34,745 bases of DNA, from the IMG/VR virus record IMGVR_UViG_3300023210_000004; one strand, given 5' to 3'. The position numbers and the translations under genes were made by a program. The stretch comes from a virus. Positions 1 to 34,745 of the stretch are shown here, one piece after another (the stretch's first letter is position 1; each line of letters starts with the position of its first letter). The notes under the pieces are model-generated. The model made no database searches, was not told where the DNA came from, and saw only the letters and a program-made list of their open reading frames with translations.

Positions 1-480
1 TAGGCCTTGGCAATGTGGCCACGCTGACCACAGGAGTGAGCAACGGCAATGTAATTGTAGCGGATGCAACTGGCCTTCCTGCTATCGATGGAAGTCAGCT
101 CACAGGAATCACTTCGACCGACTCAACTAAGCTCGCTATAGCTAACAACTTAAGCGACTTGAACAATGCAGTCACAGCGAGAACAAACTTAGGCCTTGGC
201 AATGTGGCCACGCTGACCACAGGAGTGAGCAACGGCAATGTAATTGTAGCGGATGCAACTGGCCTTCCTGCTATCGATGGAAGTCAGCTCACAGGAATCA
301 CTTCGACCGACTCAACTAAGCTCGCCATTGCTAACAACTTGAGCGATCTAAACAATGCAGTCACAGCAAGAACAAACTTAGGCCTTGGCAATGTCGCTAC
401 TCTTACGACAGGAGTGGCCAATGGCAACGTGATTGTAGCGGATGCAACGGGCCTTCCTGCCATCGATGGGAGCCAACTCT
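1..480 (+). repeat. Distal end of the 189-bp tandem coding repeat array (units start at 1, 190 and 379; the last unit is truncated)
   Basis: TAGGCCTTGGCAATG recurs at exactly 189-nt spacing. The unit at 1..189 is identical to those at 33854 and 34421. Confidence 0.95.
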
Positions 481-785
481 TAAACCTTCCAAGTGGTGGT
501 GGTGGTGGTGGCGGTGGCTTTACTTATTCAGCGATAACAAGTCTGGTCACTGCACAAGCTGAATATTATTACAGCTGTGATGGAACATTTACAGTTACAT
601 TGCCTGCTGCTTCAGGTATCACCGCAGGCAAAGAGATTAGAATAAAAAATATGGGAACAGGTACGATCACAATCGCTCGGTCTTCAACAGACACAATTGA
701 TGGTCAAACAAGCGCCGCTCTCGGTGTTCAGTATCAGATGCTAAGCTTTATCTCAAATGGTGTCGACGGTTATGAGGTGATCTAA
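1..785 (+). CDS. Tail fibre protein, 3' part. It continues 32053..34745 across the circular junction. Codon phase starts at nt 3 and the stop is TAA 783..785.
   Basis: nt 1..136 are identical to 34610..34745. The phase of the frame opened at 32053 matches the phase of the listed ORF 15..785. The region holds 63-aa repeats, then a Gly8 tract, then a beta-rich C-terminal tip (FTVTLPAASGITAGKEIRIKNMGTGTITI...). Confidence 0.8.
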   Translation, partial: GLGNVATLTTGVSNGNVIVADATGLPAIDGSQLTGITSTDSTKLAIANNLSDLNNAVTARTNLGLGNVATLTTGVSNGNVIVADATGLPAIDGSQLTGITSTDSTKLAIANNLSDLNNAVTARTNLGLGNVATLTTGVANGNVIVADATGLPAIDGSQLLNLPSGGGGGGGGFTYSAITSLVTAQAEYYYSCDGTFTVTLPAASGITAGKEIRIKNMGTGTITIARSSTDTIDGQTSAALGVQYQMLSFISNGVDGYEVI

Positions 786-1213
786 TGAGCTATAAAGCAG
801 CAGTTAAAATGAAACCTGTGCTCGTTTATATAACTATGAGCGCAGATCAAACAATGGCGAGTAGTGATACGCTGTTATTTAATACGATTACGGGCTCAAC
901 AAGTCATGGTGTGACAATCTCATCAGGTGTCGTCACCGTACCAAGTGGCCACCAATGGTTTTGTCAAGTGCAAGCACTGTCATCTAATATCGTGACTGTG
1001 GATTTAGATTGGTATATCAACAGTAGTGTATCAACATTGTTTGCAAATACAGGAATAACACAGACAACGCTTACAGCTTTGACAGGGAATAGTATAGCTC
1101 ACTGTGCACTTGACGCTATTAGCTCAACTGTTGATGTAGAATTGAGAGCAAATGGAGCAGTCACTATTGAGTCTGATTTTGCATTTATGACACTAATCGG
1201 ATATCCAAGTTAA
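785..1213 (+). CDS. Small beta-rich protein, possible tail-fibre accessory or receptor-binding protein (jelly-roll/C1q-like pattern, speculative)
   Basis: The start overlaps the fibre stop (TAATG) and GAGGTGA lies upstream. The motif SHGVTISSGVVTVPSGHQWF and ...VDVELR are shared with ORF 1665..2150. Confidence 0.55.
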   Translation: MSYKAAVKMKPVLVYITMSADQTMASSDTLLFNTITGSTSHGVTISSGVVTVPSGHQWFCQVQALSSNIVTVDLDWYINSSVSTLFANTGITQTTLTALTGNSIAHCALDAISSTVDVELRANGAVTIESDFAFMTLIGYPS

Positions 1214-1222
1214 GGAGTAAGA

Positions 1223-1663
1223 ATGGCATATTTAGAACAAGGCGCAATTGTGAGAATCTCAGAGATTACTAGTAGTCCTGTTGCTATTCCCGCTTCTTCA
1301 CCGGTGGCGACAGTAATTGACATGAGCTTATTAAGTTATGTTCACAATACAATTAATCAGCAAGAAAAAGGTCGGCTGACATATGGACAATTACAAGTCA
1401 CAGGAGCAGGGACATATGTCGGCTATCTTTCGCACACGATACGCACATCCGAGAGCACTGATGCAGCCGCGAATTTGCCCGCAAATATGCGCACAGGATG
1501 GGAGCGCCCTGCAGTTAAAGGGCTCGGAATCATGGCGATAGAAATGAGCTGTGCTCTTGTTGGTGAAAATGACTATGCGCTATCTGTAGAGTTACAAGCT
1601 GAAAATTATAATTTGCAGGCTGATTCTGCAGTGACTAAATCATCAATGATAGAGATTTTATAA
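1223..1663 (+). CDS. Small hypothetical protein in the fibre-distal cluster
   Basis: AAGGAG lies 6 nt upstream of the ATG and the gene is tightly packed. It has weak similarity of pattern (GQLQVTGAGTYVGY, ALSVELQ) to its two neighbours. Confidence 0.5.
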   Translation: MAYLEQGAIVRISEITSSPVAIPASSPVATVIDMSLLSYVHNTINQQEKGRLTYGQLQVTGAGTYVGYLSHTIRTSESTDAAANLPANMRTGWERPAVKGLGIMAIEMSCALVGENDYALSVELQAENYNLQADSAVTKSSMIEIL

Positions 1664-1664
1664 A

Positions 1665-2150
1665 ATGTATCATCCTCAAATTTACTACCCAAACAGTGCT
1701 AAAAGTATTCTTTCAGTTGATGAGTCTAGTATTAATTCTACTATGATCGCTAATAAAAAAATTAGTTTAGATAGCACAAGTTTTAGTCATCCAGGCATAA
1801 CAATGAGCAGCGGTCAATTTGTGATAAGTGCGGGTGAGCATCTAATTATGGGCGCGCCCACTGCTACACTTGTCCCCATCGGTTCGACTACACAAACAGA
1901 ATTTGTTTACCAATGGTATGATGTGACAAACTCGCAATTCATAGGCGCTCAGGGTAGACACGTGATTATATATACTCATAGTGTCATAAATAAAATGAGA
2001 GCACCTGTCGCTAGTTGTTACGTTAACACGGCGATCACACTTGAGCTTCGATGTGTGAGTCTGACAGGATCGGGTTGTAATGCTTGGGGTTCATATCCTA
2101 ATCAAGGCCATATTGGTCAAAGCTGGGTTTCAGTTTACACATCACTTTGA
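1665..2150 (+). CDS. Small beta-rich protein, probable distant paralogue of 785..1213
   Basis: SHPGITMSSGQFVISAGEH aligns with SHGVTISSGVVTVPSGHQ. The WY motif and ITLELR/VDVELR are shared. Confidence 0.5.
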   Translation: MYHPQIYYPNSAKSILSVDESSINSTMIANKKISLDSTSFSHPGITMSSGQFVISAGEHLIMGAPTATLVPIGSTTQTEFVYQWYDVTNSQFIGAQGRHVIIYTHSVINKMRAPVASCYVNTAITLELRCVSLTGSGCNAWGSYPNQGHIGQSWVSVYTSL

Positions 2151-2162
2151 AAAGAGAATTTT

Positions 2163-2459
2163 ATGATAGATCAACTTTTAGCACACCGAGAAACGATCCC
2201 TTATGCACTGGCGCTTTGTGCAATAGTGCTGGCGGTCTTTGCGGGCTATCTACTCGGCCATCAAGATCCCGCTGTGCTTTGCTCGACTTATATAGTTGAT
2301 GCTGAGAGACAAACAACTAAAGCGTTTGAATGTAATAGAGAGCTCACAACGTGCAAAGCGACCAAAGCGGGTGGCGCTGTGATTGATTGTGGCCCTTTAT
2401 GCGCTGAACGTGTATCAACAGCGCTGAAAAATCATAAAAATATCATATGTGAGGACTAA
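2163..2459 (+). CDS. Small membrane protein with an N-terminal TM segment and a Cys-rich C-terminal part
   Basis: Hydrophobic stretch IPYALALCAIVLAVFAGYLLG, with five further Cys residues downstream. Confidence 0.5.
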   Translation: MIDQLLAHRETIPYALALCAIVLAVFAGYLLGHQDPAVLCSTYIVDAERQTTKAFECNRELTTCKATKAGGAVIDCGPLCAERVSTALKNHKNIICED

Positions 2460-2908
2460 TGAACATCATACTAAGTATCATCCTGATCTTATCACCTGCC
2501 ATGCCTGGTGATGTACCAGCCACGGCCATTTGGATTGGCAAGGGCGTTGATCCGATCAAGGCTGAGAAGATATCCCCTGGCGAAACTGTTGAGACTGTCC
2601 GTCTTCTCATGACTCCTTATGACTTTGTGAGACTCAAGACAGCTATGGAAGGAGCGACAGACCTTTGCACATGGGCCATAGATGAATCAGTGGCCGAGTG
2701 TCACAAAGGTTTAAAGCAGTCTGAAAGCATAGCGATACATAGAGAAGAGCGAACACAAGACATCCTGTCAGCGTATGAAGTAAGACTTGATCGGACTGAG
2801 AAAGCGTTGATGACTAGCGAGCGATACACTGAGATTATGATATATGTTAGTAGTGGCCTTGCTGTTTTGGCGGCCTCGACTACTGCCCTTCTAGTTTGGA
2901 GAAAATGA
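2459..2908 (+). CDS. Secreted or membrane-anchored protein with a signal-like N-terminus and a C-terminal TM segment
   Basis: N-terminus MNIILSIILILSPAMPG and C-terminal IMIYVSSGLAVLAASTTALLVW. ATG overlaps the upstream stop (TAATG). Confidence 0.5.
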   Translation: MNIILSIILILSPAMPGDVPATAIWIGKGVDPIKAEKISPGETVETVRLLMTPYDFVRLKTAMEGATDLCTWAIDESVAECHKGLKQSESIAIHREERTQDILSAYEVRLDRTEKALMTSERYTEIMIYVSSGLAVLAASTTALLVWRK

Positions 2909-2909
2909 T

Positions 2910-3203
2910 ATGGATATGAACGCTCTTGATGTCGGAACTGTGATGGCCATTCTCGGAATCATCTTCAAGACGAGCCAGGACAAAGCTAGTTCAGCGGAAT
3001 CTCTTGGAAAGATGAAGCAACAGATTAAATCACTTGAAACAAGAATGGCCGCCAGTGATTCAAAGCTTAACGAGATTGATCAAAAGTTGGGGAAGCTAAT
3101 AGCCAGTATGACTCGACTTGAAACATTACTCGGTCAATCAAACATTCCTAGCGTATTAGAGACACCAGGGCCGCTCAAGAGTCAGCATTGGCAGTCAAGC
3201 TGA
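2910..3203 (+). CDS. Small membrane protein with an N-terminal TM segment and a coiled coil (i-spanin-like or holin-like architecture, uncertain)
   Basis: VGTVMAILGIIFK is followed by heptad-like KMKQQIKSLETRMAASDSKLNEIDQKLGKLIASMTRLETLL. The 3' end overlaps the convergent gene by 29 nt. Confidence 0.45.
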   Translation: MDMNALDVGTVMAILGIIFKTSQDKASSAESLGKMKQQIKSLETRMAASDSKLNEIDQKLGKLIASMTRLETLLGQSNIPSVLETPGPLKSQHWQSS

Positions 3204-4299
3204 TAAGGCCATGGTATCTTGACCAGTCATTCTTCTTCATATATCGAAGCGCTTTCCTGACTTCAGCAAGTGTATTCAATGAGACATCTTTAACATGATT
3301 ATTGATGAAGTTGCTATGTCTCAAGACTTCAACATAAGCAGGATCATTTAAGCGAGGGCCATAGATAGCAGGCGGGCACTCTTCTAGTATTGGATATTCA
3401 GCTACGAAAGCATTGTGTTGAGCTTCAATACTCTCTTGAATATCAGTCATCCACCATTCATCAACATATCCCCATGATTGGCGGATGACTCTATGAATGA
3501 TAGAAGAATAAAAAAAATCCTCTAGTTCTCTTGGTGTCATATCTGACAAGTCTAAACGCTTTCGATCAATCACACCTTGGACTTCTTCTTCACTGATATT
3601 GTGCTCATCAACAATCTCCCAAAACATCTCTTCACTTGAGAAAGTATAGAGCGGTTCACTCTTTGGTTTTGGTGGCGCTTGCTTGACTGGTGCTTGCTTG
3701 ACTGGTGCTTTACTCGGTCGCTGTTGGCGTTGTGGCGCTTCTTTCAAGTTCAAGTCTTCACCAAGTGATTCAGCTGATATCCTCGCTCTTTCATCATCAC
3801 TCATGTTTGTATTATCTGCGATCTCATCAGCTGAATAGATACCGCTAACAGCATCGGGATAAGTAGCTCTTAGGCCCATTGTCATACATCGGCTTCTTAA
3901 CATTTGGAGCGGCATAGTCTGCCAGTTCCTATTCCTAGTTAAGCCTTGAGCGCCTGCCATCTCCATCGTGTAAACATACTCATGTTTGATCTCCTTTGGC
4001 TCATCCTTTCGAGCGAAGATGATTCTACATAGTTGAGCGTTCCATTCTACAATCTGCCAATACCTAACGAGTCCAGAGTTGCGACAGATTCCCGCCATTG
4101 CATCAGCGCTTAATGATGGCTTACCCTTAAGACAGTAAGATTGAGTTTGAACCTTACCCATATCACCACCGAAGTGATGACCATGAGCGGCATGACATTT
4201 AAGAAGGTCGCGGGGGTTACGCTCATCAAGAAGAGTGGCAATCTCTTTGGCTTGATCAAGGTTAGCGGGCACGTAGATTGATTTATATATAGCATTCAT
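3175..4299 (-). CDS. Single-strand annealing recombinase (Red-beta/RecT-like) with a long C-terminal extension
   Basis: NWQTMPLQMLRSRCMTMGLRATYPDAVSGIYSADE closely mirrors the lambda Bet segment PWQSHPKRMLRHKAMIQCARLAFGFAGIYDKDE. An APVKQAPVKQAPPKP linker is followed by about 170 further residues. Confidence 0.65.
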   Translation of the reverse strand: MNAIYKSIYVPANLDQAKEIATLLDERNPRDLLKCHAAHGHHFGGDMGKVQTQSYCLKGKPSLSADAMAGICRNSGLVRYWQIVEWNAQLCRIIFARKDEPKEIKHEYVYTMEMAGAQGLTRNRNWQTMPLQMLRSRCMTMGLRATYPDAVSGIYSADEIADNTNMSDDERARISAESLGEDLNLKEAPQRQQRPSKAPVKQAPVKQAPPKPKSEPLYTFSSEEMFWEIVDEHNISEEEVQGVIDRKRLDLSDMTPRELEDFFYSSIIHRVIRQSWGYVDEWWMTDIQESIEAQHNAFVAEYPILEECPPAIYGPRLNDPAYVEVLRHSNFINNHVKDVSLNTLAEVRKALRYMKKNDWSRYHGLISLTANADS

Positions 4300-4327
4300 G
4301 TCAGTTTTCCTTTGTCAGTTTATTAGT
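4296..4327 (-). repeat. 32-nt leader element ACTAATAAACTGACAAAGGAAAACTGACATGA (read on the - strand), identical to 7745..7776 on the + strand
   Basis: Perfect 32/32 identity by direct comparison. It covers the upstream stop codon, the SD and the ATG of the annealing-protein gene. Confidence 0.9.
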
Positions 4328-4874
4328 TGATATTCATGTCAAGAAGGTCGGGAAGTTCTCGATAAGATCGGGCCGCTTTAAGACTTCGTTCCCAATCTGT
4401 CGAGTGAAGATCACACCAGGTTCTCACTTCATTATATCGAGCGGGATAAGATGAGTTAGTTAGTTGATGTACTTGGTAAGGTGAGAGTGTATCAATGACT
4501 CTGTTTGCACATTCATCGGCGGGCAAGTAGCCTCCATAATCTTTCAAGAGCGCCACCGCTGTGATGACGAATATGAATAAGCAAACGCCAATGGATAGGT
4601 CTTGTGCAATTTGTTCGTCTGGTATCATGTCAGTTCCCTTGCTTATGTTTATATTGTTTGCGAGTTCATAGTGCATTGCCACACATCGAGCGTTTAACAT
4701 TTGGCGTGAGTGAGACACCCAGGAGCCTTCTTTGTCTAGCTGTCTGTTGAGTTCATCTTCATATTGATCAACGTCATCTTGATCATCATTGTCATCATTG
4801 TCAGCTTGATCAGTGTCTTGTTTAGCTTTCTCTCTTAAGTACTCCATCCATGCATCAATACTATCAAACTTCAT
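4323..4874 (-). CDS. Hypothetical protein with an acidic N-terminus and one hydrophobic segment
   Basis: 183-aa ORF in the leftward operon. DNDDNDDQDD tract, TM-like LSIGVCLFIFVITAVALL. An internal in-frame ATG (4628..4626) carries the conserved early initiation motif. Confidence 0.55.
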   Translation of the reverse strand: MKFDSIDAWMEYLREKAKQDTDQADNDDNDDQDDVDQYEDELNRQLDKEGSWVSHSRQMLNARCVAMHYELANNINISKGTDMIPDEQIAQDLSIGVCLFIFVITAVALLKDYGGYLPADECANRVIDTLSPYQVHQLTNSSYPARYNEVRTWCDLHSTDWERSLKAARSYRELPDLLDMNIN

Positions 4875-5244
4875 CAGTAAGTCTCTTTGCTTTTATTAGT
4901 TTAACAATCTCTCTTTTCTGTTCAGTGGTGGCTTGCTCAAGACATAGCAATACTTTGTAAACAAACATAAAGCTTGTTTCGAGTTCTTTAGCGATGTGAT
5001 GGCAAAGGTCATTGATCACCTGGTCAAAGGCTTCATCTTCACCAGTGAAATCACTTTCATGAAAAGCTTCTTCTTCACCATAGAGAATATTTGCACACTC
5101 AGCCAAACGAGTCGCCAGCTCATGACTTGGCGTGTCTTTATTGTTTATGATCTTACTCAAGTAAACAGGATGACAAGCGCTCATCTCGGCAAGCGCTGAA
5201 AGCTTCACCCTTGTCTTTAGTTTCTTCTTCATCAGTCGCCTCAT
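4864..5244 (-). CDS. HTH (XRE/Cro-like) transcriptional regulator, first gene of the leftward operon
   Basis: VKLSALAEMSACHPVYLSKIINNKDTPSHELATRLAE fits the helix-turn-helix pattern. The gene faces the divergent control region. AGGAACTGACATG initiation motif. Confidence 0.6.
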   Translation of the reverse strand: MRRLMKKKLKTRVKLSALAEMSACHPVYLSKIINNKDTPSHELATRLAECANILYGEEEAFHESDFTGEDEAFDQVINDLCHHIAKELETSFMFVYKVLLCLEQATTEQKREIVKLIKAKRLTDEV

Positions 5245-5273
5245 GTCAGTTCCTTTCGTTAGGTATGCTTAAG

Positions 5274-5302
5274 TTATTAATGCCTTATGAAGCTCATGTC
5301 AA
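5274..5302 (-). promoter_or_regulatory. Candidate leftward early promoter: TTGACA, 17-nt spacer, TAATAA
   Basis: The - strand reads TTGACAtgagcttcataaggcatTAATAA, about 30 nt upstream of the HTH gene start. The -35 is perfect and the -10 is mediocre. Confidence 0.4.
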
Positions 5303-5358
5303 GAAAACTTAATATTAAATATAATAAATATTCTTATTGTTAAGTTTAATAAATAAGA

Positions 5359-5371
5359 GTACAACTTGTAC
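5359..5371. promoter_or_regulatory. Perfect 13-bp palindrome GTACAAcTTGTAC, candidate operator
   Basis: Read directly. It lies 27 nt upstream of the initiator ATG in the divergent intergenic region, and its right arm runs into GTACACC, which is an iteron half-site. Confidence 0.35.
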
Positions 5372-5397
5372 ACCTCTATATATAAAGGAGAACTGAC

Positions 5398-6000
5398 ATG
5401 AACGAGGGACAACTAACAGATAAGGTCATGGAGCGGCGTGATCTGCCACCGATGGCCAAGGTGATCATGAGAGCAATCATCAGACGAGTTGATTGGAAAA
5501 CATGGACAAGTAAAGAAGGTCACAAAGTCGTATCAACTAGAGAGCTCGCTCTTAAGTGTGGCACTACTAAGAAGACGGTCATTAAGAACATGGCTCGACT
5601 TGAGCAGGCTGGATTGATTCAGCGTGACTTCTTTAAGGCGAAACCAACACAAGCGCCACCAGTTCAAGTGTTGGTTGATAACATCTCAAACTATAATGGA
5701 GGTGTAGAAAGTACACCACAGGGGGGTGTAGAAAGTATACCACCTAGAGGTGTAGAAAGTATACCGCCTATGGTGGAGAAAGTACACCAGGGTGGTATAG
5801 AAAGTATACCACCTAGAGGTGTAGAAAGTATACCACTATCAATAAGGGACAATAGTAATACAATAATTAATACAATAAATTATACTACTGCCATTGACCC
5901 ATCGCTAGGAAGTGAGTGGGGTGTTAGCTCTAAAGAACTTTGGGGAGATGAGCTTGTTAATGGATTGAGTATTGTATCGAGTAAAGGGAAGAGCAAATGA
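5398..6000 (+). CDS. Replication initiator: winged-helix N-terminal domain, with the origin embedded in the coding sequence (lambda O-like arrangement)
   Basis: STRELALKCGTTKKTVIKNMARLEQAGLIQRD has an HTH pattern. Peptide repeats GGVESIPPR are encoded by the DNA iterons. A DnaC-like loader gene follows with an overlapping stop/start (ATGA). Confidence 0.6.
   Translation: MNEGQLTDKVMERRDLPPMAKVIMRAIIRRVDWKTWTSKEGHKVVSTRELALKCGTTKKTVIKNMARLEQAGLIQRDFFKAKPTQAPPVQVLVDNISNYNGGVESTPQGGVESIPPRGVESIPPMVEKVHQGGIESIPPRGVESIPLSIRDNSNTIINTINYTTAIDPSLGSEWGVSSKELWGDELVNGLSIVSSKGKSK
5701..5834. repeat. Six iterons, each an inverted repeat GGTGTA-GAAAG-TA(C/T)ACC; putative origin of replication
   Basis: Copies at 5701-5717, 5725-5741, 5749-5765, 5772-5788, 5794-5810 and 5818-5834, with a centre-to-centre spacing of 22-24 nt. 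Confidence 0.75.
5838..5893. promoter_or_regulatory. AT-rich block directly after the iterons (candidate DNA-unwinding element)
   Basis: atcaataagggacaatagtaatacaataattaatacaataaattatactact is markedly AT-rich compared with the flanks. Confidence 0.5.
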
Positions 6001-6923
6001 AGCGTTTAGGAGATGAAGTTGAAAAGATCACTTTCTATTTAGAAGAGTTGAAGAGAGTACGAAACGAGATACCAGCCACTCAAAAGCAAAAAAGAGTCTA
6101 TGAAGACTTTCGTCATTTGAATCACTCGAACCTTGAAGAGCATGACTGGGTGCTTTCACAAACTGCATACTTTAAAACAAAAGAAATCCCATACTGCGGC
6201 CGATGTGGAGAAGGCTTTATCTATTCTGTTGATGAGAATAGAAATAGGACAGCAAAGGTTTGTGACTATTGTGAGCGACCAAGAAGACGTTTAAAGCGTT
6301 TAAATGACTTACAGCTTCCTAAAGATGCCGAGGGCATGCACTTAGATCTTTATGAATGGGACAGTCAAGAGCAGTTTGAAAGAGTCAATGCTTTGGTCGA
6401 GTGGATGAACCTTACCAAGGAAGAGCGAGGTAAAGCAGTTTCTCCAAGTATTTATTTATGGGGATCGCCAGGCAATGGCAAAACATCAATACTCTATGCG
6501 CTCGCAAAATATGCAACGTTCAATGATCACAAAGTACACTTCACTTCACATACTCAGTTGATCGATCGAATCAAACGAACATTCAATGGCAAAGATGATA
6601 ATCCTCTTGAGCAGTGGTTAAGCCAAATCAACCTTTTGCTCTTTGATGAGTTCGGCGGGATTGGTGGAAGAGCTAATATGACAGACTGGTTTAAAAGCAT
6701 CACCGTAGATATTATACAAAGAATGTATGAGAGATGGGCGGCGGGTGAGCTCGCTATTGTCATGACAACTAATCTGACTCCTGAAGATCTATTCACTAAA
6801 GCACTCGACCAGAACAGAGCAAGCGCATCAAGGCTTCAAGCAATGTTCAAGCGACCTATCCATATGAAGGGCCATGACAGAAGAGCAGATAAGAAGGAAT
6901 TAACTTATTGGGGAGTGAGATAA
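5997..6923 (+). CDS. DnaC/IstB-like AAA+ helicase loader with an N-terminal zinc ribbon
   Basis: Walker A GSPGNGKTS, Walker B LLLFDEFG, and CGRCGEG...CDYCERP (CxxC...CxxC). Confidence 0.7.
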   Translation: MKRLGDEVEKITFYLEELKRVRNEIPATQKQKRVYEDFRHLNHSNLEEHDWVLSQTAYFKTKEIPYCGRCGEGFIYSVDENRNRTAKVCDYCERPRRRLKRLNDLQLPKDAEGMHLDLYEWDSQEQFERVNALVEWMNLTKEERGKAVSPSIYLWGSPGNGKTSILYALAKYATFNDHKVHFTSHTQLIDRIKRTFNGKDDNPLEQWLSQINLLLFDEFGGIGGRANMTDWFKSITVDIIQRMYERWAAGELAIVMTTNLTPEDLFTKALDQNRASASRLQAMFKRPIHMKGHDRRADKKELTYWGVR

Positions 6924-7107
6924 TTTATCTATCATCATCGCTGATAATCATCTATACTCTCTCCTGTAGGCCTTATTTATTTTAATACATGGACAGAAAT
7001 GGAAGTGTATAAGAAGATGAGCATCCTCTATTCAATGCAGGGGCCTACACTCTTATTGACTTCACAGGTAAGACATAGTACACCCACAAAAAGAAGGGAG
7101 TAACCAA

Positions 7108-7374
7108 ATGAGAAAACAGCCTTTAACAATCAAGCTTAATCAATCCACCAAGGATCAATTGGCTATACTTGCTGAGCGACATAAGCGAACATCGAGCGAT
7201 GTGGCCCGCTTATTATTGGAGTATAGCCTTGAAAAATACCGAAGATCTAAAGAAGGAAATAAAGCAGGCGTTGATTTACTTCGACTTTTGGAACTCTCAG
7301 AGACATCTCCCAACGGCAGCTCCCAACGGCAGCTCAGAGTGCTGATTACTTTTCAACTAGACTCAAACGATTAA
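7108..7374 (+). CDS. Ribbon-helix-helix (CopG/Arc-like) DNA-binding protein
   Basis: PLTIKLNQSTKDQLAILAERHKRTSSDVARLLLEYSL fits a beta-strand plus two helices. GGGAG SD. The 3' end carries a 13-bp tandem duplication. Confidence 0.5.
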   Translation: MRKQPLTIKLNQSTKDQLAILAERHKRTSSDVARLLLEYSLEKYRRSKEGNKAGVDLLRLLELSETSPNGSSQRQLRVLITFQLDSND

Positions 7375-7386
7375 GAGGAGAACTCA

Positions 7387-7743
7387 ATGGCAAGCATCAA
7401 CTTAATAACACTCATCGGGAAAGTAGTAGGCTACCCAAAACCACATCAAACGAAATACTCGAAATATTTGGAGGTGAAACTACAGACTGAAGACACTTGG
7501 AAAGTAGGTCAAGAATACAAGGTTGTCCCTGAGCAACACACTGTAAGACTTTATGGGAAGCTCGCTGAAGAAACTATTGGCGAGCTTGAACCTAATGATA
7601 GGATCTATGTTGAAGGCTCAATCAAGACAATCGAGAAAATGAAACACGTTAATGTGAGAACATATCGGCTAATGGCGAAGCGGTCACCTGGTGACCTACT
7701 ACCGCCTGATGTAACCATCGAGCCAAAAGGTAAATGGAACTGA
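7387..7743 (+). CDS. ssb: Single-stranded DNA-binding protein (OB fold), short form without an acidic tail
   Basis: MASINLITLIGKVVGYPKP...HTVRLYGKLAEE...DRIYVEGSIKT matches the canonical SSB N-terminal pattern (NkvxLiGnlgxdPe...vvxfgklAe...vyveGxl). Confidence 0.65.
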   Translation: MASINLITLIGKVVGYPKPHQTKYSKYLEVKLQTEDTWKVGQEYKVVPEQHTVRLYGKLAEETIGELEPNDRIYVEGSIKTIEKMKHVNVRTYRLMAKRSPGDLLPPDVTIEPKGKWN

Positions 7744-7744
7744 T

Positions 7745-7776
7745 ACTAATAAACTGACAAAGGAAAACTGACATGA
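7745..7776 (+). repeat. 32-nt leader element ACTAATAAACTGACAAAGGAAAACTGACATGA, inverted twin of 4296..4327
   Basis: Perfect identity to the reverse complement of 4296..4327. It covers TAATAA, the SD and the ATG of the GHKL ATPase gene. Confidence 0.9.
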
Positions 7777-9752
7777 TTAAAATGGAAGACAAGAACGTAA
7801 TCGCAGGACTTGAGCGAACTTACCGAACAATGAACCCCGCTCAATATGTAAGAGAGATCTATCAAAACAGCGTTGAGGCAGGTGCTCAAAATGTGCGCTT
7901 TACATATGACAAGCTAGCACAGCGAACCACAAGCATATATAAAGCCATTGGATTAGATGATGGCCCTGGTATTCCAAAAGATAAAATATTGGAACTTATC
8001 AACAATAAGAACAGCTCATCAAAAAAGGTTGGCGGAGAAGAAGACAACTTTGGAGTAGGCTTAAAAGTCTCAGCACTCCCAAGAAATCAATATGGTTTGA
8101 TTGTCTTATGCCAAACTAAAGAGCATCCAAGAGGCTTCATGATATGGATGGCCTATGATCAAAGCGAAGATGGAGAGAAGAGCGCTGGTGTTAAAGGACT
8201 AACAAGTGATGAATGTTGGCGCAGTCATTTAGATGAAGACGCTGAACTGTTCATTGACCATGTGGTGGACTTTCAAGAGGTAATAGATCGCCAATATGGA
8301 TCTTATGTAATTGATGGGATTGATTGGCTGAAGTGGTGGAGCATCAACAGGCTTAATAAAAAGCACACCACTGGTACAGCAGTAGTCATGCTTGGCAATC
8401 ATCCACAAGAAAACACTCTTGAACATTTGCAAACTAAAGGCACAGCTTTTTTAAGGTCAAGATATTTAACTTTTAACAATGTTCGACCTAATGTCCCTAA
8501 AACAGACGGGCGTGATATAATAGCCGATGGAGTGTCAACCTATAGAATAAATAACCCTATACAGGCACTATTAAAAAAGACTGTGCAAAGTTGGAAACTT
8601 AAACATAAAGAGTGGACTCTTTTGGTTTTTTTAAAAAAACCAGTAGAAAAGAGGGAAACCACTGCTGACCGTACACCGCTTATAAGTCAGAAGTTTACTG
8701 AGGCCACTGTTTATAAGAATGAACTTTATGGTGACTTTGAGACAATCACAGCACAATCAAGAGCGGCCTTAAGTCGATCATGGGGCCTTTGGTCAAAGAA
8801 GGTATCAAAGAGAATCACGCTATTGATTCAGCCACCAGCATACACGACAGAGACAAAGTGTGGTGTTTATCCAAATGAGGCAAGATCAACTCTATCTTGG
8901 AAAGATTCAGAAGAAGCGCAACCAACCACAACGCTTCCAATTGATGAACTAAAAGCTTTCTTTCAGAAGAATATGCCTGAAGAGATCAAAGATCTTTTGC
9001 TTGAAGTGGCGATTGAGGATCTAACAAATATTACAAAATCAAAGGCCGCTGAAGACTATGATAAGTGGTTAAAGATTCCAAAGGATGGCCGAAAGATTAA
9101 AGCAGGTAATGGTTTATTAATCTCACATTCATCAGGTGATCAACTTGGTGGTGACTCTATTGATGATCTATTTAATCCTAAGTCAGACCAAGAGTCTGTT
9201 GACTCTGACCTTAACCCGCCAAATCCACCAAAGCCACCAAAGCCACCGCTCACCAAAGAAGAGCTTGAACAGAAAGAAGCAAAGCGAAAAGCAAGGCAAG
9301 CGCAAGAAGCAAAGCGGAAAGAGTCTCCAACAGTACGCTTCATCAGACAAAGCAATGAAGACGCTGAAGGACGTTTTAAGTTAGATGGTATTTGGCAAGC
9401 GGCCTTTTATCAGCCTCCAAGCGTAAGCGGTGAGCAAGGTAATATTCTTTGGGTAAATCAAGACCATGATCTATTTCGTGGGTATGTTACCGCCGCTTAT
9501 GATGAGCTAGTGAAAAGAAAAACTCCAATGCCAAAAACCGCTATAGTTGAGCACGTTGTGAAGCCTTTTTGGGAAGAGTATGCACCTTGCGCAATTCAAC
9601 ACGCCAAAGGTCTTCCCAGTTCTAAGAAAGACAAAGACACGTTCTCACCCGAGCGTTTAACTTGGCTCTTCCTTGGATCAGTTCACTTCTTGTTTCCCAA
9701 GCTTCGTGAGTATTATAAAAAGTACTCTAGGATTGAAGATGCAATTGCATGA
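7773..9752 (+). CDS. GHKL-superfamily ATPase (MutL/MORC-like Bergerat fold) with a large uncharacterised C-terminal region
   Basis: Motif I REIYQNSVEAGAQNV (compare MutL ELVENSLDAGA), motif II LDDGPGI, motif III NFGVGLKVS. Pro/Lys linker PNPPKPPKPP and a KE-rich helix are followed by a further ~130-aa C-terminal region. Confidence 0.65.
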   Translation: MIKMEDKNVIAGLERTYRTMNPAQYVREIYQNSVEAGAQNVRFTYDKLAQRTTSIYKAIGLDDGPGIPKDKILELINNKNSSSKKVGGEEDNFGVGLKVSALPRNQYGLIVLCQTKEHPRGFMIWMAYDQSEDGEKSAGVKGLTSDECWRSHLDEDAELFIDHVVDFQEVIDRQYGSYVIDGIDWLKWWSINRLNKKHTTGTAVVMLGNHPQENTLEHLQTKGTAFLRSRYLTFNNVRPNVPKTDGRDIIADGVSTYRINNPIQALLKKTVQSWKLKHKEWTLLVFLKKPVEKRETTADRTPLISQKFTEATVYKNELYGDFETITAQSRAALSRSWGLWSKKVSKRITLLIQPPAYTTETKCGVYPNEARSTLSWKDSEEAQPTTTLPIDELKAFFQKNMPEEIKDLLLEVAIEDLTNITKSKAAEDYDKWLKIPKDGRKIKAGNGLLISHSSGDQLGGDSIDDLFNPKSDQESVDSDLNPPNPPKPPKPPLTKEELEQKEAKRKARQAQEAKRKESPTVRFIRQSNEDAEGRFKLDGIWQAAFYQPPSVSGEQGNILWVNQDHDLFRGYVTAAYDELVKRKTPMPKTAIVEHVVKPFWEEYAPCAIQHAKGLPSSKKDKDTFSPERLTWLFLGSVHFLFPKLREYYKKYSRIEDAIA

Positions 9753-9790
9753 TAATCGACATGCGACCGACAGCCACCAAAGGAGAAGCT

Positions 9791-10111
9791 ATGACTGATG
9801 ATGAACTACAAGCGTTTGTTTTAGATCTACACCATCGAAGCTTTAGCATTGATGACATAGCTCTTCAGATAACCAAAGAGCTTGGCATGGTGTTAAAGAT
9901 GGATGACGTGAAGAACATCTTGCAGTCTGCTATAGTGGGCGAAATGAATGTAATACGCGCGCGTGAAGAGCTTGTCTTGAAGTCACTTTGTGAGATCAAA
10001 AGGCGTCTTGTTGATCGTGACAACTCACCACTTCAAAAGGAAAGTGAAGCGCTTTATCAGACAATTCATTCAGTGATTGGAGAACATTATGGCTGGAAAG
10101 AAGCCAAATAA
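9791..10111 (+). CDS. Hypothetical protein (the ORF is open from 9749; ATG 9791 has AAGGAG 6 nt upstream)
   Basis: The ORF track plus SD placement. No recognisable motif. Confidence 0.5.
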   Translation: MTDDELQAFVLDLHHRSFSIDDIALQITKELGMVLKMDDVKNILQSAIVGEMNVIRAREELVLKSLCEIKRRLVDRDNSPLQKESEALYQTIHSVIGEHYGWKEAK

Positions 10112-10556
10112 GAAGCCAGGCAGGAAGCCAAGCAGGAAGCCAAAAGACCGAGCGGTTAGAGATAGTCTCTTGGAAAACTTACGTACTGGCATGACAGTCA
10201 AGGCAGCTTATACACAGTCAGGAGTCTCAGAGACAACTTACTATCGTTGGATATCAGATGATCAAGAGTGGGCTGAAGAAGTGGCGGCCGCTGTTCGCTT
10301 TAGTGAAGCGGTTATGCTTTCAAAGCTCGACCGCTGTGTAGATGATAAGATGGATTGGCGAGGATGGGCATGGCGTTTATCCAAAAGATTCCCTTTGGAG
10401 TATGGCGACTTAAAGCAGGTTGATCTTAACGTCACTAAACAATCCGATGGATCGGCTGAAGTCTTATCAATGATGAAACAGATTGAAGCGCTACATGCTA
10501 AAAACGAAACAACCTCATCACTAACAGCAGATAGTGATGAGGTCGGCCCTGGCTAA
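10089..10556 (+). CDS. Putative terminase small subunit (basic N-terminus plus HTH)
   Basis: KKPNKKPGRKPSRKPK, then GMTVKAAYTQSGVSETTYYRWISDD (HTH-like). It lies directly upstream of the large terminase. The ORF track start at 10077 is TTG, and ATG 10089 has GGAG upstream. Confidence 0.5.
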   Translation: MAGKKPNKKPGRKPSRKPKDRAVRDSLLENLRTGMTVKAAYTQSGVSETTYYRWISDDQEWAEEVAAAVRFSEAVMLSKLDRCVDDKMDWRGWAWRLSKRFPLEYGDLKQVDLNVTKQSDGSAEVLSMMKQIEALHAKNETTSSLTADSDEVGPG

Positions 10557-10571
10557 CAAAGGAGGCCTGAC

Positions 10572-10619
10572 ATGACACCCGTTGATAACTTCAATCAACA
10601 TAAGATAGATCATGACTGA
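10572..10619 (+). CDS. 15-codon leader ORF overlapping the large-terminase start (possible translational coupling device)
   Basis: AAAGGAGGCCTGACATG is a strong SD/ATG. ATG ACA CCC ... CAT GAC TGA ends at 10617..10619 and overlaps ATG 10612, which has no SD of its own. Confidence 0.35.
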   Translation: MTPVDNFNQHKIDHD

Positions 10620-11982
10620 CATCAAGCTAAATGAACTTCAACTAAACATCATCAGCGCTATCTCAAGACGAGATACGATAATTGCGGCGAGGTGTGGATG
10701 GGGTAGCGGTAAGACTTCAGCGCTTGTATTCTCCATCTTATTCTTGAGCAAGACAAGACCTGGCACGTCGTCACTATTAGTCACTGATACTACTCCAAGA
10801 TACAACTCTGTTTTAATGCCAGAGATGGAGAAGTGGCTGAATCCTCTTGGATGGACTTACAACCACACGCTTAAAAGATGGACTGATACAAACAACGGTT
10901 CAAGCGTTTGGTGTCGGTCGTATTATCGACCAGGCACAAGAGAAGCGACTCACAATCCACTGGAAGGATTGAATGTGACAAGTGGAGTCTGCTTGATCGA
11001 TGAATGTCAAACGCTCAATCAAGAGGTAGCTCACAAAGCTCTTGGTCGATTAAGAGCTGGGCCAAGTCCAATCTTGATTCTGGTTGGCCTGCCTGTGGTT
11101 GATGCGTGGTGGGTCAATATGTCAGAGAAGCAAGGACTAATCCCGCTCTTGTTCTCAAGCTATGTCAACCAAGACAATCTCGCTGATGAGTGGTTTGAAG
11201 CAACCAAGATGCTTCCACCTGATGAACGTGAAGCCATGATTATGAACAAGCCAAAACCACCGAGCGGATTGATCTACTCTGAGTTTACAGAAGCAAGTCA
11301 TGTTATCGATGGTTGGAGTTATAGAGAGAGCATGACTGGCAGGATTGCCATTGATTGGGGATTCAGGAAACCAAGTGTATTGATCATTTGCTATGATGAG
11401 CAACTTGAAGCATCCGTCATTTGTCATGAGATCAATCCAAGAGAAGTTACCACCGACCAACTAACAACTTTAATACTCGCCATTGCTTGGCCAAGGTCAC
11501 AGCGAGACAAAGCACCAGGGCCTAGAATATGGCTAGATGTTGGAGTGGCTGACAAGGCGGGCAAGGCTCGCAATGATCAAACAGGCCATTCAACTTTTAA
11601 GGTGATGAGACAAGACCCACCAAGAGGTCTTGGACTTCCTTTGAGATATGCTCTTGATCCTGTCAAGATTGATGTGCTCAACGGTATTCAAAGATTAAAG
11701 CGAGCGTTTAATGAGAAGCGGTATCTACTCACCAAGACGCTATGGGACAAAGGCGAAAGATCAGCGGGCAATAGTTTAAGGAAAGCACTTCTCTCTTACG
11801 GATGGGATAACAAAGAGCAGCCCAAGAAGGATGGCCGAGAAGACCCGCTTGACGCTCTTCGATATGACTGCATAACTTTTAACTGGAATGATAGTGCAGT
11901 AGATAAGAAGTACACACCACGCCGCCAAGGTGGCGGTAATAGAAAAGTTAAAGTTGGCGGATCAAAGGCAAGGAACTTTTAA
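10612..11982 (+). CDS. terL: Terminase large subunit
   Basis: Walker A CGWGSGKTS, Walker B-like VCLIDECQ. 456 aa, with a C-terminal nuclease-like region (IAIDWGF, DPLDALRYD). Its position is next to the head genes. Confidence 0.85.
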   Translation: MTDIKLNELQLNIISAISRRDTIIAARCGWGSGKTSALVFSILFLSKTRPGTSSLLVTDTTPRYNSVLMPEMEKWLNPLGWTYNHTLKRWTDTNNGSSVWCRSYYRPGTREATHNPLEGLNVTSGVCLIDECQTLNQEVAHKALGRLRAGPSPILILVGLPVVDAWWVNMSEKQGLIPLLFSSYVNQDNLADEWFEATKMLPPDEREAMIMNKPKPPSGLIYSEFTEASHVIDGWSYRESMTGRIAIDWGFRKPSVLIICYDEQLEASVICHEINPREVTTDQLTTLILAIAWPRSQRDKAPGPRIWLDVGVADKAGKARNDQTGHSTFKVMRQDPPRGLGLPLRYALDPVKIDVLNGIQRLKRAFNEKRYLLTKTLWDKGERSAGNSLRKALLSYGWDNKEQPKKDGREDPLDALRYDCITFNWNDSAVDKKYTPRRQGGGNRKVKVGGSKARNF

Positions 11983-12659
11983 TGAGAATAAATGTATACG
12001 ATGATAATATTGGTCATGTTCTATTGGTCGATAATATGGGTAATGACCTAAGAGCGGTTGAAAGTGCTAGAGTTAGTTTTCTACTCGACAGCTTAGACCA
12101 CACTGAACCAACTGACAGAGATAAGCGTTTACTTAAGTTCTTACTGAAAGAGGGCCATACTAGTCCTTTCGAGCATAGCGTGATCACCTTTCGTCTTCAC
12201 GTTCCTTTGTTTGTCAGGTCGCAAATTATGAGGCATAGAACCTTTTCTTATAATGAAGTATCAAGGCGATATACTAGCGAAGAACTTCAAGCGTTTATCC
12301 CTTCAACACTGAGAGCACAATCAAAGAAAAATCTACAATGCAGTGATGGCGAACTTGAAAACCATGACGTTCCACTTAAGAGAATGACTGAACACATTAA
12401 TGCTTCGCTCGCTTTATATAATCGTTTACTTGATACAGGTGTGGCAAGAGAACAAGCGAGAGCCATCTTGCCTCAAGCGATGTACACCACATTTTGGATG
12501 ACTGGTAACCTCCATAACTGGCTCAAGTTCTTTCGACTTCGTACCACTGATCACGCTCAAGAAGAGACTCGCCTAGTTGCTTTAGCTATCCAAGATATAA
12601 TGATGAAGCTATATCCAACCACGTTTGACATACTTAAACAGCTGAATGATCAAGAATAA
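11982..12659 (+). CDS. thyX: FAD-dependent thymidylate synthase ThyX
   Basis: The ThyX signature RHRxxSxxxxSxR is present as MRHRTFSYNEVSRRY. SPFEH motif. About 225 aa. Confidence 0.9.
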   Translation: MRINVYDDNIGHVLLVDNMGNDLRAVESARVSFLLDSLDHTEPTDRDKRLLKFLLKEGHTSPFEHSVITFRLHVPLFVRSQIMRHRTFSYNEVSRRYTSEELQAFIPSTLRAQSKKNLQCSDGELENHDVPLKRMTEHINASLALYNRLLDTGVAREQARAILPQAMYTTFWMTGNLHNWLKFFRLRTTDHAQEETRLVALAIQDIMMKLYPTTFDILKQLNDQE

Positions 12660-13101
12660 ACATATTAAAGTTAGGCTTGCTCAATGTGACTTAATCGCTA
12701 GCCTGTCCCCTTGCCCAAGACGCAAGGTGGGAGCATTGATCATTGATCCATCAACTAACGTTATTATAAGTGAAGGATATAATGGGACACCAAGAGGTTC
12801 AAAAGATCAGCTATGTGGTGGCGATGTATGCGAGCGAGAAGCTAAACACATTATAAGCGGATCACAGAATGATCTTGGCTGTCATCATGCTGAACTTAAC
12901 GCTATACTTAATGCCACCAGGACAGGCAACTCAACACTTGATAAGTGGATCATGACCAATTGCGATCCTTGTTTAATGTGCGCTAAAGCTATCCATCACG
13001 CTGGCATTGTTAAGGTCTACTGTCCAACATTAGCCAAAGGCGATCATCAAGAAGGCCTAACTTATCTTATTAAGAATGGCGTGACTCTTATATCTATTTG
13101 A
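12646..13101 (+). CDS. dCMP deaminase (cytidine/deoxycytidylate deaminase zinc-binding fold)
   Basis: CHHAELNAI (HAE) and PCLMCAKAI (PCxxC) zinc ligands. GYNGTPRG is typical of the dCMP deaminase/ComEB group. Confidence 0.85.
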   Translation: MIKNKHIKVRLAQCDLIASLSPCPRRKVGALIIDPSTNVIISEGYNGTPRGSKDQLCGGDVCEREAKHIISGSQNDLGCHHAELNAILNATRTGNSTLDKWIMTNCDPCLMCAKAIHHAGIVKVYCPTLAKGDHQEGLTYLIKNGVTLISI

Positions 13102-13182
13102 CTTAGACTCTCCAAGCCACCGAGGGGATAGCCATTTTTGAAACACTTGGAGTATAAAACCAAGGTGGCATATGATTAAACT

Positions 13183-13260
13183 GTCATGCTTGCTCATGTT
13201 TTACAGGATAGGGATCAAGCTAATCAAATCGGTGAAACAGTTTTGGTGAGCAAGCATGAC
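13183..13260. promoter_or_regulatory. 14-bp perfect inverted repeat GTCATGCTTGCTCA ... TGAGCAAGCATGAC with a 50-nt spacer (possible RNA stem-loop or protein-binding site)
   Basis: Arms at 13183-13196 and 13247-13260, read directly. It lies in the only large non-coding gap of the late region. Confidence 0.6.
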
Positions 13261-13302
13261 CGTTGTAATCTATACAGTTAAATTATACTGAACAAGCTTT
13301 TA

Positions 13303-13332
13303 TTGATAAAATTGCTTCTTAGTGCTTATATT
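13303..13332 (+). promoter_or_regulatory. Candidate sigma70-type promoter for the structural operon: TTGATA, 17/18-nt spacer, TTATAT/TATATT
   Basis: TTGATAaaattgcttcttagtgcTTATATT lies 36 nt upstream of the portal ATG. Confidence 0.35.
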
Positions 13333-13367
13333 GTTATAGAGCACCTATACCATTAAGGGAGCACTTA

Positions 13368-14792
13368 ATGAATCAAGACCGCAAATATGAGCGTTCTCCT
13401 AAACATATGAGAGCACTTTCACCACGATTCACCACCAAGGGTATTACAGGAACTCAAATAAGCGGTGGAGTGATCACAGGTAAAGAGAAGAACGCTTCTC
13501 TCACTGGTTTAAATTGGGTTGAAGAAGCTGAAGAAATGCTTAGAACTGATCCAATAGTTCGCCGATCTTGGCATATGTTGAGACAAACTTTATTAAGTGC
13601 TAGCTGGCGCTTCATGCCTGGCATTGAGAATGATCCTGTCGCTGATGAGCTCGCTCGATATGCAAATGAAGCATTTGGTTTCGATGGTTATAGCGGACAG
13701 ATGACCATGTCTTGGGAAGATCAACTTTGCTATCTATTCGAGTTTATCCCATTGGGTTATCGATACGCTGAAGAGATCTATAAAGTAGGGCCTGACAGCC
13801 AAGGCAAAATCAAAGTGTGGCTTGATAGCTATGCTGACAGAGAACCAAGCGCCCATAGTCGATGGTTGAGCCGAGACAGTCAACGGCTTGATGGTGTTAT
13901 GCAAAACACAGTGGGTACAACTTACACACCCGAACCAATACCAGCCAACAAACTACTACTGTTGACACTCAATAGGACAGGTTCAAACTTTGAAGGTGTC
14001 GGAATGTTGAGGCCTGTTTGGTGGTGGTGGCGAACTAAACAGCGAGTGAGCAACTTAATGTGTGTTGGTCTTGATCGATGGGCCATACCTACTCCAAAAG
14101 TCACAGTGAACCGAAGTGAAGCGGAGGCAATGGGTCTTAGTGATGGCGATATCGACGCTATGGTTGATGATGCCGAGGCGCAAGCTCAAAGCTTTCTCGC
14201 CGCTGAGCAATCTTATCTTGTAGAAAATGCAGCGGTGAAGTTCTCATCTTATGAGACTTCTCCATATCTTTATAGTCAAGGCCCGCTTGACATTATTAAG
14301 CTCGCAGATTCACAGATCGCCGCTTCATTCTTGACTCAGTTTGCAGATCTTGGAAACACTGAGACAGGATCAAGAAGCGTTGGCGAGATACATCTTAGTG
14401 TCTTCAGAAGAGCGGCCATCAATCTATGTGACCTTGTCGCTACTCAAGTGAGCGGAGTTGATAGAAGAGGCGGTGGCACGATAGGCCGTTTGATCCGTTG
14501 GAACTATGGCTTGGTTGATCCATCCAAACTTCCAAAGCTAACACATACAGGTCTTGATACTGATGATCTAGCTGAGTCACTCGGAATGTTACCTGGTCTA
14601 GTTCAAGCGGGGTTACTTACTCCTGATGATGAACTAGAGCGAGCGATAAGAGAACGGCTTGGAGCGGGTGACCTGCCAGAAGATGCTCAACGTTCAGCAC
14701 TTGAGCGGACTAGTTCAATCGGGAGCGGTGGCGCTATGTCTTCATTGACTGAACAACTTATCAAAAGGAGGCGAGCAAATGGCAAAGATTAG
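13368..14792 (+). CDS. Portal protein
   Basis: 474 aa and the first gene of the head module, followed by protease/scaffold, decoration and capsid genes. AAGGGA SD. The assignment is by size and synteny, and Mu-type neighbours suggest a Mu gp29-like portal. Confidence 0.65.
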   Translation: MNQDRKYERSPKHMRALSPRFTTKGITGTQISGGVITGKEKNASLTGLNWVEEAEEMLRTDPIVRRSWHMLRQTLLSASWRFMPGIENDPVADELARYANEAFGFDGYSGQMTMSWEDQLCYLFEFIPLGYRYAEEIYKVGPDSQGKIKVWLDSYADREPSAHSRWLSRDSQRLDGVMQNTVGTTYTPEPIPANKLLLLTLNRTGSNFEGVGMLRPVWWWWRTKQRVSNLMCVGLDRWAIPTPKVTVNRSEAEAMGLSDGDIDAMVDDAEAQAQSFLAAEQSYLVENAAVKFSSYETSPYLYSQGPLDIIKLADSQIAASFLTQFADLGNTETGSRSVGEIHLSVFRRAAINLCDLVATQVSGVDRRGGGTIGRLIRWNYGLVDPSKLPKLTHTGLDTDDLAESLGMLPGLVQAGLLTPDDELERAIRERLGAGDLPEDAQRSALERTSSIGSGGAMSSLTEQLIKRRRANGKD

Positions 14793-16029
14793 AGTTAAGC
14801 GCAAGAAGCAAAAGGCAAAACCACAACCAAAGCCTATGATCAAAAGTCTTAGGGCCTATGGTGAGGCGGTTCAACTTACTTCACTTAATGAGCCATCTTA
14901 TGACATCCCCGAAGGACTAACAGTGGGTAAGTCATTTAAAACTTTGGCCCTTGGTCAAGTGTCATCAAGAATGAGCGGGGATAATATCGGTGATGAGATT
15001 GATGGTGATCTTCTTGAAGAGATGGTCAGAGTCTTTAACACTCGAAAATATAATGATCCTGTCATCATCGATTGGCAACACGCAACTAGTCCTTTTCAAG
15101 GTGGATCGCCAGCGCCGCCCGAAAGCGGAAACGCTCTTGGCTTGATTGTTGATCTTGATATTAGAGAAGACGGACTCTATGCAACTCCCGCCTATAATGA
15201 GCGAGGCCTTGACGTGGTCAAGTCAGCGGGCGGTCTTCTTTGGTCTTCACCTGAGTTTCTCAATGGCGAAGTCTATTCAAGAGATGGCGGATCAAAGATC
15301 GGAAACGCTCAACTTTTAGCAATTACACTTACTCCCCGACCTGCTCAGTCACACGACAAAATCGAGCGGGTTACTTTAAACGAAAGGACAACTTTGATGG
15401 ATAACATTGAAGAGATGCCTGTTGAAGAACTCCGCCAAATGCTTATCGCAAAAGATGCAATGGTGGCAGAACTTGAGCAGAAAATACAAGAGATGACTCT
15501 TGAAGCAGAAGCTTCCATGAATACAGAAGCAGACGACAAAGAAGAGACTGAAGCAATGGCCGAAGACTCGACCGACTCGGACAAAGAAGAAGAAGAGAAA
15601 GAAGAGCTTAAGGCTGAGAAGCTTAGTGAAAAGCTCACTGACTCTATCTTGCTCAGTGAAGTCAAAACACTTCGTGAGAAAGTCGCCAAGATTGAAGCTG
15701 AGAAGGCTGAGATTGAAAAGACAAATGCAGTCAATGCGCTACTCAATGAAGGCAAGATTGCACCAAGTGAGACTAACGTGGCTGGTAAAGCTTACGAGCT
15801 CAAAGATCTTCAAGCTGAGTTTTGGCAAATGTTCAATGAGAGACAAGCCAACAGCGCTGTGCCTCTTGTCGAAGTTGGTCATGGCGCAAGCGGTGAAGAG
15901 ATCAATAAGAACAGTCTTGATGAGAAGATTCGTGAGATGTCTCGTGAGAAATCAATCACTTACTCAGAAGCTCTAAACTATTTTCAAAAGAATGAAACTG
16001 ACTACTACACCAAGGCAATGGAGAAATAA
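14779..16029 (+). CDS. Head maturation protease / scaffold fusion (Mu gpI-like N-terminal domain, acidic coiled-coil C-terminal half)
   Basis: The VIIDWQHATS segment resembles the conserved DxxH block of Mu-like prophage protein I. The C-terminal half is Glu/Lys-rich coiled coil (EAEKAEIEK...). An internal in-frame ATG at 15397 has AAAGGA upstream. Confidence 0.55.
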   Translation: MAKIRVKRKKQKAKPQPKPMIKSLRAYGEAVQLTSLNEPSYDIPEGLTVGKSFKTLALGQVSSRMSGDNIGDEIDGDLLEEMVRVFNTRKYNDPVIIDWQHATSPFQGGSPAPPESGNALGLIVDLDIREDGLYATPAYNERGLDVVKSAGGLLWSSPEFLNGEVYSRDGGSKIGNAQLLAITLTPRPAQSHDKIERVTLNERTTLMDNIEEMPVEELRQMLIAKDAMVAELEQKIQEMTLEAEASMNTEADDKEETEAMAEDSTDSDKEEEEKEELKAEKLSEKLTDSILLSEVKTLREKVAKIEAEKAEIEKTNAVNALLNEGKIAPSETNVAGKAYELKDLQAEFWQMFNERQANSAVPLVEVGHGASGEEINKNSLDEKIREMSREKSITYSEALNYFQKNETDYYTKAMEK

Positions 16030-16031
16030 TC

Positions 16032-16421
16032 ATGCCATTAAATAATACGATTCAAACATTCATTGCAGGCGGTGCAATCACTGAGTTTGCTCTAGTGTCC
16101 CAAGATGCGGCGGGCAAAGTACAAATTACAGCTGTTGGAACTGATAAAGCTTGCGTGGGTATTGCTCAAAGAGCAGTTGCTTCGGGTGACGCTGTTGAAG
16201 TTGTGACCGCTGGATTAAGCAAAGTAATCGCTGGCGGTGCAATCACAGCGGCAACCGATCCAAGATTAAAAGCTGTCACAGGCACTACTGGCAAAGTTGA
16301 GACAGTTGCAACTGGTGACTTTGCAGTTTGTCGCATGATCTCAAACACTAATCAATTTACCGCCGCAGACGGTGACCAGATCTTGGTTATGTTTGTTGGC
16401 CCGACCGTTGTAGAACCTTAA
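16032..16421 (+). CDS. Head decoration / capsid cement protein (DUF2190-like)
   Basis: 129 aa, Gly/Ala/Val-rich, with repeated AGGAIT and GDAVEVV-type strands. It lies directly upstream of the major capsid gene, as D does relative to E in lambda. Confidence 0.6.
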   Translation: MPLNNTIQTFIAGGAITEFALVSQDAAGKVQITAVGTDKACVGIAQRAVASGDAVEVVTAGLSKVIAGGAITAATDPRLKAVTGTTGKVETVATGDFAVCRMISNTNQFTAADGDQILVMFVGPTVVEP

Positions 16422-16432
16422 GGAGATAAACC

Positions 16433-17434
16433 ATGGCTTCATCATATAGCAATCTACATCCAGTAGACGAAATCTTAACTAGTCTTGTAGGCGAGGCAGT
16501 CCCTAGCGACAACCAATTAATCGCTGATAAGGTCTTTGAAAACATCACGATTCCTCAAAGAAGTGGAACTCTTTTACTAGAGGAGTCACGAAACTTTACA
16601 GGAGCGGCGGCAGGCCTTGACATTCAAAGAGCACCAGGCGCTTCTCGCGTGACAATTGGTGGTTTTGATCGCTCAAGTCAAACATACATGGCTCATCCGT
16701 ACGGTGTTCGAGAAGCAATCGCCATGCTAGACATCCGAGATAGTCAATATCCTGGCAGTGAAGAGGCTCGTATGGCCAAGAAGATCGCAAGAGCGGTTAA
16801 GCTTGCACGAGAGAAACGAGCAGCTGATCTTCTATTTGGGACAACTAATTTCTCAGACAGTAATTGTACCGCTGAATTTGGCGGCAAATGGAATGTTGCT
16901 GGGGCTGAACCTTTGTCTGATTTGCATGAGCTTAAAGATACGGTCTTTGCTGCCGCTCATGGTATCAATCCTGACTCTTTAGTGATGGGTCGTGAAGTGT
17001 TTCGCCAGCTTGCTCGCAATCCCGAGGTGCGTGGGTATGTTGGAAGCTCATCGGCAGGTATCGCAAGCGGTAATCGCATCTTAAATGATGAGGCGGTTCT
17101 TGAGGTGCTTCGTGATGTTCTTGGTATTCCAAATGTCTATGTTGGACAAGCTCGACAAGATACCGCCGTCCCAGGTGCGACCGCTAATGAAAGTTACATT
17201 TGGACAGGTGACAGCTTGTTCATGGGTATCCTTCATGGATCGGATGCTATTGTACAAAAGAGCGGTAATGTCAAAGGAATGCCAGTGGCGGCTCTTAATC
17301 TTCAATATCAGCCAATTGAATCGGGCCAATGGGACTCTAATGACGGTATAAGAAGATATGTATGGGCGGAGGAAATTAACGTATTCCATGCCGTTGATTC
17401 AACACTAGGCTACATCATCACAGACTGTCTATAA
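16433..17434 (+). CDS. Major capsid protein (HK97 fold, lambda gpE-like size class)
   Basis: 333 aa, the strongest SD in the module (TAAGGAG), and a position after the scaffold and decoration genes. Confidence 0.75.
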   Translation: MASSYSNLHPVDEILTSLVGEAVPSDNQLIADKVFENITIPQRSGTLLLEESRNFTGAAAGLDIQRAPGASRVTIGGFDRSSQTYMAHPYGVREAIAMLDIRDSQYPGSEEARMAKKIARAVKLAREKRAADLLFGTTNFSDSNCTAEFGGKWNVAGAEPLSDLHELKDTVFAAAHGINPDSLVMGREVFRQLARNPEVRGYVGSSSAGIASGNRILNDEAVLEVLRDVLGIPNVYVGQARQDTAVPGATANESYIWTGDSLFMGILHGSDAIVQKSGNVKGMPVAALNLQYQPIESGQWDSNDGIRRYVWAEEINVFHAVDSTLGYIITDCL

Positions 17435-17435
17435 G

Positions 17436-18347
17436 ATGAATTGTCAATGTGGCCAAGCTCTTCTCTTAGCTGAGAAAGACGCTGATAAGGAAGCGATTGA
17501 AGACTTGACTAGACAAGCCAAGTCTCAAAGCGGGCCTATGGCCACATTAACAAGAGCAAGACGTGACCAACTTAAAGCTGAAGTCTCAGCAGAGACAGCA
17601 TTTAAGAAAACAATTAAAGCCGCTAACTCTTCACTATTGAAGACCATTAAAGCGGCCTCACAATCTGCACTCATTTGGTCAATCCAAAGTTACGATGATG
17701 AGCAGTTGGTTAAGTTTATTTTAGAGAGTGGATATGGACTTGCAGTTGATGAGTACATAGACCAAGCTGATAAAATAAGACAAACAGTCAAGCGAACATT
17801 TGAAGCGATTGATCCTGACTTTGACTTTGGTGAAGTTGGCAATCAACTTGATGCTATACAGTCAGTTAGTGCACAAGCTGTATTTGATGAAGTGATCTTG
17901 CCTGATGTCAAGCAAAGCATCAATCAAGGTGTTCGAGACTTGATGGCTGATGTACCTATTGAAATAGTAGTCAGCAATTTACAAACTAGGCTTGAAAGAT
18001 CAGAAGGCCGACAGCTCACCGAAGTCAAAACAAGAATATCTCAATTTGGAAGAGGTATCACCTCAGCGACAGCCGAGGCGGCGGGCCTTGATCACTATCT
18101 ATACACAGGCCCAAAAGATGGAATCACTCGGCCATTCTGTCGAGCATTGATAAGCTTAGTGGTAGATCAAAAGCAAATGAACAAGCTCAATAATGGGCAA
18201 GGATTAGCGGTGATCACTGGAGGCGGTGGCTATAACTGTCGACATTCTTGGAGTCCTGTGACTGAAGGATTCATGGAGGCCGCTCAACTAACCAAGGCCA
18301 CTCAGTCAGACATAAGCAAGGCAAACAGAGGAGCAAAGCGCAAATGA
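17436..18347 (+). CDS. Minor head protein, Mu gpF / SPP1 gp7 family
   Basis: C-terminal signature DGITRPFCRAL...GGGGYNCRHSW matches the conserved D..tR..C ... h.nCRc motif of that family. Confidence 0.65.
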   Translation: MNCQCGQALLLAEKDADKEAIEDLTRQAKSQSGPMATLTRARRDQLKAEVSAETAFKKTIKAANSSLLKTIKAASQSALIWSIQSYDDEQLVKFILESGYGLAVDEYIDQADKIRQTVKRTFEAIDPDFDFGEVGNQLDAIQSVSAQAVFDEVILPDVKQSINQGVRDLMADVPIEIVVSNLQTRLERSEGRQLTEVKTRISQFGRGITSATAEAAGLDHYLYTGPKDGITRPFCRALISLVVDQKQMNKLNNGQGLAVITGGGGYNCRHSWSPVTEGFMEAAQLTKATQSDISKANRGAKRK

Positions 18348-19300
18348 GAAAAGCAATCACAGGCCAAGATTATTTGTTTGAGTGGAGTGCACCAAGTCCT
18401 CTAAGCGCTGATCCAACTTTAGAAGTAACAGGCGGAGCGGGTGCATATAATGTCACCATGACTCAAAGCCGAAGTGATGTGACAGTTTCTTCAATCGCTA
18501 CTGACAGAAGAACATTGACACTTAATGCAAGTACTACCGCTCTTCATAGAGATCAAGCCAAAGCAAGCTTAGTCACTAATGGTGATACATGGTTCTCAGT
18601 CACCATCTCAAGAGTAGTTGGCACAACTGCGATACTAGCCGAGCCTTTACCGAGAGAGATTGACTTGAGTACTTCAGCTACTCTTGTATTCTCGATGTAT
18701 TATGCAACTGTCACAAGTGTCTTAGTGGCAGGCGTTAATGGATATTACCCATATACAATTACATTCTCCGCTGATCTTGGAAGTCAAAACCATATCAAGC
18801 TAGAGAAGGGCCTAATCAAAGTTACGCCAAGACCTTTTGACACTGGCCTTGATCATGATGAGTTAGTTGGTACATTTGCCAATCTAGCCGACATGATTCC
18901 AAGGAGACAAAGTGACTTCAAAGCACAGATCAAAGCTAGTCTTGAAGAGATCGCTTTATATATTAGAGACAAAGTAAGCGCTAATAGTATCACTGAAGAT
19001 GAAGTCTTTAATGCTGAGACTTTTAAGCTTGCTCATATGTATTGTGCAGCCGCTAGAATCTATGAGTTAAGTCTTCAGCTTGATACAGCTGACACTATGA
19101 GAAACCGTTGTCATGAGCTTCTTGATAGTGCTTTGTCAGGAGTCGCTTTGGACTTGGATGGTGATGGCATAGTTGATGCAGGAGAGGAGAACTTGAGCAA
19201 GATTGGCGGATCAAGTCGCGACTTTCGAGCTAGTTGGAGAACTTATAGCAAGAGCGCAAATGATTCTTTCTTCACTCCTGCGAGAGGCATGAGGCACTAA
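18344..19300 (+). CDS. Putative head-tail connector / head completion protein
   Basis: Position only, between the head and tail modules. Overlapping ATGA start. Confidence 0.3.
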   Translation: MRKAITGQDYLFEWSAPSPLSADPTLEVTGGAGAYNVTMTQSRSDVTVSSIATDRRTLTLNASTTALHRDQAKASLVTNGDTWFSVTISRVVGTTAILAEPLPREIDLSTSATLVFSMYYATVTSVLVAGVNGYYPYTITFSADLGSQNHIKLEKGLIKVTPRPFDTGLDHDELVGTFANLADMIPRRQSDFKAQIKASLEEIALYIRDKVSANSITEDEVFNAETFKLAHMYCAAARIYELSLQLDTADTMRNRCHELLDSALSGVALDLDGDGIVDAGEENLSKIGGSSRDFRASWRTYSKSANDSFFTPARGMRH

Positions 19301-19302
19301 CA

Positions 19303-19806
19303 ATGGCGGCCAATGTTAAACTTAATCTACCGAGAAGCTTATGGACGGCCAAGGATAGCGCTCGCCTTGCTTCCAATACGCTTGCACAGATTAAGATTAG
19401 AACCGGCAAAGGCGTTGATGCAAATGGCCAACTGTTTAAAGACTACTCGACTAGTCCTATATACGTTCCACTCAAAGGTGCTCGATTAAAACCAAAGGGC
19501 GGTCGCAAGTCTCGAACTAAGAAAAGCATTTATTACGCTAAAGGTTATGCACAGTATAAAGAAGAGAGTAGGAAAAGAGGTGGCGGTGGTGAGTCTGCAA
19601 GCGTTGACCTGGTGCTTAGTGGAAATATGCTGAATAACTTTGTAGTAAAAGAGGCGACAGCCAACGGCTTCAAGATTGGCTTAACTGAACACGCTCAATA
19701 TGGATATGAGGTCAATGAATATCGGGAGTTCATAGGACTCACCCAAGGTGAAATTGATATACTAGTCAAGAGCGTTCAGATTGATCTAAGGAATAAACTC
19801 AAATGA
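19303..19806 (+). CDS. Putative virion morphogenesis / head-tail joining protein (Mu gpG or HK97 gp10-like pattern)
   Basis: QIKIRTGKGVDANGQLFKDYS ... VDLVLSGNMLNNF resembles the r..G.d..G..f..Ys ... L..sG.L motif pattern. Synteny supports it. Confidence 0.4.
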   Translation: MAANVKLNLPRSLWTAKDSARLASNTLAQIKIRTGKGVDANGQLFKDYSTSPIYVPLKGARLKPKGGRKSRTKKSIYYAKGYAQYKEESRKRGGGGESASVDLVLSGNMLNNFVVKEATANGFKIGLTEHAQYGYEVNEYREFIGLTQGEIDILVKSVQIDLRNKLK

Positions 19807-20267
19807 GCCAAGGTACTTTCAAAGCACTTGAATATTTAGAAGACCTAGTCCAAGGAATCACGCCAAAGACAGACGCTCATCATGGTTTTGTTGCTGTCAA
19901 TCGTGGCGGTGGTTTAACAGTCCGACTTGATGACCGTCCAAACTCAACACGCTACTTTGAGTTAAGGGTTGATGGACTTGCTCAAGATGATGGTATGGCA
20001 GGGTTAAGCGGTCGCAAGCGAGCAAGGATACTTTGTCGAGTGAAGTACGATATCCCCCAAGATGATGGCTTCCTTTTGCGCTTAATGAATGAAGACTGCT
20101 CGAATCTTATCAACACTCTCAAAGGGCCACAATATTCGCTAGTTACCACTGGCATAGTAAGCTTGATTCCAGGTCAAGCAAGCATTGAATCAATCCTTGA
20201 TTCTCAGGGTGATAGGCTTGGCTTTGTGCTAATCCTTCCCTTTGATCTTTTATATTTGGAGGCTTAA
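19803..20267 (+). CDS. Putative tail terminator / neck protein
   Basis: Position immediately upstream of the major tail gene. Overlapping ATGA start. Confidence 0.3.
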   Translation: MSQGTFKALEYLEDLVQGITPKTDAHHGFVAVNRGGGLTVRLDDRPNSTRYFELRVDGLAQDDGMAGLSGRKRARILCRVKYDIPQDDGFLLRLMNEDCSNLINTLKGPQYSLVTTGIVSLIPGQASIESILDSQGDRLGFVLILPFDLLYLEA

Positions 20268-20268
20268 A

Positions 20269-21564
20269 ATGGCTGTTACACATCGATCACTTTCTATTGC
20301 TACTGAGTCAAGCTTTGGTAGTCTTGACGCTTCAACAGGCCTACCAGCTCAAAGCGGTTTGTCTTTCACTTCTATCCCTTGCGAGCGTGACCCCATTGTC
20401 ATCGCTGGCGAACCTATTGTGAGCGAGCGCAATGATGCAAGAGACGGCTCTTACTTTGTACCAAGTGAGCCCGATACTGTTTGGAGTGGTGGAAGTCGAG
20501 TGAGAAGACGTACAGGTCAAATCGTTTGTCGAGTTGACTTAACCACCGTTGGATCTGCAAGCGCTGATTATTCAGCCAACTATCTTGGTCGTCTTCTTGG
20601 AGCTGGCTTCAAAACCAAGATTCCAAGTGTGGCCAGTGATACAGTCACAGCGGTCAATGTTAATTCATACACTCCAGCAAGCGGGCCCGCCATTGCTGAC
20701 ATTGGGACTTTAATAAGTACAACGCTCAACGGTCGAGCGGAATACAGCGCAATGACTGACAATGATGATGGTGGTGATGTTAAGATCTCGCCTGCTCTAA
20801 GCGCTACAGGTTACACGGCGGTAAGAGGCCTTCAAACCTGGTACACTCCAAGCCGAACTTTAACAGGTGACTTTGAAAGTTCCGTTGCTTTTAGGATTGA
20901 AGGCGTTGACTTCTTAACTATGGCTTATGGTTGCGTTCTTGAGTCTATGAATATCACTCTCGACAATGGTCGATTAATGGCAGAGTTCACCTATCAAGCG
21001 GCTTATATTACCGATGATCACGCAAGCGCAACAGGGCCAGTTGAGCCCGCCTACAATAGCGGAGCAGCTCCATTGTTTAGAGGTGCTTATGTCGTGGTTA
21101 GTTCAACCGCTCCATCAAGCTTAACAAATGCAACTTCAGCTGATGCACTTGGCCGAATCGATCTTGATGCTGAAGACTTTAGTTTGACATACACTAACAC
21201 GCTCACGCCTTTGAGCCATTCAAACTCCATCCTTGCCATGTCGGGAATGGAGATTAGTGATGTGAGTGTAGAGTTGAGCCTGACTCTTTCGACTGTTAAC
21301 ACTACCATTAAAGATGACTTCTTTAATCGCTTAGTTCGCCAAGTCTTAGTTGGGACAGGCCCTCAAGGAGATGGTCAAGGTTGTGCAATTATGTTGCCCG
21401 CTGGTATGTTAACCGTTGATCCTAACGTGTATGATGTGAGTGGTAATGATATTGTAAGACAGCAATTGACCTATCAGCAATCACGATACGCTGGTGACTT
21501 CTCAACACTAGCTTATGAAGCAAACGCTGGTAACTCTCCCTTTAGAATTGGCTTAGGAATCTGA
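20269..21564 (+). CDS. Putative major tail (tube) protein
   Basis: This is the canonical slot immediately upstream of the G/GT chaperone pair and the tape measure. GGAGG lies 6 nt upstream of ATG 20269. The ORF track start at 20242 overlaps the previous gene and lacks an SD. Confidence 0.55.
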   Translation: MAVTHRSLSIATESSFGSLDASTGLPAQSGLSFTSIPCERDPIVIAGEPIVSERNDARDGSYFVPSEPDTVWSGGSRVRRRTGQIVCRVDLTTVGSASADYSANYLGRLLGAGFKTKIPSVASDTVTAVNVNSYTPASGPAIADIGTLISTTLNGRAEYSAMTDNDDGGDVKISPALSATGYTAVRGLQTWYTPSRTLTGDFESSVAFRIEGVDFLTMAYGCVLESMNITLDNGRLMAEFTYQAAYITDDHASATGPVEPAYNSGAAPLFRGAYVVVSSTAPSSLTNATSADALGRIDLDAEDFSLTYTNTLTPLSHSNSILAMSGMEISDVSVELSLTLSTVNTTIKDDFFNRLVRQVLVGTGPQGDGQGCAIMLPAGMLTVDPNVYDVSGNDIVRQQLTYQQSRYAGDFSTLAYEANAGNSPFRIGLGI

Positions 21565-21565
21565 A

Positions 21566-22078
21566 ATGGCTTTAAACTTCCTCACATCATCTGAACTATT
21601 TTTAGAAGTGGTAATCACCTGTGACACGTCAATCAAAGCGACTGATAAAGAGAGAACTCAATATCTTTCAAGTGGTGATCTTGATGACCTTGGTGAGATT
21701 GGTGTTGATGCAACTAAGTTCAAACTTAAAGCATTATCACCCGCCGAACGTGAGGAGGCAGAAGTCAAAGCGGGCGCATATACGAGAAGTGAACTTGGTA
21801 GACTCCTATGGGTCGAAGCGCCAAGTGAAACAAAAGAGCGAGCTCGATGGCATCACGCCTTAACAGATGATGAGCGTCAAGCTATGAGCGATTACCAAGC
21901 CTATCTATCAAGAGTATATATTGAGATGGTGAGAGCAAGCTTGACTATGATCAATGATGAAGAGGCCACCGTTGACACTGTTAATAATATCAGACCTGAC
22001 TCTTTTAGGGTTCAAGCGATTAGTGAGCTAGTTATGCATATCCAACGGATAAGCCTTTTGGGCATTGAGGGAAAATAG
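21566..22078 (+). CDS. Tail assembly chaperone (gpG-like, zero-frame product)
   Basis: 170 aa and acidic. It sits between the major tail and tape measure genes and ends in the slippery heptamer G GGA AAA followed by TAG. Confidence 0.75.
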   Translation: MALNFLTSSELFLEVVITCDTSIKATDKERTQYLSSGDLDDLGEIGVDATKFKLKALSPAEREEAEVKAGAYTRSELGRLLWVEAPSETKERARWHHALTDDERQAMSDYQAYLSRVYIEMVRASLTMINDEEATVDTVNNIRPDSFRVQAISELVMHIQRISLLGIEGK

Positions 22079-22500
22079 CACTCGCGTCTTCTGTTTGGCT
22101 TAGTCACTCAAGAGGGCGCGCTTGGTCGTGTGAACAGTGCCAAGCTAAACAAGGACTTAGACGATTAAGAGGTAATTGTGGCGGGGCTTTTATTCGTGGT
22201 CTTCCACAAGTTCAAGAGGATGATCAAGGTTTATATGTACCTGGTTATCGAGTAGCGCCCGACTGTGGAGAAGCGTACTCTGATTATAAGATTAGATCTT
22301 GTCCAGTCGCTTCATCGAATAAACTAGCAAGTATAGTTCAAGCGTATCATCGGCATAGGGCAGGCTTGGCAAAGATAAGCGACACTTACCCTTCTCCATC
22401 CTGTGCATTACTTGAAGCTGTTGATGTGATACACTCTCAAACAGAAGAAGCGCAATATAGAGCGCAAGAGCGAGCAATGAAAGAGGGAAGACATGGCTGA
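21566..22500 (+). CDS. Tail assembly chaperone fusion (gpGT-like) made by a -1 frameshift at 22069..22075. It comprises 21566..22075 joined to 22075..22500.
   Basis: The -1 frame is open for 141 sense codons from 22075 to TGA 22498..22500. This exactly fills the otherwise non-coding 414 nt and overlaps the tape measure ATG (22493). Confidence 0.75.
22069..22075 (+). promoter_or_regulatory. -1 programmed ribosomal frameshift site, slippery heptamer G_GGA_AAA
   Basis: Zero-frame codons are gaG GGA AAA TAG. The X_XXY_YYZ pattern is satisfied (lambda G/GT uses G GGA AAG). Confidence 0.75.
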
Positions 22501-24808
22501 CAATACAGTTGAAATTGATGTCGTCTTAACAGGAACAGAAGAAGCGGTTGAAGGTTTCGAGTCTATCGGTGAGACTTCGGCGGCAATGGCGGAGCGCTTT
22601 GAAAAGGACAATTCAAAACTTGGTGAAGGTCTTGGAAGCTTGACTGGCAATGTTACTGAAATGGTCGGTTCAGTCAAAGGACTTGGTCAAGCGTTTAAAA
22701 TGAGCGGAACTAGTATGATAGGAATGTTGCCCGCTATTGGTGCAGTGGTAGCGGCGGGGTATGCCTTATATGAAACTTTTCTAAATATATCGGGTGCCGC
22801 TGAAGAGGCGGAGCGGGCTGAAGAAAACATGGCGGCGGCGGCTAGTGACCTACAAAGCAAGCTTGAAGCGCTAGCTGAAAAAGGGGTAATCCCCACTGGT
22901 GAAGAACTCCAAAAGTTCACTGAGATGACTATTAAAGCTCAGTTCGCAAAAGATCAGCTTGAAACAAGCATGACTAACAAAGTCACGCCAGCGATGGAAA
23001 AATATAATGATTTACTATCTGAACAACGCAAGCACCAGCAAGCAGTAGCAAAAGAGACTTTTACCACAAATACAGCTTATCTTGAAGCAACTAGAAGACT
23101 TCCTCAGCTTGACAAGGAACTTGCAAAAGCAAGAGCAAAGCTAACAGAAAAGCTAAAGGGTTATAGAGCTGAACAACACCAGGTAGAGACAGATATAAAA
23201 GCAGCCGCTAAACAAGAACAAGAGTTTGAAGAGCGGAGCACTGAAGCGAGGTTGGCTCTTATAAAAGAGAACAAAGCTAGGCTTGATGCACTTCGACTGA
23301 TGAGTCAGGAAACCACAGAAGCGGAAGAGCAAGTCAAAGCTTTTGCAAGTTTACAGAAAGAGAAGCGAGCTTTATTTGATCTTGAGTTAAAGCGAGCTGA
23401 AGATGACGACAATGAAGAATATATTAAGGATCTTAATGATAGATTAAAAGCAGAGCTTAAAAATCTTAATCAAAGATCAATCATTAAAAAGAGAGGGGTT
23501 AAAGATCGAGAGGACATAAGAGAAGCGGCTAGTCAAAAGAGGGAAGCAGAAGAAGAAAAAGAGCGCTCAAAGAGAATGGCAAGGGCCGCCGCTTATCAAG
23601 CCAAGAGGGCCGCTATTGAAAGACAGAATCAAGCAGAACTAAAAACGATTAGAGAACTAGGTTATCAGCAACTTTCACTTGAGGGGGTTGAGGTTCAAGA
23701 TCTTCTTGAGATGAGATACCAGGACGAACTTAAGCAAGCGGAAAATAACCAAAACTTAAGGCTCATTGCAGAGATGCGCTATCAAAACGCATTAACTAAG
23801 ATTCAAACTGATAAAGAGAAGCAAGATGAGCAGTTAAGGCTTCAAGATGAGCAGGCTGAACAAGATCAACAACAGCGACTAGCTAAACAGCGCCAAAGCT
23901 TCATCGAGTCAACAATGGCGTTTGACGCTCAACGGATAGAAGATCAAACGACTAGAGAACTCGCTTTGCTCGATATACGCTATCAAAAAGAATTTGGTAT
24001 GGCGGAGTATACTCAAGAGCAAATCACCGAGCTTCAACGCAGACAAGCGCTTGAACGTCAAGACATCTTAGATCAGTCGCTTAATGCGAGCATTGAAAAG
24101 ATGAAGGGAATGACTGAAGACCTGGCTAAGACTAGCACCAGCGCAATCTATCAAAGCTTAGTTGATGCGGGCCAATTTGATCTTCAGTTTGAAGAGTTGA
24201 AATATAGTCTTGAGGAGAATGTTGGTAGAGCAAGAGAAGAGATGATCAACGCTCAAGCTTCAAATGACATTCAACTAGTCAGACAAAAAGAAGAAGAGAT
24301 CACAAACATCACTAAGGACTATGAGACACAACGCCAACAGATTAGAGCTCAACAATCTCAAGCCATGCCTTTAATGTTTGGACAGATCTTGAAGGGGCTT
24401 GGCCAAGAGGCCGCCGTTGAATCGATGATGGAAACCGCTAAAGGGATTAGTGCCTTATTTATAGCGCCAGCTTTGGCGGGCAATCACTTTGCGGCCGCTG
24501 GTGTCTTTGCAGGTGCGGCCGCTTTAGCAGGTGCGGCGGGTGCAGGTCTGACAAATAGCGCTAATACTGCCATATCAAGAGCGGGCCGAGGTGGTGGCGG
24601 TGGCGGTGCATTATCTCCCCTTGGAAGTCCACAAACTGCACCAAGTCCACAGCGTGAAGAAGCAGAGACTAGCTCAATGGTTTTCAATATCAACTTCGGT
24701 GGCGCTGTTATATACGATACACAAAGAGCAGCCGAGCAGGCTATGGCTGATAGAATCACAACGCTCCAAAATACTCGCAGACGTGGCTCGCCTCGGAGGT
24801 CTTTCTAA
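22493..24808 (+). CDS. Tape measure protein
   Basis: 771 aa with very long Glu/Lys/Gln/Ala coiled-coil content. The C-terminal region has a hydrophobic Gly/Ala-rich segment (FIAPALAGNHFAAAGVFAGAAALAGAAGAGL) and a Gly tract. It follows the G/GT pair. Confidence 0.85.
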   Translation: MADNTVEIDVVLTGTEEAVEGFESIGETSAAMAERFEKDNSKLGEGLGSLTGNVTEMVGSVKGLGQAFKMSGTSMIGMLPAIGAVVAAGYALYETFLNISGAAEEAERAEENMAAAASDLQSKLEALAEKGVIPTGEELQKFTEMTIKAQFAKDQLETSMTNKVTPAMEKYNDLLSEQRKHQQAVAKETFTTNTAYLEATRRLPQLDKELAKARAKLTEKLKGYRAEQHQVETDIKAAAKQEQEFEERSTEARLALIKENKARLDALRLMSQETTEAEEQVKAFASLQKEKRALFDLELKRAEDDDNEEYIKDLNDRLKAELKNLNQRSIIKKRGVKDREDIREAASQKREAEEEKERSKRMARAAAYQAKRAAIERQNQAELKTIRELGYQQLSLEGVEVQDLLEMRYQDELKQAENNQNLRLIAEMRYQNALTKIQTDKEKQDEQLRLQDEQAEQDQQQRLAKQRQSFIESTMAFDAQRIEDQTTRELALLDIRYQKEFGMAEYTQEQITELQRRQALERQDILDQSLNASIEKMKGMTEDLAKTSTSAIYQSLVDAGQFDLQFEELKYSLEENVGRAREEMINAQASNDIQLVRQKEEEITNITKDYETQRQQIRAQQSQAMPLMFGQILKGLGQEAAVESMMETAKGISALFIAPALAGNHFAAAGVFAGAAALAGAAGAGLTNSANTAISRAGRGGGGGGALSPLGSPQTAPSPQREEAETSSMVFNINFGGAVIYDTQRAAEQAMADRITTLQNTRRRGSPRRSF

Positions 24809-26016
24809 TGCCTTTAAATAATCCCGCTCCACAATTTGGATTACTCACAGCTTGGGACATGACTGGCCAAAGCGGTGTGACTGTATTCTCAAGATCAGGC
24901 GGTGCAAGTGTAGCCTTGCCAACATATGCCAGCGGTCAAGGTCTATATGAGGACACTCTATTCTTCTTGAATGGACGTGGCTCTTCATCTGCTCTTTATG
25001 GGAGCGGTCAACTAATGACAAGCGCCACATTTGGAAGTGTCTCAAGTTGGTCAATAACGATCAATGAAAATGATAGAGTACAGATCAGTTCAGACGTTGA
25101 CTTTGAAGTCACTTTAACAGGCTCAAATGATGCTCTTGGTTTTGGTTCATCAGCCGTTGGCGCTTCTTTTGTCGGTTCGGATTATATAGCTATCGCTCCA
25201 AATGATTGGACAAGAGGCCTCATAGATCTTGATGATGTTACATATAGAATAGATGAGACAGTCGGAGCGTTAACGTTTAACTTCCCAACGATTAAAAGTG
25301 ATGTTCAAGACGTGACCACTTTTATGAGAACAGAGAGTCAAGGTGACAGTGATGACTTTAGTCTTTCATCATTGCAAGCGCTTGATAATACCGCTCAAAG
25401 CTCAACAAATATTAATTGGTCAATCACTGATGATGGTTATACTCAATGCAGATATAAGACAAGCCAAGGCGCTATCACTTGGAGTTCGAGCACCATAAGA
25501 AATCTACTTGGCTTTACAGGTGAAGAGTCACCAGTGGTGGACGGTACTCATGAAAGACTTACTTCAACTCATAAGAATCATGGTGTGTTGATTCCATCAA
25601 GGCCTTATCAATCCCTTCATTTAAGAGTGAATAATGTAGGGCAAAATAGAAGGAAGATCGGTGGCGGTTATGTCTCCAACTTCATCGGCTCTTATGTGAC
25701 TTCAGTTTTAACTTTTGATCTTGATGCTCTTCTTGACTTAGTAGATGATTATAGACACTTTGCAGACAAGCTTCTTCCATTAGTTGCACCAGGTGAGCGA
25801 ATAAACTTTTATCAAGGCTGGGGTGACTCAAGAAGAGCGCTGATTACTTCAGACATTGCAGGTACTCAAAAGGCTTATGACTTGCTTTATACTTCTGAAG
25901 ATAACGGAAGCTATGGAAGAGTAAGAGGCTCTTTGACAAATGCAGATTATGACCTAGCCTATCCTTCTCGACTAAGAAGAAGAGTTCCTGTGAGTGTGGA
26001 GATTGAACACCTATGA
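24808..26016 (+). CDS. Tail tip protein (distal-tail-protein position)
   Basis: It is the first gene after the tape measure, with an overlapping TAATG start. No motif was recognised. Confidence 0.4.
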   Translation: MPLNNPAPQFGLLTAWDMTGQSGVTVFSRSGGASVALPTYASGQGLYEDTLFFLNGRGSSSALYGSGQLMTSATFGSVSSWSITINENDRVQISSDVDFEVTLTGSNDALGFGSSAVGASFVGSDYIAIAPNDWTRGLIDLDDVTYRIDETVGALTFNFPTIKSDVQDVTTFMRTESQGDSDDFSLSSLQALDNTAQSSTNINWSITDDGYTQCRYKTSQGAITWSSSTIRNLLGFTGEESPVVDGTHERLTSTHKNHGVLIPSRPYQSLHLRVNNVGQNRRKIGGGYVSNFIGSYVTSVLTFDLDALLDLVDDYRHFADKLLPLVAPGERINFYQGWGDSRRALITSDIAGTQKAYDLLYTSEDNGSYGRVRGSLTNADYDLAYPSRLRRRVPVSVEIEHL

Positions 26017-27074
26017 GTAATTCATACACATCACCACCAGCCTTGGTTGATCCTGCAAGAGTGACCGCTTCTCAAACATTAAGAGCCACCGAGATCGCTA
26101 GGCTTGGAGATCTACAAAACTATTGTTTTGGTGTAGGCGGTTGTGGCGATGTGGTTAATCAAGCTTGGGACGCTGAAGCCTTAAGAGTAGATACCACAAC
26201 GCTAACAGATGTATGTGAGTGGTATATCCCAAGACCGAGTAATGAGCATAATACTTTCAAGTTTAGAGTAGCCTCACATACTACGGTGGCCACTGGTAAA
26301 GTTGGTGTTAAGATCACCTTCCCTTTGTCGGGAAATACTTACTCCACAACTGCAACAGTGACAGACTCAACTAGGTTCGCCACTGCATTTGATGAGATGA
26401 CTATTAATGTCACAGCTCCTGAGAATGAACTAGTTTGCAAATGCACTCTTCAAGTCTTTGTTGTCTCAGGCTATGTTGAGCTTGCTTTAGTTGAAGGCCG
26501 TTGGAGTCCATTAAGTTCTCCACTGTCAGCGGGTTCACTCGGCCAAGGATCAGACTCATTTATCCCTCAAGGCGTTAACCGATTAGCCGCTGATCTTCCA
26601 TTGTCTGCTCGCTTTGGCGTTAACACGCTAAACAATATTACGACACTAAGAAAGCGAGGCCGAACTTTGTTCCAATGGTCGGGCGCTTTCACATCAATGC
26701 CCTTAAACTTTCCCGCCAAAGGACTTGGCTTATTCGATCCACAAGCGATGTATTCAATAGTAGCGTTGTATGGTGGCATGAATCAACTCGCTGACCTTGA
26801 TGTTGATATATTCATTAACGTTGAGAACTATGTAAGCGGGACTGTTTACCTTGATGTGTTTGGCCACCGCTTGACCATAGCGGTCAATGGTTGGAATAGT
26901 TATGGCGTAACGTTAAGGGCTCAAGAGCTGAGTCAAAGCAATGAGTTTAAGCTGTCAGTTTATAGAGTGGGACTTGAAGCGACCTCTAACAATAGTAGTG
27001 TATTATTAAGTCAAGACAACTTGATCACAAGTAGTCCTGTTTATATTAAAGGCTTGTCAATCATAGGAGTTTAA
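26013..27074 (+). CDS. Tail tip / baseplate-like protein
   Basis: Synteny only. Overlapping ATGA start. Confidence 0.35.
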   Translation: MSNSYTSPPALVDPARVTASQTLRATEIARLGDLQNYCFGVGGCGDVVNQAWDAEALRVDTTTLTDVCEWYIPRPSNEHNTFKFRVASHTTVATGKVGVKITFPLSGNTYSTTATVTDSTRFATAFDEMTINVTAPENELVCKCTLQVFVVSGYVELALVEGRWSPLSSPLSAGSLGQGSDSFIPQGVNRLAADLPLSARFGVNTLNNITTLRKRGRTLFQWSGAFTSMPLNFPAKGLGLFDPQAMYSIVALYGGMNQLADLDVDIFINVENYVSGTVYLDVFGHRLTIAVNGWNSYGVTLRAQELSQSNEFKLSVYRVGLEATSNNSSVLLSQDNLITSSPVYIKGLSIIGV

Positions 27075-27695
27075 ATGCTAATACCTACAGGATATGCAAA
27101 GCTACCAAGCGTTGATGGTTGCTATAATAATCAAATTCTATTTGGTGGTACTGTTAGCCAGTTATCAAGCGCCATATCACAGTTATCAAACTGTAAGTTC
27201 TTAAATGAAGCTCATTATCACTTAGGACAGCAAGTTAATCCACCAATAGGCGGCATGATTGCTTTAGGTCTTGGGCCAAGTGGCAGCGTCAAGGCAAGTG
27301 CAATATACAACTTTCTATACCAAACTTCACCGCTATCAAGTCACATCGCTTTAATCATTCAATATAGAGCGAGTAACTTTGAGTTTGCTACTGTCTTCAT
27401 TGATGTTGATCTTAGAGCGACAGGATCAAATAGCTACACTGGCACTATGCTTGATTACGGTATTCGGTTTGAAGAGGGCGTTGATCTTGAACATGATAGT
27501 GACAATCTAAGTCAAGCGTTTACAGGTAGCGAGCTGATCAGCGCACCAACTAACACAACGCCCGAACCGCCAAGACCGCTTTATGTACCAAGCGTTAATC
27601 GTGGCGAGCTTGTCAATCTAGTCATAGAGACAAGTCAAGCCTTGATCGCTACTGTCCATATATATGACTTACTAATTCCACAGGTGACACCATGA
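27075..27695 (+). CDS. Tail tip protein
   Basis: Synteny only. Confidence 0.3.
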   Translation: MLIPTGYAKLPSVDGCYNNQILFGGTVSQLSSAISQLSNCKFLNEAHYHLGQQVNPPIGGMIALGLGPSGSVKASAIYNFLYQTSPLSSHIALIIQYRASNFEFATVFIDVDLRATGSNSYTGTMLDYGIRFEEGVDLEHDSDNLSQAFTGSELISAPTNTTPEPPRPLYVPSVNRGELVNLVIETSQALIATVHIYDLLIPQVTP

Positions 27696-30600
27696 CAATC
27701 TCAAGAGAACATGGAAGAAGAGTCTTTGCTTTACAAGTAGCAGGCCTTGAATATCGCTATCATAGCACCACGCCACCTTCATCAACCAACCTTGATTCAA
27801 CGGTGGCCACAACTATCAACTATGTTGACAGAGAAGGCATTATCTCAGTAGGTGCTTTCTCAGCTTCTGTTGATCCTAGCGGTGGCGTGGGTCAATACTC
27901 GCCTTTGAGTGTAACTCTTCAGATTGATAAGCGAGCAAACAGCGGTGACCCTGGCGTTATCTTTGGACGATGTGGCATAAGAAGCGCTACGACTAAAGCA
28001 CAGCTAACAGAAAGCATAAATCGAAGTGATATCATTATCAAAGTTGGTACTGATCTCACAAGTTTATCCTATCCGAGATTGATGCATATTGGCGGTGAAA
28101 CTTTACGCATAGCAAGCGCTATCTCAACTCGAATATTTGCGACCAGTGGGCGGGGTGTCGGTGGCACTACTCCACAAGGTCACTCGATAGATCTTGAAGG
28201 CTCAATCGTTCCTGAAGTCACTACTGAAATCACTACATTTAGAGGACGTAAAGCGAAACTCTTTGGTGCTCATCAATATCCCGATGGATCTGTCAGTGAT
28301 TATGTTGAAGTCATGAACGGCTTTATCGAGCAAAGTCCAACCATCGAAGAAGGTGATACCATCTCTCTTTCTATCGTGCCATTGACAGCATTGATTGATA
28401 CTGATCTTACTGACAAGATTAATCAAACAAGGTTGCTTCAAGGGTATCACTATTATGATGGCCGATATGGTAGCGTCTTAGAATACGCTTTGGCATTGAA
28501 TGTTGATGAATATAGCAATCCACCAATACTTACAACGGACACCACTGCACCAATCACCGCTTCAACCTTCCAGCTTACTGTTATATCTAATCGTGGTTTT
28601 CAGAATCTACTTGATGACTTCGACACTTCATTAGCGGCGGGGGCTGCTAAAGATGACTTTATACATGAGCATCCAAGATATCCAAGATTGAGAAGATCAC
28701 AAGATGACAGACTAGAGAATGATTCTGTTTATGCGACTACTACCACTTATAATTCAAGCCTACCTGGTTATGTGATTAATGCTGACTCTTCACCGAGCGA
28801 TGCTTTAACAGCTGTCGAAATCACTGCTACTGATCAGTTCATTCTTAACTTGCCAAGACATGAGATTAAACGTCATAGTCTTGGAAACGCTGAAGTCAAA
28901 CAATGGCCAAATGTAATCAATGATACATTAGAGTCAAGCGGGCCAAGTAATACTCAAGGCGCAAGCGGTGGCTTTGCTCGATGGCGAATCAATGCAGACA
29001 ATATTATAAGAGTCAGCAAACTAAGCGCTTCACCCTTTGCCGCTGAACTTCAACTTTGGTCACACTCCTATCAGTTTAGAGCACGTCAAAGAGTACTAGT
29101 TGAAAGTGGAAATGCTAGAGCTTGCAGACATTGGAGCGATTCGGGAACTGACTTGGCCCTTGATGACCTGTCAAGATTATCTTATCCGATTGATATAGCT
29201 GGTGAGACAAGCACCAATCCAAATGAATACTATGACTCTCCAAGAGGCGCGGGTCAGCTCGCTTTGATCACTAGCAATAATAGAAGAGTTAATGCTTCAT
29301 ATCAGCTTAGAGACTTAGCAAAAGCATACTATCAACTTTATGAAAGCGTGATCTTAGTTGAGAACTCCCTAGGCTTACCAACTTCAGCAACTGCAAATAC
29401 AACCTTTGATGTCATCATCATGTATTATGATAGATCAACCGAGACAACTAAGCGCCAACCTTTCAAAGTCACTCATGAAACAACGGCGACATTTGATGGG
29501 AGTGATGTTGGTATTCTCTTACATGTTGATGATACGAGCGAATTTTCACAGCTTGTCAGTTTTGCAGATTGGACGGACTCAGAGAGAGTATTAATATTTA
29601 GAGGATCATCATTCATTGAGGAAAGACCTGGCCAAGCTTTGCTTAAGTTGCTCGAAAGTGGTGGCGGTGATCAGATCAATGGAACTTATGACACTCTCGG
29701 CCTTGGCTTAAACATCAACTCGGCTGATATTGATGAAGAGAGTTTCTTGGCAATGGATACCGCTTGCCCTTTTCTATTGTCTGATCAGTTCGCTGGCGAT
29801 GGTTCAGACCTTAAGGGTATCTTTGACAATCTATTGAAGCTTATGGGAGCGGTATTGGTGATGAAGCGTGATTCATCGACTGGCAAAAGTAGGATAAGTC
29901 TTCAGCCAGTTGGATCGGAAAGAGCAGCGGATGCAAGCGCCACCATCTTAGCTGGGGATTGGCTAACTGATCCCGCTCCACACTGGGACATCTATGAAGA
30001 CATTGTCACTCAAATCAAATATGAGTTTGACTATTCACCTGAAGAAGACAGTTATCTAAGTGAAGTGATCTTTAACAATCAAGAAGCTATCAATAGATAT
30101 GGCGGTGAGAGTTCAAAGATCACATTGACCTTACCTGGTGTTAGCTCAGAACAGTTTGGTAGAAATGCAGGTGATAACTTTAGTTACTTCTTGCCAAGTT
30201 CTGACCGCTTATTCAACTTACTATCCAATCCATTAAGAGCGTGGCGGGGTTCAATCGGGACTGGGCCAAGTGCTTTCCTTGATGTTGGGTCATATGTTAA
30301 AGTCAGCTCGCCACACCTTAGAGGATATGGTGATTCTTATGGCGTGGTCGATGGTGTCGGTATGATTCGAGCAATCAACCAGGAACTCATGAGTGAAGGT
30401 TGTGAACTTGAGATCTTGACCACTGGCTTAAGTCCTGTAGCTTGGAACGCCACCGCCCAAGTCGCTTCGATTCCAACGTCTACAACTGTCATAGTCTCAG
30501 AAGATGAATTCAGCGGGTCAAGTGTCGATGATGTGAGCTTCTTTCAAGCGGGCGATGTAGTTGATTATCTACCTCTTGGAGATCATGACAATGCAATCAC

Positions 30601-30790
30601 AGGCCTCACGATTCAAAGCATAAGTACAAACACTGTTACCTTCACTGGTGCACATGGCATAAGTGCAAGCGGTGGCACACTTGAATCAACTACTTATGCA
30701 AACGCCAGCGCAACTCACAGACTCGATGCATATTTAGCAAATGCTTCAAATGTGATAAACTCAAATGTAACAGCACAGGAGTTCAGTTGA
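27692..30790 (+). CDS. Large tail tip / central fibre protein (host-specificity gpJ-like role)
   Basis: 1032 aa, the largest single-copy structural protein, and the last of the tip cluster. Overlapping ATGA start. Confidence 0.5.
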   Translation: MTISREHGRRVFALQVAGLEYRYHSTTPPSSTNLDSTVATTINYVDREGIISVGAFSASVDPSGGVGQYSPLSVTLQIDKRANSGDPGVIFGRCGIRSATTKAQLTESINRSDIIIKVGTDLTSLSYPRLMHIGGETLRIASAISTRIFATSGRGVGGTTPQGHSIDLEGSIVPEVTTEITTFRGRKAKLFGAHQYPDGSVSDYVEVMNGFIEQSPTIEEGDTISLSIVPLTALIDTDLTDKINQTRLLQGYHYYDGRYGSVLEYALALNVDEYSNPPILTTDTTAPITASTFQLTVISNRGFQNLLDDFDTSLAAGAAKDDFIHEHPRYPRLRRSQDDRLENDSVYATTTTYNSSLPGYVINADSSPSDALTAVEITATDQFILNLPRHEIKRHSLGNAEVKQWPNVINDTLESSGPSNTQGASGGFARWRINADNIIRVSKLSASPFAAELQLWSHSYQFRARQRVLVESGNARACRHWSDSGTDLALDDLSRLSYPIDIAGETSTNPNEYYDSPRGAGQLALITSNNRRVNASYQLRDLAKAYYQLYESVILVENSLGLPTSATANTTFDVIIMYYDRSTETTKRQPFKVTHETTATFDGSDVGILLHVDDTSEFSQLVSFADWTDSERVLIFRGSSFIEERPGQALLKLLESGGGDQINGTYDTLGLGLNINSADIDEESFLAMDTACPFLLSDQFAGDGSDLKGIFDNLLKLMGAVLVMKRDSSTGKSRISLQPVGSERAADASATILAGDWLTDPAPHWDIYEDIVTQIKYEFDYSPEEDSYLSEVIFNNQEAINRYGGESSKITLTLPGVSSEQFGRNAGDNFSYFLPSSDRLFNLLSNPLRAWRGSIGTGPSAFLDVGSYVKVSSPHLRGYGDSYGVVDGVGMIRAINQELMSEGCELEILTTGLSPVAWNATAQVASIPTSTTVIVSEDEFSGSSVDDVSFFQAGDVVDYLPLGDHDNAITGLTIQSISTNTVTFTGAHGISASGGTLESTTYANASATHRLDAYLANASNVINSNVTAQEFS

Positions 30791-31455
30791 TGCCAACCAA
30801 AGCAGACCTTGAAAACAAAATAAACGATCTAAAACATGACATTAGAAGGCTCGAAAGAATCTTAAATCAAGCTCGTCTTGAGATTGCAGATCTTCCATCC
30901 ATTGCTTTTCTACCGCCACAACTAGCGCCACATCTTGACCCCAAATCAAGAGGCGCAATCAATCGAGCACGTCAAGAACTTGATAGCGTTGTGATTGATC
31001 CTTGTGAGCGAATCAATACATACATTAAAAGCATGGAGGGGATCGGGTGGACTTGGGAAAGTGACTACATAAAGAATGGTCAGTTTGCCTGGTGTGGCGC
31101 TTTCGCTGCTTTCTGTTATACAACTGTGAGCTTTCCAATACGTCAAAAGATCTTCCCTTCTTGCTATCGGATGTACAAAGCATGGTCACAATCATCAAGA
31201 CGTATCGAGCCCGCCAAGGTTTCACCAGGTGATATAGTTGTGGTCTTCACTTCAAAGCGATCAATGCAGGGTGATCACATTGCGCTTTGTATTGATGCTT
31301 CAACAGTGGGAGAAGGCTACATCACAACCATTGAAGGCAATGCTCATGGTGAGCTTGGTAATGGTGATCAAGGTGAAGGTGTCATCACTCGACAAAGAAC
31401 ACTCAATGAGTTTGCTCACGTCTATAGATTACTAAGTAGTGACTTCGATGAATGA
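30790..31455 (+). CDS. CHAP/NlpC-P60-type peptidoglycan hydrolase with an N-terminal coiled coil (endolysin or tail-associated lysin)
   Basis: Catalytic Cys context GQFAWCGAFAAFCY, His context GDHIALC, and the TIEGN motif typical of CHAP-type amidases/peptidases. The N-terminus DLENKINDLKHDIRRLERILNQARLEI is coiled coil. ATG 30790 overlaps the upstream TGA. Confidence 0.7.
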   Translation: MPTKADLENKINDLKHDIRRLERILNQARLEIADLPSIAFLPPQLAPHLDPKSRGAINRARQELDSVVIDPCERINTYIKSMEGIGWTWESDYIKNGQFAWCGAFAAFCYTTVSFPIRQKIFPSCYRMYKAWSQSSRRIEPAKVSPGDIVVVFTSKRSMQGDHIALCIDASTVGEGYITTIEGNAHGELGNGDQGEGVITRQRTLNEFAHVYRLLSSDFDE

Positions 31456-31663
31456 GAAACAAACATTACTTGATAAAGCGGGCGGGCGTAAGGCCACCGC
31501 TTTCTATGCGACTCTTGCAAGCTGTCTACTTTTGGCGCTTCTTGATAAAGCACATAGTGAAGTCCTTGGATTAATAGATACGCTCTTCTTTATTTATGCG
31601 GGCGCTAACGTCATGAGTAAGCGGCCAATACTCACACCAACAAAAGGAAAAGAAAATGAGTAA
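31448..31663 (+). CDS. Holin-like small membrane protein (two TM segments)
   Basis: ATAFYATLASCLLLALL and VLGLIDTLFFIYAGANVM, with a charged C-terminus KRPILTPTKGKENE. It lies next to the hydrolase gene. The ORF is also open from GTG 31439. Confidence 0.5.
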   Translation: MNEKQTLLDKAGGRKATAFYATLASCLLLALLDKAHSEVLGLIDTLFFIYAGANVMSKRPILTPTKGKENE

Positions 31664-32042
31664 ACTTGGAGTACAAGACCCGATCACAGCGGGCCAACTT
31701 ATGGGATCATATAACGCTTCATCAGTATCAGATACGGATTGGCACACCCTCACTTCAGATGACTTCTATGATGCTGTCAGTGGAACACAAATCACTGATG
31801 GTCTACAGTTCGCTTATCTTAATGTGACTAGCTCATCTACATCAACACTCTCATTTGTTAAGCCAAGGGCGGCCGCTGGTGCTGGCGATGGCAAGACAAA
31901 TACCGATGGTGTCATTCCTGTATTCGGTCGCTTTGAAGTTGACCTTCAAGCTCTTCAAGCGGGTTCATCCATCTCATCAATTGCTTATGCCAAAGGTGCA
32001 ATCGGCGACAGCGTTGTAATCATCGCTGGCTTTAATCGGTAA
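31656..32042 (+). CDS. Hypothetical protein preceding the tail fibre
   Basis: 128-aa ORF that is tightly packed. No motif was recognised. Confidence 0.45.
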   Translation: MSKLGVQDPITAGQLMGSYNASSVSDTDWHTLTSDDFYDAVSGTQITDGLQFAYLNVTSSSTSTLSFVKPRAAAGAGDGKTNTDGVIPVFGRFEVDLQALQAGSSISSIAYAKGAIGDSVVIIAGFNR

Positions 32043-32052
32043 GGAGTGAATC

Positions 32053-34745
32053 ATGGCTATTAAAACAGATACATTCACAGGCGGAGGCGGTGGCGGTGGC
32101 GGTGGTGCTGTCACTTCAGTCAATACGCAGACAGGCGCAGTCGTATTAAGCGGAAACGACCTTGTCGCAGATCATACCGCCGTCAACTATACCGCAGCAA
32201 ACGCTAATGTTGATGGTCACTTCTCAGGTATTGATACAAAGCTTGGCACGATTGCAAGCGGGTTAACATACAAGGGAGCGTTCAACGCAACAGCGGGGAC
32301 TCCATCGATTGCAAATGCTTTGCAAGGTGACCTTTATATCATCGACACAGCGGGGACAATCTATGGCCAAACATGGGCAATAGGTGACCATCTTTTAATT
32401 AATGCTGATATGGGCGGTTCAATCACTAATTCAAAGATTGATAAGATTGATAACACTGAACCAACTAATGTCTTAATCACTACTAACAACTTAAGTGATC
32501 TTGATAATGCTACGACAGCAAGAACAAACTTAGGCCTTGGCAATGTGGCCACGCTTGACACAGGTGTGGCCAACGGCAACGTAATCATTGCGGATGCCAC
32601 TGGTCTTCCTGTGATTGATGGTAGCCAATTGACAGGAATCACAGCGACTGACTCAACTAAGCTTGCCATTGCTAACAACTTGAGCGATCTAAACAACGCT
32701 ACGACAGCAAGAACAAACCTAGGTCTAGGCAATGTGGCGACACTCGACACAGGTGTGGCCAACGGCAACGTAATCATTGCGGATGCCACTGGTCTTCCTG
32801 TGATTGATGGTAGCCAATTGACAGGAATCACAGCGACTGACTCAACTAAGCTTGCCATTGCTAACAACTTAAGCGATCTAAACAACGCTACGACAGCGAG
32901 AACCAACTTAGGCCTTGGCAATGTGGCCACGCTGACCACAGGAGTGAGCAACGGCAATGTAATTGTAGCGGATGCAACTGGCCTTCCTGCTATCGATGGA
33001 AGTCAGCTCACAGGAATCACTTCGACTGATTCAACTAAGCTCGCTATCTTGAACAACTTAAGCGATCTAAACAACGCTACGACAGCGAGAACAAACTTAG
33101 GCCTTGGTAATGTCGCTACTCTTACAACTGGGGTTGCTAACGGTAACGTGATTGTAGCGGATGCAACTGGCCTTCCTGCTATCGATGGTTCACAGCTGAC
33201 AGGGATCACTTCGACCGACTCAACTAAGCTCGCCATCTTGAACAACTTAAGCGATCTAAATAATGCAGGCACAGCGAGAACAAACTTAGGCCTTGGCAAT
33301 GTCGCTACTCTTACGACAGGAGTGGCCAATGGCAACGTGATTGTAGCGGATGCAACGGGCCTTCCTGCCATCGATGGAAGTCAGCTCACAGGAATCACTT
33401 CGACTGATTCAACTAAGCTCGCTATCTTGAACAACTTAAGCGATCTAAACAACGCTACGACAGCGAGAACAAACTTAGGTTTAGGCAATGTGGCTACTCT
33501 TACGACAGGAGTGGCCAATGGCAACGTGATTGTAGCGGATGCAACGGGCCTTCCTGCTATCGATGGAAGTCAGCTCACAGGAATCACTTCGACCGACTCA
33601 ACTAAGCTCGCTATAGCTAACAACTTAAGCGACTTGAACAATGCAGTCACAGCGAGAACAAACTTAGGTTTAGGCAATGTGGCCACGCTGACCACAGGAG
33701 TGAGCAACGGTAACGTGATTGTAGCGGATGTAACGGGCTTGCCTGCCATCGATGGAAGTCAGCTCACAGGAATCACTTCGACTGACTCAACCAAGCTCGC
33801 CATCTTGAATAACTTGAGCGACCTGAATAATGCCACAACGTCAAGAACCAACTTAGGCCTTGGCAATGTGGCCACGCTGACCACAGGAGTGAGCAACGGC
33901 AATGTAATTGTAGCGGATGCAACTGGCCTTCCTGCTATCGATGGAAGTCAGCTCACAGGAATCACTTCGACCGACTCAACTAAGCTCGCTATAGCTAACA
34001 ACTTAAGCGACTTGAACAATGCAGTCACAGCGAGAACAAACTTAGGTTTAGGCAATGTGGCCACGCTGACCACAGGAGTGAGCAACGGTAACGTGATTGT
34101 AGCGGATGTAACGGGCTTGCCTGCCATCGATGGAAGTCAGCTCACAGGAATCACTTCGACTGACTCAACCAAGCTCGCCATCTTGAATAACTTGAGCGAC
34201 CTGAATAATGCCACAACGTCAAGAACCAACTTAGGCCTTGGCAATGTGGCCACGCTGACCACAGGAGTGAGCAACGGCAATGTAATTGTAGCGGATGCAA
34301 CTGGCCTTCCTGCTATCGATGGAAGTCAGCTCACAGGAATCACTTCGACCGACTCAACCAAGCTCGCCATCTTGAATAACTTGAGCGACCTGAATAATGC
34401 CACAACGTCAAGAACCAACTTAGGCCTTGGCAATGTGGCCACGCTGACCACAGGAGTGAGCAACGGCAATGTAATTGTAGCGGATGCAACTGGCCTTCCT
34501 GCTATCGATGGAAGTCAGCTCACAGGAATCACTTCGACCGACTCAACTAAGCTCGCTATAGCTAACAACTTAAGCGACTTGAACAATGCAGTCACAGCGA
34601 GAACAAACTTAGGCCTTGGCAATGTGGCCACGCTGACCACAGGAGTGAGCAACGGCAATGTAATTGTAGCGGATGCAACTGGCCTTCCTGCTATCGATGG
34701 AAGTCAGCTCACAGGAATCACTTCGACCGACTCAACTAAGCTCGC
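32053..34745 (+). CDS. Tail fibre protein, 5' part. The frame is open to the window end and continues at nt 1/137..785. The full length is about 1113 aa.
   Basis: AAGGAG lies 7 nt upstream of ATG 32053, and my manual translation found no stop through the N-terminal domain and the first repeats. The N-terminus reads MAIKTDTFTG9AVTSVNTQTGAVVLSGNDL... YKGAFNATAGTPS...GDLYII...GDHLLI, which are motifs common in phage fibres, followed by 63-aa repeats. It is absent from the ORF track only because it has no stop inside the window. Confidence 0.85.
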   Translation, partial: MAIKTDTFTGGGGGGGGGAVTSVNTQTGAVVLSGNDLVADHTAVNYTAANANVDGHFSGIDTKLGTIASGLTYKGAFNATAGTPSIANALQGDLYIIDTAGTIYGQTWAIGDHLLINADMGGSITNSKIDKIDNTEPTNVLITTNNLSDLDNATTARTNLGLGNVATLDTGVANGNVIIADATGLPVIDGSQLTGITATDSTKLAIANNLSDLNNATTARTNLGLGNVATLDTGVANGNVIIADATGLPVIDGSQLTGITATDSTKLAIANNLSDLNNATTARTNLGLGNVATLTTGVSNGNVIVADATGLPAIDGSQLTGITSTDSTKLAILNNLSDLNNATTARTNLGLGNVATLTTGVANGNVIVADATGLPAIDGSQLTGITSTDSTKLAILNNLSDLNNAGTARTNLGLGNVATLTTGVANGNVIVADATGLPAIDGSQLTGITSTDSTKLAILNNLSDLNNATTARTNLGLGNVATLTTGVANGNVIVADATGLPAIDGSQLTGITSTDSTKLAIANNLSDLNNAVTARTNLGLGNVATLTTGVSNGNVIVADVTGLPAIDGSQLTGITSTDSTKLAILNNLSDLNNATTSRTNLGLGNVATLTTGVSNGNVIVADATGLPAIDGSQLTGITSTDSTKLAIANNLSDLNNAVTARTNLGLGNVATLTTGVSNGNVIVADVTGLPAIDGSQLTGITSTDSTKLAILNNLSDLNNATTSRTNLGLGNVATLTTGVSNGNVIVADATGLPAIDGSQLTGITSTDSTKLAILNNLSDLNNATTSRTNLGLGNVATLTTGVSNGNVIVADATGLPAIDGSQLTGITSTDSTKLAIANNLSDLNNAVTARTNLGLGNVATLTTGVSNGNVIVADATGLPAIDGSQLTGITSTDSTKL
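32482..34745 (+). repeat. Tandem 189-bp coding repeat array (about 12 units here; it continues at 1..480)
   Basis: Unit boundaries lie at 32531, 32720, 32909, 33098, 33287, 33476, 33665, 33854, 34043, 34232, 34421 and 34610, all exactly 189 nt apart. Confidence 0.95.

Follow-up and report, generated by a model that had tools for sequence, protein, structure and literature searches.

Two copies of a probable start-associated cassette precede the RecT-like and GHKL ATPase genes of an uncultured marine phage, and gene replacements in relatives have joints at the cassette

Results

The window, by which we mean the whole stretch of 34,745 nt of viral DNA that was analysed (IMG/VR record IMGVR_UViG_3300023210_000004), appears to be an entire, circularly permuted genome of ~34.7 kb, given that its two ends share one 189-nt repeat array. 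The early region is arranged around a divergent promoter region at 5245-5397. Leftward from this region lie the gene of an HTH regulator, an ORF at 4323-4874 and then the gene of a RecT-like single-strand annealing protein. In the rightward direction the order is Rep, whose gene contains iterons, a DnaC-like loader, an Arc-like protein (7108-7374), SSB, a GHKL ATPase, a 116-120-aa protein, TerS, TerL and the late genes. The labels originally given to the two genes of interest hold on inspection: the annealing protein matches Pfam RecT with 24.8 bits (cut-off 24) and a RecT-like PHROG family with E=3.6e-20, and the ATPase matches Pfam HATPase_c_3 with 26.3 bits (cut-off 25). Beyond this Pfam ATPase domain the GHKL protein gave no match in PDB, PHROG, NCBIfam or PADLOC. 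A Pfam scan of 36 window ORFs, with two short late ORFs outside the scan, found no integrase, invertase, recombinase or resolvase domain. The features discussed below are listed in Table 1.

Table 1. Positions of the cassette copies, their boxes and the associated genes in the window.
Feature	Position	Strand	Remarks
RecT-like single-strand annealing protein gene	3175..4299	-	served by copy A
Copy A, RecT-like leader	4296..4327	-	TAA-TAA stops of the upstream ORF, box 1, SD, box 2, ATGA
Copy A, start-abutting ACTGACA box	4299..4305	-	final A is the A of the RecT ATG
Copy A, upstream ACTGACA box	4313..4319	-	
Short-form cassette AAGGGAACTGACATG	4626..4640	-	internal ATG 4628 of ORF 4323-4874
Short-form cassette AAAGGAACTGACATG	5242..5256	-	HTH regulator start (gene 4864-5244)
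Short-form cassette AAAGGAGAACTGACATG	5384..5400	+	Rep initiator start (gene 5398-6000)
SSB gene	7387..7743	+	3' end adjoins copy B
Degenerate third box AACTGAT	7738..7744	+	14 nt upstream of box 1
Copy B, GHKL ATPase leader	7745..7776	+	its TAATAA is not a stop in use
Copy B, upstream ACTGACA box	7753..7759	+	
Copy B, start-abutting ACTGACA box	7767..7773	+	
GHKL (HATPase_c_3) ATPase gene	7773..9752	+	served by copy B
Replaceable module	7782..9760	+	left joint after cassette + ATGATTAAA; right joint at next ATG (9761)
Short-form cassette AAAGGAGGCCTGACATG	10558..10574	+	pre-TerL micro-ORF start

The leaders of the RecT-like and GHKL genes share a 32-nt sequence, ACTAATAAACTGACAAAGGAAAACTGACATGA, that occurs exactly twice in the window, the two copies being exact reverse complements of each other. 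No third copy was found in the 34.7-kb window with up to 3 mismatches allowed. The 32-mer is the longest inverted repeat in the window and the sole perfect long one, and the 32/32 identity ends at both flanks of each copy. It was matched in none of 100 dinucleotide-preserving shuffles, which rules out an origin by chance or from low complexity, in agreement with the original prediction. Both copies run in the sense direction of the local genes, and each contains two ACTGACA boxes and AAGGAAAA and closes with the start codon ATG of the ORF behind it. The statement that two divergent operons carry the same translation-initiation region (TIR) is supported by the sequence.

The original prediction had also placed the stop codon of the upstream gene within the element, which is correct for copy A but not for copy B. 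In copy A the upstream ORF stops at TAA 4325-4323, with a second TAA next to it. At copy B the stop codon of SSB is TGA 7741-7743, which falls 2 nt short of the element, and the TAATAA at 7747-7752 is no stop there. This TGA is held by the degenerate box AACTGAT, inside a 6-nt insertion that is missing from three relatives (L001, L146 and L170), in which SSB ends at the TAATAA. Near copy B the boxes of the window are spaced by 14 nt (at about 7738, 7752 and 7766). Within the 32-mer, TAA, TAA, TGA and TGA triplets shut all three frames before the ATG, and the terminal ATGA adds an overlapping stop at the start codon itself.

The 32-mer belongs to a family of sites. ACTGACATG stands before five starts of the window, namely RecT 4299(-), GHKL 7773(+), Rep 5398(+), HTH 5244(-) and the ATG at 4628(-), the last of which is the start of a 101-aa gene that is free-standing in relatives. 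Additionally, CTGACATG starts a micro-ORF of 15 codons (10572-10619) that overlaps the SD-less TerL ATG at 10612. Every genuine instance has CTGAC directly against the ATG, with the SD at a distance of 6-10 nt, and the register between the last box and the start codon is fixed. With p(CTGAC) of ~8e-4 per start, as calculated from base composition, ~0.03 occurrences are expected among the ~39 starts considered, compared with 5-6 observed. The heptamer ACTGACA was counted 16 times in the window and 6.6 +/- 2.4 times in shuffles, none of which reached 16 (0/100). The raw count of CTGACATG is only modestly above that in shuffles (6 vs 1.94, with 2/100 shuffles reaching 6), so the significance comes from its position. 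All leader copies are sense-oriented, and the other ACTGACA copies are intragenic, on both strands and near the background count. The late genes have ordinary, heterogeneous SD-ATG spacers. No leader-type site was found downstream of 10574 and the 21-kb late operon is free of them, the sole near-late site being that of the micro-ORF at the early/late boundary.

No cultured relative was found: a megablast search of positions 3000-10200 against GenBank phages gave no match, and in tblastn searches all TerL matches were below 32% identity and GHKL had none. Genome contigs scanned with the TerL protein and, separately, with a TerL alignment yielded no prophage. The IMG/VR and JGI metagenomes hold many marine contigs of the same lineage. 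Conservation of the motif was judged in loci picked by TerL similarity alone, a choice that avoids ascertainment by the motif; conservation of a 29-nt core in nine haplotypes was not counted, because these haplotypes had been selected by that core.

In the loci selected by TerL the element is kept. An SD, 1-4 nt and then CTGACATG recur at the same gene positions across a clade in which TerL is 77-100% identical. The motif precedes the 101-aa gene in 8/8 genomes, the proteins being merely 34-45% identical, and it is found at the Rep start in 6/8 genomes, with TTGAC in one more. At the locus downstream of SSB it is present in 7 of the 8 genomes regardless of the resident gene, and in relatives it also precedes small genes that run leftward and the micro-ORF before TerL. 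Fifteen protein families start at CTGACATG, of which 12 are genuine SD-preceded gene starts. Upstream of the SD, four relatives (L042, L045, L167 and L168) have tandem ACTGACA boxes, 2-4 in number and at an 8-nt period. In several relatives the pre-TerL CTGACATG has no adjacent SD, which makes the motif more than a mere SD spacer.

Outgroups with orthologous early genes (L005, L028, L033-L040 and those with TerL at most 76% identical) have ordinary initiation regions; in L005, for example, the 101-aa orthologue starts with AAAGGACCACAACATG. Because these orthologues have ordinary initiation regions, the comparison indicates that the motif is clade-specific and selected and is no general property of these genes. 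Within the clade CTGAC is under clear purifying selection, whatever gene lies downstream. Among the relatives compared we found no phage gene that tracks the presence of the motif, and a dedicated phage-encoded reader is therefore not indicated. The double-box pattern gave 61 matches in viral contigs. Outside the clade no contig had several SD-preceded CTGACATG gene starts, the matches being isolated or due to chance, and a literature search for ACTGACA in phages found nothing.

The gene behind copy B is replaced in close relatives. In L002, L144 and L170 an HNH endonuclease gene (Pfam HNH_5, E=7.5e-7) and a 156-aa ORF take the place of GHKL, and homology to the window stops at 7781 and resumes at 9761. 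A third alternative, a 223-aa ORF in L158, has the same joints. Other subclades have at this locus a family that we tentatively call D..ExK nuclease-like on the strength of a weak profile match (E=0.19) to PDB 2eo0, which we take to be an archaeal Holliday-junction resolvase. L146, with GHKL, and L170, with HNH, are 99.77% identical over 2191 bp upstream, the final 386 nt being free of mismatches, and the two part company exactly after ATGATTAAA. The HNH allele is also present on another SSB haplotype, 57 mismatches away. Cassettes at other positions are joints as well: L001 and L177 have one gene more, of 95 aa and preceded by a double-box leader of its own, and the joint of this indel is at the HTH cassette (window 5255/5256), while in L003 a C5 methyltransferase gene is inserted directly after the pre-TerL CTGACATG.

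The proposal that the copies are joints for module exchange is supported: near-isogenic relatives have another gene behind the plus-strand copy, and the joint falls immediately beyond the element. Illegitimate recombination followed by selection, or HNH homing, can likewise leave joints at gene boundaries, and the GHKL/HNH polymorphism could in part reflect HNH homing instead of cassette-mediated exchange. The replacements speak against the suggested functional link specific to the recombinase and the ATPase. What this leader drives in relatives is an HNH endonuclease, a 223-aa protein or a D..ExK nuclease-like protein, and the CTGAC-ATG start is also found at Rep, HTH, the 101-aa gene and the micro-ORF.

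The leaders at the RecT and GHKL sites are perfectly matched in L177 as they are in the window. In L001 the two differ by 2 substitutions and 1 deletion, and in L150, L151 and L157 the RecT leader is near-identical to the GHKL-site leader (L151 differs by 1 indel). This near-identity in relatives indicates that both copies are ancestral. In L031, which belongs to a different subclade, a perfect 21-nt AACTGACAAGGAGAACTGACA occupies the same two loci with another inter-box sequence, and in L042 and L045 the leader of a 102-aa gene and that of the variable locus match at 91-95% over 21-23 nt. Leaders are more alike within one genome than to their orthologues, a case of concerted evolution that is due either to gene conversion or to a shared constraint.

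Both 76-nt leaders are essentially unfolded, with minimum free energies (MFE) of -2.8 and -0.8 kcal/mol and z-scores of 0.05 and +1.54, and no Rfam family matched in the window. For the RecT initiation region the predicted MFE is 0.0. The TIRs with a cassette rank 1, 2, 5 and 7 of 36 for predicted unpaired probability. A common RNA structure, which had been offered as one basis for co-regulation, is not supported by these MFE values and z-scores of at least 0.05.

Discussion

Together these results lead us to regard the 32-mer as two copies of a clade-specific, start-associated cassette that would serve as a translation-initiation and coupling module and, in addition, as micro-homology for module exchange, a reading to which we give a probability of roughly 60%. 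The results above show that the cassette exists, how it is distributed, oriented and registered with the start, that it is conserved and unstructured, and that joints lie on it; its function in translation, the identity of a reader and the mechanism of recombination are what we infer. The layout consists of stop codons, ACUGACA, a Shine-Dalgarno sequence (AAGGA) and (A)CUGAC fused to AUG(A), the upstream box being optional, and the 32-mer is its longest form. At the level of the mRNA, the cassette is most likely a standardised, unstructured and highly accessible translation-initiation module. With all frames closed just before the start it would be suited to termination-reinitiation coupling. 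The constrained part is the 5 nt between SD and AUG, which argues that something reads this spacer, and the invariance of CUGAC at this position would imply a sequence-specific reader, which could belong to the initiation machinery (ribosome or initiation factor) or be a factor supplied by the host or the phage. Co-regulation by a common trans-acting factor, as put forward in the original prediction, is plausible because CTGAC is under clear purifying selection.

At the level of the DNA, the same ~20-37 nt are present at several loci and in co-circulating relatives, and would so provide micro-homology for gene swaps. These swaps probably proceed by homologous recombination, for which the RecT-like annealing protein of the phage itself is the obvious candidate enzyme. 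The shared micro-homology may also let the copies homogenise one another, which would explain why the two leaders are identical at 32/32 positions.

A tentative refinement of the cassette reading, which would not replace it, is that the ACUGACA repeats are a translational operator to which a phage or host RNA-binding regulator binds, the early regulon being switched together. Such an operator would be consistent with the strong purifying selection on CTGAC irrespective of the downstream gene, with tandem boxes at 8- and 14-nt periods, with unstructured RNA and with the confinement of the motif to early genes; furthermore, the 8-nt tandem spacing seems to fit recognition of single-stranded RNA better than binding to duplex DNA. 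Against it, no candidate RNA-binding protein was found, no early gene is correlated in its presence with the motif, and the first and last genes of operons carry the motif alike, with no obvious regulatory logic. We consider it possible, at a similarly guarded level, that the ACUGACA repeats and CUGAC-AUG together form the operator of a new, sequence-specific translational control system for early genes, with a host or phage reader, and also a RecT swap substrate for accessory genes. If this were true, a combined expression-and-exchange standard part would be present across a widespread clade of uncultured marine phages, and accessory genes (ATPase, HNH and nuclease-like) would be exchanged at the cassette between co-infecting relatives. 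It is unlikely that the sites act instead in duplex DNA as operators or 'stoperators', that is, as (C/T)TGACATGA and ACTGACA sites at which a phage repressor would shut off promoters and halt RNA polymerase during elongation. In its favour, the asymmetric sites point along transcription in each of the two divergent operons. Between the HTH and Rep cassettes a TTGACATGA also coincides in part with the -35 of the leftward promoter (5296-5304), and three TGATGTCAA repeats occur in this intergenic region of L012 and L031. However, the likeness in the promoter region may be merely the TTGACA -35 consensus, the last box is in one-nucleotide exact register with the ATG in every family, tandem boxes stand at 8-bp spacing, and the 21-kb late operon beyond the pre-TerL site has no sites. 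The HTH gene and the motif are also found apart: L005 has an HTH orthologue but not the motif and, as a weaker argument, L012 and L031 keep the motif without an HTH orthologue detectable by tblastn, though blastp of called ORFs finds a short HTH-like ORF in both (38-46% identity).

Slightly less probable still is the absence of any sequence-specific function, with ordinary RBSs made alike by gene conversion or acquisition and the 32/32 identity being a recent tract. The pair does evolve in concert within genomes, and the RecT leader of the window is separated from the L150/L151 version by about one homopolymer A and one substitution, so perfect identity is one or two steps away. This explanation does not account for the retention of CTGAC at orthologous starts of proteins only 34-45% identical and before unrelated genes; the upstream architecture drifts, and neutral spacers would have diverged, as the drift in the outgroups shows. 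We think it very improbable that the copies are inversion joints, at which they would recombine, flip 4328-7744 and swap the operons that feed RecT and the ATPase. It is true that the repeats are perfect and inverted with 3417 nt between them, that the phage has a RecT-like annealing protein of its own, and that the copies do interact, since the pair is homogenised within genomes; both operons would moreover stay intact after inversion because each copy is a complete leader. Yet a repeat of 32 nt is barely long enough for efficient inversion by homologous recombination, no invertase or integrase was found among the 36 ORFs in the Pfam scan, and in a metagenome-wide scan all 17 assembled contexts were parental and 0/17 recombinant, with the reservation that assemblies cannot show rare inversions. 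RecT starts came after the end of the 101-aa gene in 5/5 recovered cases and in the window itself, and 'MIK' starts came after the end of SSB in 12/12. The inversion proposed at the outset is thus not borne out. Least credible of all is that CTGACA is the -35 hexamer of a sigma-70-type promoter, each leader having its own. CTGACA-18 nt-TAAAAT at 7754-7783 matches 10/12 positions, but the region has fewer promoter-like matches than shuffles do (7 vs 15.5), and the putative -10 lies within codons 2-4, is gone in the HNH and 223-aa variants and is missing from the RecT copy. A transcript from 7754-7783 would, moreover, lack the SD and the ATG. A promoter role of the leaders was dropped, the sole 10/12 match being misplaced and not conserved. 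Also set aside were MazF-type ACA cleavage that yields leaderless mRNAs; primase or strand-orientation signals, against which the fixed ATG register speaks; and LexA, CRP and sigma-54 sites, whose sequences do not fit.

Start-associated motifs are not without precedent. The SAS and ESAS of Cluster K mycobacteriophages are built on a 13-bp asymmetric motif that contains the SD and lies 3-7 bp from the starts of non-structural genes (Pope et al. 2011, PMC3203893), and as late as 2025 the role of SAS had yet to be verified (PMC12699233). SAS is the closest analogue, the cassette being like SAS in behaviour and no member of it by sequence. Both are short asymmetric motifs with an SD core at the start codons of a subset of genes, in essentially one orientation and at non-structural genes only. 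Both are conserved across sub-lineages before different gene families, hold a fixed position near the start codon (in the cassette, the SD at 6-10 nt from the ATG), at times overlap the upstream stop and often have an extra upstream element. The cassette differs from SAS in that ACTGACAAAGGAAAACTGACATG does not match the 13-bp consensus GGGATAGGAGCCC with up to 2 deviations, only the GGA core being alike; where SAS has GGGATAGGAGCCC, the arrangement here is ACTGACA-AAGGA-ACTGACATG. What is constrained here is the spacer that links the SD to the ATG and is fused to the latter, whereas in SAS it is sequence on the flanks of the SD, 3-7 nt upstream. As its upstream element the cassette has a direct heptamer repeat, where SAS has a 17-bp inverted repeat, and there are 6-7 copies per genome here compared with 11-19. 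Finally, the phages here are marine, uncultured and of Gram-negative type, from quite another world of hosts, and the copies lie demonstrably at gene-swap joints. The cassette is an independent, sequence-unrelated start-associated example in marine phages, SAS having been known in mycobacteriophages since 2011.

In T4-type phages, PeSLs combine an early sigma-70 promoter with a terminator stem-loop (Arbiol et al. 2010, PMC2839356; PMC4122927), and recombination between PeSLs explains insertions, deletions and replacements among close relatives (PMC2839356; PMC4122927). Like PeSLs, the cassettes are short, conserved and repeated between early or accessory genes, with joints at them in the GHKL/HNH/223-aa swap, the 95-aa indel and the methyltransferase insertion. 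Unlike PeSLs, they contain neither a strong sigma-70 promoter nor a stem-loop terminator and form a translational unit of stop, SD and start.

The L5 gp71 repressor acts at 13-bp stoperators in an orientation-dependent manner. According to the second-hand account of these L5/Cluster A sites, they are bound by the repressor and distributed genome-wide, including the late genes (Brown et al. 1997, as cited in PMC3203893). As far as that account goes, the likeness lies in short, asymmetric sites that occupy very small gaps between genes and follow the direction of transcription in either arm, one related site lying at the early promoter, and the difference lies in that stoperators are described there without a fixed start-codon register. 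The cassette sites are, in addition, absent from the late region and not spread over early and late genes, and the type of repressor does not co-vary with the motif, though weak HTH-like ORFs are found in L012 and L031. Inversion systems of the Hin/Gin/Cin kind have an invertase near the sites and both orientations in populations, and we found neither here (36 ORFs; 17 assembled contexts).

The T4 RegA protein is one factor that acts on many unrelated early mRNA initiation regions, through degenerate, A/U-rich sites, and B. subtilis TRAP recognises short repeats around the SD, which are (G/U)AG triplets; in such systems the bound factor occludes the RBS. The likeness of the cassette to these systems is on the cis side only, as a conserved, unstructured and repeated motif at initiation regions, and the motif itself differs, being ACUGACA here and not A/U-rich as for RegA or (G/U)AG triplets as for TRAP.

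Botstein is said to have proposed in 1980, as part of a modular theory, 'linker' sequences at gene boundaries as sites of exchange, and Clark et al. reportedly described in 2001 boundary sequences between unrelated modules of lambdoid phages. The linker here differs from this model in that it would also be a complete constrained TIR, reused within one genome. A near-isogenic pair that differs solely in the gene behind a shared 37-nt cassette, together with paired leaders that evolve in concert, offers unusually clean evidence for this old model of modular phage evolution. The cassette is also a candidate for a portable, unstructured and strong initiation region, and it marks a hypervariable accessory locus downstream of SSB. 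The leader of SSB itself, GGAGAACTCAATG, resembles a decayed cassette.

Gene content and translation starts of the early region

The locus 3' of the single-stranded DNA-binding protein (SSB) gene is hypervariable, as seen when the homologous locus was compared in eight contigs of related phages (L002, L158, L010, L012, L024, L031, L045 and L175), and its alternative contents are listed in the table below. The family defined by the invariant D...ExK motif gave only a weak profile match, to PDB 2eo0 (E = 0.19). Since no obvious exonuclease partner for the RecT-like protein was found in the phage, the genes at this locus may encode recombination partners, or they may have an accessory/anti-defence role. 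In comparisons with relatives lacking the GHKL gene, homology restarts exactly at 9761. The conserved start of the gene that follows GHKL is probably either the ATG at 9761, which is preceded by GACATG, or an ATG near 9792 that is preceded by a Shine-Dalgarno (SD) sequence; the ATG at 9749 is probably not the start of this gene.

On the leftward side, the 183-aa ORF resembles an in-frame fusion, with an internal ATG at 4628. Its C-terminal 101 aa, which are hydrophobic and start with MIPDEQ, form a separate gene starting at CTGACATG in all eight relatives, and stop codons precede the standalone gene in other subclades. The acidic N-terminal 82 aa are present in the closest relative only.

Coordinates of the features discussed (positions in the window unless a relative is named)
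Feature	Coordinates	Description
Post-SSB locus	7773-9752	alternative 1, GHKL ATPase
Post-SSB locus		alternative 2, HNH endonuclease and 156-aa ORF
Post-SSB locus		alternative 3, 223-aa ORF
Post-SSB locus		alternative 4, nuclease-like family with D...ExK motif
Start of post-GHKL gene	9749-9800	candidate ATGs
183-aa ORF	4323-4874	minus strand
Back-to-back promoters	5275-5325	putative; -35 hexamers overlap
Leftward promoter	5303-5298 (-35)	putative; TTGACA, 17 nt, TAATAA
Rightward promoter	5296-5301 (-35)	putative; ATGTCA, 18 nt, TATAAT
Palindrome	5361-5373	13 bp, GTACAACTTGTAC
Iteron-like repeats	5695-5834	direct, ~24 nt
Hairpin at TerS 3' end	10510-10545	14 bp
Equivalent of L003 methyltransferase site	10557-10601
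Pre-TerL start cassette and micro-ORF	10558-10619	15 codons
Methyltransferase gene	3899-5070 (L003)	between TerS and TerL
ThyX and dCMP deaminase	11982-13101	between TerL and Mu-type portal
Repeat array	1-514, 32483-34745	189-nt repeat

The TerS-TerL junction and late genes

The pre-TerL micro-ORF begins with the clade's start cassette, and its terminal TGA overlaps the TerL start (ATGACTGA), which lacks an SD; this arrangement suggests translational coupling of TerL to the micro-ORF. A micro-ORF is retained in relatives, where it spans 11-26 codons and its peptide sequence is not conserved. In one relative, L003, a C5 cytosine DNA methyltransferase gene (GGFPCQPFS motif) is inserted directly after the pre-TerL CTGACATG. 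Just 5' of this element, at the TerS 3' end, seven relatives (L012, L013, L020, L022, L024, L026 and L029) carry a hairpin whose loop, GGGAGAAC, is conserved and whose stem has compensatory changes at 7 of its 15 pairs. The same position in the window holds a different hairpin, which resembles an intrinsic terminator on the minus strand.

The window ORFs for ThyX (Pfam Thy1, E = 3.5e-51) and dCMP deaminase (E = 7.7e-20) lie between TerL and the Mu-type portal and thus place a nucleotide-metabolism pair within the packaging/morphogenesis block.

Putative origin and genome form

The two putative divergent promoters overlap at their -35 hexamers, and the palindrome lies just 5' of the Rep cassette; the same intergenic region in the related contigs L012 and L031 contains three TGATGTCAA repeats instead. 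Inside the Rep initiator gene, the iteron-like repeats (GGTGTAGAAAGTATACCACC...) represent a probable origin of replication, a placement like that in lambda O, where the origin lies within the initiator gene.

Both ends of the window share one tandem array of about 12-15 repeat copies that are 76-100% identical. A repeat-rich, fibre-like gene therefore spans the window ends, and the window probably represents a complete genome that is circularly permuted.

Follow-up and report, generated by a model that had tools for sequence, protein, structure and literature searches.

The length of the adenovirus fibre shaft is set by the number of its pseudo-repeats, which varies between serotypes; these repeats comprise 15 residues, fold into a triple beta-spiral and are diverged copies that form no DNA-identical array. 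Bacterial Periscope Proteins (SasG, Aap, Rib, Sgo_0707) are built from highly similar modules in tandem that highly identical DNA encodes; their repeat number is strain-dependent and sets the projection of the terminal binding domain (PMC8201768). The fibre gp92 of phage P7-1 is a slender trimer, about 410 Å long and 25 Å thick, with the NLSDLxNxxxARxNLGL motif 5-6 times along the shaft; it is 92-99.6 % conserved across the genus, and no length variation is reported (bioRxiv 10.1101/2025.11.26.690771). Vp260 of the chlorovirus PBCV-1 was described as a homotrimeric virion fibre (PMC9617893). Modularity and recombination are established features of phage tail fibres. Whole-module, in-frame changes of shaft length between nearly identical genomes are rarely documented; literature searches on repeat number in tail fibres gave no direct precedent, and a search with the NLGLG motif string together with 'tail fiber' found no papers. 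Databases under-count long arrays, because short-read assemblies systematically break at such arrays.

The locus analyzed here is located in a DNA stretch of 34,745 nt (the window; IMG/VR record IMGVR_UViG_3300023210_000004). The source is an uncultured marine tailed phage with a genome of about 34.5 kb. The data are best explained by a marine-phage tail fibre composed of an anchor, a shaft of 63-aa modules, a hinge and a tip, with an array that changes by whole modules, and we hold this explanation with good confidence. The features of the locus are listed in Table 1.

Table 1. Features of the fibre locus; positions refer to the window.
Feature	Position	Strand	Remarks
Terminal overlap	34610..34745	+	identical to 1-136; 34421-34745 likewise identical to 1-325
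Fibre gene, 5' part: ATG, N-terminal region, units 0-10 and first 137 nt of unit 11	32053..34745	+	runs off window end
N-terminal anchor region, aa 1-159	32053..32529	+	94-98 % conserved in alleles with different arrays
Units 0-5, old, mutually divergent array part	32530..33663	+	pairwise differences 9-46 nt
Units 6-11, young array part	33664..34745	+	6=8, 7=10=11, 9 chimera of 7 and 6
Fibre gene, 3' part: rest of unit 11, unit 12 (189-377), partial unit 13, hinge, C-terminal domain	1..785	+	stop 783-785
Partial last unit, 34 aa	378..479	+	only first half of module
Gly-rich hinge LNLPSGGGGGGGG, shaft/tip boundary	480..518	+
C-terminal tip domain, predicted all-beta, ~88 aa (aa 1026-1113), and stop codon	519..785	+	AF2 pLDDT ~95
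Three small ORFs downstream	785-1213, 1223-1663, 1665-2150	+	swapped along with fibre tip in relatives
RecT-family single-strand annealing protein	3175..4299	-	Pfam RecT E 1.8e-5, 24.8 bits vs cut-off 24

A previous reading of the sequence alone (the sequence-only reading) had proposed a head-to-tail array with a period of 189 nt, i.e., 63 codons. Tandem Repeats Finder recovered this array without gaps at 32485-34745 (12.0 copies, 88 % matches, 0 % indels, score 2974) and at 1-469 (further 2.5 copies, 93 % matches, 0 % indels). Unit starts are given here one base earlier than in the sequence-only reading. Each module joins two motifs, GN[VI]A..NGNV.A..G....GSQLTGIT and the widespread fibre motif NLSDLxNxxxARxNLGLG. 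The modules lie in frame and the copies share high DNA identity, as expected for a variable-number tandem repeat. Ten distinct full unit types occur in the window, across which 54 of the 63 residues are invariant. Third codon positions account for 48 of the 68 variable columns among units; furthermore, pS among distinct units is 0.43 and pN is 0.053 (pN/pS ~0.12). Strong purifying selection thus acts on the module at the amino-acid level.

The array has a mosaic structure. Units 7, 10 and 11 (at 33853, 34420 and 34609) show 0/189 differences, and the unit at 34042 (unit 8) is identical to the unit at 33664 (unit 6). Unit 9 (34231) is a chimera which corresponds to the 33853 type (7) at positions 1-128 and to the 33664 type (6) at positions 121-189. 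Between the two units at 32530 and 32719 and the remaining ones, there are 29-48 nt differences but only 5-8 aa differences. All these relations had been proposed before and were reproduced. Additionally, the unit at 32908 was found to be another chimera with a 33853-type 5' part and a 33286-type 3' part, and unit 12 (at 189) matches the 33853 type as far as position 137. Exact repeats of 434 nt (at 33547 and 33925) and 329 nt (at 34417 and 34606) were detected. Two reverse-strand ORFs (32361-32957 and 33003-33371) were dropped as genes, being by-products of the repeat. A diversity-generating retroelement was also dropped, because the variation concerns whole modules and not targeted adenines; no reverse transcriptase was present among the annotated ORFs.

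The number of units was compared among relatives, a check proposed with the sequence-only reading, and was found to differ between near-identical phages. Full-unit counts of 2, ~4, 9 and 12-13 occur behind an N-terminus that is 94-98 % identical, with the count of the window itself being uncertain. Alleles with a window-like N-terminus span 358-869 aa, among them proteins of 358, 622, 653, 730 and 781 aa. Relative L001 (allele P0121), with a flank 93-100 % identical to the window, carries 9 full units, and its tip is a different one followed by unrelated ORFs. Units 0-4 of L001 show 0-3 nt differences to window units 0, 2, 3, 4 and 5; L001 lacks window unit 1, and its 3' units differ from those of the window. 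Relative L046 shows 0/1200 nt mismatches to the window downstream of the array. Its order is unit 5 (identical), one novel unit, unit 13 and then the tip of the window, so that a single unit lies between units 5 and 13 as compared to 6-7 units in the window. A complete ORF of 524 aa was found at the same position behind an identical upstream gene; this comparison was made at the protein level, without DNA. The window contains more full units than any of 196 counted homologues (maximum 9) and than any representative in a library of 1.84 billion proteins.

Alleles with 2, ~4, 9 and 12-13 units support the earlier proposal of a mosaic array changing by module gain, loss and conversion. The sequence comparison, with near-identical phages differing in units and tips, supports the view that fibre length is evolving through ongoing module gain and loss.

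In L002, the fibre gene is followed by homology to window positions 2163-6447, the RecT gene included, and position 2163 is where both L002 and L003 become homologous to the window again. In relatives, the tip domain is exchanged as a set with the three downstream ORFs (785..2150). None of these ORFs matched a Pfam family; the ORF at 785-1213 gave only a weak PHROG match to phrog_21944 (E 4.9e-4), a family of unknown function.

The two ends of the window lie within the array. The first 136 nt are exactly identical to the last 136 nt, and the same holds for the first and last 325 nt. The 5' and 3' parts of the gene join in frame only after removal of one of these overlaps. Upon plain concatenation of position 34745 with position 1 the frame is broken, with a stop after 940 aa ending in nonsense sequence. 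An ORF of about 1113 aa from the ATG at 32053 to 783-785 had been predicted. It was obtained when the 136-nt overlap was removed and then comprises 13 full units and a 34-aa partial unit; removal of the 325-nt overlap also closes in frame and yields 12 full units in 1050 aa. Type 7 and unit 12 first differ at unit position 138, and the last base of the contig is unit position 137; the contig stops exactly where the assembly branches inside the array, and the assembly opened within the fibre gene. The copy number is not readable at the junction, because the contig ends at this graph branch. Hence, 12 or 13 full units and one partial unit are given by the contig, and the 13-14 copies counted previously are not secure, because units 6-12 hold the 434- and 329-nt exact repeats without independent confirmation.

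Searches for the individual units gave the following picture. The peptide TTSRTN was not found in any retrieved homologue, a 37-mer of unit 6 was absent from the metagenome contig and viral contig collections, and a 58-mer of unit 7 was absent from the viral contig collection. A 58-mer of unit 12 matched one contig, L057, a different relative. Neither unit type 6 nor unit type 9 was detected outside the window in the homologues and contig collections searched. Units 0, 2, 3, 4 and 5 were independently confirmed by L001, and unit 5 also by L046. Five independent contigs identical to the window begin at positions 348-440. The N- and C-terminal parts had been assigned to a single gene; this assignment is corroborated by L001 and L002, in which the fibre gene is continuous with the downstream genes.

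It is possible, although rather unlikely, that, with gene and module being real, the assembler created the order and number of units 6-12, and that real molecules carry fewer units, e.g., 7-10. A loop in the assembly graph could have been traversed repeatedly, or alleles of co-occurring strains could have been threaded into one path. Such an artefact would fit the end of the window one base before the divergence of type 7 and unit 12, the two possible in-frame closures and the existence of a shorter allele with the same tip (L046). It would also fit the co-occurrence of two fibre variants in one sample (JGI 3300027996); these two variants are, at the same time, an indirect hint at differing fibre lengths within one population. 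At 434 and 329 nt, the exact repeats are longer than common k-mers and reads, whereas arrays assembled completely elsewhere have exact repeats of ≤110 nt, and no fewer than 11 independent contigs are broken at the edges of the array. However, unit types and chimeric junctions are defined by short spans (positions 120-129 for unit 9), so reads should support them, and ten distinct full unit types require at least 10 units if all are on one molecule. Furthermore, independent contigs confirm the left end (five of units 0-5) and the right end starting with the final ~30 nt of unit 12, and the 9-full-unit arrays of relatives assemble cleanly.

The protein parts were examined by structure prediction. 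The N-terminal region is composed of a Gly hinge and a conserved anchor of about 140 aa; it contains a Gly9 tract (32080-32106) and a predicted small beta domain at aa 70-135 (nt 32260-32457; AF2 pLDDT ~92). The motif LNLPSGG recurs at module or domain boundaries of alleles P0013, P0005 and P0122. A Foldseek comparison of the tip model with the PDB revealed residues 1-335 of CBA120 TSP4 (E 2e-5, rmsd 2.1-2.8 Å, ~100 columns); other matches were T4 gp10 and a KP1 baseplate protein. The PDB matches 7rej, 7rfo, 7rfv, 5iv5_AC and 9f4b had a probability of 1.0 and an rmsd of 2.1-2.9 Å. Against BFVD, 393 matches at E≤1e-3 were obtained, tail-fibre proteins among them. The tip domain as modelled matches a T4 gp10/XD-like fold, with 15-22 % sequence identity to XD-type proteins and no Pfam family match. 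For the shaft, an AF2 monomer of the N-terminal region and 3 units reached a pLDDT of ~50, and its Foldseek matches in the PDB all had E>1, without a meaningful fold match; for these reasons the monomer was not used to assign a shaft fold.

The modules might also be binding sites, e.g., for a repetitive host surface polysaccharide, and copy number would then tune avidity and not mainly reach. We regard this as improbable. The 54 invariant residues and the low pN/pS would suit binding sites, as would the retention of the module despite other domains inserted between copies (P0013, P0005, P0122); however, a trimeric fibrous fold would equally predict strong conservation. Moreover, NLSDL...ARxNLGL occurs in the thin shaft of P7-1 gp92, for which ligand binding is unreported, and neither part of the fibre protein matched a Pfam family at E≤0.01, such as Phage_fiber_2 or a collagen-like family, or any carbohydrate-binding family.

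The gene had been called a tail-fibre gene, and PHROG families, annotations of homologues and its position as last gene of the virion module agree with this assignment. The N-terminal region with 3 units matched phrog_2282 (E 1.7e-19) and phrog_16641 (E 5.4e-14), and the C-terminal part matched phrog_16641 and phrog_4209. Matches by tblastn fall under annotated tail-fibre genes in 109 phage records; PDB sequence matches include the P7-1 short tail fibre gp92 (1.3e-9) and the SU10 tail fibre. The motif LSDLxNxxxARxNLGLG, noted before as familiar, indeed recurs in solved and annotated tail fibres. Genes for portal, protease and major capsid protein are located upstream at 13368-17434, and a run of same-strand ORFs leads up to the fibre at 32053, with the same gene order in L001 and L002. 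At the distal end of the structural block, the fibre gene comes after those for a protein of 1032 aa and a CHAP-like protein. The tail genes upstream gave no family match in Pfam or PHROG; placing the fibre on the tail, as opposed to another site of the virion, relies on the annotations of homologues. That the protein is another virion appendage (head or neck fibre, whisker) is very unlikely: its closest solved sequence relative is the capsid-attached fibre PBCV-1 Vp260, the top Foldseek row is the phage capsid spike 9ny6 and the upstream tail genes are without annotation, but the named PHROG matches are all tail fibres except phrog_158, a major tail protein, 9ny6 has an rmsd of 15 Å whereas tailspike and baseplate proteins superpose well, and the gene is located distally in the structural block.

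In a megablast search, 22 kb of the window gave no match to GenBank phages, and the closest capsid proteins, from Roseobacter phage CRP-6 and Vibrio phage VPHZ6, are just 22-24 % identical. A search of 185,579 species genomes with the unit profile gave one full-length match, on a 7.3-kb contig from the bin of a Parvibaculum MAG, which is too weak as a host clue.

Assuming a tail fibre whose array changes by whole modules, out-of-register homologous exchange or slippage would add, remove or recombine whole modules in frame, because the array repeats every 63 codons exactly and adjacent units have long tracts of sequence in common. The RecT-like protein of the phage may promote exchange between units. 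The fibre protein is presumably a trimer, and each module would lengthen its thin shaft by roughly 5 nm if the rise per residue is like that of P7-1 gp92 (410 Å for 499 aa). Fibre length would then affect the reach of the tip to the receptor. More tentatively, and with somewhat less confidence than we give to an assembly artefact, the array may act as a contingency locus of the phage. If the shaft frequently expanded and contracted in frame, possibly with help of the RecT-like protein, several fibre lengths would be kept in one population, and the conserved units would serve as recombination linkers for swaps of a cassette of tip and accessory genes. If so, some virions would always reach the receptor through host surface layers of varying thickness, and the fibre would be a viral counterpart of bacterial Periscope Proteins, with a module that also occurs in the fibre of a giant virus.

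A real length series would amount to a set of naturally isogenic variants that share anchor and tip and have 1 vs 6-7 intervening modules; the influence of fibre length on adsorption and host range of marine phages could be tested with them. Fibres of adjustable length could also be built from the module. Additionally, the apparent direct terminal repeat of the contig sits in a coding tandem array; the label "complete circular" and gene calls at contig ends within tandem arrays need care in databases.

XD-type domains serve as docking platforms in T4 gp10 and TSP4. The predicted tip fold is similar to these domains (PDB 5iv5, 2fl8, 7rej, 7rfo; E 2e-5 to 3e-4); they are, however, N-terminal and particle-proximal in T4 gp10 and TSP4, whereas the window domain is C-terminal and distal. 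Its exchange together with the three downstream ORFs is a circumstantial hint that it might act as a docking platform, too. Arrays of BACON modules associated with phage tail proteins are tandem like the window array but have a different fold. As far as the source consulted covers them, they arose by sequential duplication and module transfer and are described by domain duplication and horizontal transfer, not by DNA-identical copies or copy-number differences between near-identical genomes. Periscope Proteins are bacterial cell-wall proteins, monomeric rods of folded domains without sequence relation to the window fibre; this class was defined from long-read genomes, whereas the window array comes from an assembled contig.

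Vp260 (A122/123R, chain P22 of PDB 8h2i) consists of at least 13 tandem, partly identical modules of 62-64 aa, the first ~38 residues of which align to window unit positions 4-41. It was matched with an E-value of 2.3e-14 by the fibre protein and 1.2e-9 by the unit profile, with weak per-module scores (7-16 bits) and a large composition-bias correction. Vp260 belongs to a virus of eukaryotes and is capsid-attached, and the second half of its module is without NLSDL...ARxNLGLG; no fold was transferred from it, because only a ~4-nm segment of the fibre is resolved. The window fibre had been considered unusual; it does have the most full units among the 196 homologues, but Vp260 is built similarly, and the under-counting of long arrays in databases weakens this view further. 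Like PHROG 2282 and 16641, P7-1 gp92 (Pakpunavirus, PDB 9zd7) gives significant sequence matches to the window fibre. In gp92, the motif recurs every ~31-35 aa in diverged copies, whereas in the window the motif forms half of a composite 63-aa module which, unlike in gp92, is present at least 12 times with some copies identical in DNA.

The window is a phage genome. Its virion genes encode a portal, a protease and a major capsid protein, and further genes encode RecT, helix-turn-helix (HTH) regulators, a DnaC/IstB-like ATPase, ThyX and dCMP deaminase; no DNA-level similarity was found among GenBank phages. Analysis with Tandem Repeats Finder revealed a 189-nt period at 32485-34745 (12.0 copies, 88 % matches, no indels, score 2974) and 2.5 further copies at 1-469. 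The first 136 nt of the window equal its last 136 nt, and the first 325 nt equal its last 325 nt. Simple concatenation of the ends broke the frame of the fibre ORF; removal of the 136-nt overlap gave an ORF of 1113 aa that starts at ATG 32053 and stops at 783-785, and removal of the 325-nt overlap gave one of 1050 aa. Among orthologues otherwise 94-98 % identical, the N-terminal glycine tract ranges from G5 to G9 and is a second, smaller length polymorphism within the fibre gene. The two opposite-strand ORFs of the array are most likely not genes but a side effect of the stop-free repeat.

Features of the fibre gene and of other loci (window coordinates unless indicated otherwise)
Feature	Position	Size	Remarks
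N-terminal unique region	aa 1-159		contains Gly9 tract (aa 10-18)
Fibre shaft			13 (or 12) full 63-aa units
Starts of units 0-13	32530, 32719, 32908, 33097, 33286, 33475, 33664, 33853, 34042, 34231, 34420, 34609, 189, 378	189 nt per full unit
Half unit		34 aa	after full units
Hinge LNLPSGGGGGGGG			between half unit and C-terminal domain
C-terminal unique domain (tip)	519-785	88 aa	preceded by Gly8
Poly-glycine tracts (GGN repeats)	32080-32106; about 495-518		on both sides of shaft
Opposite-strand ORFs in array	32361-32957 (-); 33003-33371 (-)	198 aa; 122 aa
Small downstream ORFs	785-1213; 1223-1663; 1665-2150
Exchanged block as compared	519-2150; L001 8400-9647; L002 7260-10125		homology resumes at 2163
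ORF with HTH domain	5398-6000
Six copies of GGTGTAGAAAGTATACCAC	5701-5836	19 nt each	within HTH-domain ORF; spacing 22-24 nt
DnaC/IstB-like ATPase gene	5997-6923		directly after HTH-domain ORF
ThyX and dCMP deaminase	11982-13101		adjoining; just ahead of portal gene at 13368
ORF with CHAP-like domain	30787-31455		in tail gene block
ORF of relative L045	L045 4876-5340 (-)	154 aa	beside HTH gene

A sequence-only reading had claimed a tandem array of mosaic modules. The array was confirmed, and every statement on the units (identities, chimera, synonymous divergence of the first units) proved correct. There is no difference among units 7, 10 and 11 or between units 6 and 8. Unit 9 has the sequence of unit 7 at positions 1-128 and that of unit 6 at positions 121-189; unit 2 matches unit 7 exactly at positions 1-119 and unit 4 at positions 85-189; unit 5 equals unit 7 at positions 73-189, and unit 12 does so through position 137. 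Units 0 and 1 are separated by nine changes, all synonymous, and differ from every other unit at 29-48 nt but only 5-8 aa. The window contains ten distinct full unit types, in which 54 of the 63 residues are invariant (mean pS 0.43, mean pN 0.053); third codon positions account for 48 of the 68 variable columns. Therefore, units 0-5 are an old 5' part of the array, with protein-level similarity kept by selection, and units 6-12 are a young 3' part that arose from recent duplication and exchange. The array is in frame and combines long identical tracts and mosaic units with purifying selection on the module.

The main alternative is that the 3' half of the array is an assembly construct. Two exact repeats lie in this half, one of 434 nt (33547 and 33925, offset 378) and one of 329 nt (34417 and 34606); exact internal repeats are at most 110 nt long in arrays assembled completely from other samples. 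Unit types 6 and 9 had no copy in any other sequence searched. The window stops at unit position 137 and the first difference between type 7 and unit 12 is at position 138; the contig end is exactly an assembly-graph branch, because the two diverge one base on. One, two or more type-7 units may lie at this junction, a number that the contig alone cannot give. Breaks at or in the array occur in at least 11 independent contigs, as well as in two from IMG/VR (L009, L012, L045-L056). Five of six contigs with an identical downstream gene begin at window 348-440, contigs with an identical upstream gene and any fibre ORF stop 64-261 aa into that ORF, and the two IMG/VR contigs (35-36 kb) likewise end within their arrays. 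Of window units 0-5, five are securely confirmed, order included: units 0-4 of the related contig L001 correspond to window units 0, 2, 3, 4 and 5 in the same order, with 0-3 nt different. Equally secure is the right end: the final ~30 nt of unit 12, unit 13 and the transition to the tip are confirmed. It is not secure that all window units lie on one molecule in the order of the contig. The kind of gene and the array dynamics proposed earlier are supported; the exact number of 13-14 units is not secured, as the assembly graph branches where the contig ends, inside the array. The genome closes through the fibre gene; in the relative L002, the fibre gene is followed by a variable stretch and then by homology to window 2163-6447. 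What looks like a direct terminal repeat of the contig (34421-34745 = 1-325) belongs to the coding tandem repeat, and completeness calls based on terminal repeats, as well as gene calls at such ends, can mislead.

Comparison of fibre alleles revealed a series differing in unit number and tip. Alleles with an N-terminal part 94-98 % identical encode proteins of 358, 622, 653, 781 and 869 aa with two to nine full units, some with other domains between units. L001 (JGI 3300027996) is 93-100 % identical to the window across 6.7 kb upstream; it lacks unit 1, and beyond the shared units its remaining units and its tip differ from those of the window and its downstream ORFs are unrelated. L046 (ENA ERZ27250271) has the same tip and is identical to the window for 1200 nt downstream; between unit 5 and unit 13 it carries one novel unit, as against 6-7 units in the window. 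The sample of L001 also yielded L047, with a window-type tip and downstream genes, so that two fibre-locus variants are present, one with a nine-unit array and another tip. The exchange points are therefore within the array. The exchanged cassette extends to about window 2150 and consists of the distal fibre and three small ORFs; the latter are replaced en bloc with the tip in close relatives. These ORFs had no informative family match; they may encode tip-specific chaperones or adhesins.

The fibre ORF matched the PHROG tail-fibre families phrog_2282 (1.7e-19) and phrog_16641 (5.4e-14) and no Pfam family, and tblastn matches in 109 GenBank phages fall under genes mostly annotated as tail fibre. 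Among solved structures, sequence matches were obtained to the PBCV-1 fibre protein P22/Vp260 (E 2.3e-14), the Pakpunavirus P7-1 short tail fibre gp92 (E 1.3e-9) and the SU10 tail fibre (E 0.033). An AF2 monomer was confident only at aa 70-135, a small beta domain, and not in the shaft, as would be expected of a fibre whose folding requires trimerization. The C-terminal 88 aa were predicted with a pLDDT of about 95; this tip superposes on XD/gp10-type domains of CBA120 TSP4, T4 gp10 and a Klebsiella phage baseplate protein (rmsd 2.1-2.9 A), and many of its 393 matches in BFVD are fibre proteins of uncultured phages. A second alternative, ranking behind an assembly origin of the 3' half, is that the modules bind a ligand themselves; the weakest places the fibre elsewhere on the virion.

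We favor a tail fibre in which out-of-register homologous exchange or slippage between units would add or remove whole modules, and in which the units would also supply homology for tip swaps; the RecT-like protein of the phage may contribute to exchange. The modules would lengthen a trimeric shaft. The thin P7-1 gp92 trimer measures 410 x 25 A (bioRxiv 10.1101/2025.11.26.690771); on this scale, each module would add roughly 5 nm, and 13.5 modules about 70 nm. Shaft length would influence the reach of the tip to the receptor.

Additional loci were observed in the window and its relatives. Each GGTGTAGAAAGTATACCAC copy holds the inverted pair GGTGTA/TACACC (chance expectation: none), and the six sites look like an iteron-type replication origin within an initiator gene, as the lambda ori does within gene O. 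The CHAP-like domain falls short of the Pfam cut-off (21.7 bits against 26), PHROG endolysin families matched the same ORF (E 1e-8), and its product is possibly a virion-associated cell-wall hydrolase. ThyX and dCMP deaminase were identified at E 3.5e-51 and 7.7e-20, respectively. In the close relative L045, the 154-aa ORF weakly matched the AcrIF11 ADP-ribosyltransferase family; it lies in the early-region arm that ends at about 5244 in the window.

Of 8000 candidates scored in a word-indexed search, 1068 proteins reached E<=1e-3. Almost all of these come from marine metagenomes (Tara, GOS, JGI, ENA); 196 proteins that were retrieved have zero to nine full units each. The unit profile matched 531 of 1.84 billion representative proteins at E<=1e-3, of which only 26 reached E<=1e-30; all 531 have fewer full-length units than the window. 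Among 185,579 species genomes, full units occurred on only one contig. The unit is a composite of two older motifs, because remoter matches cover only positions 1-40 or only 36-63. The first ~38 residues, GN[VI]A..NGNV.A..G....GS.LTGIT.T, align with modules of Vp260 (window 32530-34745 versus PDB 8h2i chain cU), which forms a homotrimeric capsid fibre (PMC9617893). In Vp260, at least 13 modules of 62-64 aa, several of which are identical, align with unit positions 4-41; the protein is therefore a precedent for a fibre of many near-identical ~63-aa modules, with weak homology. Such a module may be common to marine phages and the chlorovirus PBCV-1, a giant virus that infects algae. The fibre of the window is a phage fibre of modular build, with the behaviour of a variable-number tandem-repeat or 'periscope' protein.
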